From: an uncultured Ignavibacteriaceae bacterium | GTDB lineage: Bacteria > Bacteroidota > Ignavibacteria > UBA10030 | DNA: 64,000 nt | Direction of reading: 5' to 3' | NCBI GenBank assembly: GCA_964645575.1 | Contig: CAZYAM010000002.1 | Location: 719-64,718 of the forward strand | Shown: positions 1-64,000 of the stretch, in pieces | Position numbering within the stretch: position 1 is the first letter of the stretch | Layout of the letters: every line of letters begins with the position of its first letter | Notes under the pieces: generated by a model | Databases searched by the model: none | The model's input: only the letters and a program-made list of their open reading frames with translations | Told to the model about the DNA's origin: nothing | Position numbers and translations under genes: made by a program

Positions 1-547
1 TATCGCCATGCTCGCCGACTATGTAGGCGTGTACGCTGCGCGTATCAACTTCATAAAATTGTCCAAGCAGGAATCTAAAACGAGAAGTATCCAGAATCGT
101 ACCCGATCCGAACACCTTTGCCGGTGAAAGATTCGATTCTTTTAAAGAAATATATGTCAGAATATCGACCGGATTTGTCGTAATAAGAATAATTCCGTTT
201 GGATTATGTTTTACGACCTGCGGAATAATGGATCGAAAAACAGCGGCATTTTTTGCAAGGAGGTCCAGACGTGTTTCGCCGGGTTTTTGCGGGACGCCGG
301 CTGTAATAACAACGACCTTTGCTCCCGAAAGGTCGGAATAATTGCCTGCTGAAATTTTCATCGGCTTCGTAAAAGAAAGCCCGTGATTTAAGTCCATCAT
401 TTCGCCCACAGCTTTTTCTGCATTTGCATCGATAAGCACGAGTTCGGATGCAATTCCACGCTGCATTAATGCGTATGCAAACGATGAACCTACCAATCCT
501 GTCCCCACTACTCCTACTTTTTGCGCAGGTGCTATTTCTGTAAACAT
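1..547 (-). CDS. ldh: L-lactate dehydrogenase, N-terminal part; the gene continues beyond the window start
   Basis: I translated the minus strand by hand. The product begins MFTEIAPAQKVGVVGTGLVGSSFAYAL, a Rossmann GxGxxG. Further on are LIDANAEKAVGEMMDLNHG, GVPQKPGETRLDLL (Gln at the LDH/MDH specificity position, so lactate rather than malate) and ITTNPVDILTY. The ATG lies at 547-545. Confidence 0.7.
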   Translation of the reverse strand, partial: MFTEIAPAQKVGVVGTGLVGSSFAYALMQRGIASELVLIDANAEKAVGEMMDLNHGLSFTKPMKISAGNYSDLSGAKVVVITAGVPQKPGETRLDLLAKNAAVFRSIIPQVVKHNPNGIILITTNPVDILTYISLKESNLSPAKVFGSGTILDTSRFRFLLGQFYEVDTRSVHAYIVGEHGD

Positions 548-674
548 GTTCTTATTCTCCGATAATCAATGAAAAACATGTATAATGTCTTCTTATATTT
601 CTAACGCGGGGGAGAAAAGGATAGTTCCTTGCTTATGTATTCCCCTGCTTTCTGTTATAACAATAAAGAAAAAT

Positions 675-2058
675 AAGCGTAGTACTCTTCGGTTGGTAAA
701 ACAGATATAAAGCAATATAGTTGAAGGAGTTATCCGAAATAACGAGTTTGTACACTCGTTAACGGAGAACTTTGGATGCCCCAACAGAAGAAGAGACGGA
801 TGTGTTGTAGATATTGTGAAAGTTTGGAGACGCCGAAACACAGAAAGCGCACAATCAGTCCGAAGAGTTTTAGCCGTCGGACCACGAGTCAGGTGCAACG
901 CTATAAGTGCAAGAGATGTGGACGAGCATTCGTCCAGCGCAAAGAAAGGAAAAAGCAATATACATTTGGATTTCAACGTGAGATTACCGGGATGCATCTT
1001 GAGGAACGATTGAGTTATCGTGTTATAGCCAAGAGGATAACAGAACGCTGGGGATATCATGTGAGTCCCAAGTCGTTATGTTCGATGGTCAATGCAGTAG
1101 CGCGGTTGAGTAAAAGCAGTATGGAGATGCAGCAAGAGTATCGCCCCTGCTGGAGCGGCTATTTGACGGTGGACGATAAATGGGTAAGCGTTAAAGGAAC
1201 ACGACATTTAAGTTTGGTGGCAGTGGATAACAGCGGAGACCCATTACACAGCGAACTGCACACGGAAGCAGATCAAGGGATTTATGATGGTTTTTTTCTG
1301 TATCTTCGAGATCGTTTAGGTTATCAGCTTCGAGCGCTCACGACTGACTTTGACCCGCGAATAGACAAAGCAGCCAGACGTGTATTTGGGACTGATTTGA
1401 CGCATCAAAAATGTTTGTGGCATGCTATGGAGATTGTGAAAACGTTGATAGAGTATCCTCAAGCGCAACGACGTGTAAAGAACGTACAGCGTCAAATAAC
1501 AATGTTAGAAGAAAGTCTTGCGGATCGTAAACAATCGTTGTATGATACGAACAAGACGCTTCAGAGCTTGAAAACGCAGTTGACAGAAATCGATGCAACA
1601 TATCAAGAGAAGAGCCTCTTGTTGGAGAGGTTTCGAGAATGTATCTTTGCACGCACGCGAGAGACCAGCGAACGTTGTTTGAAAAGCTTTCGCAGAGCTT
1701 ACAACAAGCGCTATGGGAACGTCATACGCTTTATAGCTTCGCACTGGGATGCACTGTTGGAACATCAACGTGATCCTCAGATCTTGAAGACTAGCGTACG
1801 GGCAGAGAATATAAACAAACAATTTGAAAGAAGATTGAAAACCATCGAAGCTTTCCAGTCTGTCGAGACGGCGTTCCAGTATCAGAACCTATATAGGAAC
1901 TATTTACGCTTAAAGCCCTATACTGATTGTCGAGGTGTTCGGAGATTCTATAATGGTCTTTTACCCTTGCAGGTCTGCCAAGCCGTACTTCCTTCATCAG
2001 ATTGGCTGAAAATTGCGGTTCGTTACCCTAAATAAACCACCGATATGTACTACGCTTT
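675..2058 (+). mobile_element. Insertion sequence encoding a single DDE transposase with a zinc ribbon (IS6/IS1595-like). It has imperfect terminal inverted repeats and an 8-bp flanking direct repeat
   Basis: The left end at 675-696 is aagcgtagtactcttcggttgg. The reverse complement of the right end at 2037-2057 is aagcgtagtacatatcggtgg, giving an 11-bp perfect core with an imperfect extension. Flanking direct repeats aaagaaaa lie at 665-672 and 2060-2067. Confidence 0.5.
776..2035 (+). CDS. Transposase, DDE family, with an N-terminal C2C2 zinc ribbon and an HTH
   Basis: The N-terminus reads CCRYCES...YKCKRCGRAF. An HTH-like stretch follows (LSYRVIAKRITERWGYHVSPKSL). The block VDDKWVSVKGTRHLSLVAVDNSGDP resembles the IS6 family D-x-K-x-x-G...Y-L-x-x-A-x-D block. 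There is a second acidic block (LTTDFD) and a C-terminal coiled-coil extension. It lies between the inverted repeats. Confidence 0.55.
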   Translation: MPQQKKRRMCCRYCESLETPKHRKRTISPKSFSRRTTSQVQRYKCKRCGRAFVQRKERKKQYTFGFQREITGMHLEERLSYRVIAKRITERWGYHVSPKSLCSMVNAVARLSKSSMEMQQEYRPCWSGYLTVDDKWVSVKGTRHLSLVAVDNSGDPLHSELHTEADQGIYDGFFLYLRDRLGYQLRALTTDFDPRIDKAARRVFGTDLTHQKCLWHAMEIVKTLIEYPQAQRRVKNVQRQITMLEESLADRKQSLYDTNKTLQSLKTQLTEIDATYQEKSLLLERFRECIFARTRETSERCLKSFRRAYNKRYGNVIRFIASHWDALLEHQRDPQILKTSVRAENINKQFERRLKTIEAFQSVETAFQYQNLYRNYLRLKPYTDCRGVRRFYNGLLPLQVCQAVLPSSDWLKIAVRYPK

Positions 2059-2136
2059 CAAAGAAAATTATTTGACAATAAAATAAATTTTAGGTAAAAT
2101 GAATTTGAATGGGCTTGCTTATTCTACTAAGGCAAG

Positions 2137-3801
2137 TTGGAGAAAATTTTCTTCGCGTCACTTCAAACAAATATTAATCTTTCCTGGAACACCGTCTCAG
2201 GTGCAACCCAATACAACGTCTATCAAGATGGAACAGTTATTCCTGTAACGATTTATACAAACAGTTACTCTGTTGGAGTATCCTGTGGAACTACTCATAG
2301 TTACTATGTAATAGCAGGAAATGTCGGTGGTTGGTCTGGTGCCTCGAACACGGTGAGCGGGACGGCCCTTACATGCACTCTCGTAGCCCCTACAGGTCTT
2401 AAAGTAACTGGAACGACTCAAACAAATATTAATCTTACCTGGAACACAGTCACCGCTGCAACCGTATACAATGTCTATCAAGATGGAACAGTTATTCCTG
2501 TAACAATTCATACAAACAGTTTCTCTGTCGGGGTACTTTGTGGAACTAATCATAGTTATTATGTAATAGCAGGAGATGACTATGGTAATTGGTCTGGTCC
2601 ATCGAACATTGTGAACGGGACCGCCCTTCCCTGCACTATCGCCAGAATATCGACCAAGTCAAATCCATTAAAAGGCGGAACGACGAGCGGAGGAGGAAAA
2701 TATATGTCAGGAACTTTGGTAACAGTAAGAGCAACTCCAGCCACGGGATATGATTTTATAAACTGGACTGAAAACGGAAGTTTAGTTTCGACAAATTCTA
2801 CATATACTTTTACTGTAATAGGATATAGAACCTTAACAGCAAATTTTTCCCTTCAATTAAAGCGGTATTATTATGTTAAGGATCATTTGGGAAGTATAAG
2901 GGTGACGGTAGATGTAACCGGAGATGTAAAAAGTTATGACGATTATGACCCGTGGGGTTTGCAGTTAGCGGGAAGAAGTCTGGTATCGGGAACAAATGGT
3001 AAATACAAATTCACCGGCAAAGAACGCGATATTGAGACGGGATTTGACTATTTCGGTGCAAGGTATTATGATAGTTGGATAGGAAGATGGATGGCGGTGG
3101 ATCCGCTGGCGGAGAAGTATCCGGGATGGAGTCCGTATAATTATGTTGCCAATAATCCAATAAATCTGATTGATCCTAAGGGGAAGGATTGGTATCAATT
3201 TGATAACAATGGAAATTATAAGCAGAAAATTTCTGCCGAAGGAACTCATAGAATCGTTATACATACTGTAGAAAAAACCGGCGATGGTTTAGAATCTGAT
3301 TTATATAAGTTCGTTGATTTTGCCGATCCTTTAAATGATGCCATGGATATAGATAATGGAACGATAAATAAACTCGTTTTTGTTAGTGAAAATGAAATAC
3401 AATCGATGCTAAGTGAACAAGGTGCATTTGAATCCGGAAAAATCAATTTTGGATTGGAAAGTCAAGGAGGAGGAAAATTTGATTATTCATTTTCAATACT
3501 GCCTGAAAAATATCCTAATGCAAATTTTACAGGGGATGATAAATCAAATTCGTTGTTCTTACCAGAAGGTGATAATACTGCTCATAATTTCATGAATTTT
3601 GGAAATTATTTATGGGCTGCAAGTGGGTATGCAGCTGGTTTTGGATATGGAGAATTACAGATGGGAGCACATTTAAATAGTTTACTAAATGCGAGACGAA
3701 ATGGTTATCCGTCACAATGGGATTCAAAAGATGACCAACGCTCAATTATTAAAGGAACATATCATGCACAAAAAAACAATTATAGAAAGTTAAGAAAATG
3801 A
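2137..3801 (+). CDS. Rhs/YD-repeat polymorphic toxin fragment, apparently 5'-truncated. It has FN3-like tandem repeats, the Rhs core terminus and an unrecognised ~200-aa C-terminal domain
   Basis: It starts on TTG mid-repeat, with an in-frame stop at 2128-2130. It has two ~80-aa repeats (TNINL[ST]WNTV..YNVYQDGTVIPVTI.TNS.SVGV.CGT.HSYYVIAG). YD-repeat motifs follow (RYYYVKDHLGSIR, YDDYDPWGLQ). The canonical Rhs core end is present (FDYFGARYYDSWIGRWMAVDPLAEKY...YNYVANNPINLIDPKGKD). The tail 3193-3801 is unrecognised. Confidence 0.6.
   Translation: MEKIFFASLQTNINLSWNTVSGATQYNVYQDGTVIPVTIYTNSYSVGVSCGTTHSYYVIAGNVGGWSGASNTVSGTALTCTLVAPTGLKVTGTTQTNINLTWNTVTAATVYNVYQDGTVIPVTIHTNSFSVGVLCGTNHSYYVIAGDDYGNWSGPSNIVNGTALPCTIARISTKSNPLKGGTTSGGGKYMSGTLVTVRATPATGYDFINWTENGSLVSTNSTYTFTVIGYRTLTANFSLQLKRYYYVKDHLGSIRVTVDVTGDVKSYDDYDPWGLQLAGRSLVSGTNGKYKFTGKERDIETGFDYFGARYYDSWIGRWMAVDPLAEKYPGWSPYNYVANNPINLIDPKGKDWYQFDNNGNYKQKISAEGTHRIVIHTVEKTGDGLESDLYKFVDFADPLNDAMDIDNGTINKLVFVSENEIQSMLSEQGAFESGKINFGLESQGGGKFDYSFSILPEKYPNANFTGDDKSNSLFLPEGDNTAHNFMNFGNYLWAASGYAAGFGYGELQMGAHLNSLLNARRNGYPSQWDSKDDQRSIIKGTYHAQKNNYRKLRK
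2165..2650. repeat. Two near-identical ~253-bp tandem repeat units encoding FN3-like modules inside the Rhs fragment
   Basis: The unit caaacaaatattaatct...gtaatagcagga recurs at 2165 and 2418 with ~90% nucleotide identity. Confidence 0.7.
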
Positions 3802-4289
3802 GAACTATGCTTAGCATATTTTTATTATATCTTTCTTTCATTAATAGTTGTACACACTATGAGAGCCTTCAAGAAAAATTCAACACTCTAAAAGAGATAG
3901 ATTATGCGGAGTTTAATGATATGAGTATCGTAAATAGGAAAGGAGTGTACTTCGTTACTTACAGAGGTTCGACATATAAAATAGAAATAAATTATTTTAC
4001 AGAAAGTATAACTTCAATAGAAAGAGCCTTTAGTGAAGAAAAAGGTATATTACTAACAAAAAAGGAAACTGATTATATAGAAAAAGCTTTAAAGTCTTTT
4101 GATAAAATTGGTGTTATCGTATTATCAGTTGATGAAAAAGGAAATGTGTTCCTTACTCTCCCTTGGTATGATAAATGTTCGTATCGTTTTCTTAGATTAT
4201 CTCCAACAAACTCACTGGAGGAAATTAAGAAAACATATTATCAGAATTACGAAGATAATTGGTATATGGATAAAGAATGTGCTGAATAA
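3798..4289 (+). CDS. Putative cognate immunity protein (small lipoprotein-like)
   Basis: The start overlaps the toxin stop (ATGA). The N-terminus MRTMLSIFLLYLSFINSC is a lipoprotein-type signal. It is 163 aa with no recognisable catalytic motifs, which is the typical position of a polymorphic-toxin immunity gene. Confidence 0.4.
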   Translation: MRTMLSIFLLYLSFINSCTHYESLQEKFNTLKEIDYAEFNDMSIVNRKGVYFVTYRGSTYKIEINYFTESITSIERAFSEEKGILLTKKETDYIEKALKSFDKIGVIVLSVDEKGNVFLTLPWYDKCSYRFLRLSPTNSLEEIKKTYYQNYEDNWYMDKECAE

Positions 4290-4299
4290 AATTCCAGTA

Positions 4300-5060
4300 A
4301 AACAGGGCTTCTTGCTTATCGAAACCCAAAGGATTTTGTGATAAACAAAAGTATGATTCATCGTATAGCGTAGAGTCCGGTCACCGACCGGACTATTTTG
4401 TATGTTTATGTAATTATGTTATTATTATTCGATCTGATGATCGGATTCTACGAAACATCTCGACCGTCGATTATCACAAAGTGATGGCTGCGCTAAAATC
4501 GACTTCTAGTTATACAAAATCCGAAGGATTTTGTGTTGAATGTTTGAAATCTTATCAGCTCCGTAAGAGTTGAACGTTTGTAACCGAAAAAACACGATAA
4601 CAATAGAACGCCGTAGGTGTTTAACTCCTATGGAGTTGTGTGTTATCTTTGTTTACGGTTCTATAAACGTATGACGCCTACGTCGTCAAAACAATCTATC
4701 GGATGCCGTTGAATAAATTCAACGGCTAACTAAACGAAACCCAAAGGGTTTTTGTAGAGTCCCATTCAGCCGGAGGCATTTTACAAAATCACACGTAGTG
4801 TGATACAATTTATGATTATGCAGGAATGTCCGACAGAGTGTCGGACTCTACGGATTAAAATCACAATCGAATAAATTCGACGGCTTATTATACGAAACCC
4901 GAAGGGTTTTTGTAGAGTTCCGTTCGTAACGGGACGAATGAGGTAATAAAATAAGGAAACCCTCTTCGAGCGTTACATTCCCACGCCTCCGGCTGACTAC
5001 GAGTCGCCTGCCTACCGCAGGCAGGGACGCTACAAATTATTATCGCTGTCGATTATCATG
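4300..5060. repeat. Non-coding cluster of related hairpin-containing repeat units
   Basis: The core aaacc[cg]aagg[ag]tttttgt occurs at 4320, 4511, 4737 and 4893. gtagagtccg occurs four times, one inverted. A ~55-bp direct repeat (gaataaattc[ag]acggct...cgaaaccc[ag]aagggtttttgtagagt) is at 4713-4770 and 4869-4925. Perfect hairpins lie at 4832-4852 and 4697-4718. A 12-bp inverted pair gcctccggctga / tcagccggaggc is at 4766-4777 and 4987-4998. No ORF longer than 30 aa is present. Confidence 0.45.
4368..4400 (+). terminator. Perfect 8-bp-stem hairpin followed by a T-rich tract downstream of the toxin/immunity pair
   Basis: The sequence is agtccggt cacccg accggact followed by attttgtatgttt. Confidence 0.3.
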
Positions 5061-5214
5061 TCCGAAGGGCCCCTTTGGAGAAGTGATGCACAAATAACAT
5101 CTACAAAAGGCATGTTATTGCCAGCTTTGGGAACCGAATCACAATCGGCATAAATATTATTACCGATATACTTCTTTTCGGTGTTTAATTCTATAAATCA
5201 ATACAGTTTTGCCT

Positions 5215-5391
5215 GAGTCGTTCACTTCAAAAAGTATTCGATAATTTCCTGATCGAATCCTATAACCTTCTTGATCATGAAGCTTTTGGACGCCGACAGG
5301 GCGGGGTTAGCTTCCTAAGTTAGAAATCTTTGAAAGAATCTTTATAACCTCGGTTTCAGGTAGAGCGTCGAGATCCTTCTGAGCAGAAGGT
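5215..5391 (-). pseudogene. Degraded RelE/ParE-family toxin remnant
   Basis: My minus-strand translation right after the antitoxin stop gives ...KPSAQKDLDALPETEVIKILSKISNLGS then a stop. This resembles the RelE/ParE N-terminus (kkAqkdLdkLpkevqkrIlkkI). A second frame continues ...FMIKKVIGFDQEIIEYFLK then a stop. No intact ~90-aa ORF remains. Confidence 0.3.
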
Positions 5392-5589
5392 TTAATGAGA
5401 ACTTTGTATGCCACGGCGTTTCTTATATTGTTCTATGGTCATACTTTTACCGCGAACTTTTTTTGCTTTTTCGAGATCAGAAACATCCTCAAGGAGTTCT
5501 ATTGCCTCACTCACGGCCGGATTGGTTTTCATTTTTTCCCAATCTCTCCGTGCTATTGTTACATGATGTTTTGTTTTAGTAAGAGTCAT
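5392..5589 (-). CDS. Small antitoxin-like protein (65 aa)
   Basis: A 65-aa charged ORF (MTLTKTKHHVTIARRDWEKMK...SEAIELLEDVSDLEKAKKVRGKSMTIEQYKKRRG) is immediately followed on the same strand by the relE-like remnant. This is the typical antitoxin-toxin order. Confidence 0.35.
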   Translation of the reverse strand: MTLTKTKHHVTIARRDWEKMKTNPAVSEAIELLEDVSDLEKAKKVRGKSMTIEQYKKRRGIQSSH

Positions 5590-6130
5590 AATTGCTCATA
5601 AATAAATTTAAGCTAATATATGAAATATTTTTCAATTTTTCATCTTGTTAGACCTAATAAATTGCAGCTTAAACATAAGCCCTTACCCTGGATTCACTTT
5701 CTGCACCTGCTTGCTCGCCGGTTTTCCCAATATAATGCATAGCGGGCCGGTTGTTGAAAGGCGGGCGAGCCGCGCTTACGCTATGCTTCGGCGGGCAGGC
5801 AGCTCCCAGATGAACGAAAAATGAATGTTTCGATATAAGTCAGGTTGCGAAATGGACTCTAAAGATTGACATTTATTAAAGTCCTATTTTTATTAAAGTT
5901 TTAGCAATATTCTCCTGCTCTCATTTCGTTGCATCGCTTGTGAATTCTTATTACATTTTATATTGTGTAAAGATTTTAAGTGTTGAAGAGTTGCCGAGCC
6001 ACCAGCAGGTTCCAAGTTGAATTTGTCTCGTGGCTCGATTCGTTTTCATCAAAAAAAGCGGGAACAGTTTTGTTCATTTCCTCGTCAGTAGAATTGAAGA
6101 ATGTCATATTTAAATTAAGAGGAGTACACT

Positions 6131-7114
6131 GTGGATATTAAGACAATCAATGAAATGATTCAGCGTGAAAGCACGTTTGTAGAATCGCTGACATCGGAAG
6201 TCGGTAAGGTCATAGTCGGCCAAAAAAATATGGTAGACCGGCTGCTAATAGGTTTGTTATGCAACGGGCACATTCTTTTGGAAGGTGTTCCGGGACTGGC
6301 AAAAACACTTGCCATAAAAACTCTGGCGGCGGCTGTCAATGCGAAATTCCAGCGTATCCAATTTACACCCGACCTGCTTCCTGCAGATCTTGTCGGAACG
6401 ATGATATACAATCAAAAAGATGGAAAATTCTTTACGCGTAAAGGGCCCTTATTTTCAAACTTCATTCTTGCAGACGAAATAAACAGGGCGCCGGCCAAAG
6501 TACAGAGTGCACTGCTCGAAGCTATGCAGGAACGACAGGTTACTATCGGTGAAGAAACATTCAAGCTTGAAGAACCGTTTTTAGTACTGGCTACACAAAA
6601 TCCAATAGAGCAGGAAGGAACATATCCGCTTCCGGAAGCGCAGGTTGACCGCTTTATGCTGAAAGTAAAAATCGGTTATCCGTCGCGCGAAGAAGAACTG
6701 CTTATAATGCGGCAGAATGTTCTGGGAAATGAAAAGAATGTAAAAGCTGTCGTATCCACAAAAGAAATCCTTTCTGCCCGTGAGGTAGTAAAACAGGTGT
6801 ACATGGATGAAAAGATCGAACGCTATATTCTCGATGTTGTGTTTGCGACCCGTGAACCGAAGAATTTCAAATTAGACAAGCTTGCACCGCTGATCAGCTA
6901 CGGAGCGTCGCCGCGCGCTTCAATTAACCTGGCGTTGGCTGCAAAAGCACATGCATTTATAAAGCGGCGCGGTTATGTTATCCCTGAAGATGTACGCGCT
7001 GTTTGTCCCGATGTTATGCGTCATCGTATTGCCGTCACGTATGAAGCGGAAGCGGAAGAGATTACACCGGAGCAGATTGTGATAGAAATTCTGAATAATG
7101 TGGAAGTTCCATAA
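6131..7114 (+). CDS. moxR: MoxR-family AAA+ ATPase
   Basis: Walker A is GVPGLAKT. The arginine finger and sensor regions are present (LADEINRAPAKVQSALLEAMQERQVT). A strong RBS aagaggag lies upstream of the GTG start. The protein is 327 aa. Confidence 0.85.
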   Translation: MDIKTINEMIQRESTFVESLTSEVGKVIVGQKNMVDRLLIGLLCNGHILLEGVPGLAKTLAIKTLAAAVNAKFQRIQFTPDLLPADLVGTMIYNQKDGKFFTRKGPLFSNFILADEINRAPAKVQSALLEAMQERQVTIGEETFKLEEPFLVLATQNPIEQEGTYPLPEAQVDRFMLKVKIGYPSREEELLIMRQNVLGNEKNVKAVVSTKEILSAREVVKQVYMDEKIERYILDVVFATREPKNFKLDKLAPLISYGASPRASINLALAAKAHAFIKRRGYVIPEDVRAVCPDVMRHRIAVTYEAEAEEITPEQIVIEILNNVEVP

Positions 7115-7251
7115 ACAATTTTGTGGTTTTCGATTTAATGATCGTCGATTTGGTGATTGGATGATTAAGTGATTAGATGATTGCGGATTGAAAACAATAG
7201 ATTTTGGAAAAGTTAATTACTAATAACTGATGACTGACCACTGACAGCTAA

Positions 7252-8127
7252 ATGGAAACAAAAGAACTTCTAAAAAAAGTCAGGCAGTTGGAGATACGCA
7301 CACGGGGATTGGTGAATCAGGTCTTTTCCGGTGAATACCATTCGGTTTTCAAGGGGCGAGGCATGGAATTTTCCGAAGTGCGCGAGTACCAATACGGCGA
7401 CGACATGCGTATGATCGATTGGAACGTGACTGCTCGTTTCAATCATCCGTTTGTTAAAATCTTTGAAGAAGAGCGAGAATTGACGGTCATGCTGGTGGTA
7501 GATATGAGCGGATCGCAGTTTTTCGGTTCACAATCTGCATTGAAGCGGGATATTGCATTGGAATTAAGCGCTATACTTGCTTTCTCTGCAATGAAAAACA
7601 ATGACAAGGTCGGATTGATACTTTTTACCGACCGTATTGAAAAATTTGTTCCTCCGCGAAAGGGGCGAGGACATGCGCTTCGGATTGTACGCGAGTTGCT
7701 TTCGTTCGAACCGGCACGTCCGGCAACCAGCATCAGGACAGCATTGGAATATCTTAACCATGTTCAGAAAAAGCGTAGTATTATTTTCGTGATTTCAGAT
7801 TTTATGGATAGCGACTATGAAGCCGCACTCCGTATCGCAGGCAAACGGCACGATTTGATCGGTGTTGTACTGCAAGATCCGCGGGAGAAAGAACTTCCTG
7901 ATGTCGGACTTGTGCATTTACGTGATGCCGAATCGGGCGCTGCCAGAATAATCGATACTTCAGATGCACGCGTGCGGTCGATTTACCGGCATTTAAATCA
8001 TAAAATGCACGAAGCAAGGCAATCGCTCTTTATTAAATCAAGGCTTGATGATATTGAAGTTCGTCTTGATCAGCCTTATCTCAAACCTTTGATTGATTTC
8101 TTCCGGTTGAGGGAGAGAAGATGGTGA
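7252..8127 (+). CDS. DUF58-family protein (vWA-like MoxR partner)
   Basis: It directly follows moxR. The motifs are typical of DUF58 (MIDWNVTAR, VVDMSGSQFFGS) and the protein is 291 aa. Confidence 0.8.
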   Translation: METKELLKKVRQLEIRTRGLVNQVFSGEYHSVFKGRGMEFSEVREYQYGDDMRMIDWNVTARFNHPFVKIFEEERELTVMLVVDMSGSQFFGSQSALKRDIALELSAILAFSAMKNNDKVGLILFTDRIEKFVPPRKGRGHALRIVRELLSFEPARPATSIRTALEYLNHVQKKRSIIFVISDFMDSDYEAALRIAGKRHDLIGVVLQDPREKELPDVGLVHLRDAESGAARIIDTSDARVRSIYRHLNHKMHEARQSLFIKSRLDDIEVRLDQPYLKPLIDFFRLRERRW

Positions 8128-8214
8128 TTGGTTAATAGTTAATTGTTGTTTGCTGGTGAAAGAATAAATGGCAAATATAAATTTTGATAAATTGGAAGTC
8201 TATCGAAAATAAAA

Positions 8215-9156
8215 ATGCGATTCCTGGCCATTATATTTCTACTTATTAATATTGCAAGTGGTTCATTTGCACAGGAAATCCGATTAAATGCAAGAACAAA
8301 TACCGACACGTACCAGATCGGCAGCTGGATTGATGTGCTTATCTCGGGAAAATCAGATGCAGCGATTGATTCGATTGTGCCGATGATAAAGGACAGCGTC
8401 GGTTTTTTTGAAGTCATCGCAACAAAACGACAGGGCGCAGACCTGCAATGGCTGATCCGCTTAACGACCATTGATTCCGGAAAAGCATTTTTACCACCGA
8501 TAGAGTTTGATTACAAAGTGAAAAGAGATACAAGCATACATAAAGCTTTCACAAATTCACTCCTCTTAAACATTACAGGCATCGCTATCGATCCTAAGGG
8601 TAATATTAAAGATATTAAACCGCCGATGAGTGCGCCATGGTTATTTGAAGATTTTCTGCCGTACCTGATTGCGTTAATCATTCTTGCCGCAATTGCAGTC
8701 GGGTATTACTATTACTGGCGAAAAATGAAGGCAAAGAAAGACATTTTAGACGATGTTAGGGTAGTTATCCCGCCTCACCGGGAAGCATTGACAGCGTTGC
8801 GTGTGCTTGAAGAAAAGAAATTATGGCAGCAGGGATTAATAAAAGAATACTATTCGGAAATTACAGAGATTATCCGGCGGTTCTTTGAACGGCGATGGAA
8901 TATCATCGCACTCGAGATGACGACGGATGAAATCTTAGTGCAAATGAAGCATATTCCTGAAGCATTGCTGGTCTGGAAAGAAATAGATTCATTTTTCCTG
9001 ACTGCCGATTTGGTGAAGTTTGCTAAGTATCAACCGATACCGGAGGAAAATATAAAAGAGATGCATTCGTCATACGCAATTGTTCGTGTGATGGTGCCGA
9101 AGATTTCTACCGAGACAGAACCACAATCACAGGAGGCCACTGCCGATGTTCGGTGA
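8215..9156 (+). CDS. Hypothetical secreted/membrane protein of the bat operon
   Basis: It has a signal peptide (MRFLAIIFLLINIASGSFAQ) and an internal TM helix (LIALIILAAIAVGYYYYW). It is positioned between the DUF58 gene and batA. Confidence 0.5.
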   Translation: MRFLAIIFLLINIASGSFAQEIRLNARTNTDTYQIGSWIDVLISGKSDAAIDSIVPMIKDSVGFFEVIATKRQGADLQWLIRLTTIDSGKAFLPPIEFDYKVKRDTSIHKAFTNSLLLNITGIAIDPKGNIKDIKPPMSAPWLFEDFLPYLIALIILAAIAVGYYYYWRKMKAKKDILDDVRVVIPPHREALTALRVLEEKKLWQQGLIKEYYSEITEIIRRFFERRWNIIALEMTTDEILVQMKHIPEALLVWKEIDSFFLTADLVKFAKYQPIPEENIKEMHSSYAIVRVMVPKISTETEPQSQEATADVR

Positions 9157-10138
9157 TAAGTTTGCGAATCCTGTATTCTTATGGCTGCTGCTGTTGTTAC
9201 CGGCAATCGGATACTACTTATGGTGGCGCCGCGCAAAAATGAATGTGATTTTACAGTTCTCTTCGTTGCAGGTCTTAGGTAAAATTCCAAGGACAATACG
9301 TGAACAAATGAGATATATACCTCTCGGACTGCGTATGACGGCAATCGTGCTGTTTATAATTGCGCTGGCACGGCCGCAGTCGATATCGGATAAACAGAGC
9401 ATCTCAACCGAAGGAATTGATATCGTGCTTGAACTGGATCTTTCCGGCAGCATGCTGGCGGAAGATTTTAATCCTAATCGAATAGATGCGGCAAAAAAAG
9501 TTGCATCGGAGTTTATCGACGGCCGTATGAACGATCGTATCGGCCTTGTAGTATTCTCTGCTGAAAGTTTTACACAATGCCCGCTTACAACCGATTATGC
9601 CGTATTAAAGAGTCTTTTACGCGATGTAAAAAACGGAATGATTGCCGATGGCACAGCTATCGGTCTTGCTATCGCTAACGGGGTAAATCGTTTAAAGGAC
9701 AGCAAGGCGAAAAGCAAGGTAATGATCCTGCTGACAGACGGTGTTAACAACCGGGGCAATATCGACCCAATCACTGCAGCCCGGATTGCTGCGACGTATA
9801 ATATTCGTATTTACACGGTTGGTGTTGGAGCACGAGGCGAAGCGCCGTATCCAGTGCAGACGCCGTTCGGTATTCGTCGCCAGATGATTCCGGTTGATCT
9901 CGATGAGAAAGTTCTTACACAAGTGGCGGAAATGACCGGCGGTAAATACTATCGTGCCACAGATAATCGAAAATTGAAAGCAATCTACAAAGAAATTGAC
10001 CAGCTTGAACGGACAAAAATAGAAGTGATGGCTTATAAGCGGTACTCGGAATTATACGGAGGCTGGTTAATTGCAGGTCTTATCGCATTTTTATTAGAAA
10101 TATTATTAGCGAATACATTGTTGAGGAAGAATCCGTAA
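9146..10138 (+). CDS. batA: BatA-like vWA-domain membrane protein
   Basis: Two N-terminal TM helices are followed by a vWA MIDAS (DLSGSM ... TAIG ... LLTDGVNN) and a C-terminal TM. Confidence 0.75.
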   Translation: MFGDKFANPVFLWLLLLLPAIGYYLWWRRAKMNVILQFSSLQVLGKIPRTIREQMRYIPLGLRMTAIVLFIIALARPQSISDKQSISTEGIDIVLELDLSGSMLAEDFNPNRIDAAKKVASEFIDGRMNDRIGLVVFSAESFTQCPLTTDYAVLKSLLRDVKNGMIADGTAIGLAIANGVNRLKDSKAKSKVMILLTDGVNNRGNIDPITAARIAATYNIRIYTVGVGARGEAPYPVQTPFGIRRQMIPVDLDEKVLTQVAEMTGGKYYRATDNRKLKAIYKEIDQLERTKIEVMAYKRYSELYGGWLIAGLIAFLLEILLANTLLRKNP

Positions 10139-10188
10139 GAGCTGTCAGCAGTCAGTGTTCAGATGTCAGTGAAAGAAGTATACGAATA

Positions 10189-10545
10189 ATGAAAGATTTC
10201 AGACAATTAAAGGTTTGGGAGAAAGCACACGCACTTGTACTTTTAATTTATAAGGCCACTAAAAAATTTCCTAAAGAAGAAATTTATGGTTTGGTAAGCC
10301 AGTTGCGACGTGCCGCTAGTTCGATCCCGACAAATATTGCTGAAGGTTGTGGCAGAAGTGTATCTGAATTCCGGCGCTTTCTCCAAATAGCGATGGGATC
10401 AGCATGCGAAGTTGAATATCTGCTGCTTCTCTCTTATGAACTCGAGAACATTGCTGAATCTGAATATGAAGATATTCTCACTCGTGTGATTGAAGTAAAG
10501 AAAATGATTGCATCATTGATTCTTAAGCTGAGGGCTGATAACTGA
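10189..10545 (+). CDS. Four-helix-bundle protein (TIGR02436 / Avd-like, formerly 23S rRNA intervening-sequence protein)
   Basis: The protein is 118 aa. The sequence FRQLKVWEKAHALVLLIYKATKKFPKEEIYGLVSQLRRAASSIPTNIAEGCGR is diagnostic of this family. Confidence 0.7.
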   Translation: MKDFRQLKVWEKAHALVLLIYKATKKFPKEEIYGLVSQLRRAASSIPTNIAEGCGRSVSEFRRFLQIAMGSACEVEYLLLLSYELENIAESEYEDILTRVIEVKKMIASLILKLRADN

Positions 10546-10558
10546 TATCTGAACGCTT

Positions 10559-12280
10559 ATGTTAAGATTTGAATATCCCGAATATCTCTGGTTTTTAATT
10601 TTAGTACCGGCAATCGGTGCAGCGTTCTTTTTCCTTAATTTACGGCGGACAGAACAGCTGCGAAAATTCATCGGAGATAATCTCATTACGCAGCTTGCCC
10701 CCGAAGCCAGTTTAGCAATGCGAATGATCAAGCAGCTGCTTGTTCTTTTGACTCTCGCTTGCTTGATTTTTGCCATCGCAAATCCGCAGGTAGGAACCCG
10801 GCTGGAAGAAGTGAAACGAGAAGGTATTGATTTATTTGTTGCACTCGACGTCTCGCTGAGTATGAAATCGGAAGATATACGGCCGAGCAGGCTGGAGAAG
10901 GCAAAGCGGGATATATCGGAACTTCTGCGGAAACTTACTGGCGACCGTGTCGGTATGATTGTTTTTGCAGGCGATGCATTTGTGCAATTTCCGCTTACTG
11001 CCGACTACGCCGCAGCGGATTTATTTCTATCTGCCATCGATGTAGATGCAGTGCCTATCCCGGGTACAATGATAGGAAGCGCCGTTGAAGTCGCTCTTAA
11101 ATCGTTCTCAAAAGATGTACCGACTCAAAAAGCAATTGTTATCGTCTCCGACGGAGAGAATACTGAAGGTGATGTAATGGGTGCTGTAGAAGATGCAAAG
11201 AAAGCCGGTGTGCGGATTTATTCAGTTGGAATGGGAACAACCGATGGAGGCCCGATTCCAATTAATAATCAAAATGGAGAACGTATCGATTATAAACGCG
11301 ACCGGTCGGGAAGTATTGTTCTTTCCAAACTGGACGAAACTATGCTTCAACAAATTGCGTCGATAACCGGCGGAACATATCACCGGGCAACGAGCGGCGG
11401 TAATGAAATCGACGATATTTTTGACGAGCTTTGCTCTTTGGAAAAAGTGGAATTTGGAACAAAACAGGTTACAGGATATGAAACACGGTACCAGTATCCG
11501 CTGACGGTTGCAATCCTTTTTCTAATCCTTGAGCTTATGCTTTCCGCGCGGCGCGGTAAACTTGTTGCTCGACTTAAGAAATTATTGCCGATTACGGCGG
11601 CAATAATTTTCTTTGCGGTATTCTCGGAAAGCTCGATGGCTCAGACAATCCGTTCGCATATAAGTGAAGGAAACCGCGTGTATGAAAAAGGTCGCTACAC
11701 CGATGCCGAAGTGGAATACAAGAAAGCACTGGAAAAGAATCCTAAGTCGAAGGAAGCGCAATTCAATCTTGGCAACTCGTACTATAAACAGCAGCGTTTT
11801 GATGAAGCTCTGAGAGAATACGGCAGCTCCGGCGCGGTTATGAAATCTTCTGAAGAACGAGCTGTTGCATATTACAATCTGGGAAACTCATTGTATAGTT
11901 CGAACAGGTTTCAGGAAGCAGTCGAAGCATACAAACGTTCGTTAAAATTAAATCCTAATGATGACGATGCGCGGTATAACCTGCAGATGGCGCGCGAAAA
12001 GCTGAAACAGCAGGAACAACAAAAACAGCAGAAGCAGGATCAAAAACAAGACCGGCAGCAAGATCAAAAACAGAATCAACAGCAGCAAAATCAGCAGCAG
12101 AATCAACAACAAAAACCGGAACAACGGAAACAGGATCGGCCGCAGCCTCAGAAAAAGAACCAGATGCCCAAACAGGAAGCAGATCGCATCTTGGAGGCAC
12201 TGCGTAACAACGAAAAGGAAATTCAAAAGAACCTCCGTAAACGGGAAGCAGTGAGAGTGAAAGTAGATAAGGACTGGTAG
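10559..12280 (+). CDS. batB: BatB/BatC-like fusion with a vWA domain, TPR repeats and a Q/K-rich tail
   Basis: An N-terminal TM pair is followed by a vWA (DVSLSM ... VSDGENTEG) and TPR-like repeats (EAQFNLGNSYYKQQRFDEA; AVAYYNLGNSLYSSNRFQEA; ARYNLQMA). Then comes a QQKQQKQDQKQ... low-complexity region. Confidence 0.7.
   Translation: MLRFEYPEYLWFLILVPAIGAAFFFLNLRRTEQLRKFIGDNLITQLAPEASLAMRMIKQLLVLLTLACLIFAIANPQVGTRLEEVKREGIDLFVALDVSLSMKSEDIRPSRLEKAKRDISELLRKLTGDRVGMIVFAGDAFVQFPLTADYAAADLFLSAIDVDAVPIPGTMIGSAVEVALKSFSKDVPTQKAIVIVSDGENTEGDVMGAVEDAKKAGVRIYSVGMGTTDGGPIPINNQNGERIDYKRDRSGSIVLSKLDETMLQQIASITGGTYHRATSGGNEIDDIFDELCSLEKVEFGTKQVTGYETRYQYPLTVAILFLILELMLSARRGKLVARLKKLLPITAAIIFFAVFSESSMAQTIRSHISEGNRVYEKGRYTDAEVEYKKALEKNPKSKEAQFNLGNSYYKQQRFDEALREYGSSGAVMKSSEERAVAYYNLGNSLYSSNRFQEAVEAYKRSLKLNPNDDDARYNLQMAREKLKQQEQQKQQKQDQKQDRQQDQKQNQQQQNQQQNQQQKPEQRKQDRPQPQKKNQMPKQEADRILEALRNNEKEIQKNLRKREAVRVKVDKDW
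11990..12195. repeat. Low-complexity cag/caa/aaa-rich tract encoding the Q/K-rich segment of BatB
   Basis: The tract is a run of cagcag/caaaaa codons. It generates spurious antisense ORFs at 11948-12226. Confidence 0.6.
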
Positions 12281-12356
12281 AGTCGGAACTATGAGCAGTC
12301 GATAGAAAACGATTTGCTGTTTGTAAAGAACTTGTGGTTAAAAGCCGTTAAGAAAG

Positions 12357-14198
12357 ATGACAAATATCAAAAGAAAATATTTTCCGCATATAAATGTATT
12401 GTTTTTTATTCTATTCTTTGCTGCCTTTCTGCAAGCACAGGATGGGACGTTTACTGTCGAAGCGGATCCGATGAGTGTGGCAGCAGGAGAACAATTTCGA
12501 TTGACTTTTACATTCAATGGAAGCGATGTTAATAACGTTAGGAATCTGAAAGCTCCGGACTTGAATCAATTTGTCGTCATTTCGGGGCCAAATCAATCGA
12601 CGAATATGCAGTGGATCAACGGCCAAATGTCTGCTTCAATTGCATATTCCTATATTCTTTATGCACGTCAGACAGGAAAATTCACTATCGGTTCGGCAAC
12701 AATTGAGTATATGGGAAAAACGCTGAAGTCAAATTCGATTCAAATTGAGGTCACAAAAGGTAAGCCAAAACAGCAGCAGAAACAACAGGAGCAGTCCAGC
12801 ATTGATATTGGCGATAATTTGATAGTTAGAGCTTTTTCAGACAAACAGCGTGTTAGGCTCGGTGAGCAATTAATTATAACCTTCAAGTTGTATTGGCGCG
12901 TTTCACTTACCAAGTACGAACTAGCAAAAGCACCGGCGTTTGACGGTTTCTGGGGTGAAGACTTTGATATGCCAAAGCAGCCTGTCCAAAAGAACGAGAC
13001 CTTTAACGGCAAGAAATATCGTTCTGTGGTGATAAAAAAGACGGCATTATTTGCCACTCAGGCCGGTAATCTAAGAATTGCGCCGCTCGAAGTTCGTTGT
13101 GCCGTACAAGTTCAAATGAAACGGCGGAGTAATGATCCGTTTGATCAGTTCTTCAATGATCCGTTCTTCCAACAAGTCCAGACGAAAAATCTGGAAGTGA
13201 AATCCAATCCGCTTGTGATCACCGTTGATCCTCTTCCGATCAATGCGCCATCCGGATTTTCTGGTGCTATCGGACGGTTTACATTCAATGCAAGTGTGGA
13301 TAAAAAAAGTGTGAAAGCGGGTGATCCTATTACATTGAAAGTAGCAGTAGGAGGGTCCGGCAACATCAAGCTGGTTACACTTCCCAAACCGCAATTGCCT
13401 GCAGATATTGAATCGTACGAACCGGAAATTTCGGAAGATATTTCACGTGACGGCGGTGTTATTCGCGGGAAGAAAATTGCGGAATATCTGCTCATTCCGC
13501 GTAATGCGGGTCAACGTATTATCGAACCGATGGTATTTGTCTATTTTGACCTTGATAGGAAAGAATATATTACGCTTCATTCTTCACGATTCGAATTTTC
13601 CATTGAACCGGGCAAAGAATATTCCGGTAGCAATGTGAGCACTATTTCGAAAGAAGATGTTCGGATACTCGGAGAAGATATTCGTTTTCTTAAACTTTCT
13701 ATCGAAAATCTTCAGCTAAAAGATAATTCGGGCTCTTCAAAGTGGTTTGTATTTTGTATGGTGCTGCCGCCGATTGTATTTGCCGGAGCATGGTTTTTCC
13801 GTAAAAGGATGGAAAAAATCTATGGTGATATGCCCCGGCTTTTATTTGAGACAGCAGGGCGTGAAGCGTCGCGACGTCTCAAAAAAGCACATGCACTGCT
13901 TGAACAGGGGAATACCGAGAGTTATCATGCTGAGATTCTTAAGGCGCTTACGGATTACCTTGAGCATAAACTCAGAACTGCAAAAGCTGACTTTGCCGTG
14001 GATGCAGCAGTTGAACAATTACGGCAGTACGGTGTGAAAGAAGAGATTATTCGATCATTAAAAACATGTATAGAACGCGCAGAGTTCGCTCGTTTTGCAC
14101 CGGCTTCTGATACGGCCGAAACACGAAAAGAATTGCTCGATATCGCTGCCGGTGCTATCAATGGTATTGAGCGGACTTTCAGTAAACGAGGTACGTAA
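12357..14198 (+). CDS. batD: BatD-like oxygen-tolerance protein
   Basis: The protein is 613 aa with a signal peptide, an internal poly-Q linker and a C-terminal TM (FVFCMVLPPIVFAGAWFF). It sits in the canonical bat operon position. Confidence 0.65.
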   Translation: MTNIKRKYFPHINVLFFILFFAAFLQAQDGTFTVEADPMSVAAGEQFRLTFTFNGSDVNNVRNLKAPDLNQFVVISGPNQSTNMQWINGQMSASIAYSYILYARQTGKFTIGSATIEYMGKTLKSNSIQIEVTKGKPKQQQKQQEQSSIDIGDNLIVRAFSDKQRVRLGEQLIITFKLYWRVSLTKYELAKAPAFDGFWGEDFDMPKQPVQKNETFNGKKYRSVVIKKTALFATQAGNLRIAPLEVRCAVQVQMKRRSNDPFDQFFNDPFFQQVQTKNLEVKSNPLVITVDPLPINAPSGFSGAIGRFTFNASVDKKSVKAGDPITLKVAVGGSGNIKLVTLPKPQLPADIESYEPEISEDISRDGGVIRGKKIAEYLLIPRNAGQRIIEPMVFVYFDLDRKEYITLHSSRFEFSIEPGKEYSGSNVSTISKEDVRILGEDIRFLKLSIENLQLKDNSGSSKWFVFCMVLPPIVFAGAWFFRKRMEKIYGDMPRLLFETAGREASRRLKKAHALLEQGNTESYHAEILKALTDYLEHKLRTAKADFAVDAAVEQLRQYGVKEEIIRSLKTCIERAEFARFAPASDTAETRKELLDIAAGAINGIERTFSKRGT

Positions 14199-14962
14199 TG
14201 AAATATCTTCAGTGGATAATTATTATCGGAGTCAGTGCTCTGATTGTGAGCGCGGGATGGGCGCAGACTCCGGAAGATGTGTTCAATCGCGGAAATGAAC
14301 TTTACCGTGCAGGAAAGTATCAAGATGCGGTAAAAGAATATGAACGTATCATCAAACAAGGATACTCAAGCGCCGAGCTCTATTATAATTTGGGCAATGC
14401 ATATTATCGGAATGAGCAGCTTGCCCGGGCTATTCTCTCATATGAACGTGCTGCTCAATTGCAGCCGAATGATCCCGACATAACTCACAATCTAAAGCTC
14501 GTGTATCTCAAGACAATCGATCGTATTGAACCCGTGCCGGAAATGTTTTTTATTCAGTGGATGCGTGCCATCGGTTCTCTAATATCGCCTGAAAAAGTTA
14601 AATTCTTTTTTATTCTAAGCTGGATACTTCTTTTCGGATCACTTGCAGCGATGTACTTCATTTTACGGGCGGATTTCCTTCGTGTTGCCCGAACAATATT
14701 CTTCGTGTCCTTTATATCGGTTGTTATCTGGGCAGCTATGCTGGGTATTCAATCATTTCAGGAGACAACGCAGGATAAGGCGATTATCACCGCACAGATC
14801 GTGACTGCAAAGTCGTCCCCCGATGCTAATAGCGTAGATGCATTTGTAATTCATGAAGGAGTGAAGGTGAAACTCACTGATTCAGTTGCCGATTGGGTGA
14901 AGATTACGCTCGCCGACGGGAAAGTAGGCTGGATCCCCGCCGATCAGTGCGAACGTATTTAA
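14198..14962 (+). CDS. batE: BatE-like TPR plus SH3b protein
   Basis: It has a signal peptide and TPR repeats (YQDAVKEYERIIKQ, ELYYNLGNAYYRNEQLARA, SYERAAQLQPND). A TM is followed by a C-terminal SH3b-like module (VKITLADGKVGWIPADQCE). Confidence 0.6.
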   Translation: MKYLQWIIIIGVSALIVSAGWAQTPEDVFNRGNELYRAGKYQDAVKEYERIIKQGYSSAELYYNLGNAYYRNEQLARAILSYERAAQLQPNDPDITHNLKLVYLKTIDRIEPVPEMFFIQWMRAIGSLISPEKVKFFFILSWILLFGSLAAMYFILRADFLRVARTIFFVSFISVVIWAAMLGIQSFQETTQDKAIITAQIVTAKSSPDANSVDAFVIHEGVKVKLTDSVADWVKITLADGKVGWIPADQCERI

Positions 14963-14986
14963 TGCATGGTTTGAAGATAAACTTCT

Positions 14987-16339
14987 TTATCCCAGTGCTT
15001 GTTTTATCGTCGCTTCCATAGATTCCTTTGTAAACGGTTTTGGCAGATATGCTTTCACACCGAGTTGTTTAGCGCTTCTTACGAAGAACTCGCCTTCCAT
15101 AGAACTCATCAGTACGAATGCAACTGATTTAAGTCTGTCTCCGTATGTGCCTGCGGCAATTTTTTCGTAGAACGTGAAACCGCTCATAACACCGGCGCCA
15201 AGATTGACATCGCTAATAATAAGAGAAGGTGAAATATTCTCTATCTCTTTTAATGCGCTTTCCGCACTTTCTGCTGTAATAACATTGAGATATGTTTTCT
15301 TGAGAATGTGCTCTACATATTTGCGTATAGAGACATCGTCATCAATTATGACAATGACCGCAGTTTCGTCCGGCAGGCCTAATTCTTTCTTGACCTGCTT
15401 CGTAATGGATATGTGTTCATCATCCGAAATTTTAAAGAACTGCTGGAGGTTCTTGAGATGTACGGAATCTTCTTCCGTCGGTTTGCCGGTTTGCCAGAGT
15501 GCTCGTACAGCGTCGATATATGCGCTTACCTGCACCGAGCGCTCCACTTCCACATGCTCTGCATTATTGATGGAGAAAGATATTCTCAGGGATTGAAGAA
15601 GTGAGGTTTGCATTTCAGCAGGAACAGCGAGTTGTATCATCAGCTTCATGAGCATTCGGTAAGCATCTATTTCCTGCTGTTTTGCTTTTTCCCGCTCACG
15701 CTCCAAAAGCGTATTACGCTCCTCCTCCATATTCTGTATCAGTTCTTCCTGAGTGCGTTTTTGTTCCTCTTTCATCTTGAGGAAGGCTTCTTCCTGAATT
15801 TTTTTACGCTCGGTTTCTGCCTGGATCATTTCTGCCTCAGTGGTAGTAGCAGTAGAAGATGTTCCAGGTGCTACTTTCTGTATCTGCGCAATCAATCTTT
15901 TCTCAAGTTCTTCAATTCGCTTTGCTGTCTCTTTTTCAATGGCGGTTAAATCTTTATGTGCTACCTCTTGTGCTTCACTCACGGATGCTTTGCGGGCGCG
16001 ATCTTCCAATAATTGTTCCGTTTTTTCTTTCTCTTTTCTTTTCTGCGTGTCAAGTTCCTGATGTTCATAAAATTCTTTGAGCTGGCGCTTGACTTCCTGA
16101 TCTACCTGTTTAGCGGCCTGTTGTTTTGCTTCGATTACGGCAACTTCACGTTCTTTCTCCATCATCATAATGAGAATGCGTTCTTCGTATGCGCGCGCAT
16201 AGACGTTTTTGATGTCGAACTCGTAAACCTTACGGATATGATCGAGTGCGTCTTCAAGTTTTTTCGCTCTAACGTCTTCATCAACTTGACGTAAAAGTGC
16301 AGAAACACGGGCTATTCGTTCATCAGGCTCTAAAGGCAT
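14987..16339 (-). CDS. Response-regulator receiver protein with a long N-terminal coiled-coil region
   Basis: The C-terminal REC has an acidic pocket (IIDDD), a phospho-acceptor (LIISDVNL) and a conserved Lys (LPKPF). The N-terminal ~300 aa are an E/K/Q-rich heptad-like sequence. Confidence 0.6.
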   Translation of the reverse strand: MPLEPDERIARVSALLRQVDEDVRAKKLEDALDHIRKVYEFDIKNVYARAYEERILIMMMEKEREVAVIEAKQQAAKQVDQEVKRQLKEFYEHQELDTQKRKEKEKTEQLLEDRARKASVSEAQEVAHKDLTAIEKETAKRIEELEKRLIAQIQKVAPGTSSTATTTEAEMIQAETERKKIQEEAFLKMKEEQKRTQEELIQNMEEERNTLLEREREKAKQQEIDAYRMLMKLMIQLAVPAEMQTSLLQSLRISFSINNAEHVEVERSVQVSAYIDAVRALWQTGKPTEEDSVHLKNLQQFFKISDDEHISITKQVKKELGLPDETAVIVIIDDDVSIRKYVEHILKKTYLNVITAESAESALKEIENISPSLIISDVNLGAGVMSGFTFYEKIAAGTYGDRLKSVAFVLMSSMEGEFFVRSAKQLGVKAYLPKPFTKESMEATIKQALG

Positions 16340-16532
16340 AAAATGATTCCTTAAATATGTTGTTCTTGAGAAAGAAAGTATACGAATTTAAGAACAGAGT
16401 CAATCTGAATATTAAAATGAAAAAAGCAAAGGTTTTTTGCATTCGCTTTTTAGAAAAGACGCGAAAAAACAAATTAGGAATAATTATTTTTTCTTTTAAC
16501 GGACATGAGGAAAATATAAATCGGCATTTTAT

Positions 16533-17702
16533 CTAATTTTCTTGAATAAACCGGCATATATTTTCAAATGCATCTTTTAGAATTCCTGAAATCGGAAGAA
16601 GGCTGACGATAATGCAGGATTCCAGTCCAAAATCATAGAAATGGCCCGGTTGAACAATAATATTCTTTTGAAGAAGAATTTGTTCTGCCCATTCTTCATC
16701 GCTTTTTTTTCGAGGTAACTGCATTATTGCATACCATCCGCCCTCAATACGAAGCACCGATATGTTTGATCCCGCAAAAATGCCTTGCAATAATCTATAG
16801 TTAGCCCTAATACGCGAACGAATTTGATTCTCCATATCTGAAGAATAACAAAGAAGTTTTGGAATAGCGAGTTGAACAGGAGTATTAACAGAGAGAAATG
16901 TATCGCTTATAATTTCCAATCTCTTGAGTGCTTCCGTTATATGTGGAGAGCTTCCATAAGTGATGATCCAGGAAAGTTTTAATTGAGGAAGTCCTATAAG
17001 TTTTGATATACCGTTTAGAGAGAACAGCAGAACCGACGATTGATTTTTTGCAAAATGTGCCCGGCGGACATCCGGCGAAATATCATACGGTCCGAAAACT
17101 TCATCAGCGATTATCGAAAAGTCATGTGTGGAAGCAAGCATATAAATACGGTCATATTCGTCCTGCTTGAGGTACGAGCCTGTGGGATTGTTTGGATGAA
17201 CAAGGACAATCGCCCTCGTTCTGTTTGTGAATTGTTTTTGTAGAGATTCGAAGTCTATGTGCCACTCACCATCATACGCAAGCTGGTAATTTCGGAGCGT
17301 AATATCATTAAGCTGACACAAATATTCAAACAACGGATAACTTGGCTGAGGGACTACAACTTCATCGCCTACATTGCAGAGAAGTTTAAAGAGAAAAGAG
17401 TACGCCTCACTCGTGCTTGATGTAAGAATAATGTTTTCAGGTGTTATTGGATTACCGCTTTCGGCATAATATTCTGCGACAGCTTTTCTAGCGCTTAGAA
17501 GTCCGAATGATTCCGGTTGATAAGATGTTACGGATTGTGTGCTAAGTGCATTAAGAATTTCCCGGATTGGATATGAAAATTCGCATTTCGTGGGATTCGA
17601 CTCGGTAAGATCAATAATTAGTTCTCCTCGAAGGCGTTTTTCTGCCGCCAGACAGGAAAGTCTGTTAGGTGCAGTATTCCAATCTGTGCGGGAGGAAAAC
17701 AT
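16533..17702 (-). CDS. PLP-dependent aminotransferase, class I/II
   Basis: The protein is 389 aa with the fold-type I pattern (LVHPNNPTG, SLNGISKLIGLPQLKLSW with the Lys in the SK region). Confidence 0.75.
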   Translation of the reverse strand: MFSSRTDWNTAPNRLSCLAAEKRLRGELIIDLTESNPTKCEFSYPIREILNALSTQSVTSYQPESFGLLSARKAVAEYYAESGNPITPENIILTSSTSEAYSFLFKLLCNVGDEVVVPQPSYPLFEYLCQLNDITLRNYQLAYDGEWHIDFESLQKQFTNRTRAIVLVHPNNPTGSYLKQDEYDRIYMLASTHDFSIIADEVFGPYDISPDVRRAHFAKNQSSVLLFSLNGISKLIGLPQLKLSWIITYGSSPHITEALKRLEIISDTFLSVNTPVQLAIPKLLCYSSDMENQIRSRIRANYRLLQGIFAGSNISVLRIEGGWYAIMQLPRKKSDEEWAEQILLQKNIIVQPGHFYDFGLESCIIVSLLPISGILKDAFENICRFIQEN

Positions 17703-17844
17703 TTTTAAAATTAAAATCAGAAAAACAGAAATCAGAAAACCTGATAAAGAACAAATATAAAACCAAATTTAAAAATAGTGATGAATGAAACTGTTGTTAA
17801 ATCGATAAATCACAAATTCGCTCAATCACATAAATGAGAAAATA

Positions 17845-19695
17845 TTATTCTTCTATTGTTTCTGCTTTTTTCCTGGATATACGGTTGCGTTCATTATGGT
17901 CAAGATACTTTTTTCGAAGACGGATAGACTTGGGAGTCACTTCCACATATTCATCTTCACCGATCCACTCGATTGCCTGTTCAAGTGTAAGTTTTCGCGG
18001 CGGCTCAAGACGTACAGCTTCATCGGAACCCGAAGCACGCATATTTGTCAATTGCTTCGTTTTACAGACATTAACGACCATGTCGTATTCGCGGGAATTT
18101 TCTCCGACGATCATACCTGCATAAACTTTAATTCCCGGTTCGATGAAAAATGTAGAACGTCCCTGTAATTTCCACATTCCGTATGCAACTGAATCGCCGT
18201 TTTCCAGCGCAATTAATGAACCGCGTGTCCGGTGTGAAAGTTCGCCTTTGAATGGTTCATATCCATGAAAGATATGATGGAGAATGCCCGTACCCTTTGT
18301 CTGAGTCATGAACTCCGATCGAAATCCAATTAATCCGCGTGCGGGCACCAGAAATTCAAGGCGCGTATTGCCCTGGTTTTGCAGCATATGCCGCATTTCG
18401 CCTTTACGTTTACCGAGATTTTCTATGACAACGCCTACAAACTCATCCGGTACATCGATGATCACATGCTCTATTGGTTCGCAGACTACATCGTCGATTC
18501 GCTTGAGAATGACTTCGGGCCGCGAGACCTGAAATTCGTATCCTTCACGCCGCATTGTTTCTATAAGAATACCCAGGTGCAATTCACCTCTACCGCTCAC
18601 TTTGAAGACATCCGGCGAATCTGTTAATTCCACTTTTAAACTGACATTTGAACGAAGTTCACGTGTTAACCGTTCACCAAGGTGGCGCGTGGTTACATAT
18701 TTTCCGTCAAGTCCGGCAAAAGGCGAGTTATTCACGATAAAATTCATAGAAAGAGTGGGTTCTTCAATAGCTACAAACGGCAATGGTGTTGGGTCAGATG
18801 CATCGGCAATAGTCTCGCCTATATCAACGTCTTCCATTCCGGCAACGGCTATAATATCGCCTGTTCCCGCTTCCTCGACTTCAATACGTTTCAACCCCTG
18901 GAATGTATAAATTTTTGTAACACGTGCATCTTCCACCAATCCATCTCTATGAACAATCTTCATTGGTCCGCCGAGAAGAATCTTGCCGCGTGATACACGG
19001 CCAATTCCGAGACGGCCAAGATAGTCGTTATAGTCGATTGTTGTAACAAGCATCTGAAACGGACCTGTAGGATCTCCGGCAGGCTGAGGAACACGATTGA
19101 TAATCGCTTCAAAGAGCGGCTCAAGATTTGTGCTTTCTTGATCCATTTCTTTTTTTGCTATTCCTTGTTTTGCAATGCAATAAATTATAGGAAAATCTAA
19201 TTGCTGATCATGCGCTCCAAGCGAAAGGAACAGTTCAAATACTTCGTCGAGTACCTGGTGCGCGCGCGCATCTTTTCTATCAATTTTATTAATGACGACA
19301 ATAGGCCGGAGATTGAGATCCAGCGATTTTTTAAGTACAAACTTTGTTCCGGGCAACGGTCCTTCGGCGGCATCAACAAGTAAAAGGACGCCATCGACCA
19401 TCTTAAGCGTGCGTTCTACCTCGCCGGAGAAATCAGAGTGGCCCGGAGTATCCACAATATTGATTTTAAATATTTCGTTTGTCTTTGGATCTTTGTACAT
19501 GACAGCGGTATTCTTTGCCAGGATAGTAATGCCGCGTTCTTTTTCCAGGTCGTTGGAGTCCATCACGCGTGTGCCCATATCCTGATTGGCACGGAAGGTT
19601 CCTGTCTGTCTCAGCATAAAATCCACGAGCGTTGTCTTGCCGTGGTCAACGTGTGCAATAATTGCGATATTTCGTATGTTCTTGATTTCTTGCAT
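17845..19695 (-). CDS. typA: Translational GTPase TypA/BipA
   Basis: The sequence has IAIIAHVDHGKTTL, DTPGHSDF and NKIDR. The length is 616 aa. Confidence 0.9.
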   Translation of the reverse strand: MQEIKNIRNIAIIAHVDHGKTTLVDFMLRQTGTFRANQDMGTRVMDSNDLEKERGITILAKNTAVMYKDPKTNEIFKINIVDTPGHSDFSGEVERTLKMVDGVLLLVDAAEGPLPGTKFVLKKSLDLNLRPIVVINKIDRKDARAHQVLDEVFELFLSLGAHDQQLDFPIIYCIAKQGIAKKEMDQESTNLEPLFEAIINRVPQPAGDPTGPFQMLVTTIDYNDYLGRLGIGRVSRGKILLGGPMKIVHRDGLVEDARVTKIYTFQGLKRIEVEEAGTGDIIAVAGMEDVDIGETIADASDPTPLPFVAIEEPTLSMNFIVNNSPFAGLDGKYVTTRHLGERLTRELRSNVSLKVELTDSPDVFKVSGRGELHLGILIETMRREGYEFQVSRPEVILKRIDDVVCEPIEHVIIDVPDEFVGVVIENLGKRKGEMRHMLQNQGNTRLEFLVPARGLIGFRSEFMTQTKGTGILHHIFHGYEPFKGELSHRTRGSLIALENGDSVAYGMWKLQGRSTFFIEPGIKVYAGMIVGENSREYDMVVNVCKTKQLTNMRASGSDEAVRLEPPRKLTLEQAIEWIGEDEYVEVTPKSIRLRKKYLDHNERNRISRKKAETIEE

Positions 19696-19905
19696 TTTTC
19701 CTCAATAGAAAATAAAAATGCCTCAGTCTCAACTTCATTCCTGAGGCATTAATAAGATACGAAATTTTCATTAGAAAAAAAACCTAGAAAGAATCCCGAT
19801 TTCCCTTATTACCGTTGCTCTGATAGAAACCGGGATTCTTCCAAACAATAAAAAGGCTGATTTCTATTGAGAACCAGCCTTGCCGAAAAAGCTTAGAAAA
19901 AATCT

Positions 19906-20919
19906 TTAACGCAGTGAAATACCGATTCCGGCAGCGAATACCGGAGTAGAGGCGATATTGTATTCGGCATGTATATTTACAACAGCCAACAGAAAACGGA
20001 GTCCGATTGTTGCCCGTGATTTATTTTTCCCGTCAAAAGTCATTTCAGGAATAGTAAACGGTGTTTCAGATCCGTCAGGTGTGGTAAACTTGCCGTCAAT
20101 TTGTGAGAGTGTAAATGTAGCTTTTTCCAGCTGGAAGCCGCCGTACACTGTTATAAAAAGCAGTTTCTTGCTTGCTTCAACGCCGTAAGCATAACCGGTC
20201 GCTTTAAAAATGTCTTTATCATCATTCGATTTAAAATTCATTTTTTGCGTCATGAAATGAGCGGCGATATTGACGGGGCACATTGGAATCCATTGATCGA
20301 TACTATAGCGGAGGCCGAAGCCCATATAATTAAATTTACCGGCATCGGCGACTGAAACCGTCGGAATGAATCTGACCATGACTTCTAAACCAAAAGGCAA
20401 ACCGATTGCGGCTTGAGGCATAGGCATGGGTACTGCAGGCAGATCGAATCCGTTAGGAATTTGAAAAAGGATATCACTCCCACCGTTTGCCGCGGTGTAT
20501 GCGTTTCCTGCCAGTGATGGTTTTACTCGAACATAATATTTCGTGTTCTTATCACCAACAGCCGTAGGCACTCCTGGAACAACAGCATCATAATCGACTC
20601 CGGCATGAAGCTGCACAGCCCCATTGCTGATATTGATAAAATCCGGTGTTACAAAATCATATTTCCTATCAGCATCTTTTATCATAGCTAATCCAACTTT
20701 TACACCGACATCAAATCCGAGTACGCCATGCAAATCCGCAGAATGATAGAATGCCGAATTCAAGTCGCCCGCAAAGCCGTTAAAGATCGGACTTACATAA
20801 TTTGCAGCATTTTTAGCGCCTACTCTGCTTAATTCTTCCGCTAAATCCTGCGCAATAATTTGATTTGTTACAGCAGCGATGCAGAAGATTAGAATGAGAT
20901 ACCGTGTGATGAATTTCAT
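19906..20919 (-). CDS. Hypothetical outer-membrane (beta-barrel-like) protein
   Basis: The signal peptide is MKFITRYLILIFCIAAVTNQIIAQ. The sequence is rich in Gly/aromatic alternation. Terminator-like hairpins lie downstream at 19800-19900. Confidence 0.45.
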   Translation of the reverse strand: MKFITRYLILIFCIAAVTNQIIAQDLAEELSRVGAKNAANYVSPIFNGFAGDLNSAFYHSADLHGVLGFDVGVKVGLAMIKDADRKYDFVTPDFINISNGAVQLHAGVDYDAVVPGVPTAVGDKNTKYYVRVKPSLAGNAYTAANGGSDILFQIPNGFDLPAVPMPMPQAAIGLPFGLEVMVRFIPTVSVADAGKFNYMGFGLRYSIDQWIPMCPVNIAAHFMTQKMNFKSNDDKDIFKATGYAYGVEASKKLLFITVYGGFQLEKATFTLSQIDGKFTTPDGSETPFTIPEMTFDGKNKSRATIGLRFLLAVVNIHAEYNIASTPVFAAGIGISLR

Positions 20920-21329
20920 AAAAGTTCTTTCTATATATTGAACAAACACTTATTTTCCAATAATAAATATAAGAGAAGATAGCCGAGAAGCAATGCTTCT
21001 CTCTTTTGAAACGCAGAGATCTGTATTATACGATATGGAGAATTCATTCAGCAGCAGAAAGCATCACATGGCTTATCTCTAATAATTCAGGTGATTATCA
21101 ACGATGTTCCCGGTAAAGATACCCGGATACATATTATTTCCTGTCTATTGCTTCCGTATGCGAATTTTTATAGGTTTAAAAATTGTATGTGGTACCGGAT
21201 TACTTTTTATATACGGCAGATATTTATGTATGTTGAGTTGTTTCTCTTTAAAAATGATATAGATCTCTTATAGTTGAGCAGAAGAGAATTATTCTATAAA
21301 TACAGCATTCAAGAAGATCGGTACAATAG

Positions 21330-24300
21330 ATGAGTGTTGATAGAAAAGGGCGCCAAACACAACGGAAACTTATTCTTATTTTTCTTTTTCTGATAATAAG
21401 TATTTCTATTGCAGCATATTCTTATTATCGCTTTCAACAAAGACGAATTATCGATGAGAAGCAGAATGAACTTGCCGCTATTGTAGATCTGAAAATCCAG
21501 CAAATTATTCAATGGAGAAATGAACGGCTTGGTGATGCTGGAATAATTTTTGAAAATATACTTATTGCTAATCAGGTAAGATCTTTTTTTCAGTCGCCTA
21601 ATGAATTGAATCGAAAAAATGAAGTTAATTCATGGCTGCAATCTTTCCTTAAGCATTATGGATACTCGGCCGCCTTGTTACTTGACACAATGGGAATCGT
21701 TCGTCTTTCAAATCCTGCTGCAGAAGAAGATATTCGACCGCAGGTCCGAGAACTGATCAAGGAAGCAATTATTCAAAAGGAAGTAATTCTTACTGATTTC
21801 CATCGATCGGATGATTCATCAAAAATACAAATCTCTCTCATTACTCCAATTCTAATAAACAAAAAGAATACCAACAGTGTGATTGGCGTATTATTATTAA
21901 ATATAGATCCAAACAAGTTATTGTTTCCTCTTATTCAATTGCAGCCCGCGATGAGCCGTTCCTCCGAGACACTACTAATAGAAAGCGACGGCGATGATGT
22001 TGTTTTCCTGAACGAACTTCGTCATAGGAAGGAAACACTATCCGCATTGAAGCTGCCGGTTTCAAAAGAAAAGCTGCCCGCAGCTATGGCGGTGCGCGGC
22101 ATCGAGGGTATTGTGGAAGGAATAGATTATCGTGGAATTCCCGTTCTTGCCGTAATGAAAAGAATTCCTGACTCCCCCTGGTTTATAGTTACAAAAGTGG
22201 ATCAAGAGGAGATCTACGCACCACTTCGGTTTCATACTTGGTTGATTGGCGGAATAACAATCATTTTTATTCTTGCATCAGGTATACTTCTTTACATCTG
22301 GTGGCAGAACAAACAGCATCAAGCAAAGATTGAACGTTTGGCGTTACTTAAACACTTCGAATACTTGGTCAAATATGCTCACGATGTTTATATTCTGGCA
22401 AATGAAAATCTTGAAATTATCGAAGTCAATGACCGTGCGCTAGAAACGTACGGATATACACGCGACGAGATGCTGGCATTGAATATCAAAAATCTGCATA
22501 TCATATCGCTTGAAGAACTCCCGGAAAAAATCAAGTCCGATATCGAGCATGAGGGAGTTACATTTGAATCGATTCACCGGCGAAAGAACGGCAGCACTTT
22601 TCCTGTCGAATTAAGCGTACGCCTTATTGAAATAGAAGGAAAGAAATTCTATCAGGGCATTATTAGGGATATTGCGGAAAGAAAAGAAGCAGAGGAAATT
22701 TTAAAAGAATCCGAAGAAAAATTCCGCACTTTTGCCGATCAGTCTCCTAATATGATTTTTATAAACTATAACGGGAAAGTTGTCTATGTAAATGAAAAAT
22801 GTGAAGAGCAAACGGGGTATACAAAAGAAGAGTTTTATTCTCCTGATTTCGATTTCCTTAAATTAACCGCTCCGGAGCATGTAGAGCTTCTTAAGGAAAA
22901 GTTTCGCAAACATACAGAAGGCGAAGAAGTTCCAGCGTATGAATATACAGTATTGAAAAAAAATGGGGAACGGAATGACGTAATTATTACGACAAAACTC
23001 ATACCGTACGAAAACGGGAAAGCAATTCTCGGTATGATTACAGATATTACTGAACGCAAGAAAACCGAAGAATCATTGCTCAAATTTCGATTAGGCATTG
23101 AACGTTCTCCCGATGCAATCTTTATCACCGATCCTTCAGGAATCATTGTCTTCGTAAATCCGGCTTTCGAACGGTTGTACGGTTATAGCTTTCAGGAATC
23201 CGTTGGAAATATGCCTCGTACTCTCAAATCGGGAACCATTCCTTCAGAAGATTACGAGCGCTTTTGGAGTAATCTCCTCTCAAAGAATGTGGTTTCCAGT
23301 GAAATTATCAACAAAACAAAGGATGGCCGACCTGTACATATTGAAGGTACAAATAATCCGATCCTTAATGATCAAGGTAAAATTATCGGCTTTTTAGGAA
23401 TACATCGTGATATTACAGACCGGAAACAAAAAGAAGAGGAGTTACAACAATCTTTTTCGCTCCTTCAAGCAACATTGGAATCCACTGCTGATGGGATTTT
23501 AGTTGTGGGTTTCAATGGAAACATCACTAATTACAATGTTCAATTTATCAAGATGTGGAATATCCCTGAAAACATCATGAAAGAAGGCAAGGATAGAGAA
23601 ACAATTAGTTTTATTCTATCTCAGTTAAAATCTCCGAAAGATTTTGTCAAAAAGGTGAACACGCTTTATTCTAATCCGGAAGAAGAGAGTTTTGATGTTC
23701 TGGAATTCAAAGACGGCAGAACATTTGAGCGCTATTCGCGTCCTCAACGAATAGAAGGACGGCCTGTCGGGCGGGTATGGAGTTTCCGCGATATCACTCA
23801 GCGGAAACTTGCGGAAGAACAGCTGCAAGAAAGTGAAGAGCGTTACCGCCGTCTTGTGGAATACTCACCCGACGCTATTGCTGTGCATGGTGAAGGAAAG
23901 TTCTTGTTTGCAAATCCCGCGGCTATAAAGCTTATTGGTGCTACCGATGAATCCCAGTTGATTGGAATGCCGGTTATGAAAGTAATACATCCGGATTATA
24001 TAGAGATAGTCCGACAGCGAATGCTAATAGGAATGAAAGAAAGAAAAGCATTGCCGCCTATGGAAGAAAAATTTATACGTCTGGATGATTCGGTTATAGA
24101 TGTAGAAGTGACTTCATTACCGATTATTTTCAAGGGAAAATCCGCGACTCAAGTTGTCGTACGAAACATTACGGAACAAAAGAAATTACAATATCAATTT
24201 TTCCAATCTCAAAAAATCCAGAGTATTGGCACGCTTGCCGGCGGAATTGCACATGATTTCAATAATATCCTGGCAATTATTCTTGGGTATTCTTCAACAT

Positions 24301-25343
24301 TGGAAAAGAATAGAAGCGATTCCAAGAAACATGCGGAAGGCATTTCAGCAATTAATCAAGCAATAGATCGAGGCGCCGCGCTTGTTCGGCAAATACTTAC
24401 ATTTGCACGGAAAACCGATGTCATATTCGAGCCGGTCAGCGTTCCGGATCTTATACATGAACTTCTTTCAATGTTAAAAGAGACTTTTTCAAAGACCATT
24501 ACATTCACACAAACCTATACACCGGAAATTCCAGATATTATTGCTGATCGCACGCAAATCCATCAAACACTCTTAAACCTTTGTGTTAATGCGCGTGATG
24601 CAATGCCGAATGGCGGATCAATCACAATTAAGGCGGAGCAGTGGAAAAGAGAAGACATACATAGACGTTTCCCTTCAGCTCCCGAAGAAACGTATGTCTG
24701 TATCAGCGTGGCAGATACCGGAATGGGGATGGATGAAACGACCTATACTCGTGTATTCGATCCCTTTTTTACAACAAAGGAAAAGGGAAAGGGAACCGGT
24801 CTCGGTCTTTCAGTTGTATATGGTGTGATGCAATCACATCATGGATTTGTGGATGTAGAAAGCAAAGTAGGAGTAGGAACTACATTTTATTTGTTCTTTC
24901 CTGTCTCAAATATGGAAGAGAAACCGATTGATGTGGTACCGCAGGAAAACGAAAAATTTACCGGCGGCACAGAGACAATACTTTTTGTCGAAGATGAATA
25001 TCTTTTACTGAAAGCGGTAAGACGTTTTTTGAAATCCTTTGGATACAGTGTCTATGTTGCTGCAGACGGTGAAGAAGCTATAGACGTTTTTACCAGGCAT
25101 CAGGACGAGATAGCTCTCGTGCTCTCCGATGTCGGTTTGCCTAAAATGAGCGGGATTGATGTGTTTAAAAAACTCAGAAGTATTAATCCTCAGGTGAAAG
25201 TCCTTCTTGCAAGCGGTTTTTTTGAACCCGATCTCAAACAATCTCTTAAAAAGCTGGGAGTGCGAGGATTCATTCAGAAGCCCTACTCGAATGATGAAGT
25301 CTTGCGAAAGCTTCGGGAGATTTTAGATGAAAAAAGCACGTAA
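21330..25343 (+). CDS. Multi-sensor hybrid histidine kinase (periplasmic sensor, TM, several PAS/PAC domains, HisKA, HATPase_c, C-terminal receiver)
   Basis: TM helices flank a ~270-aa periplasmic region. Repeated PAS-like blocks are present. The H-box is GIAHDFNNIL. N/G1/G2 boxes are present (NLCVNARDAM, DTGMGM, GTGLGLS). The C-terminal REC has EDE and LVLSDVGLPKMSG. Confidence 0.85.
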   Translation: MSVDRKGRQTQRKLILIFLFLIISISIAAYSYYRFQQRRIIDEKQNELAAIVDLKIQQIIQWRNERLGDAGIIFENILIANQVRSFFQSPNELNRKNEVNSWLQSFLKHYGYSAALLLDTMGIVRLSNPAAEEDIRPQVRELIKEAIIQKEVILTDFHRSDDSSKIQISLITPILINKKNTNSVIGVLLLNIDPNKLLFPLIQLQPAMSRSSETLLIESDGDDVVFLNELRHRKETLSALKLPVSKEKLPAAMAVRGIEGIVEGIDYRGIPVLAVMKRIPDSPWFIVTKVDQEEIYAPLRFHTWLIGGITIIFILASGILLYIWWQNKQHQAKIERLALLKHFEYLVKYAHDVYILANENLEIIEVNDRALETYGYTRDEMLALNIKNLHIISLEELPEKIKSDIEHEGVTFESIHRRKNGSTFPVELSVRLIEIEGKKFYQGIIRDIAERKEAEEILKESEEKFRTFADQSPNMIFINYNGKVVYVNEKCEEQTGYTKEEFYSPDFDFLKLTAPEHVELLKEKFRKHTEGEEVPAYEYTVLKKNGERNDVIITTKLIPYENGKAILGMITDITERKKTEESLLKFRLGIERSPDAIFITDPSGIIVFVNPAFERLYGYSFQESVGNMPRTLKSGTIPSEDYERFWSNLLSKNVVSSEIINKTKDGRPVHIEGTNNPILNDQGKIIGFLGIHRDITDRKQKEEELQQSFSLLQATLESTADGILVVGFNGNITNYNVQFIKMWNIPENIMKEGKDRETISFILSQLKSPKDFVKKVNTLYSNPEEESFDVLEFKDGRTFERYSRPQRIEGRPVGRVWSFRDITQRKLAEEQLQESEERYRRLVEYSPDAIAVHGEGKFLFANPAAIKLIGATDESQLIGMPVMKVIHPDYIEIVRQRMLIGMKERKALPPMEEKFIRLDDSVIDVEVTSLPIIFKGKSATQVVVRNITEQKKLQYQFFQSQKIQSIGTLAGGIAHDFNNILAIILGYSSTLEKNRSDSKKHAEGISAINQAIDRGAALVRQILTFARKTDVIFEPVSVPDLIHELLSMLKETFSKTITFTQTYTPEIPDIIADRTQIHQTLLNLCVNARDAMPNGGSITIKAEQWKREDIHRRFPSAPEETYVCISVADTGMGMDETTYTRVFDPFFTTKEKGKGTGLGLSVVYGVMQSHHGFVDVESKVGVGTTFYLFFPVSNMEEKPIDVVPQENEKFTGGTETILFVEDEYLLLKAVRRFLKSFGYSVYVAADGEEAIDVFTRHQDEIALVLSDVGLPKMSGIDVFKKLRSINPQVKVLLASGFFEPDLKQSLKKLGVRGFIQKPYSNDEVLRKLREILDEKST

Positions 25344-25474
25344 GAGAATGTAAATATTCATATATCGTGCAAATCATTCAATCATAACAAATTCTACAAC
25401 GGCATTTTTCATCCGGGTGATCCGGCGGAAATAATCGGTCGCTGTTCATTAAATATTCAAGAAAGGACAGTTTT

Positions 25475-25843
25475 ATGTTCGCGCATATCAGGCGATTCAC
25501 TTCATTATTCATCCTTTTACTCGGCGTGTTGATACCGCTTACATCTATAGCGCAGGTACTGCCGCAACGCGTGTCCATTGAGAAGCATATAAAGATTCTA
25601 AAAGACAAACTCAAACTAAATGATGAACAAATAAAAAAGATTAAATACGTACTCGAAGATCAGCGTGAAGAATTATCCATAGCAATGCATGACAACCGCG
25701 GCGATAGTCAGGCAATGGATGAAGCGGTACAAGAGATAAGGAAAAATACTGATAATAAAATCAAAGCGATTCTTAATGAAAAGCAGATCGAGGTTTATAA
25801 TAAAATCATTGAAGAACGCGAACATGCAGAAAAAAGACGGTGA
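25475..25843 (+). CDS. Periplasmic LTXXQ-motif (Spy/CpxP-like) protein
   Basis: It has a signal peptide and two LNxxQ motifs (LNDEQIKKIK; LNEKQIEVYN). The protein is helical and charged. Confidence 0.4.
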   Translation: MFAHIRRFTSLFILLLGVLIPLTSIAQVLPQRVSIEKHIKILKDKLKLNDEQIKKIKYVLEDQREELSIAMHDNRGDSQAMDEAVQEIRKNTDNKIKAILNEKQIEVYNKIIEEREHAEKRR

Positions 25844-26032
25844 TAATTAGAAAACGTCGGATTTATAACAAAAGACAATGTATCGGTTAGAATAATACCT
25901 TGGAAAGTATAATTATAGCCGGGTTTTTACCGACCGGCTTTTATATTTTTATAATAAAACTTTTACATACCCGTTCTTGCTTCTCTCTCCATTTCTCGGT
26001 ACTATTTTTCTGTAACTATTCTGCGGATAGAA

Positions 26033-26530
26033 ATGCAAACTTATATACGCTCTGCTTTTATAATCATAGGTTTGGTGCTGCTTCAAACCACCTTCATCCC
26101 GTTTATCTCTCTTAGCGGATATCTACCCGATATATTTATTCTATACCTGGTATATATTGCTTTACGCCGCGGACAAATAGAAGCGACCATCTATGGATTT
26201 ATCATCGGATTGCTTCAGGATATAATCACGATAAAGTTTTTTGGTCTGGCCGCGTTCTCGAAGACCATTTCAGGATTCGTTATCGGCTATTTTTACAACG
26301 AAAATACAGTTGAGCAGACACTCGGATCATATCGATATCTATTGCTGATCGGGATGTGTTCGATAGTTCATAGCTTCTTGTATTTTTCTATTTTTTTTCA
26401 GGGCAGCGAAAACGCAATATTCCTTTCGGTTCTTGAATCTACATTGGGAATGACGCTGTATACGATCATCATCGGCATTCTGCCCATGTTTTTCTTCGCC
26501 CGAAAATTTAATGTTCCATATGCCCAATGA
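26033..26530 (+). CDS. mreD: Rod shape-determining protein MreD
   Basis: It is a 165-aa polytopic membrane protein immediately upstream of, and overlapping, mrdA. This is the canonical mreD position. Confidence 0.55.
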   Translation: MQTYIRSAFIIIGLVLLQTTFIPFISLSGYLPDIFILYLVYIALRRGQIEATIYGFIIGLLQDIITIKFFGLAAFSKTISGFVIGYFYNENTVEQTLGSYRYLLLIGMCSIVHSFLYFSIFFQGSENAIFLSVLESTLGMTLYTIIIGILPMFFFARKFNVPYAQ

Positions 26531-28371
26531 TTACTGATGACAAAATTGATGTATCTTCGCGAAGACGCATATTAGCTATTGTCATTATAGTTGTATTTGC
26601 TATTCTTTTTCTTCGACTCTACCATCTACAGCTGCTGTCCTATTCGGAATTCGGAAAAAAATCCGAGGAAAACAGTGTACGCGTTGTTATAAAAGAACCG
26701 GTGCGAGGATATATGTTCGATCGCAACGATCGTCTTGTTGTGGATGTAGGGCCGGCGTACACAGTTACCGTCACACCTGCATCTTTCGATACAAACAATC
26801 TCGTTTTTTTAAGTTCACTAATGCAAGTAGATCCTGCGGTAATTAAGGAACGCATCAATCGCGGTCGTACGTATTCGCGATTTTCTCCTGTACGAATTCT
26901 TCGTGATATTGATTTTAAAACCCTTTCTAAATTGGAAGAAAACCTTTACTTGCTTCCCGGGGTTAATTATGAGGTGGAATCAAAACGCTTATATCCATTC
27001 GGCAAATGTGCGTCCCATTTGCTTGGATATTGTAAAGAAATAACCGATGAGCAACTGAAGCGGACCGGTACGGTGTACCAGCAAGGAGATCTTGTCGGGT
27101 CATCGGGATTAGAGGCAAGTTATGAGACATTCCTCCGTGGTGAAAAGGGATACGAGTTCATCTCGGTCAATTCCAAAGGTCAGCTTCTTGGATCTCTGGA
27201 AGAAGGACGGCGTGATATTCCTTCGAAAGAAGGATTCGATCTTATACTGAGCATTGATTTTGGGCTTCAAGCATTCGCTGAATCACTCATGACAAAATAT
27301 CGTGGTGCATTGGTTGCCATTGATCCAAACGACGGCGGTATTCTTGCGATGGTAAGCAAGCCGGATTTCGATCCGGCAATATTCAGCGGTGTAACTTCAT
27401 CTGAAGTTTGGACAAAATTGAATACCGATCCCGACAAACCTCTTTTCAATCGTGCCACGATGACGCGTTATCCGCCCGGTTCTACATTCAAGATGCTTAT
27501 TGCAGCTGCGGCACTGGAGGAAGGTATCATTAACGAACGTTACCGCATAACATGCAGAGGGTCATTCCGATTCGGGAATAGAATTTTTAAAGATGTGCAC
27601 GTGCATGGATCCGTAAATGTTGTGCAGGCTATTCAAAAATCGTGTGATGTGTTTTTTTATCAGCTTATCTTAAAAGTTGGATTGGATAAGCTTAATGAAT
27701 ACGGCAGGCGGTTTGGTTTCAGTAAGTCGACCGGAATTGACATTGGAGAGGAAACATCGGGACTTATTCCATCCGCAGAATACTACGACCGAGTATACGG
27801 AAAAGATAAATGGACACAAGGAAATCTTGTCAGTCTCGGTATCGGCCAAGGGGAGATCGGTGTATCGCCGCTGCAGATGGCGCGATATGTTGCGGTTTTT
27901 GCAAACAACGGTACACTTATTCAGCCTCATGCGGTTAATTCAATCCGCAATAAACGCACAAACAGAATCGACATTATTGGTCATAAGGAAATTCCGGTGT
28001 GGCTTAATTATGATGTAATGAGAATGATCAGAGAAGGCATGCGGCGTGTTGTTGAAGAACCTGGAGGTACCGGCAGCCTGGCGCGTATCTCTGGTATCGT
28101 CTCAGCCGGAAAAACTGGAACTGCACAAAATCCGCATGGTGCAGATCATGCATGGTATGTTGGTTTTGCTCCTTTTGATCAGCCAAGAATTGCGATTGCC
28201 GTTATGCTGGAAAATGCCGGATACGGTGGGACAAAAGCAGCTCCTATTGCCGGCATGGTTATGGAAAAATATCTTTTCGGTGAATTGCGCCGGAAAGTGA
28301 CCAAACCTGTGTCTGCAGCGATCCCACGTGATACTACATTATTGAAAACAACAGAAAAAGGAGAGCATTAG
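26527..28371 (+). CDS. mrdA: Penicillin-binding protein 2 (elongasome transpeptidase)
   Basis: An N-terminal TM is followed by an SxxK (PPGSTFK), an SxN region (KSCDVFF) and KTGTAQ. The protein is 614 aa and sits upstream of rodA. Confidence 0.85.
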
Positions 28372-28372
28372 T

Positions 28373-29590
28373 ATGTTCTCGTACTTTAAAGAATATTTCG
28401 ATTTCCGCGCGCTTTTCATCTGCCTTGCCTTGGTAATCGTTGGTTTGATATGTATATACAGTGCAACATTTGATATTAATAATGCAGCGAACTTCCACCG
28501 TCAAGCTCTTTGGGCCGGTATTGGTTTCATCATCATGATAGTTATATCGTTTGTACCTCTCCGAACTTTACAACGGCTTTCAATCACTTTCTATTTTATC
28601 GCAATTGCTACTCTTGTAATTATTCTGGTTGTCGGAAGCACTGTGAAAGGTTCTAAAAGCTGGTTCGGACTTATAGGTCTGGGCGGGCAGCCGTCTGAAT
28701 TTGCAAAAATTACAACTGTACTAGCGTTTGCTTCATATATTTCAAAAACCGATGTTTCTATCTCGAAAGTAAAACATCTTTTCATATCATTAGGTATATT
28801 CGCAGTACCGATGTTCCTTATTCTTGCGCAACCTGACCTCGGAACTACCATTGTTTTCTTTGTAGTTCTGTTGCCGTTGCTGTATTGGGCGGGCGCATCA
28901 AATTTTATTCTTGTTTCTATCCTCGTTCCTATTTTGGCGGCATTTGGCGCCCTTTTAGGTACGACTTATTTTATAATTGCAGTTGCTATCGGTGCGATTC
29001 TACTCTACATTTTTCGCGAGAACAAATTTACGGTTGCTGTAGCTTTCGGCATTATGCTGGCAATAGGACTTTCCGTGCAGGTCATGTACGAAAGCATGCA
29101 CGTCTATCAGCAAAAAAGAATTTCTGCATTTTTGAATCCTGAAGCCGACCCTTTAGGTGCCGGTTATAATGTGGTTCAATCCAAGATTGCTATCGGATCA
29201 GGCGGATTTTTTGGCAAGGGATTTCTTAAGGGAACGCAGACACAGCTGAATTATATCCCTGAACAATGGACAGATTTCATTTTTTGTGTTACCGGAGAAG
29301 AGTTCGGAACTCTGGGAGCATCGATCGTATTAGGTTTGTTTGCTGCGCTTCTGCTGCATGCTCTTCGAGTTGCGAGTATTTCAAGAAATAGATTCAGCAG
29401 CCTGGCAGCGATCGGTATAATGGGAATTTTTGGAACGCATATCGTTATCAATACCGGTATGTCGATGGGATTGATGCCTGTGGTCGGTCTTCCGCTGCCG
29501 TTTCTCAGCTATGGCGGTTCTTCACTCGTTGCCAATATGATAATGGCAGGATTGCTGATGAACTTCTATGCGAATCGAAAAGAATATTAA
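28373..29590 (+). CDS. rodA: SEDS-family peptidoglycan glycosyltransferase RodA
   Basis: It is a 405-aa 10-TM FtsW/RodA/SpoVE-family protein downstream of mrdA. Confidence 0.85.
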
Positions 29591-29620
29591 CCGCAGTCTA
29601 TTAACTAATGACCGGTTTTG

Positions 29621-30562
29621 TATGAATATAAAACGATTGATTGTATTTTCTTTTTTCTTTACCGCAGTGTTACAAACATTGTGCAGCGGTGGAATTCTTT
29701 TTCTTGAAGACAATAATTCTACCGATAGTGTCCGAAATTCTATAATCTTCATCAGCGACACGCAGGCACCGATGGCATTTGAGAAACTATTCGTGCGGAC
29801 GCATAATAACGAAGAAGCTACGAAAATTCTTCTTAATGCAATTGTAAGTGATTCAACTGTTTCATCGATCTTTATGCTTGGTGATATAACAGCGATGAGT
29901 TCATTCGATAATAATTGGGCAACTATCGATTCGTTCCTCACATGCCTGAAAGGCAGAGGAATTCTTGCTTATGCAGCTGTGGGCAACCATGATTATCTTC
30001 TCTTCTCAAATTCCGGCGAGGCTAACTTGAGTAAAAGATTTTCAGGTTTTAAAAGAACCGGATATACAGTTCGAATCAGTTCTCTCGCAATGATTATATT
30101 AAACTCAAATTTTAAGAAGCTGAGTCATTCGGAAAAAAACAACAACAGGAATGGTATCTCAGTGAAATACACGCTCTTGAACAGGATTCGATGATTAGAA
30201 TAATAGTGGTTGGGTGTCATCATTCACCATTCTCCAACAGCGCCATAGTCGGGCATGACCGGCAGGTTCGTGATACATTTGTTCCGCCGTTTTTGAAATC
30301 CGATAAGTGCCGGCTTTTCATAAGCGGTCATGCACATACATTTCAGTATTTCAAAGATACTGTCGCCAATAAACATTTTCTGGTAATAGGCGGAGGCGGA
30401 GGATTACTTCACAAACTCAAAGCCGGAGAACCGAATGAATTACAGGATCAGATAAAATGGGATACTGAATATCGTATGTTCCATTTTATTCGCGGAGTTT
30501 TTACAGCAGATGGATTACTTCTCAATGTTATGATGCTGGCAGAGGATTTAACCGGACCTTAA
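29621..30562 (+). pseudogene. Calcineurin-like metallophosphoesterase, frameshifted in an A7 homopolymer (or a sequencing indel)
   Basis: The signal peptide is MNIKRLIVFSFFFTAVL. Metallophosphatase motifs I-III (ISDTQ, GDIT, GNHDY) are in frame A. Motifs IV-V (QQEWYLSEIHALEQDS...IIVVGCHHSPFS, GHAHTFQY) are in frame A-1. Frame A-1 is open from 30116. The switch point is the aaaaaaa run at 30133-30139. Confidence 0.6.
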
Positions 30563-30706
30563 TCCGTCTATGAGTTGTTAATTCCATTTCCTCAAAGATA
30601 AAACGCAGTCACTTCCATCATTGTATTTTTAATAAAAGATTGAATAATTTTTAACCTCTGTTATGTTCGCGTTTTTATCTAAAGATCCGGAAAAGGATTA
30701 TAAAAG

Positions 30707-31309
30707 GTGAATCAGATACAAACAGTTTTATTTGATCTCGGTAATGTGATTCTATACGTAGATTTCGGAGCATTCTGGCGCGATCTCGGATTTTTCAATG
30801 CAGAGGAAATTGCCCCTTTTAAAAATGGATATGCGTCTTTGACATTGCAGTACGAGACCGGATATATTTCGACGGATGAATACTTGAATGGACTTAGAAC
30901 AGTTTTTAAGAATAGGTACACGGTTGTACAACTTGATCAGGCATTTTCATGCATTATTCAGCAGCCTGTAAAAGGGATAACCGATATGATGAAAAGTATA
31001 TCAGTTAAATGTCAAATGGCGTTGGTCAGCAACACCAATGAAATTCACTATAAACTCAGCCTAAAAAAATTAGAAGAGCTTAATATCTTTCAGAAACACT
31101 ATCTCTCATACAAACTACATGTAATGAAACCCGCACGCAGTTTTTACGATGCAATTATAAAAGATCAGGGAATTCTTCCATCCAAAATGATTTTCATCGA
31201 TGATATTGATGAGAATGTAAAAGCGGCACAAAGTGCAGGAATGCAGGCAATAAAGTTTAGAAGTAAGGAGGGATTGGAAACAGATTTAAAAAGATTGGAT
31301 GTTCTCTGA
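30707..31309 (+). CDS. HAD-superfamily hydrolase (subfamily IA-like)
   Basis: Motif I is VLFDLGNV. A Ser/Thr motif (LVSNTN) and a DD motif (IFIDDIDENV) are present. Confidence 0.7.
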   Translation: MNQIQTVLFDLGNVILYVDFGAFWRDLGFFNAEEIAPFKNGYASLTLQYETGYISTDEYLNGLRTVFKNRYTVVQLDQAFSCIIQQPVKGITDMMKSISVKCQMALVSNTNEIHYKLSLKKLEELNIFQKHYLSYKLHVMKPARSFYDAIIKDQGILPSKMIFIDDIDENVKAAQSAGMQAIKFRSKEGLETDLKRLDVL

Positions 31310-31360
31310 TAACTTCCTTTATCAACCTTGTCAAAGTTTGAAACCTTGACAAAATTGTAT

Positions 31361-32497
31361 TTACAATTTCACAGCGCCGATGCCCGGCCGATCCATCAAT
31401 GTTATTTTTCCGTTATTGATTTTTGTGCCTTCAAAAAAATCATTTTTAATAAGCAATGCACCGTCAAGATCCGCCCAATCGACCATTGGAGATAGATGAG
31501 ATGCCGCTGATATGGCACATGATGTTTCTGTCATACAGCCGATCATAACTTTCATTTCCAGAGAACGGGCAAGCAGTAGCATCTTATGTGCTTCGCGCAT
31601 TCCCGTACATTTCATCAGTTTAATATTGATTCCATGATATACACCTGCTGCTCTTTTAATATCGGCGAGACGCTGTACGCCTTCATCCCCGATAATCGGA
31701 ATCGGCGATCGCTCTGTCAACCACGCCAGATCGTCTATCTGTTCCTTCGGCAGAGGTTGTTCAATCATCACCATATTTTGTTCCTTCAGCCAGTGAAGCA
31801 TTTCCAACGCTTTCTCTTTGTCATTCCAGCCCTGATTTACGTCTCCGGTCAATGGTTTATTTGTGACCGAGCGAATCGTTTCGACCATTTCCTTATCGGT
31901 TTTACGTCCGAGTTTTACTTTCAATATTTTATACTGTTCTGCCTCTTTTGTTTTTTGCCTCACAACCTCAGGAGTATCTATACCGATAGTAAATGATGTG
32001 TTCGGAGACTTATTTTTATTATAGCCCCAGATATTAAACCACGGTTGGCCCATCAGCTTGCCGATAAGATCATGAAGCGCAATATCCACGGATGCCTTTG
32101 CAGCTGTATTACCAGGTTCAATGTTATCGATATCGTTTAAAATGGTTTCAAGATCGAATGCGTTTTCATACTTACTCAAATCAATTTTAGATAGAAACTC
32201 CTGTACAGTTTTATGCGATTCACCAAGATACGGAGGCAGAGATGCTTCTCCATAACCGAATATTCCATTCATTTCGATTTCAGTAAGCATCACCGGCGTT
32301 GTTGTTCTCGAATTAGTGGCAATAGTAAAAACATGATTCAGTTCCAATGTATACGGGTGATATGAAAGTTTCATAGAACCGGTTTTTAAATCGGCCGGAA
32401 TGATCCCGGCAACAGATTTATACGAATCGTTGATAATCATTGCGGCACCGGTTGCAAGTGCGGTAGATTTTAGAAAATCTCTTCTGTTCTGTGACAT
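31361..32497 (-). CDS. Enolase-superfamily dipeptide epimerase (MR/MLE family) with a Tat signal peptide
   Basis: The N-terminus RRDFLKSTALATGAAMI is a twin-arginine motif. A KVKLG block, the metal-ligand region (GDVNQGW, MIEQPL, DEG) and the C-terminal barrel are present. Confidence 0.7.
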   Translation of the reverse strand: MSQNRRDFLKSTALATGAAMIINDSYKSVAGIIPADLKTGSMKLSYHPYTLELNHVFTIATNSRTTTPVMLTEIEMNGIFGYGEASLPPYLGESHKTVQEFLSKIDLSKYENAFDLETILNDIDNIEPGNTAAKASVDIALHDLIGKLMGQPWFNIWGYNKNKSPNTSFTIGIDTPEVVRQKTKEAEQYKILKVKLGRKTDKEMVETIRSVTNKPLTGDVNQGWNDKEKALEMLHWLKEQNMVMIEQPLPKEQIDDLAWLTERSPIPIIGDEGVQRLADIKRAAGVYHGINIKLMKCTGMREAHKMLLLARSLEMKVMIGCMTETSCAISAASHLSPMVDWADLDGALLIKNDFFEGTKINNGKITLMDRPGIGAVKL

Positions 32498-32668
32498 TAC
32501 AAAAGTGTCTTTTTTCTGTGCAACAATGCAAAACTATGTAATTAGAGGAATAAATACAAATTTCTACGTTCTACAATGACGTTTTTTCTTGAATTCCTTT
32601 TCTTAATATAAAAAATCCCAGTTTTCGCTTGACTTTCTGTGGTATTTCCGTAAATTTCATCTTCAGTG

Positions 32669-32692
32669 TGGGGAAAAATGGGGAATTCGGGA
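32669..32692 (+). promoter_or_regulatory. Putative MraZ operator of three TGGGN direct repeats at 10-bp spacing upstream of mraZ
   Basis: The sequence is tgggg at 32669, tgggg at 32679 and cggga at 32688. MraZ proteins are known to bind such phased repeats in their own promoter. Confidence 0.4.
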
Positions 32693-32735
32693 AAAAAAAT
32701 TCCCGATGATTTATTTTTAAATAGAAGAGGGCATT

Positions 32736-33185
32736 GTGTCATCTTTTAAAGGCAGATATTCTTATTCGGTTGATGAAAAAGGGCGTGTGGCGCTTCCTGC
32801 AAAGTTGCGGATAAATCTTGCAACGAGTGTAAAAGGAAATTTTGTCATAACGCGCGGATTCGAACGCTGCCTTTATGTATATCCGCAGGATGAGTGGAAC
32901 AAGCTGGAGCAATTTGTCCGCAGTCTTTCATTTCTCGATGCACAGCATCGTTTTTACGCACGAACGTTATTTGAACGTGCAAACGATTCAAAGATTGACG
33001 GTCAATCCCGAATTACAATTCCTCCTGACTTAATAAAATTTGCAAATATTGAAAATGAAGTATTGATACTCGGTGTACTTGACCGGATTGAAATCTGGAA
33101 TCCTGCCGTGTATGAAGAGTATCAGAAAAATCATCCGGATACTTATGAAACCGTTGCTGAACAGGTTTTTAAGCCTCAGCACTAG
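32736..33185 (+). CDS. mraZ: Transcriptional regulator MraZ
   Basis: It is 149 aa with duplicated SpoVT/AbrB-like halves (DEKGRVALPAKLR ... DGQSRITIPPDL). It is the first gene of the dcw cluster. Confidence 0.85.
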   Translation: MSSFKGRYSYSVDEKGRVALPAKLRINLATSVKGNFVITRGFERCLYVYPQDEWNKLEQFVRSLSFLDAQHRFYARTLFERANDSKIDGQSRITIPPDLIKFANIENEVLILGVLDRIEIWNPAVYEEYQKNHPDTYETVAEQVFKPQH

Positions 33186-33199
33186 TATCGTGATACGGA

Positions 33200-34132
33200 G
33201 TGGAGACATATAAATATCATACTCCCGTTCTTCTACAGGAGGTTCTTGCATATCTTCTCACTGAAAAAAATGGATTTTATGTTGACGGGACACTCGGCGG
33301 CGGCGGGCATGCTAAAGCGGTGCTTGGGCAACTTGACCACTCGGGCAAATTGATCGGAATTGATCTTGATGACGATGCACTGGCAGTTTCCAGTGAACAT
33401 CTGGCGCAATTTGGTAATCGTGCAATAATTGTAAAAGAAAATTTTAAAAATATAAAATCTGTTCTTTCTCAATATGGAATTAATTCGGTTCAAGGTGTGC
33501 TGCTTGATCTCGGTGTTTCGTCGTTTCAAATTGATATTTCCGAAAAGGGTTTCAGTTTTCGATCTAATGCAGCGTTAGATATGCGTATGGATCGTTGTCA
33601 ACAGTTAAACGCCGGTGACGTTGTTAATAATTACGACGAGCGATCGCTTGCAGATATCCTTTGGGAATATGGCGAAGAGAAGCACGCACGGCGGATTGCA
33701 AAAGCGATGATTAGATACCGTATCCATCATCCAATTGAATCTACCGGTCAACTTGCTGCTATTATAGAGCAAACCGTTGGCGACCGGTTTTTGAATAAAA
33801 CTCTTGCAAGAGTTTTTCAGGCAATTCGGATTGAAGTGAATGATGAGATTGAAAATCTCCGGCATGCAATTTGCAACTGTATTGATGTCTTGAATCCTGG
33901 CGGGAGAATAGTCATTATATCCTATCACTCATTGGAGGATCGTCTGGTAAAAGAGGCATTTCGTGCGGCATCGGCACATATGGTTTCTTCCGGGCATAAA
34001 ATGATACCGAATATGCCTGTGCAACCGGTTTTAAATGTATTGACGCGAAAACCGGTAACGGCATTAGAAAAAGAAAAGGCGGTAAATTCTCGTTCGCGGA
34101 GTGCAAAACTCCGTGCCGCCGAAAAGATTTAA
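33200..34132 (+). CDS. rsmH: 16S rRNA (cytosine1402-N4)-methyltransferase RsmH
   Basis: The sequence has HTPVLLQEVL and DGTLGGGGHA. The length is 310 aa. Confidence 0.9.
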   Translation: METYKYHTPVLLQEVLAYLLTEKNGFYVDGTLGGGGHAKAVLGQLDHSGKLIGIDLDDDALAVSSEHLAQFGNRAIIVKENFKNIKSVLSQYGINSVQGVLLDLGVSSFQIDISEKGFSFRSNAALDMRMDRCQQLNAGDVVNNYDERSLADILWEYGEEKHARRIAKAMIRYRIHHPIESTGQLAAIIEQTVGDRFLNKTLARVFQAIRIEVNDEIENLRHAICNCIDVLNPGGRIVIISYHSLEDRLVKEAFRAASAHMVSSGHKMIPNMPVQPVLNVLTRKPVTALEKEKAVNSRSRSAKLRAAEKI

Positions 34133-34140
34133 AAAAAATC

Positions 34141-34656
34141 ATGCAATCTGAAGCAGAAAATCTTAGCGAAGTATATGCTGCTCGTGCAGCGGCAGAAATA
34201 GAACCGCCGGTTTCTTCGATTTCTATTCCAAGAATCCGTGAAGCGCGGGACATGGTGTATAATGGAACGGGCACCATAAGAAAAGAGAATGCAGCGACCG
34301 ATGGAATTTCACCGGACTCGAATAAAAAGCAGCGTCGGCGCAAGGTATCTCCGTTTACGGTTATCTTGATTCTTTTTGGTATCGCTGTAGCAAGTGTTCT
34401 CTATATAGGCAATATCCTGACAGTTGGTCGGCTTATGACACAGAATAATCAGTTTCAAATAAAGCACCGACAAATTCTGAATGCACAGGAATTGCTGAAG
34501 GTACAGATTAATCGGTTGTCCAGTCTTGAACGAATTCAAAAGATTGCCCGCGACGATTTAGGCTTACAGAATTCGAAACAGCTCCCCGTGTGGATCGAGA
34601 TCGATCCTGAACGTGTGAACCAAGTGGAAGATGTGCTGCAACGGCAGATGGAATAA
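34141..34656 (+). CDS. ftsL: FtsL-like cell-division protein with a long cytoplasmic N-terminal extension
   Basis: It is a single-pass TM (VSPFTVILILFGIAVASVLYIG) followed by a periplasmic coiled coil. It lies between rsmH and ftsI. The ~70-aa N-terminal extension is atypical. Confidence 0.5.
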   Translation: MQSEAENLSEVYAARAAAEIEPPVSSISIPRIREARDMVYNGTGTIRKENAATDGISPDSNKKQRRRKVSPFTVILILFGIAVASVLYIGNILTVGRLMTQNNQFQIKHRQILNAQELLKVQINRLSSLERIQKIARDDLGLQNSKQLPVWIEIDPERVNQVEDVLQRQME

Positions 34657-34658
34657 AA

Positions 34659-36851
34659 GTGATGACCTATCAGGATAAAGACTATACTGCTCAAGGAAAA
34701 GAGATTATGTTGTTCTCCCGTTCTCGTTTCCTGATAGTGAAATTCATCTTTGCGGTTTTATTTGCAGTCATTCTTTTCCGGTTGGTGAAAATTCAGATTA
34801 TCGATGCCGGTAGATATAAAGATTTAGCGCGGAAGCAGTATGAGCGATCATTCGTACTGCCGGCAACGCGCGGAAGCATCTTCGATCGGAACGGTAATGT
34901 TATTGTTTCGAATACGATATTACTTTCATTTGCTGCTGATCCAAAGATTGTCGGCGATCGTAAATATCGTGTAGCACAAATATTTGGACGTGTTTTCGGG
35001 AAACCTTCTGCATACTATCTTGAAAAAATGCACGAGACAGACGAAAATCAAAACATAAAACGATTTGTCTGGCTTGAGCGCAGAGTGATACCTGAGATTG
35101 CCCGCCGTATTGAAGCGGTAAAACTTGAGGGTATTGTAACTGTAAATGAACCGAAAAGGTTATATCATTACGATGAAATTGCCGGAGCACTGATTGGATT
35201 TACCGATATCGACAACAAAGGAATCTCAGGCATCGAATTTCAATATGATAACGAATTGAAAGGCTCCAACGGTTCTGTCGTTATGCAGCGTGATGGATTA
35301 GGGCGTGTTCGCCCTTCCGCAGATTATCCTCGTCGCGAACCAATAAACGGGAAAGATATCTTTCTTACTATCGATATCAGGTATCAAGCGATTGTTGATG
35401 AAGAATTAAAGCGCGGTGTTAAGGCTAACGAAGCTGACGGCGGATGTGCAGTGATGATACACCCGAAGACAGGTGAAATTCTTGCCATGTCCGTCTATCC
35501 ATGCATCAATCCCAATAAAGTCGGCTCGTTTAATATATCCAATGCACGTAACCGTATCGTCAGTGATGTATTTGAACCGGGCTCCTTATTTAAGGTGGTT
35601 ACAGCCGCAGCAGCATATGAAAATAATCTTGTTAAGCCGGGAAGCCGTTTCAATGCTGAACACGGAAGGATGAAAGTATCCCTTGGCGGAAACAAAGTTC
35701 GTTTTATTAACGACTCTCACGAGTATGACTATCTTACGTTTCAGGAAGCTATCGAGTTATCCAGCAATATCGTAATGGCAAAAGTGGGAAAAATGCTTGG
35801 CGGGCAAAAATTATACTGCAAAGCCAGGGATTTTGGATTTGGAATGGTTACAGGAATTGATCTTCCCGGTGAAGTCCGCGGAGTGTTGAAGAAGCCGATC
35901 GATCGTGATTGGTCAGGTACTACAACCCATACCATGTCGTATGGATATGAAATTGGTGCAACGCCGCTTCAAATTGCCTGTACGTATGCGGCTATTGCCA
36001 ACAAAGGTATGCTTATGAAACCGTTTGTCGTTTCTCGTATTGAAGACGGTAAAGGCGAAACGATAGCAGAACAAAAAACGCAGGCAATCAGACGCGTCGT
36101 ATCACAGAAAACCCTCGATCAGCTTATACGGGCATTTGAAGGTGTTGTTGAACGCGGAACTGGAAAAGAAGCACGGATAGATGAGATACGTATTGCCGGT
36201 AAAACCGGAACATCTCGTAAGTATTCCGGCGGTAGATATGTGGAGAATAATTATACAGCGTCGTTTGTCGGTTTCTATCCTATAGAAGATCCACAAGTTG
36301 TTTGTTTGGTTATGATGGACAATCCACGGTCACAGGGGTATTACGGCGGTCTCACTGCCGGACCCATATTTCGTGCAATTACAGAGCGTGTGATCATGAC
36401 ATCGTATAAATTTTCTCGAACTGCAATTGCAAAAAATCATATTGCACAGGGCAGTGTCGTTGTTCCTGATGTCTGTATACTTCAACCGTCGTTAGCAAGA
36501 AAAATGCTCAAGACATACGGACTCAATTGTCAGATATTTGGAAAAGGTGATTTTGTTATCAGACAGACTCCCGCACCGGGAAAAAAAGTTGAAAAATACG
36601 AGACGGTATCTCTTATCCTCAATAATGAGTCCGTTGTTTCGTCTGATGGAATGATTATAATTCCGGATGTACGGGGAATGAGCATTCGCCGTGCAATGAA
36701 TCGGCTTATTTCAGACGAGTTTGAAGTTAAGGTACAAGGTTCCGGTGTTGTGACACAACAATTCCCAAAGGCTGGTGAACGGACACGGCTGGGTTCATCT
36801 ATCACACTTGTCTGCATGCCGCGCGGCATGGTACGGGCATTATTATATTAA
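34659..36851 (+). CDS. ftsI: Division transpeptidase PBP3 (FtsI) with two C-terminal PASTA domains
   Basis: An N-terminal TM is followed by an SxxK (EPGSLFK) and KTGTSR. Two C-terminal ~65-aa PASTA-like repeats are present (VVVPDV...; IIIPDVRGMS...). Confidence 0.85.
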   Translation: MMTYQDKDYTAQGKEIMLFSRSRFLIVKFIFAVLFAVILFRLVKIQIIDAGRYKDLARKQYERSFVLPATRGSIFDRNGNVIVSNTILLSFAADPKIVGDRKYRVAQIFGRVFGKPSAYYLEKMHETDENQNIKRFVWLERRVIPEIARRIEAVKLEGIVTVNEPKRLYHYDEIAGALIGFTDIDNKGISGIEFQYDNELKGSNGSVVMQRDGLGRVRPSADYPRREPINGKDIFLTIDIRYQAIVDEELKRGVKANEADGGCAVMIHPKTGEILAMSVYPCINPNKVGSFNISNARNRIVSDVFEPGSLFKVVTAAAAYENNLVKPGSRFNAEHGRMKVSLGGNKVRFINDSHEYDYLTFQEAIELSSNIVMAKVGKMLGGQKLYCKARDFGFGMVTGIDLPGEVRGVLKKPIDRDWSGTTTHTMSYGYEIGATPLQIACTYAAIANKGMLMKPFVVSRIEDGKGETIAEQKTQAIRRVVSQKTLDQLIRAFEGVVERGTGKEARIDEIRIAGKTGTSRKYSGGRYVENNYTASFVGFYPIEDPQVVCLVMMDNPRSQGYYGGLTAGPIFRAITERVIMTSYKFSRTAIAKNHIAQGSVVVPDVCILQPSLARKMLKTYGLNCQIFGKGDFVIRQTPAPGKKVEKYETVSLILNNESVVSSDGMIIIPDVRGMSIRRAMNRLISDEFEVKVQGSGVVTQQFPKAGERTRLGSSITLVCMPRGMVRALLY

Positions 36852-36863
36852 GTTGATCCTCTT

Positions 36864-38360
36864 ATGAAACTTTCTCAATTACTTGAAGGGGTTGCAGTAT
36901 CCAAATTATTCCAAACGATGTTTGGACAGATGGTTGTTACACATGAAGTGGAAATAAACAAGCTTCAATACGATTCACGGAAAATCAAGCGTGATGATTG
37001 TTTTGTAGCCCTTAAGGGAAAGACAAGCGACGGGCATATATATCTTCAAGGTGCTATCAGCAATGGTGCGAAAGTTATTGTTGTTCAGGATGATAATATT
37101 CTTCCGGATCCATTCTGTATGCATATCGGTATTATAAAAGTTGTAGTACCGGATACTCGAAAAGCGCTTGCTGTGATGTCATCGAATTTTTACGGTCATC
37201 CATCAAAAAAATTAAAATTTATCGGTATTACAGGTACTAATGGAAAAACCACAACTTCTCATCTTGTGAAATCGATTCTGGAGGTTTCAGGAGAGAAAGT
37301 TGGTTTGGTTGGGACGATTGAATATAAAATCGGTGATCGCGTTATTCCTGCTACTCATACAACACCGGAATCGCTCGAACTCAACGAGCTGTTTGCCTCG
37401 ATGGTGAATGAAAAATGCACAGCGGTATCGATGGAGGTCTCTTCGCATGCACTTGACCAGTCTCGTGTTTTCGGACTTGATTTTAATGTCGCAATTTTTA
37501 CAAATCTGACACAAGACCATCTTGATTATCATGGAACAATGGAAAAATATTACGAAGCAAAAAAAACTCTTTTTACGAATTTAAAACCATCCAGCTGCGC
37601 CGTTATTAACCATGATGACAGGCGAGGCGTCCAAATACGCGATATCATCAACACGAGGACAATTTCCTACGGCATTACTTCTGCTGCCGATGTTCAGGTG
37701 AAAAATATGAAGTTTAGCATCGCTGGAACAGAGCTGACATTGAACAATGGACATGGAGAATTCACGTTTACCACGCCGCTTATTGGAAAATTCAATGTCT
37801 ACAATGTGCTTGGAGCATATTCAGCGGGGATTGCGCTCGGTATTCCGCGTGAAAATATTATTGCAGGCATTAATAATGTAAAAAATGTGCGTGGAAGATT
37901 TGAACGCGTCATCTCTCCGGCAGGATGGACCGCAATTATTGATTACGCACACACACCGGATGCAATTGAGAATTGTCTGATAACTATTCATGACATTCTG
38001 CCGACGAAAAATAGAGGCCGTATAATAACTGTATTCGGTGCCGGAGGCGACCGCGATAAAACAAAACGACCGCTAATGGGCCGTATAGTCGGTGAATACA
38101 GCGATATCGTTATAGTAACGTCCGATAATCCGAGAACAGAAAATCCAGAAAAAATAATTGACGATATCATGCATGGTATTATTCATCATGCAAGCGTATT
38201 ACGCGAGAAAAATAGAAGAACGGCAATTGAATGTGCCGTCAATTGCGCGCAACCAGGCGATATAATTCTGGTCGCAGGAAAAGGGCATGAGGATTATCAG
38301 GTAATCGGCAAAGAGAAAATTCATTTCAGCGACCGTGAAGTCTTGGAAAGTCTTTTATGA
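36864..38360 (+). CDS. murE: UDP-N-acetylmuramoyl-tripeptide synthetase MurE
   Basis: The sequence has GITGTNGKTTTS and the Mur ligase central and C-terminal domains. It is the first Mur ligase after ftsI. Confidence 0.85.
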   Translation: MKLSQLLEGVAVSKLFQTMFGQMVVTHEVEINKLQYDSRKIKRDDCFVALKGKTSDGHIYLQGAISNGAKVIVVQDDNILPDPFCMHIGIIKVVVPDTRKALAVMSSNFYGHPSKKLKFIGITGTNGKTTTSHLVKSILEVSGEKVGLVGTIEYKIGDRVIPATHTTPESLELNELFASMVNEKCTAVSMEVSSHALDQSRVFGLDFNVAIFTNLTQDHLDYHGTMEKYYEAKKTLFTNLKPSSCAVINHDDRRGVQIRDIINTRTISYGITSAADVQVKNMKFSIAGTELTLNNGHGEFTFTTPLIGKFNVYNVLGAYSAGIALGIPRENIIAGINNVKNVRGRFERVISPAGWTAIIDYAHTPDAIENCLITIHDILPTKNRGRIITVFGAGGDRDKTKRPLMGRIVGEYSDIVIVTSDNPRTENPEKIIDDIMHGIIHHASVLREKNRRTAIECAVNCAQPGDIILVAGKGHEDYQVIGKEKIHFSDREVLESLL

Positions 38361-38461
38361 TTGCATCGGTGTTTCTTTTTTACGGACATGGAATTTTACA
38401 TATATATAATTAATGGAATCGTTGGTTTATATTATTTAAAAAATAGTCCGAGCAATAAATA

Positions 38462-39865
38462 ATGAAATTTAAACTGTCCGATATACTCATGCTGCCGCAT
38501 CAAAAAGCGATTGGATTTGACGGATTAAAGAATTTCAAGATTCACGGTATATCTATTGACTCAAGAACCATCAAGACAGATGAACTCTTCATTGCAATTC
38601 GAGGAGATCAATTCGATGGACATAATTTTATTTCAAAAGCCATCGAAATGGGCGCAACCGGTATTATTGTTGAACGCCGATGGGCAGAAGCAAATACGGC
38701 GATGATGGTGAGCATACATGTTCCCAGGCTTATAGTCGAGAACACTATTCATGCTCTTGGACATTTAGCCAGAATGTATCGACTCAAACATTCCATTCCA
38801 TTTATTGCAGTGGGAGGATCGAACGGGAAGACAACAACAAAAGAGATGCTGAAGAGTATTCTAAAACAAAAATATAGTGTTCTGTGCACAGAAGGAAATT
38901 TAAACAACCATATTGGCGTACCGCTCACACTTTTTCGGCTGTCAAAAAAACATGAGATTGCGGTTATTGAAATCGGCACCAATCATCCCGGTGAAATAAA
39001 ATATCTCTGTACTATTTTGGAACCTACTCATGGATTAATTACAAACATCGGACGCGAGCACCTGGAATTCTTCGGTTCGATAGAGAGCGTTGCGAGGGCT
39101 GAAGGTGAACTTTTTGATTGGCTGGCAAAGCATAAGGGTACCTCTTTTGTCAATATGGACGATAAATACATTGTCCATCTGAAGAGACCGAAGAAAACAA
39201 TATGCTACGGATTTTCTTCCCGCGGCACATCTATTAAAGGAAAAGTCAAATCATTTGACGCAAATGGCAAAGCTCTCTTACAAGTGAAACCGCGAGTCAA
39301 CAAGGCATTCGATATAACTATTGGTGCTCTCGGAGAACACAATGCACTGAATGCTCTTGCTGCAACGGCCGTCGGTCTTACTTTGAAAGTACCTAAAGTA
39401 GATATTCAGAAGGCTCTAAATTTATTTAAATCGGCCGGCAACAGGATGCAGATTCAGCGAACTGAAAAAATACTGATCTTGAATGATACATACAACGCAA
39501 ATCCTGACTCCACAAATGCAGCATTAGCAACTTTGCGAAGCATGGTATCAAAAGGGAAAAAAATTGCAGTGCTGTCTGATATGCTGGAACTCGGGAGCCA
39601 ATCAGAAGAACTGCATCGACAAATCGGAAAAGCCCTCGCCCAGTACAATGTCGATATTCTTTTTACAGTTGGCATTCTATCAAAGCATATATACGATACC
39701 GCGGCCGTGAAGACCAAAGCACATTTTGAAAATAAGACACTGCTTATTGAGCATTTGCTTCATACTCTCGGCTATAGCGATATTGTTCTTGTCAAAGGAT
39801 CGCGCGGTATGAGAATGGAAGAGGTAGTTTTCGCTCTCAATGAGCATTATTCAAAAAAAGGATAG
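38462..39865 (+). CDS. murF: UDP-MurNAc-pentapeptide synthetase MurF
   Basis: The P-loop is AVGGSNGKTTTKEM. It has the Mur ligase architecture and lies between murE and mraY. Confidence 0.8.
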   Translation: MKFKLSDILMLPHQKAIGFDGLKNFKIHGISIDSRTIKTDELFIAIRGDQFDGHNFISKAIEMGATGIIVERRWAEANTAMMVSIHVPRLIVENTIHALGHLARMYRLKHSIPFIAVGGSNGKTTTKEMLKSILKQKYSVLCTEGNLNNHIGVPLTLFRLSKKHEIAVIEIGTNHPGEIKYLCTILEPTHGLITNIGREHLEFFGSIESVARAEGELFDWLAKHKGTSFVNMDDKYIVHLKRPKKTICYGFSSRGTSIKGKVKSFDANGKALLQVKPRVNKAFDITIGALGEHNALNALAATAVGLTLKVPKVDIQKALNLFKSAGNRMQIQRTEKILILNDTYNANPDSTNAALATLRSMVSKGKKIAVLSDMLELGSQSEELHRQIGKALAQYNVDILFTVGILSKHIYDTAAVKTKAHFENKTLLIEHLLHTLGYSDIVLVKGSRGMRMEEVVFALNEHYSKKG

Positions 39866-39874
39866 ACATATTAT

Positions 39875-40999
39875 ATGCTGTTCTATTTGTTTACATATTT
39901 GCACAGAACATTAGATATTCCCGGTTTAGGTGTATTTCGGTACATCACTTTCCGAGCCGGTGTTGCGGCTGTGACAGCATTGATCATTTCGTTTTGGCTG
40001 GGACCGAAGATAATACGTAAAATGCGTGAACTACAAATCGGCGAAGCGGCAAAACTTGAAGCACCCAAAACACATCTTATAAAAGCAGGTACGCCGACTA
40101 TGGGCGGATTGATTGTCCTTTTCTCTATAATTATTCCCGCCTTATTATGGACAGATCTGAAGAATGTTTATATACTGCTTATTCTCTTTGTTACAGTGGC
40201 ATTAGGTACTATTGGATTTATGGATGACTTTCTGAAAGTAGTTAGAAAAAAACCGAATGGACTTATCTGGAAATATAAAATTGTTGGACAAGTTTTGGTC
40301 GGATTAGTTGTAGGCAGTGTGATTTATTATTTTCCGCATTGGATAGATCCGGAACTTGTTCAGTTAAAATCAAGCACCACGGTTCCATTTATTAAGAATC
40401 TTGAATTTAATTTCGGATTGCTTTATATCCCGATGGTCATCTTTGTTATTACGGCAACATCGAATGCGGTAAACTTGACGGACGGACTTGATGGATTGGC
40501 TATCGGTAATGTTGGCATTGTCTGCTTTACACTCGCTATCATTACATACGTATCAGGACATTCAATTTGGAGCCAGTATCTCACAATTCCATATCTTCGC
40601 GGAAACGGTGAATTGACGATATATTGTGCGGCAATCACGGGTGCTTCATTAGGATTCCTCTGGTTCAATTCACATCCTGCGGAAATTTTTATGGGCGATA
40701 CCGGTTCGCTTGCTCTCGGCGGTGTTATCGGTGCAATGTGTGTCCTTATTAAAAAGGAATTGTTACTTCCTATGCTTGGCGGTGTATTTTTAATGGAGAC
40801 TGCATCGGTTATTATTCAGCGGTCATATTTTAAGTATACAAAGAAACTATACGGCGAAGGCAAACGTGTTTTTAAAATGGCTCCGATTCATCATCATTTT
40901 GAACTTCTCGGCTGGGCAGAGCCAAAGATTGTGACCAGATTCTATATTATTGCAATTATACTTATGATTTTGAGTTTGGCAACATTTAAGGTGCGATAA
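39875..40999 (+). CDS. mraY: Phospho-N-acetylmuramoyl-pentapeptide transferase MraY
   Basis: It is a polytopic protein with NAVNLTDGLDGLA and FMGDTGSLALGG motifs. Confidence 0.9.
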   Translation: MLFYLFTYLHRTLDIPGLGVFRYITFRAGVAAVTALIISFWLGPKIIRKMRELQIGEAAKLEAPKTHLIKAGTPTMGGLIVLFSIIIPALLWTDLKNVYILLILFVTVALGTIGFMDDFLKVVRKKPNGLIWKYKIVGQVLVGLVVGSVIYYFPHWIDPELVQLKSSTTVPFIKNLEFNFGLLYIPMVIFVITATSNAVNLTDGLDGLAIGNVGIVCFTLAIITYVSGHSIWSQYLTIPYLRGNGELTIYCAAITGASLGFLWFNSHPAEIFMGDTGSLALGGVIGAMCVLIKKELLLPMLGGVFLMETASVIIQRSYFKYTKKLYGEGKRVFKMAPIHHHFELLGWAEPKIVTRFYIIAIILMILSLATFKVR

Positions 41000-41005
41000 T
41001 TATTA

Positions 41006-42361
41006 ATGGACAGTACTCTTTTAAATAAGAAAAAAGTTACTGTTATCGGCGCAGCACGCAGCGGTATTGCCGTTGCGAAGCTTCTTCGAGCACATGGTGC
41101 CCGAGTATTTGTCAGTGATTCTGCTTCGGCAGAGAAACTGCAATCTTCACTGTCTCAGTTTCAGTCGGAAAAAATAGAATACGAAACAGGAAAACACACG
41201 GCGCGTGTTTATGAATGCGAGTTAATGGTAATTAGTCCCGGTGTTCCCAGTAATGCGCCGGTTGTACTCGAAGCACGGAAACGCGATATCAGAGTTATCA
41301 GTGAACTTGAAGTTAGCAGTTGGTTTTGCCGGTCGCCTATTGTGGCAATAACCGGCGCCAATGGAAAAACGACAACCACAACTTTAATTGGAAGGATACT
41401 CGACCATGCAAAGAAAAAACATGTTGTTGCTGGCAACATTGGAACGGCGTTCTCATCTGTCGTTTTGGAACTGGCTGAAACAGATATTGTTGTTCTGGAA
41501 GTGAGCAGCTTTCAACTGGATCATATCGAAACGTTCAGGCCGAAGATTTCAGTCCTGTTGAACATAACTCCGGATCACATGGATCGGTACGATCATTCTA
41601 TGGAAAAATATGCGGCTTCAAAAGCAAAAATCTTTCAAAATCAGCGTTCCGAAGATGTGCTCATATACAATTCAGATGATGAATGGACGAACCGGATTAT
41701 CCCTCAAGCAAAAAGCCGCAAGATAGCTTTTAGCATACGGCAGAAATTGAATGAAGGAGCATTTGTCGAAAAAGAAAAACTTGTTACTTCTCTTGGAGGA
41801 GTCAAGACGGGAATCATCGACATTGATAGAATTTTCATCAAAGGCAAACATAACCTCTATAATTCAATGGCGGCTGTGCTTGCAGGACAACTGCTCGGAG
41901 TTGAGTCAGATTCGCTTCGTTCAACATTGGAAGAATTCAAAGGAGTCGAGCATCGTCTGGAGTTTGTCCGAGAGATTAACAAAGTTCGCTATTACAACGA
42001 TTCGAAGGCTACCAATGTGGATTCAGTGTGGTACGCACTGCAGGCATTTAGAGAACCGATAGTGTTGCTATTAGGAGGCCGTGATAAGGGGAACGATTAT
42101 TCCCGATTAACCGAACTTGTGAAGAAGCAAGTAAAAGCGATTGTTGCTATCGGAGAATCAGCGGGAAAAGTGGAACAAGAATTCAGCAATACAATCAGCA
42201 TTAAAAAAGCCGGTACGATGGATGAAGCAGTAGCAACAGCACATTCAATCGCGCAATCCGGAGATGTAGTGCTTCTTTCACCGGCATGTGCATCGTTCGA
42301 TTGGTTTAAGAATTATGAACACCGCGGGCAAGTGTTTAAAGAACTTGTTAAGAATTTATGA
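41006..42361 (+). CDS. murD: UDP-MurNAc-L-Ala--D-Glu ligase MurD
   Basis: An N-terminal Rossmann (VIGAARSGIA) is followed by the P-loop ITGANGKTTTT. Confidence 0.85.
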   Translation: MDSTLLNKKKVTVIGAARSGIAVAKLLRAHGARVFVSDSASAEKLQSSLSQFQSEKIEYETGKHTARVYECELMVISPGVPSNAPVVLEARKRDIRVISELEVSSWFCRSPIVAITGANGKTTTTTLIGRILDHAKKKHVVAGNIGTAFSSVVLELAETDIVVLEVSSFQLDHIETFRPKISVLLNITPDHMDRYDHSMEKYAASKAKIFQNQRSEDVLIYNSDDEWTNRIIPQAKSRKIAFSIRQKLNEGAFVEKEKLVTSLGGVKTGIIDIDRIFIKGKHNLYNSMAAVLAGQLLGVESDSLRSTLEEFKGVEHRLEFVREINKVRYYNDSKATNVDSVWYALQAFREPIVLLLGGRDKGNDYSRLTELVKKQVKAIVAIGESAGKVEQEFSNTISIKKAGTMDEAVATAHSIAQSGDVVLLSPACASFDWFKNYEHRGQVFKELVKNL

Positions 42362-42399
42362 CACCAAAGAGTAATATACTTGCATAATGAGTGTAATCA

Positions 42400-43587
42400 A
42401 TGCTGAAGATCAGGCGAAATCATATCGACATCTGGCTGCTTATTGTAGTGCTCGGATTACTGGTCGTTAGTCTCGGAGTTGTCTACAGCGCATCTGCAGA
42501 ATGGTCTTTGAAACGGTTCGAGACTCAGAATCATTATCTCGATCTGCATGCAATCAAAGTTTTGCTCAGCATTAGTGCACTGTTTATAGGCCTGAGTATT
42601 CCGTACGGCTTTTATAAAAAGTATACAAAGTTTGCACTTATCATCGCTGTGTTGTTCTTAACTGTCACCTTCATGCTCGGAGGTGAAACGAAAGGTGCAG
42701 TCCGCTGGCTTAGGTTCGGAGGATTGGGATTCCAGCCATCGGAATTCGCAAAATTTGCTTTATTGTTCCATATCAGTCTTTTGCTGGCAACAAAAGGGGA
42801 GAATATCAAAGATTTTAAAAATGGATTTCTCCCTATAATTTTCTGGATTGCCGTTATTACCGGATTAGTGCTTGCACAACCTAATCTCAGTACCGGTGTG
42901 ATGCTGTTTATTTTGACGGTTGTGATTATGTTTATCGGGCGTGTCCGAATTTTACATCTTCTCGGATTGGTTTTTACCGCCGCCAGTCTATTTACTCTCT
43001 ATATGCTGTTTATGGCATATGTACTAAAACGCCCGTACCAGCTGCAGCGTATCTTGAATTTCGTACAAGGAGATTCGAACGGCAAATATAATTATCAACT
43101 CTGGCAAGGTATAATCGGCTTCGGTAACGGCGGATTGCTTGGCGTCGGTCCCGGCGAAAGCCGTCAGCGTGATTTATTCTTGCCGGAATCCTACAATGAC
43201 TTTATCTATTCCATTGTAGGGGAAGAATACGGATTACTCGGTACGCTTGTTGTGCTCGGTGCATTTCTATTCATAATGTTGCGTGGTTTTCGGATTGCCA
43301 GATATGCAAAAGATGATTTTGCGCGATTTCTTGCGATTGCTATAACAAGCACCATTACATTGTATGCATTGGTAAATGCGAGTGTGGCACTGGGAATTTT
43401 TCCAACAACAGGGTTACCGATGCCATTTATCAGTTATGGAGGTTCGTCTCTGATGTTGTCGGCGTTTTCCGTCGGCGTACTGCTGAATATTTCCACGCAT
43501 ACGGATTTACATCCGCGGATAACAAAAATCACAGAAAATGATGTTGCGACTCTTGCGTCGGAGACGGGTCTTGGAAAAACATATTAA
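42400..43587 (+). CDS. ftsW: SEDS-family peptidoglycan glycosyltransferase FtsW
   Basis: It is a 10-TM FtsW/RodA-family protein between murD and murG. Confidence 0.85.
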   Translation: MLKIRRNHIDIWLLIVVLGLLVVSLGVVYSASAEWSLKRFETQNHYLDLHAIKVLLSISALFIGLSIPYGFYKKYTKFALIIAVLFLTVTFMLGGETKGAVRWLRFGGLGFQPSEFAKFALLFHISLLLATKGENIKDFKNGFLPIIFWIAVITGLVLAQPNLSTGVMLFILTVVIMFIGRVRILHLLGLVFTAASLFTLYMLFMAYVLKRPYQLQRILNFVQGDSNGKYNYQLWQGIIGFGNGGLLGVGPGESRQRDLFLPESYNDFIYSIVGEEYGLLGTLVVLGAFLFIMLRGFRIARYAKDDFARFLAIAITSTITLYALVNASVALGIFPTTGLPMPFISYGGSSLMLSAFSVGVLLNISTHTDLHPRITKITENDVATLASETGLGKTY

Positions 43588-43590
43588 AGA

Positions 43591-44685
43591 ATGCCGAAAG
43601 AGAAATTGAGAATTCTCATTGCGGCGGGCGGAACCGGAGGCCATGTGTTTCCGGCAATCGCTATCGCAGATGAAATAAGAAAATTGAATCCAAATACGGA
43701 GTACTTGTTTGTCGGTACTAAAGGAAAAATTGAAGCGCGTGTCGTTCCTCAACGGGGATACACGCTTGCAAAGATATGGATCAGCGGATTCTATCGCAGC
43801 TTGCGCTTGGATAATCTGTTGTTTCCAATTAAAGTAGTTGTTTCGCTTGTTCAGTCGTTTATTCTCATAAGAAGATTCAAGCCGGATATTGTGGTCGGAA
43901 CCGGCGGTTATGTGTGCGGTCCGGTTTTATATATCGCATCAGTGCTGGGAATTCCGATTGTTGTTCATGAATCGAACAGTTATCCCGGAGCAACAACACG
44001 GCTGCTTTCAACGAGGGCAACAAAGATATTTACGTCGTTTGATAAAACAGAACAATGGTTAAAAAGAAAAGATAATGTTGAACTTATTGGTACACCAACA
44101 AGAGATACGCTTGGAACAATATCTAAGGAACGGGGAATTAGATTTTTTAATCTCGATCCATCGAAAAAAACAGTGCTTATTTTTGGCGGAAGTCTCGGTG
44201 CAACATCCATCAATCAGGCCGTGAAAGAAATGATAAATGAATTGACGAATGCTGGAATACAGTTAATATGGCAAACAGGTAAATCTGATACAATATCAGT
44301 AAATGACTTGAAAACAAAAAATAATATATGGATTAGGGCATTCATAGATAAAATGGAGTATGCGTTAGCTGCAGCTGATGTTGTTGTCTGCCGTGCCGGG
44401 GCGACAACATTAGCAGAATTAACACGTCTGGGCAAAGCGGCTATTCTTGTACCCTATCCGTACGCAGCTGCGGACCATCAGACATTCAACGCGCGTTCAT
44501 TAGTTGATGCAGGTGCGGCAATTATGATTACGGATAAGAATGTAAAAACAGCATTAAAAACCGAATTAATCCATTTATTGAGCAACAGCAAGAAAATGAC
44601 GGAGATGTGTGAAGCGTGCAGGAAACTTGGAAAACCGAATGCAGGCAGCGAGATTGCACAAAGGATCCTTGATTTAACGAGGTAA
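43591..44685 (+). CDS. murG: Lipid II synthase MurG
   Basis: The sequence has GGTGGHVFPA and a GT-B fold with a C-terminal GGS motif. Confidence 0.9.
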   Translation: MPKEKLRILIAAGGTGGHVFPAIAIADEIRKLNPNTEYLFVGTKGKIEARVVPQRGYTLAKIWISGFYRSLRLDNLLFPIKVVVSLVQSFILIRRFKPDIVVGTGGYVCGPVLYIASVLGIPIVVHESNSYPGATTRLLSTRATKIFTSFDKTEQWLKRKDNVELIGTPTRDTLGTISKERGIRFFNLDPSKKTVLIFGGSLGATSINQAVKEMINELTNAGIQLIWQTGKSDTISVNDLKTKNNIWIRAFIDKMEYALAAADVVVCRAGATTLAELTRLGKAAILVPYPYAAADHQTFNARSLVDAGAAIMITDKNVKTALKTELIHLLSNSKKMTEMCEACRKLGKPNAGSEIAQRILDLTR

Positions 44686-44687
44686 TC

Positions 44688-45182
44688 GTGAACGGGAAAA
44701 CATTTAAATATAAGCTCGATTTTTATTATCAGCAGACACTGATCTATCTTTTCACGCTGGTATTGTATGCCGGCATATTCGGCAGCTTTGTAGAAAGTCA
44801 GTTCAGTTTTGTTTTTAAAGATCCCATTGTGTATATCATCACGTTTTTTTTCGGTATTTCTTTAGTTGCATTGGTTCTTAATATCTGGCATGATCGAAAA
44901 CTAATCTTAACTCCGGAGCAGATGATATTCCATTCGCGGCACAGGGAAAGAATTTTTAAAATCAAAGATTTCGAGTGGATGCATATCGGCAAGGAACGGT
45001 TTGTACAAACAGCCGGACGATTTCAACAGATCTCCATTAAGATGAAAAACAGATCAATTCCAATTCGAATCCGGGTCGGACGATATGAGCACAATCGTGA
45101 ACTTGTAGCCGAAATGGAAAAAATTGCGAAAATAGTGCCTAATAAAAAACCGCGTCGGTTTAATATCAAACGATACAGATAA
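44688..45182 (+). CDS. Uncharacterised small membrane protein inserted in the dcw cluster
   Basis: It is 164 aa with two predicted TM helices (IYLFTLVLYAGIFGSF; IVYIITFFFGISLVALVLNIW) and a basic C-terminal domain. It is tightly packed between murG and murC. Confidence 0.45.
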   Translation: MNGKTFKYKLDFYYQQTLIYLFTLVLYAGIFGSFVESQFSFVFKDPIVYIITFFFGISLVALVLNIWHDRKLILTPEQMIFHSRHRERIFKIKDFEWMHIGKERFVQTAGRFQQISIKMKNRSIPIRIRVGRYEHNRELVAEMEKIAKIVPNKKPRRFNIKRYR

Positions 45183-45210
45183 AATTGAGTTTTTAATAAT
45201 AGGAATATAA

Positions 45211-46596
45211 ATGTTTCGTTCAATTAAGAAATTGCATTTCATTGGGATCGGCGGTATTGGGATGAGCGGTATAGCGGAAATTTTACTCGACCAGGGATTT
45301 AAAGTCAGCGGCTCCGATCGTTCAATATCTGAAGTTACAGAACGTCTGCAGAACCTTGGTGCGGTAATATTTGAAGGTCATAAAGCCGAAAATATTTCGC
45401 AGGACGTGGATACAGTCGTGTATTCTTCTGCAGTGCAGCTTGATAACACTGAAATTCTTGAAGCACAGAAGCGAAACATTCCCATTGTACGCCGCGCCGA
45501 AATGCTTGCTGAAGTCATGCGCTTGAAATATGGTATCGGTATTGCCGGCACCCATGGAAAAACAACGACGACTTCGATGATAAGTCTTGTACTTATGGAA
45601 GGCGGCCTTGACCCGACAGTCATTGTCGGTGGTAAATTAAGCGGATTAGGCGGTACTAATGCCCGCCTCGGTCGCGGTGAATTCATCGTTGTTGAGGCGG
45701 ATGAATTTGACCGTTCATTCTTGTCTATCACACCGACCATCGCCGTACTGACTACACTCGAAACCGACCATCTTGATTGTTATCGTGACTTAGAAGACAT
45801 AAAAAACGCTTTTATTCAGTTTGCATCAAAAGTACCATTCTACGGATTCATTGTTCTCTGTCTAGATGAACCGGCATTATTGGATATTATGCCGCAACTG
45901 AGTAAAAAGAAGATTATTACATACGGACTTAATCCGCAGGCAGACATTCAAGCGGTAGAAATCCGGCATAAGGATAGCTCAAGTACATTCACGCTTGTAC
46001 GAAGTAATCAAGAACTCGGAACGATTACACTTCAGGTGCCTGGTGTGCATAACGTGCAGAATTCGCTTGGTGCAATCTCGGTCGGGTTGGAACTTAATGT
46101 TCCATTTAAGAAAATCAAAGCTGGTATCGAAAAATTTTCAGGCGTCTATCGGCGATGGGAAAAGAAAGGTGAAGTGAACGATATAGCGTTGTATGATGAT
46201 TATGCTCATCATCCGACAGAATGCAAAGCAACGCTTTCCGGAGTGAAGTCGGGCTGGCGACGAAGGGTTATCTGTGTGTTCCAGCCGCATTTGTACAGCC
46301 GTACTCGTGATTTTTATGAGGACTTTGGCAAGTCATTCCTATTATCGGATGTGCTGGTTGTTACTGATGTATACCCTGCTCGAGAGGAACCGATTCAGGG
46401 AGTGAACGGCGAGTTAATAGTAAATGTGGCAAAACAGTTCGGCCATAAGGATGTATACTATGTTCCTGAAAAAAAGAATGTCCCCGCATTTCTGATGTCA
46501 ATTGTAAAGGCAGGAGACATAGTAGTAACCATGGGTGCAGGTGATATCTGGAAATACGGCGAAGAATTTCTAAAAATATTAGCGGAGAAAAAGTAA
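45211..46596 (+). CDS. murC: UDP-N-acetylmuramate--L-alanine ligase MurC
   Basis: The sequence has HFIGIGGIGMSGIA and the P-loop GIAGTHGKTTTTSM. Confidence 0.9.
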   Translation: MFRSIKKLHFIGIGGIGMSGIAEILLDQGFKVSGSDRSISEVTERLQNLGAVIFEGHKAENISQDVDTVVYSSAVQLDNTEILEAQKRNIPIVRRAEMLAEVMRLKYGIGIAGTHGKTTTTSMISLVLMEGGLDPTVIVGGKLSGLGGTNARLGRGEFIVVEADEFDRSFLSITPTIAVLTTLETDHLDCYRDLEDIKNAFIQFASKVPFYGFIVLCLDEPALLDIMPQLSKKKIITYGLNPQADIQAVEIRHKDSSSTFTLVRSNQELGTITLQVPGVHNVQNSLGAISVGLELNVPFKKIKAGIEKFSGVYRRWEKKGEVNDIALYDDYAHHPTECKATLSGVKSGWRRRVICVFQPHLYSRTRDFYEDFGKSFLLSDVLVVTDVYPAREEPIQGVNGELIVNVAKQFGHKDVYYVPEKKNVPAFLMSIVKAGDIVVTMGAGDIWKYGEEFLKILAEKK

Positions 46597-46641
46597 AACA
46601 GGACAAAAATCAGGCAGATTTAAAATTCTTTATTCGAAAAG

Positions 46642-47556
46642 ATGATCTCTTTAATTGATATACAGAAAATACTCCGCGGCAACATTGCTGTAGATGAACC
46701 AATGGCAAAATATTCATGGATGAAAGTCGGCGGTCCGGCTGATTTCTATATTGAACCGTTGGATAAAGACGATCTGATGGCAATAATAGATTATTTCCAT
46801 TCACATCGTTATTCATGGATAGTTATAGGCCGCGGAAGCAATATGCTTATCAGTGACGATGGAATCCGCGGCGCAGTGATAAATATTGAACAAGCGCTTT
46901 CAAAAAATTACATCCAAGGCAATCTTGTTATTGCTGAAGCCGGGGTCCGGCTGACAAAATTTGTCGATTTCTGTATCCAGAACGAACTAGCCGGTGTTGA
47001 AATGCTGGCAGGAATTCCAGGAACTATCGGCGGTGCGGTAGTAATGAATGCCGGTGCCCACGGCAGTGAAATTGCTGATCATCTTGTTGAAGTTGAAGTC
47101 ATCCGTAATGGACAAATACAAAAAGTAAAAAAAGAAGAAGCAAAGTTTGCATACCGTCATTCGGAATTTGGCCAGGATGTTGTACTGAATGCGGTATTCA
47201 AGCTTCAACAGGGACAAAAAGAGCCGTTGAGTGCAAAGCGACGTGAATTAATCCTCAGCCGCAATAAAACGCAGCCGCTGGAGTTTCCAAACCTCGGCAG
47301 TATGTTTAAAAATCCACCGAATACATATGCGGCAAAATTAATTGAACAGGCCGGATTAAAAGGCAAACGAGTAGGTAATGCACAGATATCAGAGAAACAT
47401 GCAAATTTTATAGTAAATCTCGGTGATGCAAAAGCAGAAGATGTAATAAAGCTAATTGACCTGATAAAACGTACTGTCTATCAAAATTCAGGAGTGATGT
47501 TGGATTTAGAAGTAAAATTAGTCGGATTTACCAACTCGGCGAAGGAAGCGGCATGA
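46642..47556 (+). CDS. murB: UDP-N-acetylenolpyruvoylglucosamine reductase MurB
   Basis: It has an FAD-binding PCMH-type domain (GGPADFYIEP, IGRGSNML) and a C-terminal MurB domain. Confidence 0.85.
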   Translation: MISLIDIQKILRGNIAVDEPMAKYSWMKVGGPADFYIEPLDKDDLMAIIDYFHSHRYSWIVIGRGSNMLISDDGIRGAVINIEQALSKNYIQGNLVIAEAGVRLTKFVDFCIQNELAGVEMLAGIPGTIGGAVVMNAGAHGSEIADHLVEVEVIRNGQIQKVKKEEAKFAYRHSEFGQDVVLNAVFKLQQGQKEPLSAKRRELILSRNKTQPLEFPNLGSMFKNPPNTYAAKLIEQAGLKGKRVGNAQISEKHANFIVNLGDAKAEDVIKLIDLIKRTVYQNSGVMLDLEVKLVGFTNSAKEAA

Positions 47557-48314
47557 ACGAGCCTAAACCAAGAACATTTCATGCATTGATGTTGATAGCT
47601 CTGGTGGTTTGTCTTGCCTTCGGTGCAAATGCATGGAAGTCAAAGTTAAAAATCGATCAAATTAAAATTAGCGGTAATCGGATAGTCAGCACGAATGAAA
47701 TTATTCAACTCTCTCAAATACAAATAGGCTCCCTTTTGTATAAAGCTGATTTAACGGCGATTCAGCAAAATGTAATAAGTCATTATTATATCAAAAATGC
47801 TGTAGTGGATCGGAATTTGCCCAACTCAATAAATATCCAGATTATTGAGCGCATTCCTGCTGCAATGGTGAATCTTTCCGAACCGCTGTACCTGGATGAA
47901 GACGGTGTGATACTCCCCAAAGCAGTTGCATATAAGATTTTTGATTTGCCGATGATCAGCGGAATATCGGCGCGTAAATCCCTTATTTTTGGTACAAAAG
48001 TCAGTCAACCGGATGAAATTGAAGCAATGCAATTACTTGCAGTATTAAGAACGGTGAATCGTCCATTGTATCATAATATTTCAGAAATACAATTACGAAA
48101 CGGCGGAGATATATTGCTGTACTCGGCAGAGGGCGGTATACCGATTATTTTTGGCCGCGGTGAACTGACCGGAAAAATTACACGATTGGAAGCATTTTGG
48201 AATAATATTGTGCATACGCGCGGAGTGAAAAACCTGCAGTATGTAGACTTGCGGTACAGGGATCAGATAGTTGCTGTCTGGAGACAAGAACCATCGACGG
48301 CTAAAACCATGTAA
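47553..48314 (+). CDS. ftsQ: Cell-division protein FtsQ (POTRA-containing)
   Basis: It is an N-terminal single-pass TM followed by POTRA-like beta-rich domains. It occupies the canonical position before ftsA. Confidence 0.6.
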   Translation: MNEPKPRTFHALMLIALVVCLAFGANAWKSKLKIDQIKISGNRIVSTNEIIQLSQIQIGSLLYKADLTAIQQNVISHYYIKNAVVDRNLPNSINIQIIERIPAAMVNLSEPLYLDEDGVILPKAVAYKIFDLPMISGISARKSLIFGTKVSQPDEIEAMQLLAVLRTVNRPLYHNISEIQLRNGGDILLYSAEGGIPIIFGRGELTGKITRLEAFWNNIVHTRGVKNLQYVDLRYRDQIVAVWRQEPSTAKTM

Positions 48315-48361
48315 CGATAAAGTATTTCATGATTTTATAATTTTGATACGAAGGATATAAT

Positions 48362-49600
48362 ATGGAGCAGGACATAGCAGTTGGATTGGATATTGGTACA
48401 ACAAAAGTTTGTGCGATTGTTGCATCGCCGGACGATAGTTATCCCGGAAAACTGAAAATACTCGGCATCGGCAAAAGCACATCTGAAGGATTAACGCGCG
48501 GTGTAGTGACGAACATAGAGAAGACAGTTCGCTCCATTCAATCGGCTGTTCAGGATGCCGAACAGCAATCGGGAGTAGAAATCAGTTCCGTCACGGTCGG
48601 TATTGCCGGCGATCATATTCAAAGTTTTCAAAGCCGCGGTGTTATCAGCATCAGCCGGCAGGAAAATGAAATTACACAGGATGATATCGATAGGCTGATC
48701 GAAGATACAAAACGTGTCGCACTTCCGCTTGACCGGAAAATTATCCATGTGATTCCCCAGCAATTCATTGTCGATGGACAGGATAGTATTTATGACCCGA
48801 CCGGAATGTCCGGTGTACGAATGGAAGCGATCGTTCATATCATTACAGGACTCGTAACAGCGGCGCAAAACATTTACAAATGCGTTCAGCGCGCAGGTTT
48901 ACATGTAAATGATATGGTACTTGAACCGCTGGCCTCTAGTTATGCAGTTTTAGATGATGAAGAAAAAGAAGTAGGCGTAGCGCTTCTCGATATAGGCGGC
49001 GGTACAACGGATCTTGCCGTATTTGAAGAGCGTACTATCCGCCATACGGCTGTCATAGGTATTGCAGGCAAAAAAGTGACGGATGATATCCGCAAGGGAT
49101 TCGGCATTCTTACCGATCAGGCCGAGAGAATTAAAGTGGAATACGGATTCACTTATGAACCTGCAATTGTGGATAATCAGCTGATTCAAATTCCCGGCAT
49201 CGGCGGCCGCGCTCCACTTGACATTGACAAGCATTTATTGTGCAAAGTAATTCAGCCGAGAATGGAAGAAATTCTGGAATTTGCTGCAATGGAAATCAAA
49301 CGTTCCGGTTATTCTAAACATCTTTCTGCAGGAGTTGTACTTACTGGCGGCGGTTCACTGATTAAAGGAACTGCCGATCTGGCAAAAGATGTACTCGGAA
49401 TGCCGGTAAAGATCGGAATTCCGGGCGGATTCAGCTCCGGACTCGTTCGGGAAATTGAAAATCCAATTTACGCTACTGGAGTCGGACTTGTAATGCATGA
49501 ATTAAAACATCGTGATCGTTCCGGAATTAAAGCAGTCATCCAGGATGGAAAAGGCAGAACGATTTTCCAGAAAATGAAGTCATGGTTTGATGAATTATAA
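48362..49600 (+). CDS. ftsA: Cell-division protein FtsA (actin-like ATPase)
   Basis: It has the actin-fold phosphate loops (GLDIGTTKVCA, LLDIGGGTTD). Confidence 0.9.
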   Translation: MEQDIAVGLDIGTTKVCAIVASPDDSYPGKLKILGIGKSTSEGLTRGVVTNIEKTVRSIQSAVQDAEQQSGVEISSVTVGIAGDHIQSFQSRGVISISRQENEITQDDIDRLIEDTKRVALPLDRKIIHVIPQQFIVDGQDSIYDPTGMSGVRMEAIVHIITGLVTAAQNIYKCVQRAGLHVNDMVLEPLASSYAVLDDEEKEVGVALLDIGGGTTDLAVFEERTIRHTAVIGIAGKKVTDDIRKGFGILTDQAERIKVEYGFTYEPAIVDNQLIQIPGIGGRAPLDIDKHLLCKVIQPRMEEILEFAAMEIKRSGYSKHLSAGVVLTGGGSLIKGTADLAKDVLGMPVKIGIPGGFSSGLVREIENPIYATGVGLVMHELKHRDRSGIKAVIQDGKGRTIFQKMKSWFDEL

Positions 49601-49657
49601 ATAAGAATAAGAACATTATAAACAATAAATTCATAACAAATAAAAGGAGAAACCACC

Positions 49658-50833
49658 GTGCCTATTGAACTTGACACCCAAGTTAGTCGAGGAGCAAAAA
49701 TTCGCGTTGTTGGTGTTGGCGGAGGCGGAGGAAATGCCGTTAATAGTATGATCGATAAAGGTCTTGCCGGCGTTGATTTCGTTATCATCAATACAGATGC
49801 GCAAGCACTGGAACGTAACCAGGCTACCCATAAAATACAGATCGGTAAGAATCTGACGCGCGGTCTCGGCTGCGGGGCCGATCCAAGCATCGGCTTCCGT
49901 GCTGTGGAAGAAGATAGAGAAGAAATCGCGCAGGCTTTAACCGGCTGTGATATGGTATTTATAACAGCAGGATTGGGCGGCGGTACAGGTACTGGAGGCG
50001 CACCATTGGTAGCAAACATTGCAAAAAGTATCGGTGCACTCGTAGTCGGTATTGTTACGAAGCCCTTTAACAGTGAAGGCAAAAAAAGGAACGGACAAGC
50101 CGAGGATGGAATTGAAGAGCTGAAAAAAAATGTCGATACACTTATCGTCATTCCAAACCAAAAGCTTCTTGATCTCATTGACCGGCGCACACCGATAATC
50201 GAAGCATTCGAAATAGCCAATCAGGTCCTGTATAATGCTACACGCGGCATATCGGAAGTGATTACCGTTCCGGGCTACATCAATGTCGACTTTGCCGATG
50301 TACGCACTATTATGAAGGAAATGGGTGATGCGCTCATGGGCACAGGAATTGCAACCGGCGATAACCGTGCAACTGAAGCATCACAGATGGCAATATCCAG
50401 TCCGCTGCTTGAAGGTGTTTCAATAGCCGGAGCCCAGGGAATTCTTATTAATATCACCGGTGGCAAAGAACTCAGCCTTATGGAAGTGGATGAAGCAACA
50501 AAGGTTATTCACGAAGCGGCAGGCGAGGAATCAAATGTTATCCTCGGCACCGTCATAGATGAAAAAATGACGGATGAAATTATGGTAACCGTCATTGCAA
50601 CAGGTTTCAACAAACGGGCGGCGGCAGTACAGCGGCCTGCAAAACCGGCGGCAAAATTAATCGATCATGTGCCGGTTGGCCCGACGGAATTGCAGCGTTT
50701 TGAGCTGCCGACATTCGTACGCCGAGGTGTTGAAATTCCAAATGCGCCTTTGCGTGAAACAGGAACGCAGCGGGAAAAGATCGATAAATCGGATACGGAA
50801 CGCCCGGCGTTTTTACGCAAGATAATGGACTAA
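49658..50833 (+). CDS. ftsZ: Tubulin-like GTPase FtsZ
   Basis: The sequence has VGVGGGGGNAVN and the tubulin signature GLGGGTGTGGAP. It has a GTG start with RBS aaaggag. Confidence 0.95.
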   Translation: MPIELDTQVSRGAKIRVVGVGGGGGNAVNSMIDKGLAGVDFVIINTDAQALERNQATHKIQIGKNLTRGLGCGADPSIGFRAVEEDREEIAQALTGCDMVFITAGLGGGTGTGGAPLVANIAKSIGALVVGIVTKPFNSEGKKRNGQAEDGIEELKKNVDTLIVIPNQKLLDLIDRRTPIIEAFEIANQVLYNATRGISEVITVPGYINVDFADVRTIMKEMGDALMGTGIATGDNRATEASQMAISSPLLEGVSIAGAQGILINITGGKELSLMEVDEATKVIHEAAGEESNVILGTVIDEKMTDEIMVTVIATGFNKRAAAVQRPAKPAAKLIDHVPVGPTELQRFELPTFVRRGVEIPNAPLRETGTQREKIDKSDTERPAFLRKIMD

Positions 50834-50917
50834 TCGGACGTCAGTTACATATTAATATAAGTGATGTACCTTCTCTTCTCCTTTGCACGGTGGGCGGGAA
50901 GGATTACTCACTTGCAC

Positions 50918-50977
50918 AGCTCCGGCTTTCCAGTTCCGGGTTTTTTCCTCGGAGTGCCGGAGTTTTTTATATAAATC
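50918..50977 (+). terminator. Probable intrinsic terminator after ftsZ
   Basis: The GC stems ctccggc...gccggag and ccgg...ccggg are each followed by T6 runs (ccgggtttttt, ccggagtttttt). Confidence 0.35.
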
Positions 50978-51063
50978 AAGCCATTTTCCATCTTAAACCA
51001 ACACATTTTTAATTATCTCTTGCTTTCGCAAAACATTTATCGTATTATTACGATATAACTAAT

Positions 51064-51384
51064 ATGGGAACATCGAAAAAAGAAGCTTTCAGCGATAATC
51101 AAAATCGGCTTGCCGATCTGGCAAAAGCGCTGGCTCATCCTGCCCGGATTGCAATACTGGAATTTTTATCTAAAAGAAATTCGTGTATGTGCGGTGATAT
51201 TGTAGATGAGATTCCGCTTTCACAGGCAACCGTATCCCAGCATCTTGCGGAGTTAAAACGTATCGGCCTTATTAAAGGCGAGATAGAAGGCCCGAAAGTG
51301 TGCTATTGCATCAATAAAAAAATCTGGCAGAAAGCAAAACAAATTCTTAATCGGTTTCTGACAGATGCAAAATCATATTGCTAA
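51064..51384 (+). CDS. arsR: ArsR/SmtB-family metalloregulator (arsenite-type)
   Basis: The CxC metalloid site sits in the HTH region ([14 protein letters not shown]...[14 protein letters not shown]). The protein is 106 aa. Confidence 0.75.
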
Positions 51385-51443
51385 ATATTTTTTTTGCACT
51401 AATATATCATAATATTACAATACTCATCTTTAAGAGATATTAT

Positions 51444-52253
51444 ATGAACTCAGAACAAAAAATCAAAAAAATGGTAAAGGAGAAATATGGGGCCATTGCA
51501 CAGCAAACCCAAAAATATAATCAGACATCTTGCTGCGGGAGTAGGCGCGGATGTTCGAACGTGGAATTTTCTATTATGGCAGAAGATTACACAAAACTAT
51601 CAGGATATGTCCCCGATGCCGATCTCGCATTAGGATGCGGCTTACCGACAAAATATGCACGTATCAAACGGGGTAATACGGTTGTGGATCTAGGTTCCGG
51701 TGCTGGCAATGACTGTTTTATTGCACGATCAATTACAGGTGATACCGGGCGCGTCATCGGTATCGATATGACGGAGGCGATGACTGCAAAAGCAAAAACA
51801 AATGCTTCAAAATATGGATTTGAGAATGTAGAATTCCGCTTGGGCGATATTGACAACATGCCGATTGAAAATAACACTGCCGATGTGGTAGTCAGCAACT
51901 GTGTTATGAATCTTGTTCCGAATAAGAAAAAAGCCTTTTCAGAAACGTTCCGTATTATGAAAAGCGGCGGACATTTCAGTGTCTCAGATATTGTTTTGAA
52001 AGGTGAACTGATCGATGAGCTTCGAAAGGAAGCGGCACTCTATGCCGGATGTATTTCCGGTGCAGTTCAGAAGGAAGAATATTTACAAATTATCAGGGAT
52101 ATCGGTTTCATTAAAATAACTGTTAAAGAAGAACGCAAAATTGATATTCCCAATTATATTCTGGCCAAATTTCTTACCATAGATCAATTGAGCGGATATA
52201 ACAAAAGCTATGTCGGGATATTTAGTATAACAGTAAATGCAGAGAAACCATGA
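51444..52253 (+). CDS. arsM: Arsenite S-adenosylmethionine methyltransferase ArsM-like
   Basis: The likely start is MNSEQKIK. The SAM motif is VVDLGSGAGNDCF. Three conserved Cys contexts are present (LGCGLP, VVSNCVMNLVP, YAGCISGA). Confidence 0.75.
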   Translation: MNSEQKIKKMVKEKYGAIAQQTQKYNQTSCCGSRRGCSNVEFSIMAEDYTKLSGYVPDADLALGCGLPTKYARIKRGNTVVDLGSGAGNDCFIARSITGDTGRVIGIDMTEAMTAKAKTNASKYGFENVEFRLGDIDNMPIENNTADVVVSNCVMNLVPNKKKAFSETFRIMKSGGHFSVSDIVLKGELIDELRKEAALYAGCISGAVQKEEYLQIIRDIGFIKITVKEERKIDIPNYILAKFLTIDQLSGYNKSYVGIFSITVNAEKP

Positions 52254-52781
52254 GCGTTTTGTATCGTTAAGCAATAGAAAACATACTATCACTATTCACT
52301 CGCTGCTGGAAAGCTAGAGTCTTCCAATAGAAACGGTTGGTACAACAATGACTGATTTCTATCTCGCTGTTGGAAATTATGTCCTTGTTGACATTTCCGG
52401 ATTTGCCATCAACCCGCAAAAAGCTGAACGCGATATTAAAAATTGCGTGTACCGAGCAAAATTCATAAGATAGAAGCACAAAAAGACAAAGTTATTCTGG
52501 TTAAATCGGTTTGGTTAGCTGTTCCGGTACCTGTGTTTTGTCACTGTTGATTTTATAGCCATTTTATAGCATAATACAAACTAATACTAAATCTAATTAT
52601 GAGAAATGCCTTGATTGAGAGTCATTATCTCAAACGTTTATAAATCAATGGAGCAAAGAAAGATAATCAATCCACTACCTTGAGTGAATTTATTGCGGCT
52701 CAACAACTATAGATGATATAACTAATTAAATTTTTATATTCTGAATCAGAGTGAAAAATCGTAACACGAAGGAGAAATTTT

Positions 52782-53036
52782 ATGTCTACTGTTGATTTAG
52801 CTACTATTCAACCGGCCAAGACGGCCGATGCTCGAGCGATGGCTTGTCCAGGTCCATTGCTGGAAGCTAAAAAAAGCATCGGATTGGTTAAAGTTGACGA
52901 AGTACTGGAAATTTGGTCGGGCGACCAAAGCACAAAAAAAGACATGCCGGCCTGGTGCGCAAAAGTGGGACACGAGTTTCTTGGTGTCGTTGTTGCCGAT
53001 GGATATGACCGGATTTTTATTCGACGCAAAAAGTAG
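52782..53036 (+). CDS. tusA: TusA-family sulfur-carrier protein
   Basis: It is 84 aa with the CPxP active-site motif (ARAMACPGPLLEAKK) and the conserved ...DMPAWCAKVGHEFL. Confidence 0.75.
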   Translation: MSTVDLATIQPAKTADARAMACPGPLLEAKKSIGLVKVDEVLEIWSGDQSTKKDMPAWCAKVGHEFLGVVVADGYDRIFIRRKK

Positions 53037-53100
53037 AGACGTATTTCTTGTTTCTTTATATACCGGTTGTTACGGCAAAGCGTGAGGAAAAAGAATTATT

Positions 53101-53562
53101 ATGATAGCGAAAGAAAAAATTCACGAACATAAAATACTGATTCTTGCAACCTTGTCAGGCGGTTATATGGGAGCAGATTCGGCCGGACAGTCTCATTTAG
53201 AGTACTCATCCAACGCTTACATTTTGCCAGTAAGAACAGCCGCGATCTTTCCACCGCAATTCTATATCAATGCGTTCAAGAAAGGCATTGATGGCATTAT
53301 CATAATGTACAGTGGCGCTGACTGTCCATACAAGGGTGCACCGGAGCGGACCGCAGAAATCATCAACAAGACTTACGGCTTGATGAAGGAACAAGGTCTT
53401 GATACGCGACGGCTTCGCCTTGCAGCAATCTGCACTGTATGTGTGCGCCCATTTCTCGGTGAGATCGAAAAGATGAACACGCTGCTCGCTGAAATTGGAT
53501 CAGTGTCGTACAATCAATCCCCGTTACAATCTGCAAATGCACAGATCATAAGGCAGGAATAG
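53101..53562 (+). CDS. MvhD/FlpD-like iron-sulfur subunit encoded as a stand-alone gene
   Basis: It aligns with the methyl-viologen-reducing hydrogenase delta-subunit pattern (ILILAT.SGGYMGADSAG..LEYSSN.YILPVR.AAIFPPQFYINAFKKGIDGIIIM.SGADCPYKGAPERTAE...LGLDTRRLRLA). Confidence 0.7.
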   Translation: MIAKEKIHEHKILILATLSGGYMGADSAGQSHLEYSSNAYILPVRTAAIFPPQFYINAFKKGIDGIIIMYSGADCPYKGAPERTAEIINKTYGLMKEQGLDTRRLRLAAICTVCVRPFLGEIEKMNTLLAEIGSVSYNQSPLQSANAQIIRQE

Positions 53563-53578
53563 GGAGCATCGCATAGCT

Positions 53579-54883
53579 ATGAAGAACCTTCATGTAGATA
53601 CACTGGTTATCGGTGGTGGGATTGCTGGAATGCAGTCCGCTCTTGATCTAGCGGATCAGGGCTACCGTGTAGCTCTTGTAGAGAAGAATCCGAGCATCGG
53701 TGGAAAAATGATTGGACTCAGCAAGGTCTTTCCCACATTGGACTGCTGCAGTTGTATCACCACACCGAAAATGTCGGCCGTTGCTCATCACGAAAACATT
53801 GAGTTGTTAACCTACAGCGAAGTAGAAGTAGTATCACGCAAGAAAAATGGCTTCACTGTCCAAGTCCTGAAAAAACCCTTGTATGTTAAGGAAAAAGATT
53901 GTACCGGCTGCCGCTCGTGCGAACAGGTCTGCCCGCTTGATGTACCGGACAATGAGAATGAATTTAGCCGTACCGCTCACCGAGTAATATATGTTCCTTT
54001 TACGACGGCTGTGCCTCAAAAAGCCTTGATTGATATTGATTACTGCCTTTTTTGCGGTAAATGCGTGCAAACCTGCCCCTCGAACGCGATTGATTTTAAC
54101 CAACAGTCTCAACAACTGGAAATTGAAACCCGGACAATTATCCTGGCGACCGGTTACAAGGTAACGCCGTATAATGCCAAGAAGGAGTATGGTGCGGGAA
54201 AACTTTTAAACGTGATCGATGGATTGATGATGGAACGCCTGCTTGCGCCGACCGGCCCATACGGACGAGTATTACGCCCTTCGGATGGCAAGCAACCTGC
54301 ATCCATCGCCTACGTCCAGTGTGCCGGTTCACGCGATCAAACGTTGGGTGTACCGTACTGCTCACGCGTCTGCTGCATGTACGCGATTAAACAAGCAATG
54401 CTGCTCTCCGGGACACTGCCCATGGCAGATATTTCCATTTACTACATGGATATTCGCGCTTTTGGCAAGGGTTACGAGCAGTTCTACCAGAGTGCAAAAG
54501 CGATGGGGATCGAGTTTATTAAAGGCAAGGTAGCGCGTATTACTGAAGATGAAAATCATAATCCTTCTGTACGGGTCGAATTAATTGATGACAGCTCCAG
54601 GGTTGTTGAACGAAAACATGATATAGTGGTTCTCTCGGTAGGTATGCTGCCGGGTTGGAATCCTGAATCGTTAATCGGAGTATCGACAGCCGAGGATGGT
54701 TTCGTTCAAATTCCTAATTACAATATTGCACCAACGATAACGGCGCAGTATGGAATCTTTGCTACAGGTACTGCTATTGGTCCGATGGACATTGTAGACA
54801 GCATTATGACAGCTAGTGCCGCAGCCGCAGAAGTTGCGGCTTTTATTCGATCGCAGAATCGTAATGAGATGGCTCTAATCTAA
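53579..54883 (+). CDS. QmoA-like short HdrA-family FAD flavoprotein with an inserted 2x[4Fe-4S] ferredoxin domain
   Basis: The FAD motif is VIGGGIAGMQSALDLA. Two ferredoxin motifs are present (CTGCRSCEQVCP, CLFCGKCVQTCP). HdrA signatures CAGSRD and YCSRVCCMYA are present. It lacks the HdrA N-terminal Cys domain. Confidence 0.8.
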   Translation: MKNLHVDTLVIGGGIAGMQSALDLADQGYRVALVEKNPSIGGKMIGLSKVFPTLDCCSCITTPKMSAVAHHENIELLTYSEVEVVSRKKNGFTVQVLKKPLYVKEKDCTGCRSCEQVCPLDVPDNENEFSRTAHRVIYVPFTTAVPQKALIDIDYCLFCGKCVQTCPSNAIDFNQQSQQLEIETRTIILATGYKVTPYNAKKEYGAGKLLNVIDGLMMERLLAPTGPYGRVLRPSDGKQPASIAYVQCAGSRDQTLGVPYCSRVCCMYAIKQAMLLSGTLPMADISIYYMDIRAFGKGYEQFYQSAKAMGIEFIKGKVARITEDENHNPSVRVELIDDSSRVVERKHDIVVLSVGMLPGWNPESLIGVSTAEDGFVQIPNYNIAPTITAQYGIFATGTAIGPMDIVDSIMTASAAAAEVAAFIRSQNRNEMALI

Positions 54884-54902
54884 GATGAGAGGAATTTAGA
54901 CG

Positions 54903-56984
54903 ATGGCTGAGGAATCGAAAAAACTCGAACCGACCGGAGCAAGTCAAGCCGGTTCTATTTCGGAAGAACCTCGTATTGGAGTTTACATCTGCGATTGTGG
55001 AGGCAACATCAGCGATACTGTACGCTGTGATCAAGTTGCAAACGCGCTCAGGAAACTTCCCAACGTGGTTGTCTCGCGGCGCTATCAATTTATGTGTTCT
55101 GATCCGGGTCAAAAGCTGATCATTGATGACATTAAAGAAAACGGTATCAACCGGGTTGTAGTGGGAGCGTGTTCCATTTTTCTGCATGAACAGACATTCC
55201 GTAAAACCGTACAGCGTGCAGGATTGAATCCGTATCTGTACTGCCACATCGGCTTGCGAGAGCAAAATAGCTGGGTGCATCATACGTACCCAATCGGTGC
55301 TACAACTAAAGCCATTCGTATGATGTCCGCCGGTATCACCAAAGCTCGCCTGATGAAGCCGCTGGAAGATATACATTTGGAAGCACACAAACATGTACTC
55401 GTTATTGGTGGCGGTGTGGCAGGCTTGCGTTCCGCGTTGTCACTTGCACGTAGCGGCTTACAAGTTACGTTGATTGAAAAAAGTCATTTCCTGGGTGGTC
55501 ATCTCGCACAGTGGGAACAGGTCTTTCCGACCGAGGAAGACGCACGAACATTACTGAACGGGCTGATCGAGGATGCAAGAGTACAGCCCAATCTCCGTAT
55601 CCTTACCGGGGCTGAGATGATTTCCGCTAAGGGCTATGTCGGTAACTTTACGATTTGCGTTCGCCAGCAGCCGCGCGGTGTCGCTGGTAATTTCGAGTTA
55701 ATAGATAAAGCCATCGCTGTCTGCCCGGTCGAAGTGCCGGACGAATTCAATTTTGGGATGATCAAGCGTAAGGCGATCTATCGATCTTATGCGGGTTGTT
55801 ACCCTGCAAGCCCGGTCATTGACAGAGAACATTGCACCAAGTGTGGGGAATGTCTGAAGGTTGATAAGAAAAACAGCATACATCTCGATGAACCTGCGAT
55901 TGAGATTGAATTAAAGGTAGGAGCGGTCGTTATAGCGACCGGTTTCCGTTTGTACGAACCCTTTCAGGGTGAAATGGGTTACGGTAAATTGTCAGGAGTG
56001 ATTACTCTTCCTCAATTGGAACGTCTATTATCGAGTGGAAGATCGACAGAGAATGCCCTGAAATGGAACGGACACACTGTCCGCAGTATGGCAATGATCC
56101 ATTGTGTGGGCAGCCGCCAAATTGAGGGTGTGCACGCACCCCAGCCGGACGGGAAGGTGAACGACTATTGTTCGAGAGTGTGCTGCACAGCTACATTAAG
56201 TACGGCTAACAGAATTCGTGAACGATTCCCGGACATAAACATTTATGATGTCTATCAAGACATTCGGACATATGGTCGTGGACATGAAGATTATTATACT
56301 AAAGCATCGAAGAATCTTGTAACCTTCCTGCGTTATATCGGTGAAGAAATTCCAGAAGTGGTGCAAGCTGAGGAAGGCGCAGAGTATTCACTGATTGTGA
56401 GAGTGAAAGATCATTTAACATGGGGAGAAGAGATCGAATTACCGGTAGATCTGATCGTATTGTCTGTAGGAATGATGCTGAGTCCGGTGAAAGATTTGGT
56501 TGAAATGCTTAAAGTAGCACCGGGAAATGACCGTTTCTTACTGGAAGTACATCCCAAGTTGCGGCCCGTTGAGACAGCTGTGGCAGGCGTAGTGTTGGCC
56601 GGTACGGCACAAAGTCCGATGAATATTCAGGAAAGTTGTGCTGCGGCTGAAGCTGCAGCTACAAAAGTTGTTGTCCTGCTCAACCGAGGAAAAGTCGATC
56701 TTGAACCTTACATTGCGAGAGTTGACCCCAAACGCTGTAAGGGTACGGGAGAATGTGTACGCGTATGCCCGCAAGAAGACGCAGTCCATTTGGAGACTTT
56801 TATAGATAACGGGAAAACGCTCCAGCGAGCCGTGATCACCGCAGCTAACTGCAATGGATGCGGCGTGTGTGTTAGTGCCTGTCCAAACCACGCGATCGAT
56901 GTGCAGGGTTGGAGTCTTAATGATTTTAATGCAATGGTGGAAGCGATAACATCGGAGATACCTATTCCGGAAAGTACTTCATGA
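54903..56984 (+). CDS. Full-length HdrA/QmoB-like flavoprotein (N-terminal Cys-cluster domain, FAD domain, C-terminal 2x[4Fe-4S] ferredoxin) without a fused MvhD domain
   Basis: The N-terminus is IGVYICDCGGNISD...YQFMCSDPGQ...NRVVVGACS...LNPYLYCHIGLREQNSWVH. The FAD motif is VIGGGVAGLRSALSLA. HdrA signatures CVGSRQ and YCSRVCC are present. The C-terminal ferredoxin motifs are CKGTGECVRVCP and CNGCGVCVSACP. Confidence 0.8.
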   Translation: MAEESKKLEPTGASQAGSISEEPRIGVYICDCGGNISDTVRCDQVANALRKLPNVVVSRRYQFMCSDPGQKLIIDDIKENGINRVVVGACSIFLHEQTFRKTVQRAGLNPYLYCHIGLREQNSWVHHTYPIGATTKAIRMMSAGITKARLMKPLEDIHLEAHKHVLVIGGGVAGLRSALSLARSGLQVTLIEKSHFLGGHLAQWEQVFPTEEDARTLLNGLIEDARVQPNLRILTGAEMISAKGYVGNFTICVRQQPRGVAGNFELIDKAIAVCPVEVPDEFNFGMIKRKAIYRSYAGCYPASPVIDREHCTKCGECLKVDKKNSIHLDEPAIEIELKVGAVVIATGFRLYEPFQGEMGYGKLSGVITLPQLERLLSSGRSTENALKWNGHTVRSMAMIHCVGSRQIEGVHAPQPDGKVNDYCSRVCCTATLSTANRIRERFPDINIYDVYQDIRTYGRGHEDYYTKASKNLVTFLRYIGEEIPEVVQAEEGAEYSLIVRVKDHLTWGEEIELPVDLIVLSVGMMLSPVKDLVEMLKVAPGNDRFLLEVHPKLRPVETAVAGVVLAGTAQSPMNIQESCAAAEAAATKVVVLLNRGKVDLEPYIARVDPKRCKGTGECVRVCPQEDAVHLETFIDNGKTLQRAVITAANCNGCGVCVSACPNHAIDVQGWSLNDFNAMVEAITSEIPIPESTS

Positions 56985-57295
56985 AGTTAAAAAATAAAGA
57001 AGAGACTAGAAAGCAAACGCATATTTTGGGCGAACTACGTCAGCAGCACGGCGCTCAGGTGAAACATGCTAAAGAGTTACTAAAGGAACAACAGACCGTT
57101 CGCAAGACATTACAGAGTGTTTTGCAGCATGAGCCGCAGTCGGTCCCTCAATTAGCTGCAACAACGAAAATAGCTGCACATGTAATTTTGTGGCATATTG
57201 CAGCGATGAAAAAATATGGTGTTGTTGAAGAAGCGGGGATGGACGAGAACAGAGAGTACTACCTGTATCGTCTGGCGAAGGAGGCGAAATCATGA
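56981..57295 (+). CDS. Small translationally coupled ORF (104 aa), possibly winged-helix-like
   Basis: Its start and stop codons overlap the upstream and downstream genes (ATGA overlaps). The helical protein has a possible wHTH-like segment (IAAHVILWHIAAMKKYGVVEE...REYYLYRL). It has no Cys. Confidence 0.4.
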   Translation: MKLKNKEETRKQTHILGELRQQHGAQVKHAKELLKEQQTVRKTLQSVLQHEPQSVPQLAATTKIAAHVILWHIAAMKKYGVVEEAGMDENREYYLYRLAKEAKS

Positions 57296-58434
57296 GTCAG
57301 CGCGCTGATCCTCGCTTTGTTTCTGAACTGAAAAAGTATGGAATGGTGAACATTGAGTCCTGCTTCAATTGCGGCAATTGCACTGCAGTGTGCCCGCTTT
57401 CGACTGAAGAAGATAATTTTCCGCGCCGAATGATTCGCTATTCACAAATCGGCATGGAAGAAAAATTACTCAGCAGCAAAGAACTCTGGATGTGTTACTA
57501 CTGCGGCGAATGCACTATCACCTGTCCGCGTCAAGCTGATCCCGGCGAATTTATGGCAGCGGCTCGACGTTACGCGATTGCTAAATATGATCCTCTTGGA
57601 TTAGCCAAACTACTTTACACATCTTCAACTTTCACTGTTCTGTTCCTCGTTGTACTGGCTGCTGTGTTGGGAACATTCTTTTATTCCTTTCATGGCCCGA
57701 TGCCGAGTGATACATTTCGCTTGTTCGAGTTTATCCCTGCGGAAGTGATTCACGATTCCGGCGTGATTGCGGGAATCATCATCGTACTCGTGGCTCTTGC
57801 GGGAATGGTAAATATGATTATCCATATTAGAAAAGAAAAAAAGTTACCCAAGGGTGCAAGGCTCAATTGGTTTGGAGCGATGTGGGATACGATTGTCGTT
57901 GAAGGATTGGGGCAAAGCCGCTATCGGAAGGACTGTGAAGCATATTCAAAAGAGCAACATTGGTATAAAAAAAGGTGGTTTATTCACGCTGCAATAATGT
58001 GGGGTTTTCTGGGATTGTTTTTGGCTACTGTATTAGATTACTTTTTGTATTTGCTTGAAATCAAACCCATTGGAACATGGGTGCCGATATGGTATCCGGT
58101 CAGATTGTTGGGTACACTGGCAGGAGTTGTGATGATGTATGGTGTTTCGGCTGCCATTATCCGCAGATTGAAAAAAGCTGACGAAACATCGAAGAATTCA
58201 ACACCGTCGGATTGGATCTTCTTAATCCTTCTCTGGCTGGGAGGGTTGACCGGTTTTGCACTGGAGATTGCCCTATATTTACCACAGCCGCACGCTTGGA
58301 GTTACTGGATGTTGTTGATACATCTTATTGTGGTAGTAGAATTGCTTGTCTTGCTGCCTTTTTCCAAATTTGCACATGTGGTCTATCGGACGGTAGCTCT
58401 GTACGTGTACGCTCTTAAGCCTCTATCTAAATGA
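57292..58434 (+). CDS. QmoC-like fusion of an HdrC-type 2x[4Fe-4S] domain with a NarI/HdrE-like multi-helix membrane domain
   Basis: The N-terminus has CFNCGNCTAVCP and CYYCGECTITCP. Six predicted TM helices follow, carrying conserved His residues (HDSGVIAGIII, HIRKEK, HAAIMWGF, HLIVVVELL). Confidence 0.7.
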   Translation: MSQRADPRFVSELKKYGMVNIESCFNCGNCTAVCPLSTEEDNFPRRMIRYSQIGMEEKLLSSKELWMCYYCGECTITCPRQADPGEFMAAARRYAIAKYDPLGLAKLLYTSSTFTVLFLVVLAAVLGTFFYSFHGPMPSDTFRLFEFIPAEVIHDSGVIAGIIIVLVALAGMVNMIIHIRKEKKLPKGARLNWFGAMWDTIVVEGLGQSRYRKDCEAYSKEQHWYKKRWFIHAAIMWGFLGLFLATVLDYFLYLLEIKPIGTWVPIWYPVRLLGTLAGVVMMYGVSAAIIRRLKKADETSKNSTPSDWIFLILLWLGGLTGFALEIALYLPQPHAWSYWMLLIHLIVVVELLVLLPFSKFAHVVYRTVALYVYALKPLSK

Positions 58435-58527
58435 AACCGCCGGCTTTGGAAATCAAGAAAAAGAAATTCGTCTTATAAGTTTTTTAACATAAGAAAAATA
58501 AAATCATATAATTCAAGGAATTATTTT

Positions 58528-58890
58528 ATGGCTGAAAAAATGATCGTTGTATGCAACGGTGTAGCGCCAAGTAATATCATGCCCGCATTGATTTTTGCCT
58601 CATCCGGTATTGCACTCGATTATGAGGTGCACATGTTCTTTTGTCCGGCTGGTGCACAGGCACTCGTTAAAGGCGAATTAGAGAAAATCGGTACGACGAA
58701 GGGCATGCCAAATCCCGTAGAGCTTTTCAACACGATCCTGGACCAGAAAGGTAAGGTTGTGTTCTGTGAACTAGCAATTGTAAACAAGGGCATAGACCCG
58801 AAGGATTTGCGCGATAGCCGTATCGTGATCGAGAAAGTACCGCCGTTTTTGATGGCAGCAGAGGGTGCAAAGATGACATTTGTTTTCTAA
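58528..58890 (+). CDS. DsrE/DsrF-family (TusD-like) protein
   Basis: It is 120 aa with the patterns MIVVCNGVAP...VHMFFCPAGAQALVKG...KVVFCELAIVNKGI, which match the DsrE/DsrF fold and its Cys positions. Confidence 0.65.
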   Translation: MAEKMIVVCNGVAPSNIMPALIFASSGIALDYEVHMFFCPAGAQALVKGELEKIGTTKGMPNPVELFNTILDQKGKVVFCELAIVNKGIDPKDLRDSRIVIEKVPPFLMAAEGAKMTFVF

Positions 58891-58962
58891 CCGTATAGCT
58901 AAAAGAGGCGAATGTTTTTGTACTTGACTCTTGTTACCTGAATCAATAACAGAGACAAATTG

Positions 58963-58998
58963 AAAATAAAAGCCCGATTCATTAAAAGAACCGGGCTT
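58963..58998. terminator. Hairpin between convergent genes, likely a bidirectional terminator
   Basis: The hairpin aagcccg attcattaaaagaa ccgggctt has a 7-bp GC-rich stem. A T-rich tract lies on the minus-strand side. Confidence 0.35.
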
Positions 58999-59025
58999 AA
59001 GTGATTTATAAATTTACAACAGAAC

Positions 59026-60651
59026 TTATTTCATAAATGTAATCTTTATTGTATTTGTAAAGTCCTTTCCTTTCTCCGATTGCGCGGTGAGACGTGCAAA
59101 ATATATTCCGCTTGCTAGTCTTCCGGTATCGAATGTAACTGAATAGTTACCGGATTTCTTCGTTTCATTTACCAGTTCTGCTATTTCACGTCCGAGTATA
59201 TTGTATATCTTCAAACTTACATGACTATTCCCTGAAATCTGATATTTTAAAGTTGTCGATGGATTGAATGGATTCGGAAAATTCTGAAATAAGGATATTT
59301 TAAAAGGGATGCTGATGTCTCTGGTGTTTTTAACTTTAGTAGGTTGAATTATACTCTCCAGTTGTGGAATAAGCCAATCGTTGATACCGCCGTCGATTTG
59401 TGCATCAGAATTGCTCCAGATGTAATCCCGAAAACCATTTAAAATCCGCCAGGCATTCATATCATACCTGATTGCCTCTCCTGCTGTAACAGCGACTCTA
59501 TGATCCATCCCGTCCAGTATAACTTGTTTATCCATATCAATAGATATTGAATCCCACATTGCTATTGCTTCATTTCTCAGATTCTTAATAGTCGGAAGTG
59601 ATGGGCTTCCCGTTGCATAGAATTCAATTGTGTGTGCGATTGTCATAATAACTGCCATTGCTTTTGAGGGACTTTTCGTAGTCTTTAAAATTCCAAATCC
59701 ACTTTCTCCCCATCCTACATTATGAGTTCCGTTGTACGATGGAAGAGCGGCGATATCCCAGTAATTGGTACTGTCGCTCAATGTTCCGCAATACCATGAA
59801 CCGACCGTTACCATAGCTGTTCTGCCTGAACCTAAGGGATTACCCTGCATGGTGTCGGAAAACATTTCCCTATAAGGTATAAAGTAATTCTGCCAGATAC
59901 CCGAATGGCTCCACAAATATCCATCGCGCATGTATTGCGGTATACTTACACTGCCGTCTTGGTTTATAAGCTGCGGTGGGCCGAACATGCAAAGGAAACT
60001 TATTCCATTATTCCACGCCCAATGAAAACCGTATTGCAAAATATGATTTTTATCGAATTCAGGATGAAGAGTATTATGTCCATTAACATCTAGGGTCAAT
60101 AATGCTCCTATTTGTGCAAGTTTGTTTACATCCCAGGATTCTCCGTCCGCGTACAGTGAATCATAACTGTGCGGAGGATAGGGAATTCCTGCATGATCGA
60201 ACATATCTTTATTATAATAAAATAGATCCGGACTCTGGGTCAGAGGAAGATATATCAGGCCGTTTTTATTTCTGAATTTATGGAAAGAAGATGTATCCAT
60301 TTGAGTCAGAACCGATTGTGGAATATATGGAGTAAGATCAAGAAAATGATCCCAGAGTACACTATATCGTAAAGCTGTTATGTCTGGGGGGCTACCCGCT
60401 GCAATTCTTGATAATAATGAATCTGCTGCATCAAACGAACAGGTGGCAGTAGTGATATCCATAACTAGTTCAATACTATCCTGAGAAAGATTATACGCCT
60501 GGACGTATCGTATAAAATCACTGTCAAGCGTACCCTCATCGTTTGATGCTTGAATAAACCATTTAATTTGTGTTCTTCCTGACTGTCCAAAGAATGTATT
60601 TGGGCACAAGACAAAAGCAAAGAATATGCAAATAGCAAATCTACTACGCAT
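59026..60651 (-). CDS. Secreted family-1 solute-binding-protein-like protein with a C-terminal T9SS sorting domain
   Basis: It has a signal peptide. An SBP_bac_1-like region is present (LIYLPLTQSPDLFYYNKDMFDHAGIPYPP, WAWNNGISF). The C-terminal ~80 aa carry the T9SS CTD pattern (LFQNFPNPFNPSTTLKYQ...GIYFARL...ITFMK). Confidence 0.6.
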   Translation of the reverse strand: MRSRFAICIFFAFVLCPNTFFGQSGRTQIKWFIQASNDEGTLDSDFIRYVQAYNLSQDSIELVMDITTATCSFDAADSLLSRIAAGSPPDITALRYSVLWDHFLDLTPYIPQSVLTQMDTSSFHKFRNKNGLIYLPLTQSPDLFYYNKDMFDHAGIPYPPHSYDSLYADGESWDVNKLAQIGALLTLDVNGHNTLHPEFDKNHILQYGFHWAWNNGISFLCMFGPPQLINQDGSVSIPQYMRDGYLWSHSGIWQNYFIPYREMFSDTMQGNPLGSGRTAMVTVGSWYCGTLSDSTNYWDIAALPSYNGTHNVGWGESGFGILKTTKSPSKAMAVIMTIAHTIEFYATGSPSLPTIKNLRNEAIAMWDSISIDMDKQVILDGMDHRVAVTAGEAIRYDMNAWRILNGFRDYIWSNSDAQIDGGINDWLIPQLESIIQPTKVKNTRDISIPFKISLFQNFPNPFNPSTTLKYQISGNSHVSLKIYNILGREIAELVNETKKSGNYSVTFDTGRLASGIYFARLTAQSEKGKDFTNTIKITFMK

Positions 60652-60817
60652 AATACACCTCCATTACTGTAATGTGAGAACGGGATCTTTAGAAACGCTG
60701 GTAATTAAATAATGAAAAAGAAGAGGAAAATCGTATGACTACAAGAGGTGCGTGAAAAGTCTGACCATTTTTTAAAATAATGGCTCTAAATATCCTAACT
60801 TTTCGTTTTTTAATAGA

Positions 60818-62476
60818 TTAATTCAGCAGTTCAGCTCTGTATTCCTTCGGTGTTTTGCCTGTATATTTTTTAAAGACAGAATTAAAAACTGATTTATTGT
60901 TATATCCAATCTCATAAATGACCTCCAGTATAGTCTTTTCTTTATGAGATCCTGCCATAAGTTTCTGGGCTTCGCGTATTCGATATGCATTAATAAATTC
61001 AAAGAAATTTTGATTAAAGCCCTTATTAATTACTTCTGAAAGTGATCGAACAGGAATTTCCACCAATTCAGACAATTTTGTAATGGTGATATCAGGAATA
61101 AGATAAGGTTTCTTTTCGTTCATATAACGTGTCAGGATTGTTTTATACTCATTAAAAACTTTTTCTGATAGCGACGGATTTTGAAGCTTCAAAACTTTAA
61201 AATCGATCAGTGAAAAGAGTTCCGGATGTTTCAATCCGTAATAAAATAGAATAAGAGGAAAGATAAGATAGCTTATAATTTGTGACATAAACAGCACGTG
61301 GCTGTAAACTCCAAGGAACCGATAGACATAGTGTTTTAAGAATCCAAGATAATTCATTATGAGGAAACCATATAGGACGATATTTAACCATGACAATTGG
61401 CGCGGGAGAACAGCGGATTGATAATGCTTCATATCCTTTTTATAAAGATATACGATAATAATTGCAGTTATAAGATATCCGATAATTTGTGTATTCAATA
61501 TTATTGTGCCTATTAGTTCTTCAAAATCAGAAAACATATTTCCGGAAAGTACTATCGCTCTTTTGCTGTCGGCAGAATGAATATAAAACCTGACTGTTAG
61601 GAGAGACACGACTGTCAAAGAAGGGATGGCATGCAAGAAATACCATTTCTTAAACCGAAAATTCTTTTGAAGTACAGACAATACATAGAAGAATAATAAT
61701 GGAGCGACGATAAATTTAAAGGCTTCACCGATATAAAAGATATGTGGAAAATGTGTAAAAACAGAATATGGAAAATATCCAATGATCCAATCAAAATACA
61801 GCATTGCGCACGAAAATAAGAAGAGTGCGAAGAGAATGTTCCGCAACCGATTTCCATTCTTATGTATTATAAAGAAGACAGATAGTAAAAGATACAGAGC
61901 AAGTGAAAAAACGATAATAAACCGAGATGTTTTACCGAGTATATTATCAAAAGAATCGAGATTTTGGACAGGAATAAGTATATCAATTTTTGGGGAAGGT
62001 TTATACCATCTTACCATATTGCAATTGGATTGATGCATGCCCATTTCCCGCAATCGATAATTCAAAAGTGCAATTGCAGATCGAATATCGGTTCCGTAAT
62101 ATTCCTTTCCTACAACCTGCCAATTGGTTATCTCGTCAAGATGTAATGGTTCTTGTACTGTATCGGCTCCTTTCACAGGAAAGGCAAGACGCCAGAGCGG
62201 TTCACGATCATTAATAAACATCGTAAGCATTTGACCGGAAATAACGTCCTGTAGATTCTGATTTTGACATTCCTGCCAGAACATGCGTTTACATTCGTCC
62301 ATCATTTCATAACTTTTCCGAAACTCCATAAAGACATAGCGAAACGACAGCGTGTCTATAGCAAACACTTCGTTTTGTGCATGGATCGGCAGAGGAGCAC
62401 AGAGAAATAATAATGCTGCAATAGTATTTATTGCGGTATTTCTGAAGTGCGTGAAGGAATGATTTTTTGAATTCAT
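60818..62476 (-). CDS. Membrane-anchored AraC-family transcriptional regulator (periplasmic domain, 7-TM region, C-terminal HTH)
   Basis: It has a signal peptide and a ~150-aa periplasmic domain, then 7 hydrophobic helices. The C-terminal AraC HTH is ILEVIYEIGYNNKSVFNSVFKKYTGKTPKEYR. Confidence 0.7.
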   Translation of the reverse strand: MNSKNHSFTHFRNTAINTIAALLFLCAPLPIHAQNEVFAIDTLSFRYVFMEFRKSYEMMDECKRMFWQECQNQNLQDVISGQMLTMFINDREPLWRLAFPVKGADTVQEPLHLDEITNWQVVGKEYYGTDIRSAIALLNYRLREMGMHQSNCNMVRWYKPSPKIDILIPVQNLDSFDNILGKTSRFIIVFSLALYLLLSVFFIIHKNGNRLRNILFALFLFSCAMLYFDWIIGYFPYSVFTHFPHIFYIGEAFKFIVAPLLFFYVLSVLQKNFRFKKWYFLHAIPSLTVVSLLTVRFYIHSADSKRAIVLSGNMFSDFEELIGTIILNTQIIGYLITAIIIVYLYKKDMKHYQSAVLPRQLSWLNIVLYGFLIMNYLGFLKHYVYRFLGVYSHVLFMSQIISYLIFPLILFYYGLKHPELFSLIDFKVLKLQNPSLSEKVFNEYKTILTRYMNEKKPYLIPDITITKLSELVEIPVRSLSEVINKGFNQNFFEFINAYRIREAQKLMAGSHKEKTILEVIYEIGYNNKSVFNSVFKKYTGKTPKEYRAELLN

Positions 62477-62717
62477 TTTACATAGTATTTGCATAGCATA
62501 ATTATTCAGCATCATTATCATCTTTCATATCGCTGCTATAGAAATAATCGGAAACATAAAAGTTCCCCCAATGTTTACTTGCACCCCAAATATCCCTCTT
62601 CCTCTTTATAAAAGCAAGAATGATCTTGTACACTCTGATTGAAGAGAAAAATCGACTTTTCTTTTGCTCTTATCTTCATTTAACTAACATGTCGATTTTT
62701 AACAAGAGGGACATTTT

Positions 62718-62957
62718 ATGAAAAAAATATCGTTTGTTTTTGCACTCATTTTTGGGATCGTAGCTCCGCAATCAGTATTTGTACAGGAAAATACTACCGA
62801 GCAAAAAGACGAAAAAACTGTAAAGAAAGAATTAAAAATTGAAAAGAAAACAAAACACGATAAAAAAGACAGGGAAATAAAATCCAGAAAGTGCTGTGAT
62901 GAATCCGCTAAATGTAATGAAGAATTTCAAAAGAAAGGTAAAAAGAGAGAGAAATAG
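62718..62957 (+). CDS. Small secreted Lys/Glu-rich protein with a Cys-containing centre
   Basis: It is 79 aa with a signal peptide (MKKISFVFALIFGIVAPQSVFVQ) and an extremely K/E-rich mature part (CCDESAKCNEE). Confidence 0.3.
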   Translation: MKKISFVFALIFGIVAPQSVFVQENTTEQKDEKTVKKELKIEKKTKHDKKDREIKSRKCCDESAKCNEEFQKKGKKREK

Positions 62958-63180
62958 GATTTGAAAATATAAATTGAAAATAAAGTTGTATTAAAAGAAG
63001 AAATGAGCATGAAGAAAAAAAATTTATACGGGATTTATTTAAAAAAGCCGGTTTGGTAATTCCAGGACTGTTTTTCTATTCTGCTGATTGTATCTCAAAC
63101 CACTTTTTATTAGTTTGTTTAACCCTGATTGTCCGGAAATTCCGTGATAGTCGGGGTAAAGTGTTTTTAAAATTAAAAGT

Positions 63181-64000
63181 ATGATTGAAGAGATAAGAAA
63201 ACGAATTACTGAAAGCGAACCGTTTCGTCAATTGACTGATTCGATTAAGTCTATCCGGCCTGAAACAACGATTCAACTTCAGGGAATCAGCGGTTCCTTG
63301 ATGGCATTCGTAGCGTCGCATATCTTCAAATCGAGCAGGACGCAAATGCTTATGGTAGTTCCTGATAAGAATCGCGCCGAACAGCTCCTTGATGACTGTT
63401 CGCTTCTTCTGAACGGGAATTCTGTATATCTTTTAATCTCAGGTCCCGTTCATGATGAAGCCAAGCTTCTTGATATGAGTGCGACAATTTCACAGGTAGA
63501 GACACTCCGTGCTCTCTCTCATTCTGAATGCGTGCTTGTTATTGCTTCAGCAGAAGGATTAACGACAAAACTGCCGAATCCTGAAAAATTTCTTGAGCGT
63601 ACAATTGAATTGGAAGTCAATAAAGAATATCAATTTGAGCAGTTTACACAGAAACTTACGTCACTTGGCTTCGAGAAAAAAGACTTTGTCGAAGAATATG
63701 GCGACTATGCTGTCCGAGGGGGCATTGTGGATATATTTCCGTTTGTCGGAGATAATCCGATCAGGTTTGAATTCTGGGGTGACTTAGTTGAATCTATCCG
63801 CGAGTTCGATGTACTTTCGCAGCGTTCTATCCGCGAACTGCAGGCTGCGAGCATAGTTGCAAGTCCATCTTCTGATTCAGGCGGTGAAAATGGAAACCGG
63901 AATTCAGTCTTCGATTACTTATCCGGCGATGCGCTTCTCCTTCTTGATGAACCGATGATGGCCGAAAAAGAAATAGACGAGCTTTTCCAGGAAGGTTATC
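63181..64000 (+). CDS. mfd: Transcription-repair coupling factor Mfd, N-terminal part; the gene continues beyond the window end
   Basis: It has the UvrB-homology N-terminal module (RGGIVDIFPFVGDNPIRFEFWGDLVESIREFDVLSQRSI). The ORF is open to the end of the window. Confidence 0.7.
   Translation, partial: MIEEIRKRITESEPFRQLTDSIKSIRPETTIQLQGISGSLMAFVASHIFKSSRTQMLMVVPDKNRAEQLLDDCSLLLNGNSVYLLISGPVHDEAKLLDMSATISQVETLRALSHSECVLVIASAEGLTTKLPNPEKFLERTIELEVNKEYQFEQFTQKLTSLGFEKKDFVEEYGDYAVRGGIVDIFPFVGDNPIRFEFWGDLVESIREFDVLSQRSIRELQAASIVASPSSDSGGENGNRNSVFDYLSGDALLLLDEPMMAEKEIDELFQEGY

Follow-up and report, generated by a model that had tools for sequence, protein, structure and literature searches.

A 5'-truncated Rhs-core toxin gene with an Ntox44-like tip and a candidate lipoprotein immunity gene in an uncultured Ignavibacteriaceae bacterium

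Here, we propose that a short locus in the DNA of an uncultured Ignavibacteriaceae bacterium is probably what remains of a short Rhs-core polymorphic toxin that had no shell and can no longer be exported, with its toxin-immunity cassette still intact. This is based on a toxin ORF that lacks its 5' end and any export signal, a conserved Rhs core, a variable tip related to the Ntox44 toxins, and a downstream gene for a putative cognate lipoprotein (Table 1). More tentatively, we suggest that the extended Ntox44-like domains found in Bacteroidota and Ignavibacteria may be structurally new enzymes of the periplasm or envelope, rather than RNases, and that they would be blocked by unclassified disulfide-bonded lipoproteins. 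Throughout, the window denotes the whole 64-kb stretch of DNA that was analysed.

Table 1. Features of the locus, in window coordinates
Feature	Position	Strand	Remarks
Insertion sequence (IS)	673..2059	+	Transposase ORF 776-2035; inverted repeats 675-693 / 2039-2057
Promoter-like site TTGACA-17-TAAAAT	2072..2100	+	37 nt upstream of TTG start; consensus match only
Truncated polymorphic toxin ORF	2137..3801	+	554 aa, TTG start; no signal peptide, no YD repeats
Two tandem FN3-like repeats	2163-2383 and 2418-2641	+	Period 255-258 bp
Divergent InlB B-repeat domain	2653..2850	+	aa 173-238; PF18998, E 2.3e-14
Rhs repeat-associated C-terminal core	2863..3189	+	LKRYYYVKDHLGS...DPKGKD; GC 42%
C-terminal toxin tip	3190..3798	+	203 aa, extended Ntox44-like domain; GC 33%
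Candidate immunity lipoprotein	3798..4289	+	163 aa; signal peptide and lipobox Cys18 at 3798-3851; GC 29%
Terminator-like GC hairpin, then T run	4374..4394	+	85 nt past immunity stop codon

The Rhs core, the tip and the downstream lipoprotein

An earlier reading of the locus, made from the sequence only, had placed the end of a conserved Rhs core at DPKGKD, and this is borne out by a match to TIGR03696 at aa 270-349 (79.8 bits, with the cutoff at 32.5); the core closes with ...YVANNPINLIDPKGKD, and a match to NF041261 is confined to model positions 1147-1260. The same reading had taken the gene for a fragment of a YD-shell Rhs protein, which it does not appear to be: a Pfam search gave no RHS_repeat match in the ORF, FN3-like and InlB B-repeat domains precede the core, and the nearest cores are those of short proteins with a PKD-like domain. 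The window core is 70-78% identical to the core of hundreds of short RHS-core proteins. These relatives are complete proteins, composed of a signal peptide, a PKD-like domain, the core, and a variable C-terminal toxin (CT). Three of them (P0132, P0133, and P0137) share a common N-terminus and carry different CTs, and the same order of signal peptide, PKD, core, and CT recurs in P0149, P0158, P0161, P0165, P0180, P0200, P0202, and P0237. Some of the named core homologues come from Ignavibacteria.

The tip has the length given by the sequence-only reading (about 200 aa), but its supposed lack of a recognisable family did not hold, as close relatives pass PF15607 (Ntox44, 'bacterial toxin 44'); its predicted fold is nonetheless without a solved relative. 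The window tip itself falls short of the gathering cutoff for Ntox44 (16.9 bits, cutoff 24), with an alignment that takes in only ~60 of its 203 residues (tip aa 133-190, at 3586-3759). With 32.6 bits, P0021 exceeds the cutoff, and its identity to the window tip is 72% over aligned residues 43-203; three other relatives are also above the threshold (P0061, 35.3 bits; P0026, 29.6 bits; P0048, 27.5 bits). Ntox44 is matched by 34 of 36 tip-family members at E <= 0.01, with six above the gathering score, and NCBI names family members 'polymorphic toxin type 44'. By transitive homology, then, sequence comparison places the tip in a known, little-studied family. The motifs described for Ntox44 are DxK, GNxxxG, and DxxxD, and no immunity family was assigned to it (Zhang et al. 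2012, PMC3482391). DxxxD is kept in the window tip (D178-S-K-D-D182), GNxxxG reads GNYLWG in the family and GNYLWA in the window, and a search for DxK found none.

We found 61 word-indexed homologues of the tip, and the family comprises at least 556 clusters at 50% identity, mostly from Bacteroidota including gut Bacteroidales. The domain is always C-terminal, and its carriers include DUF6443/RHS-repeat proteins of 1100-3300 aa. In hhalign comparisons the tip profile matched P0138 (E 9e-5) and gave nothing significant against P0157 and P0133; a tblastn search of plasmids with the tip returned no match.

The AlphaFold2 model of the tip (pLDDT 93, pTM 0.90) packs beta strands (residues 1-65 and 121-132) and a helical part (aa 134-201) as one domain. 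A fold search of the PDB with this model gave a best E of 0.54 at TM below 0.25, a search of BFVD gave no match, and a profile search of PDB sequences returned only chance TFIIH matches (E about 0.08). Taken together, the remote-homology and structure searches on the residues after DPKGKD found the Ntox44 relationship, and a PDB match was absent. Six residues are invariant across the family (D46, N133, N136, N139, D181, and Q183), all of them kept in the window copy. An invariant histidine is lacking, as H132 and H161 change to Q or Y, and neither a catalytic Cys nor a GxSxG motif is present in the tip. We infer that the toxin may be a metal-dependent hydrolase built around the invariant Asp, Asn, and Gln residues. 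A glycine-zipper pore former was also considered and rejected, the tip model being a compact, charged, soluble domain.

Directly behind the tip, the toxin stop codon TGA (3799-3801) overlaps the ATG (3798-3800) of a 163-aa lipoprotein-like gene, giving the ATGA (3798-3801) that had been noticed earlier. The signal peptide and lipobox Cys18 are kept in homologues, in which Cys18, Cys127, and Cys161 are each at least 90% conserved, and these features mark the protein as exported. It matched no Pfam or NCBIfam family, and its AlphaFold2 model (pLDDT 88, with an N-terminal helix of low pLDDT) found nothing in a fold search of the PDB. Across 44 genome loci, 41 of them labelled Bacteroidota, every tip at least 57% identical to that of the window has a homologue of the 163-aa protein encoded directly behind it, and tip identity and immunity identity are closely correlated (Spearman 0.90, n = 20). 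Family-wide, some 40 of 45 downstream ORFs encode lipoproteins of 150-190 aa with a signal peptide plus Cys, and a lipoprotein also follows each of two further, divergent Ntox44-like tips.

This linkage and co-divergence with the tip identify the 163-aa lipoprotein as the candidate cognate immunity protein. The toxin-immunity arrangement claimed from sequence is therefore upheld, and with it the description of the locus as a polymorphic-toxin C-terminal module, in which a Rhs core and a variable tip are followed by a candidate immunity gene. That reading had named two ways in which it could fail. One was a tip of known toxin family beside a non-cognate immunity gene; a known family was indeed matched (Ntox44), but the immunity protein appears to be cognate. 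The other was a conserved housekeeping lipoprotein, which is not what the downstream protein resembles, given its pairing with the tip. We propose that the lipoprotein, which is probably disulfide-bonded, would bind and block the toxin in the periplasm or envelope.

Site of action of the tip

In light of this exported partner, where might the toxin act? Export of the immunity protein argues for periplasmic action, and the tip would accordingly be expected to work in the periplasm or envelope of the target cell. The alternative, which we consider possible but rather unlikely, is that the tip, like TseR, is a metal-dependent RNase acting in the cytoplasm, and that the lipoprotein, still as the immunity protein, intercepts the toxin in the periplasm on the way in or bears a signal peptide that is irrelevant to function. 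The sole Ntox44 protein studied by experiment, TseR from Yersinia pseudotuberculosis, is reported as a divalent-cation-dependent RNase (PMC13577199, which cites Cell Rep 44:116074). Such an activity implies a cytoplasmic target, which clashes with an exported immunity protein. In addition to TseR, an RNase would be consistent with the close family members that exceed the Pfam threshold, with the retention by the family of GNxxxG (as GNYLWG) and DxxxD (D178-D182), and with the invariant acidic and amide residues, which are compatible with a metal site. Against it stand the exported lipoproteins at some 40 of 45 loci, with their two additional conserved cysteines, the lack of any invariant histidine, and the small part of the tip to which the Pfam model aligns. 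The same cassette arrays furthermore contain an HNH nuclease, and the protein encoded after it has no signal peptide. By a crude regular expression, the next gene encodes a lipoprotein or secreted protein in 25 of 33 tip cassettes as compared with 25 of 56 other Bacteroidota cassettes; such genes are common in these arrays generally, and hence the argument from localisation is suggestive rather than decisive.

The periplasmic or envelope site that we favour has consequences beyond this locus. The locus points to a large, uncharacterised family of toxin-immunity pairs, in which both models are confident and neither has a solved structural relative, and the genomic evidence of exported immunity disagrees with a function of RNase transferred by annotation. 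Settling the site of action would show whether the annotation of a whole branch of the Pfam family is right. If these domains act in the periplasm or envelope and are not RNases, the label 'predicted RNase' would be wrong for this branch and its hundreds of toxins, including where it is used in gut-microbiome profiling.

The lost 5' end and the origin of the cassette

The toxin ORF is truncated at its 5' end and has no export signal. It opens within an FN3-like repeat, as first noted from the sequence, with an in-frame TAA (2128-2130) just upstream and stop codons in all three upstream frames. Similarity between the two FN3-like copies fades near 2152-2163, indicating that the ORF is without approximately the first 10 residues (the first strand) of repeat 1. 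The tandem repeats themselves are real, but the identity of ~90% and the period of 253 bp first ascribed to them are not: the copies are 87% identical over 169 nt and 81% over 58 nt in a repeat search (2163-2383 against 2418-2641), the whole units are 78% identical in a global alignment, and the period is slightly longer (Table 1). TRF, run on 1900-5400, reported no tandem repeat, and the region has only weak beta-sandwich matches in Pfam. Other samples contain a variant with one FN3-like repeat. A signal peptide, PAAR, DUF6443, and a T9SS tail are all absent from the ORF, and no frame upstream of 2137 encodes a signal peptide. We propose that the ancestral gene would have had the design of its relatives, with a signal peptide, one or more beta-sandwich domains, a core of ~110 aa ending in DPxG, a variable toxin, and an immunity gene, and that both the signal peptide and the opening strand of FN3-like repeat 1 would since have been lost.

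The locus has ldh, an IS, and the Bat operon as its neighbours. The IS occurs once in the window, and its transposase has weak matches of IS6/IS256/IS1 type. A simple interruption of the toxin gene by the IS was rejected, as only 125 bp are left of the IS before ldh. That the IS instead removed the 5' end by an adjacent deletion is unlikely in our judgement, even though 78 bp separate its end from the start of the ORF and the missing part has no room in those 125 bp. The 8-bp direct repeat AAAGAAAA (665-672 and 2060-2067) lies 2 nt beyond each inverted repeat. Such a repeat is what a simple insertion leaves behind, with nothing lost, and suggests that the IS entered intergenic DNA and did not cut the toxin gene. 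The repeat is A-rich, and its duplication could be due to chance.

Alternatively, the 554-aa ORF could be complete and functional, with its own promoter, signal-independent export, and no truncation at all. The reading frame is intact, the family-invariant residues are all retained, and several metagenome samples show the identical arrangement. Moreover, the promoter-like site matches the consensus at 11 of 12 positions, which is the top score in 1900-5700, the ORF has an SD-like AAGG, and a terminator-like hairpin follows the immunity gene; a search of 1-6200 against Rfam found nothing. The open frame, strong promoter-like site, and AAGG suggest that the truncated toxin may still be expressed. 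A complete gene is nevertheless improbable: the ORF opens some 10 residues into an FN3-like domain straight after a stop, none of the export or carrier domains listed above is present, every complete relative begins either with a signal peptide or with an N-terminal region of some length, and T6SS genes are absent from the window.

On the preferred reading, that of a truncated remnant, the tip and the immunity gene have a history distinct from that of the core. GC content falls along the locus (Table 1), and at foreign loci the core is merely 34-50% identical to that of the window, as against 57-72% for the tip. Both GC and identity thus break at the core/tip junction, and on these grounds the tip and immunity gene are best described as a foreign low-GC cassette joined at DPxG to a native core. 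The 203-aa tip would have recombined in at DPxG, together with the gene behind it, from a Bacteroidota pool. With the aberrantly low GC of tip and immunity gene alike, the co-divergence of the two, and the position of the homologue directly behind the tip at every locus examined, usually with a 4-bp overlap, it is scarcely credible that the 163-aa protein is a housekeeping lipoprotein with no relation to the tip and no immunity role, for all that it has no Pfam or NCBIfam family.

What might the role of the locus be today? No second Rhs core, tip, or immunity copy was found within the window; the classic orphan setting, behind a full-length rhs, is absent, and a search for a full-length rhs with the same core likewise came up empty over these 64 kb. 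Most likely, its main use now lies in the immunity gene that it has kept, and it may also be a reservoir for recombination; the role of a weapon that can be delivered is less likely. Among genome features it is an ordinary one: another degraded polymorphic-toxin cassette, mainly preserving its immunity gene.

Relation to known systems

The T6SS pairs Tae/Tai, Tge/Tgi, and Tle/Tli consist of periplasm-acting effectors with periplasmic or lipoprotein immunity proteins. The exported immunity protein described here similarly suggests an envelope target, a functional analogy rather than a sign of membership, as the window tip has no Pfam or PDB resemblance to Tae, Tge, or Tle. Like Ntox44, the family that includes TseR, the window tip is C-terminal in a polymorphic toxin, keeps DxxxD, and has a helical C-terminal half. 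It differs in that its conserved unit spans ~200 aa, of which the N-terminal half is rich in beta strands, bears a FADP motif, and lies outside the 104-position Pfam model, and in that the fold given for Ntox44 is all-alpha whereas the tip, as modelled, mixes beta strands with a helical half. TseR, for its part, is on a PAAR/T6SS carrier and is described as an RNase, whereas the window tip has an exported lipoprotein as its partner.

Enterobacterial orphan rhs/cdiA-CT modules, known from the work of Koskiniemi, Poole, and Hayes, comprise a 5'-truncated gene with a core remnant and a variable tip, followed by an immunity gene that is still intact. The window locus resembles them in this build, in its foreign base composition, and in its junction at DPxG, and departs from them in having no full-length rhs within 64 kb and in having FN3-like and B-repeat sequence, not YD repeats, before the core. 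Finally, the Bacteroidota DUF6443-RHS proteins and their cassette arrays (for example L011 of 1464 aa, L025 of 2960 aa, L020, L031, L033, and L038) differ from the window in their full YD shell, their DUF6443, and their distant cores (34-50% identity, as above), yet they carry the same tip family at up to 72% identity and, at their loci, the same immunity family at up to 59% identity, usually with the 4-bp overlap.

A truncated toxin gene with an intact tip

At this locus a polymorphic toxin gene has lost its 5' end but keeps an intact toxin domain typical of its family, together with a co-diverging lipoprotein partner. Re-reading of the ORFs returned the same limits and ATGA overlap as the sequence-only reading, and no signal peptide is encoded upstream of the toxin ORF, where all three frames carry stops. 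The tandem repeats described in that reading also exist but are looser than it had claimed: identity is 87% between 2163-2331 and 2418-2586, 81% between 2326-2383 and 2584-2641, and 78% when entire units are aligned globally, with a spacing of 255-258 bp and no call by TRF. The similarity of the copies peters out at about 2152-2163, so that roughly one strand, the first of repeat 1, is missing from the ORF. Two metagenome contigs of the same population (L010 and L055) carry a 469-aa allele with one FN3-like repeat rather than two, the junction being a repeat 1/repeat 2 hybrid, which reflects either genuine repeat-number variation or assembly collapse.

Features of the toxin locus and of the surrounding window (domain layout from Pfam and NCBIfam)
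Feature	Position	Strand	Details
IS	673-2059		1387 bp, upstream of toxin ORF; imperfect 19-bp inverted repeats 675-693 and 2039-2057
TTGACA-17-TAAAAT site	2072-2100
Toxin ORF	2137..3801	+	554 aa, TTG start; in-frame TAA just upstream at 2128-2130
Two FN3-like beta-sandwich repeats	N-terminal		weak Pfam/NCBIfam matches only
Divergent InlB B-repeat	aa 173-238		PF18998, E 2e-14
RHS repeat-associated core	aa 270-349		TIGR03696, 79.8 bits; core ends DPKGKD
C-terminal tip	directly after core		203 aa
Downstream ORF	3798..4289	+	163 aa; ATGA overlap with toxin ORF
Repeat region	4308-4925		~38-nt repeat, four copies
Terminator-like hairpin	4374-4394
Repeat pair	4711-4767 / 4869-4925		57 nt, 88% identical
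Type II toxin-antitoxin remnant	5147-5589	-	ParE/RelE-family toxin gene broken by in-frame TAA
65-aa ORF	5392-5589		intact; precedes the broken gene
Solute-binding-protein-like ORF	59026-60651	-	T9SS C-terminal sorting domain PF18962

The Pfam and NCBIfam scan of the 554-aa protein found neither YD repeats nor PAAR or DUF6443, and the protein carries no signal peptide and no T9SS tail. Homologues of residues 1-351 form two groups; the B-repeat resembles T9SS cargo proteins, and the core has hundreds of counterparts at 70-78% identity in proteins of 250-450 aa, a few of which bear the name Ignavibacterium or Ignavibacteriae. Since many of these short core relatives are complete (a signal peptide and a PKD-like domain precede the same 'LKR-YYVKDHLGSIR...DPxG' core, which a variable C-terminus follows), the window ORF resembles a polymorphic toxin of shell-less 'mini-Rhs' type that is missing its 5' end. 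It does not resemble a fragment of a classical Rhs with a YD shell: there are no YD repeats, and the closest cores lie in short shell-less proteins. Among relatives outside the window, the same order (signal peptide, single PKD-like domain, Rhs core of ~110 aa, variable toxin) recurs in P0149, P0158, P0161, P0165, P0180, P0200, P0202, P0237, P0132, P0133, and P0137. Several of these carriers, among them the trio P0132, P0133, and P0137, have a common N-terminus under differing tips, a pattern suggesting that in Ignavibacteria-type genomes the Rhs core by itself serves as an adaptor for recombination and processing.

GC content is 41.5% in the window, 41.4% in the N-terminal part of the ORF, and 42.2% in the core, against 32.7% in the tip and 28.7% in the immunity gene. 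Foreign loci have cores 34-50% identical to that of the window and attached tips 57-72% identical. Both breaks fall at the DPxG junction, so tip and immunity gene were gained as one unit. The 64-kb window holds no second copy of the core, tip, immunity gene, or IS.

The remaining window genes are chromosomal housekeeping genes (ldh, Bat/MoxR operon, BipA, PBP2/RodA, histidine kinase, and a T9SS-tailed solute-binding protein, the last of which indicates a type IX secretion system in the host), and no T6SS genes were found in the window. The single-copy IS encodes a 419-aa transposase with a zinc-ribbon N-terminus that weakly matches IS6, IS256, and IS1 models. It is bracketed at 665-672 and 2060-2067 by AAAGAAAA, a candidate 8-bp target-site duplication, which suggests that the element inserted between genes and was not what cut the toxin gene short. 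The ldh-IS-ORF order is seen again in several metagenome samples, and the toxin/immunity pair is flanked by the TTGACA-17-TAAAAT site and the terminator-like hairpin. The 840-bp non-coding stretch 3' of the immunity gene holds the 57-nt pair; each copy of the ~38-nt repeat contains a small AAACCCnnnGGGTTT hairpin, and these repeats have no Rfam match and no further copies in the window. Beyond it, the broken ParE/RelE-family gene matches PF05016 (E 5e-10 with the stop masked), and the 65-aa ORF is probably its antitoxin.

The tip as an Ntox44-like domain

With the tip as query, a word-indexed search gave 61 relatives at identities up to 78%, and an exhaustive profile search 556 clusters at 50% identity (E <= 1e-3; 126 at E <= 1e-30). 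The match is C-terminal in every case, and some carriers are DUF6443 and RHS-repeat proteins 1100-3300 aa long. PF15607 (Ntox44) scores 16.9 bits against the window tip, below its gathering score of 24, and matches 34 of 36 family members, six of them over threshold; one of the six, P0021, is 72% identical to the window tip across aligned residues 43-203 and reaches 32.6 bits. Some members carry the NCBI name 'polymorphic toxin type 44 domain-containing protein'. The Pfam match covers tip residues 133-190, containing GNxxxG (GNYLWG/A) and DxxxD (D178-D182), the Ntox44 motifs of Zhang et al. 2012 (PMC3482391). Through these relatives the tip can be placed in a diverged, extended branch of this known family. 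Its conserved unit of ~200 aa is larger than the Pfam match, with a beta-rich N-terminal half bearing the invariant FADP aspartate D46; N133, N136, G138, N139, L141, N163, G172, S179, D181, Q183, S185, and I186 are also invariant, and no histidine is.

An AlphaFold2 model of the tip is a single compact domain (pLDDT 93.1, pTM 0.90) for which neither a fold search nor a sequence profile gave a significant PDB match and BFVD likewise gave none, and a literature and database search found no experimental structure of Ntox44 or TseR. The sequence-only reading had called the tip unrecognised, which stands for structure and mechanism but not for family. Zhang et al. 2012 (PMC3482391) predicted an all-alpha fold for Ntox44, found its catalysis unclear and gave no immunity family. 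Three contigs carrying the family (L012, L040, and L041) are labelled Clostridiales, Bacilli, and Clostridia MAGs, which may reflect mis-binning or transfer; every other locus is labelled Bacteroidota.

The downstream lipoprotein and the site of action

The 163-aa downstream protein has 42 homologues of ~164 aa and no Pfam family. A signal peptide, the lipobox Cys18, Cys127, and Cys161 are conserved, which fits an exported, possibly disulfide-bonded lipoprotein; its AlphaFold2 model (pLDDT 88) has no match in the PDB. Across 44 loci of named genomes (41 labelled Bacteroidota) and metagenome loci, an immunity homologue lies directly 3' of the tip wherever tip identity is 57% or more, usually with a 4-bp overlap, and immunity identity drops along with tip identity (Spearman 0.90, n = 20), which bears out the earlier toxin-immunity reading. 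In the whole family, including tips of 27-55% identity, ~40 of the 45 ORFs that come next encode lipoprotein-like products of 150-190 aa, and lipoproteins also follow two further divergent Ntox44-like tips (P0157 and P0138). The protein after an HNH nuclease cassette in the same arrays has no signal peptide.

Because the partner is consistently exported, and the invariant positions hold Asp, Asn, Gln, and Ser, not His, we lean slightly towards the toxin being a metal-dependent hydrolase that acts in the envelope or periplasm. The tip is homologous to TseR of Y. pseudotuberculosis (PAAR-Ntox44), which is reported to be a divalent-cation-dependent RNase (PMC13577199, citing Cell Rep 44:116074), and a cytoplasmic RNase is thus conceivable, if rather unlikely. 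That the immunity proteins are uniformly exported conflicts with this RNase annotation, and this conflict is the one point of interest here. A caveat on the localisation argument is that exported partners are generally common in Bacteroidota arrays: by a crude regex, lipobox-like genes follow 25 of 33 tip cassettes against 25 of 56 others. In the Bacteroidota Rhs arrays (L003-L054) lipoprotein-like putative immunity genes thus follow nearly half of the non-Ntox44 cassettes, and many more have plain signal peptides, so that exported immunity proteins seem unusually frequent there.

Having no signal peptide, the toxin would be unable to use the Sec-dependent route of its complete relatives; without such export the locus would mainly give immunity, protecting against neighbours that bear the same tip, and it might also serve as a recombination reservoir.

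Relation to known systems

As a carrier system, the locus is of a known kind, an Rhs-core polymorphic toxin with its immunity gene, and its toxin would belong to a diverged, extended branch of Ntox44. Unlike a classical rhs orphan, it has no YD shell and does not lie downstream of a main rhs within the 64-kb window, and we therefore name it a truncated shell-less Rhs-core toxin cassette.

Follow-up and report, generated by a model that had tools for sequence, protein, structure and literature searches.

The window analysed here, a stretch of DNA of 64 kb, contains a seven-gene cassette that is a tightly conserved operon in hundreds of uncultured bacterial species and is paired with TusA in 61/63 loci. 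The best explanation, to which we give a probability of about one half as a whole, is that the seven genes form one self-contained operon for a modular, quinone-coupled complex of the HdrA type, with TusA-borne sulfur as its putative redox substrate. The evidence comes from gene content, from domains and cofactor ligands conserved across at least 50 homologues, from synteny and modular variants, and from the fusion of a winged-helix protein to its neighbour. The genes lie co-directionally on the plus strand between 52782 and 58890 (Table 1) and encode, in 5′ to 3′ order, TusA, an MvhD-fold protein, a short and a long HdrA-like flavoprotein, a 104-aa winged-helix protein, a QmoC-like protein and a DsrE-like protein. 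The ORF listing bears out the coordinates and close packing given in the first-pass annotation, with intergenic gaps of 64, 16, 19, -4, -4 and 93 nt, and the 4-nt overlaps suggest translational coupling. Likewise, domain scans of the seven proteins support the Qmo-like composition proposed there. The spacer upstream of tusA holds a tandem ATTTTATAGC (x2) at 52550-52570; it contained no credible ORF and no Rfam match, and its promoter-like matches were not above chance. At the other end, the hairpin beyond dsrE is a likely terminator and would mark the end of the operon.

Table 1. Features of the cassette and its immediate flanks (positions in the window).
Feature	Position	Strand	Description
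Spacer arsM-tusA	52254..52781	+	528 nt; presumed promoter region
tusA	52782..53036	+	84-aa sulfur carrier; active-site C22 in CPGP motif; PF01206 4e-17
MvhD-fold protein	53101..53562	+	153 aa; PF02662 (FlpD/MvhD) 8e-17; without the MvhD [2Fe-2S] cysteines; C111-x-x-C114 and H32
Short HdrA-like (QmoA position)	53579..54883	+	434 aa; FAD fold, inserted 2x[4Fe-4S] ferredoxin domain, C248/C261/C265/C266 cluster motif
Long HdrA-like (QmoB position)	54903..56984	+	693 aa; N-terminal 4-Cys domain, FAD fold, inserted and C-terminal ferredoxin domains
Winged-helix protein	56981..57295	+	104 aa; cysteine-free; long N-terminal helix and winged helix; 4-nt overlap with both neighbour genes
QmoC-like membrane subunit	57292..58434	+	380 aa; HdrC-type 2x[4Fe-4S] domain and six predicted transmembrane segments
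dsrE-like	58528..58890	+	120-aa sulfur carrier; C80 at DsrE active-site position, plus C9
GC-rich hairpin	58970..58998	.	between convergent dsrE and minus-strand downstream gene; terminator-like, 11 pairs, minus-strand score

The two HdrA-like flavoproteins are 31% identical to each other. The short one matches positions 140-561 of the HdrA2 model NF040770 (476 bits) and residues 143-559 of HdrA 8rvv_A (411 bits), and its GxGxxG motif and the listed cysteines each reach a conservation of at least 95% among relatives. The long one spans model positions 1-643 (602 bits) and residues 2-635 of HdrA 5odc_A (494 bits), without a fused MvhD domain. Both of the ferredoxin domains initially assigned to it are present, but the inserted one keeps the ligands for a single cluster only, and this domain is missing from long-HdrA homologues of about 580-610 aa. 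The QmoC-like protein, which has more than 2000 homologues, matches the qmoC model NF038018 over its full length with 227.7 bits, below the cut-off of 300. Its N-terminus aligns to HdrC (PDB 8rvv_C, 9e-14) and a NarI-like match was also obtained. Eight cysteines, H154, H232, H344 and H362 are ~100% conserved, and C215 98%. Hydropathy and histidine placement put the four invariant histidines in pairs at opposite membrane faces, an arrangement that fits two b hemes spanning the membrane; judged from its conserved residues, the protein probably binds heme and quinone. The winged-helix protein shows a weak HTH_20 match in the domain scan, and its AF2 model (pLDDT 89) gives only weak fold matches, to MarR/ArsR. 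Its motif LWHIAAMKKYG is invariant, and a profile search returned 350 representative clusters, nearly all of about 100 aa. In three MAGs (L079, L086 and L028) the long HdrA continues in frame at its C-terminus into this protein, a fusion which suggests that the winged-helix protein belongs to the complex as a subunit.

In the MvhD-fold protein we observe a new combination, the loss of the cluster cysteines together with the gain of a conserved CxxC. The fold assigned at first pass is supported by an AF2 model (pLDDT 77) with TM 0.7-0.8 to the MvhD chains 5odc_D, 8rvu_F and 7bkb_F, but the canonical cluster cysteines are absent, those of CCxxC and VMC being replaced in the alignment with MvhD. 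C111 and C114 are 98% and H32 95% conserved, compared with only 32% for C75, and the CxxC sits at a strand-to-helix junction of the model (strand 105-109, helix 115-132). On these predicted ligands the protein cannot act as a [2Fe-2S] electron wire. Its gene is, as had been described, separate and upstream of the qmoA-like gene, and since this holds in 61/63 loci it is not an assembly artefact. Of the two sulfur carriers, TusA reaches 39.5 against an NCBIfam TusA equivalog cut-off of 78 and has Ta1170 (1pav) as its closest solved structure. It is among the best-conserved members of the cassette, with a mean column identity of 64% and with C22 invariant in 62 cassette homologues (100%), and tusA is present and first in order in 61/63 loci. 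The DsrE-like protein scores just over the cut-offs of both PF13686 (28.6 bits) and PF02635 (24.5 bits), and among 40 homologues C80 is 100% and C9 97% conserved, so that the carrier cysteine is kept in both families. Its gene is found 3′ of the QmoC-like gene in 36/73 loci and upstream in 4. TusA is thus the core partner and DsrE an accessory member, a correction to the earlier view that the two carriers bracket the module.

The order TusA-MvhD-like-HdrA-HdrA-(wH)-QmoC-like is conserved in 61/63 related loci with enough flank. The host MAGs belong to Chloroflexota, Ignavibacteriota, Bacteroidota, Acidobacteriota, Actinomycetota, Planctomycetota, NC10 and others; from one locus to the next, the surroundings of the cassette are unrelated. 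A fixed order across so many phyla, set among unrelated flanks, argues for one functional unit. In two Planctomycetota loci (L078 and L073) the HdrA-HdrA-wH-QmoC core is accompanied by a canonical MvhD, an MvhG/MvhA [NiFe] hydrogenase and maturation genes; here MvhDGA replaces TusA and the degenerate MvhD, and the winged-helix protein is kept in L078. This swap suggests that the TusA/MvhD position is an exchangeable substrate module. Moreover, in four loci (L018, L028, L079 and L086) the short HdrA contains an inserted GltD/NfnB-like NAD(P)H module, which supports a multi-substrate enzyme of the bifurcation type. The same variants could be read differently. The core would then be a ferredoxin, NAD(P)H or H2:menaquinone oxidoreductase; TusA, the MvhD-like protein and DsrE would take part in assembly, in repair or in redox regulation, for instance by way of a CxxC thiol switch or of reversible persulfidation. 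Indeed, L078 and L073 combine the core with a hydrogenase and lack TusA, the NAD(P)H insertion shows the core to be open to further donors, and there is no recognised S-S-cleaving catalytic subunit. We nevertheless regard this as unlikely, given that TusA and the CxxC protein are lost exactly where the Mvh substrate module is gained, that they are present in 61/63 loci, NAD(P)H variants included, and that both rank among the best-conserved members of the cassette.

In the TusA-linked complex that we favour, the core would be a heterodimer-like pair of HdrA proteins, each with FAD and several [4Fe-4S] clusters, with the small winged-helix subunit added to it. The QmoC-like subunit, with its pair of FeS clusters and its two b hemes across the membrane, would link the flavins to the menaquinone pool. 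The sulfur relay would be the input or output side: DsrE (C80) and TusA (C22) would carry sulfane sulfur, as a persulfide or possibly a thiosulfonate, and swap it with the CxxC dithiol of the MvhD-fold adaptor, which would bind HdrA at the site that MvhD occupies in methanogen Hdr complexes. Overall, TusA-bound sulfane sulfur and sulfide would be interconverted in a two-electron reaction coupled to menaquinone/menaquinol. In keeping with a sulfur substrate, occasional neighbours of the cassette are sulfur-related, namely a TsuA/YeeE-type transporter and extra copies of DsrE or DsrE2. A ferredoxin-type domain of the long HdrA is probably a third, low-potential branch, leading to flavin-based bifurcation or confurcation. 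What we infer is therefore close to the quinone-linked, possibly bifurcating oxidoreductase on TusA/DsrE-bound sulfur first suggested, except that DsrE is not core, and its lack in about half of the loci counts against the explanation. Since the cassette offers neither an HdrB- nor a DsrK-type catalytic site for S-S chemistry, catalysis would rest on a putative role of the CxxC. On thermodynamics, and on the analogy to the hydrogenase variant, we slightly favour oxidation, in which sulfide or persulfide would be the donor and menaquinone and ferredoxin the acceptors. What then becomes of the sulfane sulfur is left unexplained; reduction is thermodynamically marginal should the quinol site lie on the outer face.

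The same chemistry might instead serve housekeeping, as an inducible system that relieves persulfide or polysulfide stress by turning excess reactive sulfane sulfur into H2S, or that buffers sulfide, with the quinone pool as source or sink, making the cassette the anaerobe counterpart of SQR/CstA/CstB-type systems. TusA and DsrE are also paired in the cst-type sulfide-stress operon of Staphylococcus, the cassette is widespread in heterotrophic lineages, and in many lineages dedicated regulators flank it (ArsR-type directly upstream in ~14 loci, generic and below the BigR cut-off; divergent LysR in 25; XRE-cupin in several). However, no regulator of its own adjoins the window copy, whose upstream ArsR is paired with arsM, and a complex of five subunits that holds two flavins, two hemes and some nine or more FeS clusters would be elaborate for detoxification. 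With the hydrogenase-linked and NAD(P)H-linked variants pointing to an energy-metabolism module, we find a housekeeping role doubtful.

The cassette is neither canonical QmoABC nor sHdr. It resembles type I QmoABC, which works with AprAB in sulfate reducers and green sulfur bacteria, in its two HdrA-like flavoproteins, its MvhD-type module, its presumed coupling to quinone and its membrane subunit, in which an HdrC-like 2x[4Fe-4S] domain is joined to a di-heme cytochrome b. Unlike QmoABC, it has a separate, upstream MvhD without cluster cysteines, a 2x[4Fe-4S] insert in the short HdrA, an additional winged-helix subunit and a QmoC-like protein under the 300-bit cut-off, and it is linked to TusA, with or without DsrE, rather than to aprBA-sat. 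For Qmo, confurcation with a third partner has already been proposed (PMC3333476). Neukirchen et al. 2023 (PMC10504309), following Chernyh et al. 2020, described a "type II" Qmo that stands nearer to typical HdrA than to bacterial QmoAB, has no known role and is found whether or not the organism has Apr/Dsr; the HdrAs of the cassette, for their part, align end to end with methanogen HdrA. Going by the published description, the cassette may belong to this group, and the initial remark that the combination had not been seen described was too strong, although that description names no TusA, MvhD, winged-helix or DsrE partner (PMC10504309).

An ordinary Qmo of the type II lineage could also serve an unlinked APS reductase or Dsr elsewhere, TusA and DsrE being merely co-located sulfur-trafficking helpers. 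Some host groups, such as Acidobacteriota and Desulfomonilaceae, include Dsr/Apr organisms. Moreover, the subunit set parallels QmoABC (PMC3333476), and type II Qmo is found in the true sulfate reducers Ammonifex degensii and Vulcanisaeta moutnovskia (PMC10504309). Against this, and in agreement with the first-pass annotation, a Pfam scan of all window ORFs of at least 150 aa found no Apr, Sat, Dsr or CCG-domain HdrB, and a DsrC-type C-terminus was absent from all window ORFs of at least 60 aa. In a near-identical strain, neither apr, sat, hdrB or dsrC nor a canonical qmoABC beside aprBA-sat was seen within ~7 kb past the window end. No apr, sat or dsr occurred in six other Pfam-annotated neighbourhoods (+/-10 kb), and none recurred among the neighbours of 80 loci. 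Most hosts (Anaerolineae, Ignavibacteriota, Bacteroidia, Actinomycetota, Planctomycetota and NC10) are not known sulfate reducers. Together with the linkage to TusA and the CxxC adaptor and the replacement by hydrogenase, which point to TusA and not AprAB, this makes an unlinked Apr/Dsr partner decidedly unlikely.

With the MvhAGD-HdrABC complex of methanogens (PDB 5ODC, 8RVU and 7BKB) the cassette shares the HdrA fold and cluster motifs, an MvhD-fold docking module and an HdrC-type domain, and the Planctomycetota variant L078 even has MvhDGA. It differs in lacking HdrB with CCG or non-cubane clusters, and therefore a heterodisulfide site, in having as acceptor a membrane di-heme domain that is presumably quinone-reducing and, in the TusA version, in its degenerate MvhD. 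The sHdr system (shdrC1B1AHC2B2 with TusA, DsrE3 and LbpA) likewise couples an Hdr-type complex to TusA/DsrE-family proteins and has a small conserved hypothetical gene inside the hdr cluster. However, sHdr is soluble and needs HdrB1/B2 and lipoate-binding proteins, whereas the cassette has no HdrB, LbpA or lipoate genes; sHdrA is a short single-cluster flavoprotein, and 6TJR aligns only partially to the HdrAs of the cassette. HdrA2, a fusion of HdrA and MvhD, is the best NCBIfam match for three of the cassette proteins, and the NAD(P)H-insert variant resembles HdrL. Unlike these, the cassette has its MvhD part split off, upstream of a second HdrA paralogue, and a membrane subunit as partner instead of HdrB2C2.

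Lastly, arsR-arsM lies directly upstream of the cassette in the window, and ArsM-class methyltransferases are found upstream in two further loci (L003 and L092). These genes, with a weak match of TusA to the selenium protein YedF, raise the idea that the carriers handle selenium or thio-arsenic species and that the complex reduces a Se or As-S compound. We hold this to be very improbable: adjacency to arsRM is not a conserved feature of the other loci, the window ArsR, with its arsenite-type CxC motif and its overlap with arsM, forms a separate unit, and the YedF match (18 vs 110 bits) is far under the cut-off.

An ORF check of the window returned all seven genes of the cassette on the + strand, each with exactly the boundaries called in the first-pass annotation, and with intergenic spacings, in cassette order, of 64, 16, 19, -4, -4 and 93 nt. 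The encoded proteins were identified by profile scans against Pfam and NCBIfam, and the matches are collected in the table together with the other features discussed here. TusA scores under the cut-off of the E. coli-type NCBIfam equivalog (39.5 vs 78) and therefore belongs to a distinct TusA subfamily. A tandem direct repeat found ~210 nt upstream of tusA, inside a 528-nt spacer, may be an operator or promoter element; an Rfam search of the same spacer for riboswitches or leader RNAs gave no match. A sigma-70-like site in the 93-nt gap hints at an internal promoter ahead of dsrE, although this host may rely on promoters of another type. Counts of sigma-70-like and terminator-like elements in scans of the window were no higher than the shuffled expectation.

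Features of the window and of related loci (L-numbers, contigs carrying QmoC-like homologues), with profile matches where available
Feature	Location	Coordinates	Match or content
Cassette	window	52782-58890	seven genes, TusA to DsrE
TusA	window		PF01206, 4e-17, 62 bits vs cut-off 28.6; C22-P-G-P motif
MvhD-like	window		FlpD/MvhD family PF02662, 8e-17
Short HdrA, 434-aa core	window		NF040770 (HdrA2) model positions 140-561, 476 bits
Long HdrA, 693 aa	window		NF040770 (HdrA2) model positions 1-643, 602 bits
104-aa ORF (wH, winged helix)	window		weak HTH_20 match only
QmoC-like	window		NF038018 over full length, 227.7 bits, cut-off 300; N-terminus aligns with HdrC of solved Hdr complexes
DsrE-like	window		PF13686 and PF02635, both barely above cut-off
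Tandem direct repeat	window	52550-52570	ATTTTATAGC-C-ATTTTATAGC
Sigma-70-like site	window	58484-58512	TTAACA-17-TATAAT, 11/12 match to consensus
Aerotolerance-type operon	window	6131-14962	MoxR-DUF58-BatA-BatB-BatD-TPR, complete
Hybrid sensor kinase	window	21330-25343	1337 aa; dCache, several PAS, HisKA/HATPase, receiver domain
arsR-arsM	window	51064-52253	arsR with CMCGD (arsenite-type motif), overlapping arsM (arsenite methyltransferase, NF008823, 335 bits); arsM start ambiguous, TTG at 51378 or in-frame ATG near 51444
Gene with T9SS sorting tail	window	59026-60651
Interrupted cassette	L016	3164-9025	island with 1381-aa ORF
Hydrogenase variant	L078	2188-10744	Planctomycetales MAG
Same junction as L078	L073	2-3240	Planctomycetota MAG
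NAD(P)H-variant short HdrA	L018	4194-6980
NAD(P)H-variant short HdrA	L028	4174-6906
NAD(P)H-variant short HdrA	L079	4124-7000
NAD(P)H-variant short HdrA	L086	4066-6816
wH-long HdrA fusion	L079	7004-8995	Bacteroidia; long N-terminal helix of wH missing
wH-long HdrA fusion	L086	7005-9008	Bacteroidia; long N-terminal helix of wH missing
wH-long HdrA fusion	L028	6903-8897	Chloroflexia; long N-terminal helix of wH missing
Genes directly upstream of tusA	L003	4190-5744	SAM methyltransferase, extra DsrE, small hypothetical gene
Genes directly upstream of tusA	L092	7880-9665	SAM methyltransferase, extra DsrE, small hypothetical gene
Tandem tusA genes	L094	9405-9919	two copies ahead of cassette
Partial cassette	L087	2-2729	long HdrA, 93-aa ORF, QmoC-like (42% identical)

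The cassette is a genuine unit, found again in hundreds of genomes. The QmoC-like protein has >2000 homologous protein clusters at E <= 1e-10, originating from soils, peat and sediments, with identities of 62% or more throughout the best 120. When one genome was scanned per GTDB species, relatives turned up in at least 540 genomes. The best 80 of these are all MAGs, with Chloroflexota/Anaerolineae in the majority and the others assigned to NC10, Ignavibacteriota, Bacteroidota, Acidobacteriota, Actinomycetota, Planctomycetota, Desulfomonilaceae, Latescibacteria, Gemmatimonadales and a Heimdallarchaeota bin. Carriers of the cassette include fen_1038, fen_1039, fen_1026 and palsa_272, MAGs from Stordalen Mire peat. 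The seven window proteins were then mapped onto six-frame ORFs of related loci. TusA, MvhD-like, short HdrA, long HdrA and QmoC-like genes follow one another in the same order in 61 of the 63 loci with at least 4.7 kb of upstream sequence, and the 104-aa protein was detected in 50 of the 63. Because this order is kept, and the MvhD-like ORF is a separate upstream gene throughout these 61 loci, we reject an assembly artefact or a split qmoB as its origin. The order is conserved with no apr, sat, dsr or hdrB gene recurring nearby. Bracketing by TusA and DsrE, as described in the first-pass annotation, holds for TusA, which comes first in all 61, but not for DsrE, which is accessory: it lies downstream of the QmoC-like gene in 36/73 loci and upstream of TusA in 4, and a DsrE2-like gene takes its place in some of the remainder. 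The two exceptions to the common order are a hydrogenase variant (L078, described below) and L016, where an unrelated island, perhaps a mobile element or a defence element, cuts off the cassette upstream of the QmoC-like gene. Two high-GC loci (L052 and L060) seemed to contain giant fusions; we put these down to faulty ORF calling and left them out of the analysis.

An alternative is that these genes are an ordinary qmoABC whose APS reductase partner lies nearby. Pfam scans of the ORFs found no Apr, Sat, Dsr or CCG-domain (HdrB) protein in the 64-kb window, as the first-pass annotation had proposed; CCG strings are confined to ArsM and one off-frame ORF, and no window ORF has a DsrC-type C-terminus. 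The remaining genes are housekeeping in nature (a MoxR/Bat aerotolerance operon, BipA, MreD-PBP2-RodA and a dcw cluster through ftsQAZ), accompanied by arsR-arsM, a T9SS-tailed solute-binding protein and an AraC-type protein. Taken together, the T9SS tail and the Bat operon suggest a host from the FCB group (Ignavibacteriota/Bacteroidota-like). An aprBA-sat cluster just outside the window was also sought and not seen: the 52 kb upstream are already inside the window, and a contig from a near-identical strain (L088), which runs ~7 kb past the window end, adds only AraC, Mfd and a UvrC-like gene. Likewise, apr and sat were not found in six annotated neighbourhoods and do not recur among the neighbours of the 80 loci surveyed.

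The complex would work like canonical QmoABC, with which it shares two HdrA-related FAD proteins in the positions of QmoA and QmoB. However, the cassette departs from it in three of the four defining features tested. The QmoC-like protein stays below the QmoC equivalog score, despite having the architecture with eight cysteines and four histidines. Canonical QmoB has a C-terminal MvhD-like domain (PMC3333476), whereas the MvhD-fold gene of the cassette is separate, and the linkage to APS reductase (aprBA, often with sat) is absent from the window, L088, the six neighbourhoods and the 80-locus survey. With sHdr systems the sole common feature is a set of TusA and DsrE-family carriers with conserved active-site cysteines; HdrB pairs with CCG domains, LbpA and lipoate-assembly genes are missing from the cassette, and none was found in the window or the annotated neighbourhoods. 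Methanogen Hdr has HdrA, the MvhD fold and the HdrC-type domain in common with the cassette, which lacks the heterodisulfide site. Type II Qmo, a group closer to HdrA that occurs with or without Dsr/Apr and whose role is unclear, includes the Qmo proteins of V. moutnovskia and A. degensii (Neukirchen et al. 2023, PMC10504309). The window proteins fit the published description, and their high-scoring full-length alignments to methanogen HdrA and the sub-cut-off qmoC score would be indirectly consistent with this group; neither TusA nor MvhD is mentioned in that paper or its supplements. We found no description of a TusA-MvhD-HdrA-HdrA-wH-QmoC-DsrE cassette in the open-access literature, although subscription journals may hold one. 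The type II Qmo remark (PMC10504309) amounts to a partial earlier notice. The earlier interpretation is otherwise largely upheld, with the further corrections that DsrE is accessory and the MvhD-like protein degenerate.

The sulfur-carrier cysteines expected of TusA and DsrE are confirmed by alignment, with TusA C22 and DsrE C80 100% conserved among relatives and DsrE C9 97%. Both HdrA paralogues match HdrA across the FAD core, keeping the GxGxxG FAD motif and the four-Cys cluster motif (C248/261/265/266 in the short, C401/423/427/428 in the long HdrA); full-length alignment to methanogen HdrA gave 494 bits for the long and 411 bits for the short protein. In the short HdrA the 2x[4Fe-4S] insert is complete, and there is a C56-x-x-C59 pair that the long HdrA lacks. 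The long HdrA in turn retains an N-terminal four-Cys domain and a C-terminal ferredoxin domain, after which it ends with no fused MvhD, the MvhD-fold gene being two positions upstream. Its inserted ferredoxin domain, missing from long HdrA homologues of ~580-610 aa, has in the window protein the ligands for exactly one cluster (C274 plus C311/314/317). The QmoC-like protein has eight cluster cysteines, four invariant histidines and a 98% conserved C215. Hydropathy gives six membrane segments with H154/H344 at one face and H232/H362 at the other, a predicted placement as expected for two b hemes carrying electrons across the membrane. PDB sequence searches found no solved Qmo complex.

The stand-alone gene first read as MvhD/FlpD-like proved to be so in fold and not in cofactor. 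Its AF2 model (pLDDT 77) matches 5odc_D, 8rvu_F and 7bkb_F in Foldseek with TM 0.69-0.81 (E 1e-9 to 7e-8), but the [2Fe-2S] cysteines of MvhD (CCxxC and VMC) are replaced by L-A-T-L-S and V-R-T, and the sole leftover cluster cysteine, C75, is conserved in just 32% of the family. A canonical MvhD, that of L078, keeps all cluster cysteines and scores 175 bits vs 62 for the MvhD-like protein. What the family keeps is H32 (95%) and C111-x-x-C114 (98%). In the predicted structure this pair sits between beta-strand 105-109 and the N-terminus of helix 115-132, which would be the geometry of redox-active dithiols in thioredoxin-like proteins. Given the loss of the cluster cysteines and the gain of CxxC, we therefore read this MvhD scaffold, formerly an electron wire, as a thiol/disulfide adaptor.

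The 104-aa protein is cysteine-free and modelled with high confidence (AF2 pLDDT 89) as a winged helix preceded by a helix of 46 residues. Fold searches returned only weak, generic MarR/ArsR matches (E > 1e-3). A profile search recovered 350 representative clusters, nearly all of ~100 aa, and the motif LWHIAAMKKYG is invariant. In three MAGs the long HdrA carries the winged helix as an in-frame C-terminal extension (hhalign probability 98%, E 2.5e-13), and in the hydrogenase variant the 104-aa protein is kept as a free-standing gene between the short HdrA and the QmoC-like gene. Fusion and retention argue for a structural subunit; the alternative considered was a free-standing DNA-binding regulator of ArsR/MarR type.

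Two kinds of modular variant were found. In L078 the long HdrA is followed by a canonical MvhD, an MvhG-like small subunit, a [NiFe] large subunit, the short HdrA, wH, the QmoC-like gene and a HycI protease; the locus lacks TusA and has HypF, HypD and HypE on its flanks. The same junction occurs in L073, and the assembly may be an H2:menaquinone(/ferredoxin) complex. In the second kind, the short HdrA reaches ~910-960 aa because its ferredoxin domain has taken up a GltD/NfnB-like NAD(P)H module, an HdrL-like arrangement; these four loci still carry TusA and the CxxC MvhD-like gene. Both variants lead us to conclude that the HdrA-HdrA-wH-QmoC core accepts different substrate modules. TusA and the CxxC adaptor fill the position of hydrogenase and MvhD.

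These data suggest a possible mechanism. In the core, FeS chains and two trans-membrane hemes would connect two flavins with the menaquinone pool, and the long HdrA would offer a low-potential exit or entry in its ferredoxin-type C-terminal domain. Sulfane sulfur would arrive or leave on DsrE and TusA, and the CxxC adaptor would turn this exchange into a dithiol/disulfide cycle, which the neighbouring HdrA centre would reduce or oxidise much as ferredoxin:thioredoxin reductase or HdrB does. A thiosulfonate on TusA or DsrE, a higher-potential acceptor, would also be possible. Textbook potentials are ~-270 mV for S0/HS-, -74 mV for menaquinone and ~-450 to -500 mV for ferredoxin. By these values the sulfide/persulfide couple falls halfway between the other two, as flavin-based bifurcation requires. 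The quinone site of QmoC is assumed to be at the outer face (PMC3333476), which would make the oxidative direction, from sulfide to menaquinone plus ferredoxin, favourable and the reductive, confurcating direction marginal. On these potentials with an outer-face quinone site, and by analogy with the hydrogenase variant, we lean slightly towards the oxidative direction. We put at roughly one in four the chance that the cassette stands for a widespread but so far unrecognised family of flavin-bifurcating complexes, membrane-bound and quinone-coupled, in which an HdrA-HdrA-wH-QmoC core takes interchangeable inputs from TusA-bound sulfur, Mvh hydrogenase or NAD(P)H. In such a family the TusA-bound sulfur input would run through the thiol-based MvhD derivative, and the sulfur version would divide a sulfide/protein-persulfide couple of ~-270 mV between menaquinone and ferredoxin.

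Sulfate reduction and methanogenesis have Qmo/Hdr-type complexes at their core; the coupling of Qmo to the quinone pool and its possible bifurcation are long-standing questions. In the cassette, a natural variant, a protein-bound sulfur substrate would stand in for the partner enzyme, and its sister variants on the same core, with hydrogenase or NAD(P)H module, give a comparative handle on the Qmo mechanism. As a compact unit of 6-7 genes it is expressible, and the question of Qmo-type bifurcation thus becomes testable. TusA in place of AprAB or hydrogenase, and a thiol-type MvhD, would surprise a specialist. If sulfane sulfur is turned over, a large set of organisms active in the sulfur cycle escapes present gene surveys. 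Were the bifurcating reading true, a cryptic sulfur cycle would run in Chloroflexota, Ignavibacteriota, Bacteroidota, Acidobacteriota, Actinomycetota and others and would include a new route to low-potential reductant, all of it invisible to the current markers dsr, apr, sox and sqr.

Lastly, flanking genes are entirely different from locus to locus. The neighbours that recur are regulators, of ArsR type immediately upstream in ~14 loci, of LysR type and divergent in 25, and of XRE-cupin type in several; a few loci have sulfur-related neighbours, namely a TsuA/YeeE-type transporter or extra DsrE copies. The ArsR of the window was considered as a cassette regulator and rejected: it overlaps arsM and carries an arsenite-type CxC, unlike the ArsR adjoining tusA in other loci, and the adjacency of arsR-arsM to the cassette is not kept elsewhere. 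The contig of the Heimdallarchaeota-labelled bin (L087) begins inside hdrA, and its cassette genes either reached Archaea by lateral transfer or reflect an error of binning. The shared layout upstream of tusA in L003 and L092, the latter with a cassette protein labelled Candidatus Kryptonia, may be an extended version of the cassette. In L094, XRE-cupin regulators stand on both flanks of a cassette preceded by its tandem tusA genes.

Follow-up and report, generated by a model that had tools for sequence, protein, structure and literature searches.

The gene that stands directly ahead of two HdrA paralogues in the DNA analysed here, a stretch of 64,000 nucleotides referred to as the window, is best explained overall, albeit tentatively, as encoding a real and strongly constrained subunit of a seven-gene module, which has kept the MvhD fold, has lost the canonical [2Fe-2S] ligands and would operate through a thiol-based site. 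The initial annotation had described a stand-alone MvhD/FlpD gene followed by a short QmoA-like and then a long HdrA-like flavoprotein, and the gene order is indeed as described, with a QmoC-like gene farther downstream. The protein is designated FlpD*, and the genes encoded together with it are listed in Table 1.

Table 1. Genes of the flpD* operon, with positions in the window
Gene	Position	Strand	Product
tusA	52782..53036	+	84-aa TusA-type sulfur carrier with CPGP active-site Cys; Pfam PF01206, E 4e-17; first gene of the operon
flpD*	53101..53562	+	Stand-alone MvhD/FlpD-fold protein, 153 aa, without the canonical [2Fe-2S] Cys set
short hdrA paralogue (QmoA-like)	53579..54883	+	434 aa; 16 bp 3′ of flpD*
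long hdrA paralogue	54903..56984	+	693 aa; matches 5odc_A residues 2-635, E 5.5e-147
small wHTH gene	56981..57295	+	104 aa, Cys-free, weak ArsR-like winged-helix signature
qmoC-like	57292..58434	+	380 aa; HdrC-like domain (2 x 4 Cys) and NarI/HdrE-type cytochrome b domain
dsrE-like	58528..58890	+	120-aa sulfur carrier; Pfam DrsE_2, DsrE; last gene of the operon

The open reading frame of flpD* occupies exactly the tabulated span from ATG to stop, and an AGGA Shine-Dalgarno-like motif is found about 12 nt 5′ of its start. The product matches the Pfam FlpD model PF02662 along its entire length (model positions 1-123 of 123; E 8.3e-17, 61.8 bits, with a cut-off of 22.3 bits), and by sequence it matches the MvhD chains 9sw2_D (E 1e-8), 5odc_D (3.6e-7) and 7bkb_F (1.8e-6) of the PDB. 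The AF2 model is of moderate quality (pLDDT 75, pTM 0.71), with confidence dropping in blocks 21-30 and 71-80, which include parts of the loops after strands b1 and b3. Specifically, it contains strands b1 (12-17), b2 (39-44), b3 (65-70) and b4 (105-109) and helices a1 (20-27), a2 (52-60), a3 (80-97) and a4 (115-132). When this model is compared with the PDB by Foldseek, the top four matches are MvhD or ElpC chains (5odh_D, 5odc_D, 8rvu_F and 7bkb_F; TM 0.70-0.81, E 3e-10 to 3e-8), the fifth match having an E value of 4.5e-3. The predicted structure therefore shows the MvhD fold, a four-stranded parallel alpha/beta arrangement. Database searches returned 1,789 matches to FlpD*, the best 120 of which are 66-99% identical to it. 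Automated annotation names these proteins "hydrogenase iron-sulfur subunit" or "F420-non-reducing hydrogenase subunit", and both names are probably wrong.

The cysteine content of the family tells a different story from that of the fold. The conserved MvhD [2Fe-2S] cysteines, on which the initial annotation had staked its identification beforehand, are absent on alignment. In particular, a census of 183 distinct members of the family finds no Cys at five of the six canonical sites (0/183 at positions 16, 17, 20, 45 and 70), position 45 varying freely between R, M, V, I and L. The sixth site, position 75, is Ser in 134 members (73%) and Cys in 49, the window copy among the latter. In the window protein the MvhD motifs FCCNWCSY, VMCSGR and GCHxGDCHY align with LATLSGGY, PVRTAA and MYSGADCPY, respectively, so that of the cysteines in CCNWC, MCSG and GCHxGDC only C75 is left. 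FlpD* is for this reason not a canonical [2Fe-2S] MvhD, and judging from these alignments it almost certainly lacks the canonical site. On the other side of the balance, a C111-x-x-C114 pair (C111-T-V-C114 in the window copy) is kept in 183/183 members, and in 110 of them the domain has just these two cysteines. Asp74, which aligns with MvhD Asp71, is present in 182/183 members and His32 in 179/183, and D26 and D64 are also nearly invariant despite phylum-level divergence. As C111xxC114 follows strand b4, the topology of the fold would place it at that edge of the parallel sheet where the cluster of MvhD is held.

The gene order around flpD* was surveyed, as the initial annotation had proposed, in 80 related loci from several phyla with flanks of ±8 kb. 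In all of them flpD comes first and the short hdrA next, as separate genes, and the full order tusA - flpD - short hdrA - long hdrA - wHTH - qmoC-like - dsrE-like is found in 65, the loci that fall short of it being mostly cut by contig ends. A tusA gene lies 5′ of flpD in 79/80 loci (58-86% identity), and the remaining locus ends at a contig start. Likewise, the wHTH gene is present in every locus that reaches its position, and a dsrE-like gene in every locus that extends far enough, with a second copy in 14. Two Gemmatimonadota loci (L064 and L065) are without the qmoC-like gene, hence quinone coupling is not universal. The operon is spread over at least 237 species-level genomes of Chloroflexota, Ignavibacteriales/Bacteroidota, NC10, Desulfobacterota, Gemmatimonadota and one Methanosarcinales MAG, the hosts being mostly Anaerolineae of soils and sediments. 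No cultured organism was seen among the FlpD* matches; MAGs are the source of all named proteins and of the 80 loci. Median identity to the window copy amounts to 65% for FlpD*, 70% for TusA, 68% for the short HdrA, 59% for the long HdrA, 41% for the wHTH protein and 38% for the QmoC-like protein, FlpD* being close to TusA and the short HdrA and above the other three. The arrangement being conserved, the distinct subunit composition read from it earlier is a fair inference, and FlpD* is very probably a genuine subunit of the seven-gene module. One apparent TusA-FlpD fusion (P0247) was set aside, as its linker looks out-of-frame and it is probably a gene-calling or frameshift artefact.

In the window, tight spacing and 4-bp overlaps, by which the wHTH gene overlaps both its neighbours, indicate that the operon is one transcription unit. 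When the operon was scanned for promoters and terminators, the counts did not exceed those of shuffled controls, and the region upstream of tusA yielded no operator-like palindrome; the sole clear terminator-like hairpin (58998-58970, minus strand) belongs to a convergent gene. Both flavoproteins have HdrA/HdrA2 as their best NCBIfam and PDB matches (E 1e-143 to 1e-181). The short one consists of a FAD/thioredoxin-reductase core with an inserted ferredoxin domain, both 4-Cys motifs of which are present, and covers only HdrA residues ~143-560 when compared with PDB 8rvv_A (E 4e-122). Its conserved cysteines are C56, C59, C108-118, C156-166 and C248-266, and the C56/C59 pair, 97% conserved, is the equivalent of C194/C197 of 5odc HdrA. 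The long paralogue has an N-terminal domain with five conserved Cys, a FAD core, an inserted ferredoxin domain that is degenerate and, at its C-terminus, a ferredoxin domain with seven Cys. There the protein ends, with no MvhD domain following, flpD* being a separate gene 1.3 kb 5′ of the long hdrA. This paralogue is devoid of the C194/C197-equivalent pair (NDCSIC of 5odc_A aligns with EEDART). In other words, the alignments show the two putative HdrA subunits to be complementary, with the Cys pair in the short one only.

The QmoC-like protein, in which Pfam recognises Fer4_8 and Nitrate_red_gam, aligns end to end with the NCBIfam qmoC model NF038018 (protein 6-370, model 2-358 of 360; E 2.8e-67) at 227.7 bits, the cut-off being 300; C215 is conserved, and eight Cys and three His (H232, H344 and H362) are so to at least 90%. 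The same degree of conservation is reached by the active-site Cys of TusA and by C80 of the DsrE-like protein. The small wHTH protein matches Pfam HTH_20 with E 9e-4, below the cut-off, and a profile of its homologues matches PH1932 and NmtR weakly; its single-sequence structure model, all-helical with pTM 0.35, was discarded.

Genes flanking the operon give further indications on its function. Recurrent flank families in the 80 loci are limited to regulators, YeeE/YedE and a second DsrE. In particular, a two-Cys ArsR-type regulator (Cys ~20 and ~91) is encoded directly upstream in 42/80 loci, the window not being among them, and YeeE/YedE (Sulf_transp) occurs in 12/80. Genes for apr and sat are absent among the ORFs of at least 150 aa in 1-37 kb of the window and from the recurrent flank families. 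Likewise, no genes for hydrogenase (MvhAG), FdhAB or ElpAB were found in the operon, in the window or in the recurrent flanks, HdrB/CCG genes are missing from the operon and do not recur in its flanks, and the seven operon proteins contain no CCG or lipoyl-carrier domain. Since TusA, DsrE, the two-Cys ArsR and YeeE/YedE recur, protein-bound sulfane sulfur is favoured over APS reduction, and it is to the former that the genomic context points. Just upstream of the operon the window also encodes an ArsR and an ArsM, the latter an arsenite methyltransferase scoring above its NCBIfam cut-off. They were rejected as parts of the system: this ArsR has an arsenite-type CMCGD motif, near-identical contigs from the same organism are the only other place where the pair was seen, and the regulator conserved at other loci is the two-Cys ArsR-type protein, distinct from the ArsR of the window.

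How such a module might work can be sketched on the basis of methanogen complexes. MvhD is seated on an arm that HdrA's N- and C-terminal domains make up, and in Mvh-Hdr the HdrA Cys pair, in contact with MvhD Asp71, is placed between the FAD and the cluster of MvhD; HdrA Cys202/Cys205 and MvhD Asp71 bind an unidentified ligand (PMC13580544). A long HdrA with both the N- and the C-terminal domain is always co-encoded with FlpD*, which by analogy most likely docks on this subunit. In detail, the HdrA paralogues would form an asymmetric heterodimer, a concept already introduced for HdrA (PMC9012536), with the QmoC-like subunit as membrane anchor, and a single FlpD* would sit on the long HdrA arm at the place of MvhD, turned towards the short HdrA with its FAD and its Cys pair. 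C111xxC114 would then be a thiol-based site, either a redox-active dithiol/disulfide or a persulfide acceptor, through which TusA and DsrE, as carriers of Cys persulfide, would be connected with the flavin/Fe-S chain. Such a thiol-relay role for the CxxC specifically is possible and is advanced with reserve. The whole complex might shuttle electrons between the menaquinone pool and sulfane sulfur bound to proteins, in the direction of either sulfur reduction or sulfur oxidation. A more remote and on balance improbable possibility is that the HdrA heterodimer bifurcates electrons from sulfide/persulfide to menaquinone and ferredoxin, or operates in reverse as a confurcating persulfide reductase. 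The potentials concerned are about -270 mV for sulfide/persulfide, -74 mV for menaquinone and about -450 mV for ferredoxin. In its most far-reaching form, which is speculative and on balance improbable, FlpD* would have turned from an Fe-S carrier into a CxxC sulfur/dithiol relay, the persulfides of TusA and DsrE would be direct redox partners of an HdrA-type flavin, and the membrane-bound HdrA heterodimer would be a new sulfane-sulfur:menaquinone oxidoreductase.

Other explanations for the peculiar cysteine pattern have to be weighed against a thiol-based site. FlpD* could still be an electron-transfer subunit with a relocated site, binding a non-canonical Fe-S cluster through C111 and C114, with further ligands provided by D74, H32 and S/C75 or by C56/C59 of the short HdrA, which would give an inter-subunit cluster beside the FAD. 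Some of the relatives speak for this idea: group C FlpD proteins (for example P0157 and P0167), encoded in tusA-hdrA operons, carry Cys at four positions (45, 75, 111 and 114), and P0126, from the same kind of operon, has five, located after b1 and b3 in addition to the CxxC. As these sister proteins carry more cysteines, the CxxC looks like an ancestral ligand pair whose place has shifted from the loop after b1 to the one after b4, and the comparison suggests that it began as an Fe-S ligand pair and may still be one. The retention of C75 in more than a quarter of the family, the window copy included, the alignment of D74 with the ligand-co-ordinating Asp71 of MvhD (PMC13580544) and the conserved Cys pair of the short HdrA go in the same direction. 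However, most members have two domain cysteines only, position 45 is freely variable and position 75 is usually Ser; the accessory Cys positions differ among FlpD subfamilies, and this shifting fits a CxxC-centred function better than a fixed site. A non-canonical cluster is hence considered rather unlikely, though it retains a sizeable share of the probability. The loss of the canonical ligands would also be understandable if FlpD* were a structural relic, its MvhD fold steadying or positioning the long HdrA arm while the Cys pair has no redox or sulfur-transfer role, and Cys-poor FlpD domains do occur elsewhere, namely in group D (P0235/P0271), where such a domain stands behind the C-terminal ferredoxin domain of HdrA in an hdrCB and frdBA-like cluster. 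A pure scaffold, however, is not expected to fix two cysteines while losing the others, and the invariance of C111 and C114, together with the near invariance of H32, D26, D64 and D74 and a conservation of FlpD* about as high as that of TusA and the short HdrA, makes a relic improbable.

The reading closest to the initial annotation, a canonical [2Fe-2S] MvhD module split from QmoB within an APS-reductase-linked Qmo complex, can draw on the FlpD domain and fold and on the adjacent QmoA-like, HdrA-like and QmoC-like genes. It is refuted as regards the cysteines and is very unlikely overall, with no apr or sat in the scanned ORFs of the window or in the recurrent flanks, with TusA and DsrE-like proteins as partners, with a QmoC-like protein below the equivalog cut-off and with a long paralogue that has the architecture of HdrA, including its N-terminal domain and C-terminal ferredoxin domain. 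Finally, nothing was found in favour of flpD* being a pseudogene, derived from a neighbouring gene by frameshift or decay, an explanation whose probability is negligible. The ORF covers the complete FlpD model and is equipped with a start, a ribosome-binding site and a stop of its own; its place is upstream of the HdrA genes and not behind them, it stands separate in every one of the 80 loci, and it is subject to strong purifying selection. On this point the initial annotation, which had treated it as a gene of its own, is borne out.

MvhD is regarded as a conserved [2Fe-2S] connector feeding the bifurcating flavin of HdrA, and the path of electrons across the gap of ~22-25 Å between the MvhD cluster and the FAD has yet to be settled (PMC12350162, PMC13580544). 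A family in which the fold, the adjoining Asp and the Cys pair of HdrA persist without the canonical cluster site represents a natural test of the MvhD position beyond the cluster. In addition, the operon could represent a hitherto undescribed connection of the quinone pool with sulfur trafficking in the cytoplasm (TusA, DsrE, YeeE). Its hosts are mainly Anaerolineae, the sulfur metabolism of which is poorly known. If the CxxC did act as a relay, this would represent a new type of oxidoreductase widespread in Anaerolineae and other uncultured anaerobes.

Comparison with known systems helps to define what is shared and what is peculiar. MvhD, VhuD and ElpC are the [2Fe-2S] connectors in the Mvh-Hdr, Fdh-Hdr and Elp-Hdr complexes of methanogens (5ODC/5ODH chain D, 7BKB chain F, 8RVU chain F), and in these organisms MvhD is, as the initial annotation correctly stated, a separate subunit docking on HdrA (PMC12350162, PMC13580544). 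FlpD* resembles these connectors in its Pfam domain, in its fold and in being encoded by a separate small gene near hdrA, and it keeps the Asp71 equivalent and GAD/YP-type motifs of MvhD. Unlike MvhD, it has the invariant CxxC after b4 and His for a conserved Arg at position 32, and its partners are TusA and DsrE, with no hydrogenase, formate dehydrogenase or Elp donor genes nearby. QmoABC, which sulfate reducers and Chlorobi possess as a quinone-interacting membrane-bound oxidoreductase, includes an MvhD-like element (PMC3333476), whose location in QmoB, also stated correctly, is confirmed by the same work (Ramos 2012). With QmoABC the operon shares short and long HdrA-like flavoproteins, it encodes a QmoC-like subunit in which an HdrC-like Fe-S domain is joined to cytochrome b, and the short HdrA is like QmoA in having neither the N- nor the C-terminal domain. 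By contrast, the MvhD-like element here precedes the flavoproteins as a separate gene, the long subunit is a full HdrA not C-terminally fused as in QmoB, no aprBA/sat linkage was found, tusA, the wHTH gene and dsrE are extra, and the QmoC-like protein does not attain the equivalog cut-off. Sequence searches with both HdrA paralogues found no Qmo structure in the PDB. As for candidate QmoB C-termini among the relatives, P0235/P0271 was rejected, being an HdrA-FlpD fusion beside hdrC, hdrB and frdBA-like genes, and a second candidate, P0225, has three matches, on short contigs.

The layout had initially been taken as a new hybrid of the Qmo and Hdr-Mvh arrangements, a claim that does not hold, as precedents exist in an Archaeoglobi MvhAGD-2xHdrA-QmoC cluster and in the HdrA-like "type II" QmoAB (PMC10504309). 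Type II QmoABC, with QmoAB closer to HdrA, is described for "Ca. Vulcanisaeta moutnovskia" and Ammonifex degensii (Chernyh 2020, as cited in PMC8477390) and occurs in organisms with or without Dsr/Apr, its function being given as unknown (PMC10504309). Compared by description only, the operon appears similar to it in that its flavoproteins are much nearer to methanogen HdrA than classical Qmo would be expected to be and that Dsr/Apr is not adjacent; a separate Cys-depleted FlpD gene, TusA and DsrE are not mentioned for type II clusters in the part of the literature that is accessible. The Archaeoglobi cluster likewise encodes MvhD separately, along with two paralogues of HdrA and a membrane subunit of the QmoC type, but relies on a [NiFe] hydrogenase as donor and presumably on a normal MvhD, whereas the FlpD* operon has no hydrogenase, has lost the ligands and is flanked by sulfur carriers. 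No description of a tusA-flpD-hdrA-hdrA-qmoC-dsrE operon was found in the literature searched, and a seven-gene operon linking sulfur carriers to a putative quinone-linked flavoprotein complex is apparently undescribed. Another system suited for comparison is sHdr, which resembles heterodisulfide reductase, serves sulfur oxidation and is accompanied by TusA, DsrE3, LbpA and an ArsR-type regulator (PMC11094781, PMC6067878). Both systems combine Hdr-type flavoproteins with TusA and DsrE-family transferases and, in the FlpD* operon often, with a two-Cys ArsR-type regulator. In place of the HdrB/HdrC catalytic (CCG) subunits and lipoate-binding protein of sHdr, however, the operon described here encodes two HdrA paralogues, a QmoC-like anchor and FlpD*.

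The stand-alone flpD gene of the window encodes a 153-aa MvhD-like subunit, FlpD*, that departs from the defining cofactor site of its family. The Pfam FlpD domain (PF02662) covers the protein over the whole model (E 8.3e-17), and its sequence resembles the MvhD chains of the solved Mvh-Hdr, Fdh-Hdr and Elp-Hdr complexes in the PDB (E 1e-8 to 9e-5). Moreover, the AlphaFold2 model obtained from 28 homologues (pLDDT 75, pTM 0.71) has the topology b-a-b-a-b-a-b-a, and Foldseek gives no significant PDB match to it other than the MvhD/ElpC chains 5odh_D, 5odc_D, 8rvu_F and 7bkb_F (TM 0.70-0.81). Domain, fold and alignments over 53101-56984 bear out what the initial annotation had seen, namely a separate MvhD/FlpD-type gene followed by short and long HdrA paralogues; correct is also its framing, with an MvhD-like domain in QmoB (PMC3333476) and MvhD as a separate subunit in methanogens (PMC12350162, PMC13580544).

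Features in the window and in related loci
Feature	Location	Coordinates	Strand
Bat-type aerotolerance operon (MoxR AAA_3, DUF58, BatA, VWA/TPR, BatD)	window	6131-14962	+
ArsR with arsenite-type CMCGD motif, then arsenite methyltransferase (NCBIfam PRK11873, 335 bits vs cut-off 263)	window	51064-52253	+
tusA	window	52782-53036	+
flpD	window	53101-53562	+
short hdrA (434 aa)	window	53579-54883	+
long hdrA (693 aa)	window	54903-56984	+
wHTH gene (104 aa)	window	56981-57295	+
qmoC-like	window	57292-58434	+
dsrE-like	window	58528-58890	+
Protein with T9SS C-terminal sorting domain	window	59026-60651	-
Two-Cys ArsR-type gene (example)	L059	7192-7521	
wHTH gene followed by dsrE within ~80 bp	L064	8187-8902	
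wHTH gene followed by dsrE within ~80 bp	L065	11864-12580	
HdrA-FlpD cluster	L084	8001-14174	

By the initial annotation's own standard, a lack of the conserved MvhD Cys ligands would refute its reading, and absent they are, both in the window copy, where C75 alone is left of the canonical set, and in the family. Specifically, the MvhD motifs FCCNWCSY, VMCSGR and GCHxGDCHY read LATLSGGY, PVRTAA and MYSGADCPY in the window. Among 183 distinct family members, none has Cys at the canonical equivalents 16, 17, 20, 45 and 70 (0/183), position 75 holds Ser in 134 and Cys in the other 49, and just two Cys occur across the whole FlpD domain in 110. These two, C111 and C114 of the motif AICTVCVRPF, which directly follows strand b4, are kept in 183/183, and D74 (182/183), H32 (179/183), D26 and D64 are near-invariant. 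The flavodoxin-like topology would place the loop behind b4 on the sheet edge where the loops following b1, b2 and b3 carry the MvhD Cys. We class FlpD* as a member of the FlpD fold family, and neither as a [2Fe-2S] MvhD nor as part of a classical QmoABC. Matches in a collection of 5.8 billion proteins number 1,789, the best 120 of which are 66-99% identical. The related database proteins P0002-P0120 are labelled in their sources 'F420-non-reducing hydrogenase iron-sulfur subunit', 'coenzyme F420-reducing hydrogenase delta subunit' or 'hydrogenase iron-sulfur subunit'; in view of the Cys census and the gene context, the terms 'hydrogenase' and 'iron-sulfur' are doubtful for this family.

Searched exhaustively with HMMER, 1.84 billion cluster representatives gave only 243 matches at E <= 1e-3, and the full-length ones display four Cys patterns: that of the window, types with partial extra Cys in addition to the CxxC (P0126: EKCAY / AACGSDCPY / AICTVC), a four-Cys type (P0157, P0167 and others: LPC[ST]S / TDC / AICSVC) and the canonical MvhD type (CNWC / MCSG / GCHxGDCHY / WISAAEG). 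P0126 is encoded in the same operon (arsR-tusA-flpD-hdrA-hdrA-105 aa-qmoC-dsrE) and P0157 in a tusA-flpD-short hdrA locus, where the contig stops. Given this context and the graded patterns, a CxxC behind b4 therefore marks out an FlpD clade associated with TusA, in which other Cys vary; originally this pair may have held an Fe-S cluster, and it may do so still. The representative search also gave P0247 (248 aa), with a TusA start, an Arg/Pro/Gly-rich joint and a four-Cys FlpD end; rather than a genuine fusion, this is most likely a chimera of neighbouring tusA and flpD genes that arose by frameshift or gene calling. In locus L084, a Cys-poor FlpD domain (ADDMxxY / VPSSS / ESEEKSSPY / EFITVM) is fused after the C-terminal ferredoxin domain of an 805-aa HdrA, in a cluster also containing hdrC, hdrB (CCG) and fumarate-reductase-like FrdB/FrdA genes; the MvhD cluster ligands have therefore been lost more than once.

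FlpD relatives were found in 237 genomes in a scan of one genome per species. The best 80 are all MAGs, mostly of Anaerolineae and other Chloroflexota, the rest including Ignavibacteriales/Bacteroidota, NC10, Desulfobacterota, Gemmatimonadota and one Methanosarcinales MAG. The gene order surveyed there agrees with the initial annotation: flpD precedes short hdrA in 80/80 loci, with tusA 5' in 79/80, and the full order tusA - flpD - short hdrA - long hdrA - small wHTH gene - qmoC-like - dsrE-like is seen in 65/80, most of the others being truncated by contig ends. This seven-gene module is uncharacterised and widespread. Its nearest homologues are L001 and L002 (Bacteroidetes and Ignavibacteriales MAGs). 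The Bat-type operon and the T9SS sorting domain, taken together, suggest that the window derives from a bacterium of the Bacteroidota/Ignavibacteriota group. The spacers in the window are, in order, 64, 16, 19, -4, -4 and 93 bp, and median identity to the window copies is 70% for TusA, 68% for short HdrA and 65% for FlpD*, as against 59% for long HdrA, 41% for wHTH and 38% for the QmoC-like protein. The latter can be aligned with the NCBIfam qmoC model from one end to the other, but its 227.7 bits stay below the cut-off of 300. In the Cys-free wHTH protein a winged-helix signature of ArsR type is weakly recognisable, and a long helix is predicted at the N-terminus; its gene overlaps both hdrA-long and qmoC by 4 bp and is present in all loci that extend to its position, and the protein may be either a subunit or an autoregulator. 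In the two Gemmatimonadota MAG loci L064 and L065, dsrE comes within about 80 bp after the wHTH gene, which leaves no space for a QmoC-like gene, so a soluble version of the module without membrane anchor seems to exist.

The active-site Cys is kept in TusA (CPGP Cys) and in the DsrE-like protein (C80). HdrB/CCG, lipoate-binding, apr, sat, dsr and hydrogenase genes are neither in the operon nor recurrent in the flanks of the 80 loci, nor do they occur among the window's scanned ORFs (1-37 kb). The operon context points to sulfur carriers rather than to APS reduction or hydrogen. Absent from the window, a two-Cys ArsR-type gene lies directly 5' of the operon in 42/80 loci, co-directional with tusA and often overlapping or abutting it. 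Its Cys are ~71 residues apart (consensus 20, 91), a spacing that resembles that of the persulfide sensors SqrR, BigR and sHdrR, and the protein is a candidate for a repressor of the operon that responds to sulfane sulfur. Other genes at the 80 loci encode a LysR regulator (43), a YeeE/YedE sulfur-transport protein (PF04143; 12) and a second DsrE (14). The ArsR/arsenite methyltransferase genes of the window look like an independent arsenic-methylation pair directly 5' of the sulfur operon, found beside it, among the contigs examined, only in near-identical contigs of the same organism.

Short HdrA consists of the FAD core and inserted ferredoxin domain only and, across loci, keeps C56/C59 (97%), both inserted-ferredoxin 4-Cys motifs and the core cluster. 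Long HdrA aligns end to end with methanogen HdrA (E 5.5e-147) and ends in a ferredoxin domain, so that it has no fused MvhD domain; it keeps the N-terminal domain (C30, C32, C42, C65, C90), the core cluster and the 7-Cys C-terminal ferredoxin domain, and has lost the C56/C59 equivalent (NDCSIC to EEDART). In its inserted ferredoxin domain (residues ~270-320) most ligands are lost, the CxxCxxC motif being present in just 40-51% of orthologues and the window copy keeping one cluster's worth; its C-terminal ferredoxin (residues 612-660) has 7 invariant Cys, not 8, with CKGTGEC replacing CxxCxxC. This split is the complementarity that Chadwick et al. (PMC9012536) proposed for HdrA heterodimers, and the operon partners fit an asymmetric HdrA heterodimer. 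HdrA Cys202/Cys205 lie between the MvhD cluster and FAD and bind an unidentified ligand with MvhD Asp71 (PMC13580544); they correspond to C56/C59 of short HdrA, and Asp71 aligns with D74 of FlpD*. From these equivalences and the complementary HdrAs we infer that one FlpD* would dock on long HdrA, facing the short HdrA Cys pair and FAD.

For the module as a whole the mechanism is inferential. Most likely, an HdrA heterodimer with a QmoC-like anchor would link sulfane sulfur held on proteins (TusA-SSH, DsrE-SSH) to menaquinone by electron exchange, in one direction or the other, with a possible ferredoxin branch via the C-terminal ferredoxin domain. At the MvhD position FlpD* would serve as an adaptor whose CxxC forms a thiol-based site for redox or sulfur relay; to this thiol relay we give slightly less than an even chance.

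Among the other readings, that C111/C114 hold a non-canonical or inter-subunit Fe-S cluster is somewhat unlikely; the pair stands beside further Cys in the graded types and by itself in most family members. That FlpD*, with its invariant CxxC, is a pure scaffold appears improbable. A canonical MvhD, which fold and sequence recall, is hardly credible with five of the six canonical Cys positions never Cys in the family. Finally, a frameshift fragment can be practically dismissed: the ORF runs from its own ATG, with an AGGA motif 5' of it, to a stop, holds the complete FlpD model and stands separate before short hdrA at all 80 loci. A thiol relay at the MvhD position is the likeliest of these readings.

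Of the initial annotation, then, the observation is confirmed and the interpretation only partly supported. No description of a Cys-depleted stand-alone FlpD with invariant CxxC, or of its fixed pairing with TusA and DsrE, was found in the accessible literature. The 'hybrid' layout itself has precedents, which reduce some of the novelty: Archaeoglobi possess a cluster of MvhAGD along with HdrA in two copies and a fused QmoC/HdrC, for which bifurcation of electrons from H2 to menaquinone and ferredoxin has been proposed, and HdrA-like QmoAB of 'type II' are found both in organisms that have Dsr/Apr and in others that lack them (PMC10504309).
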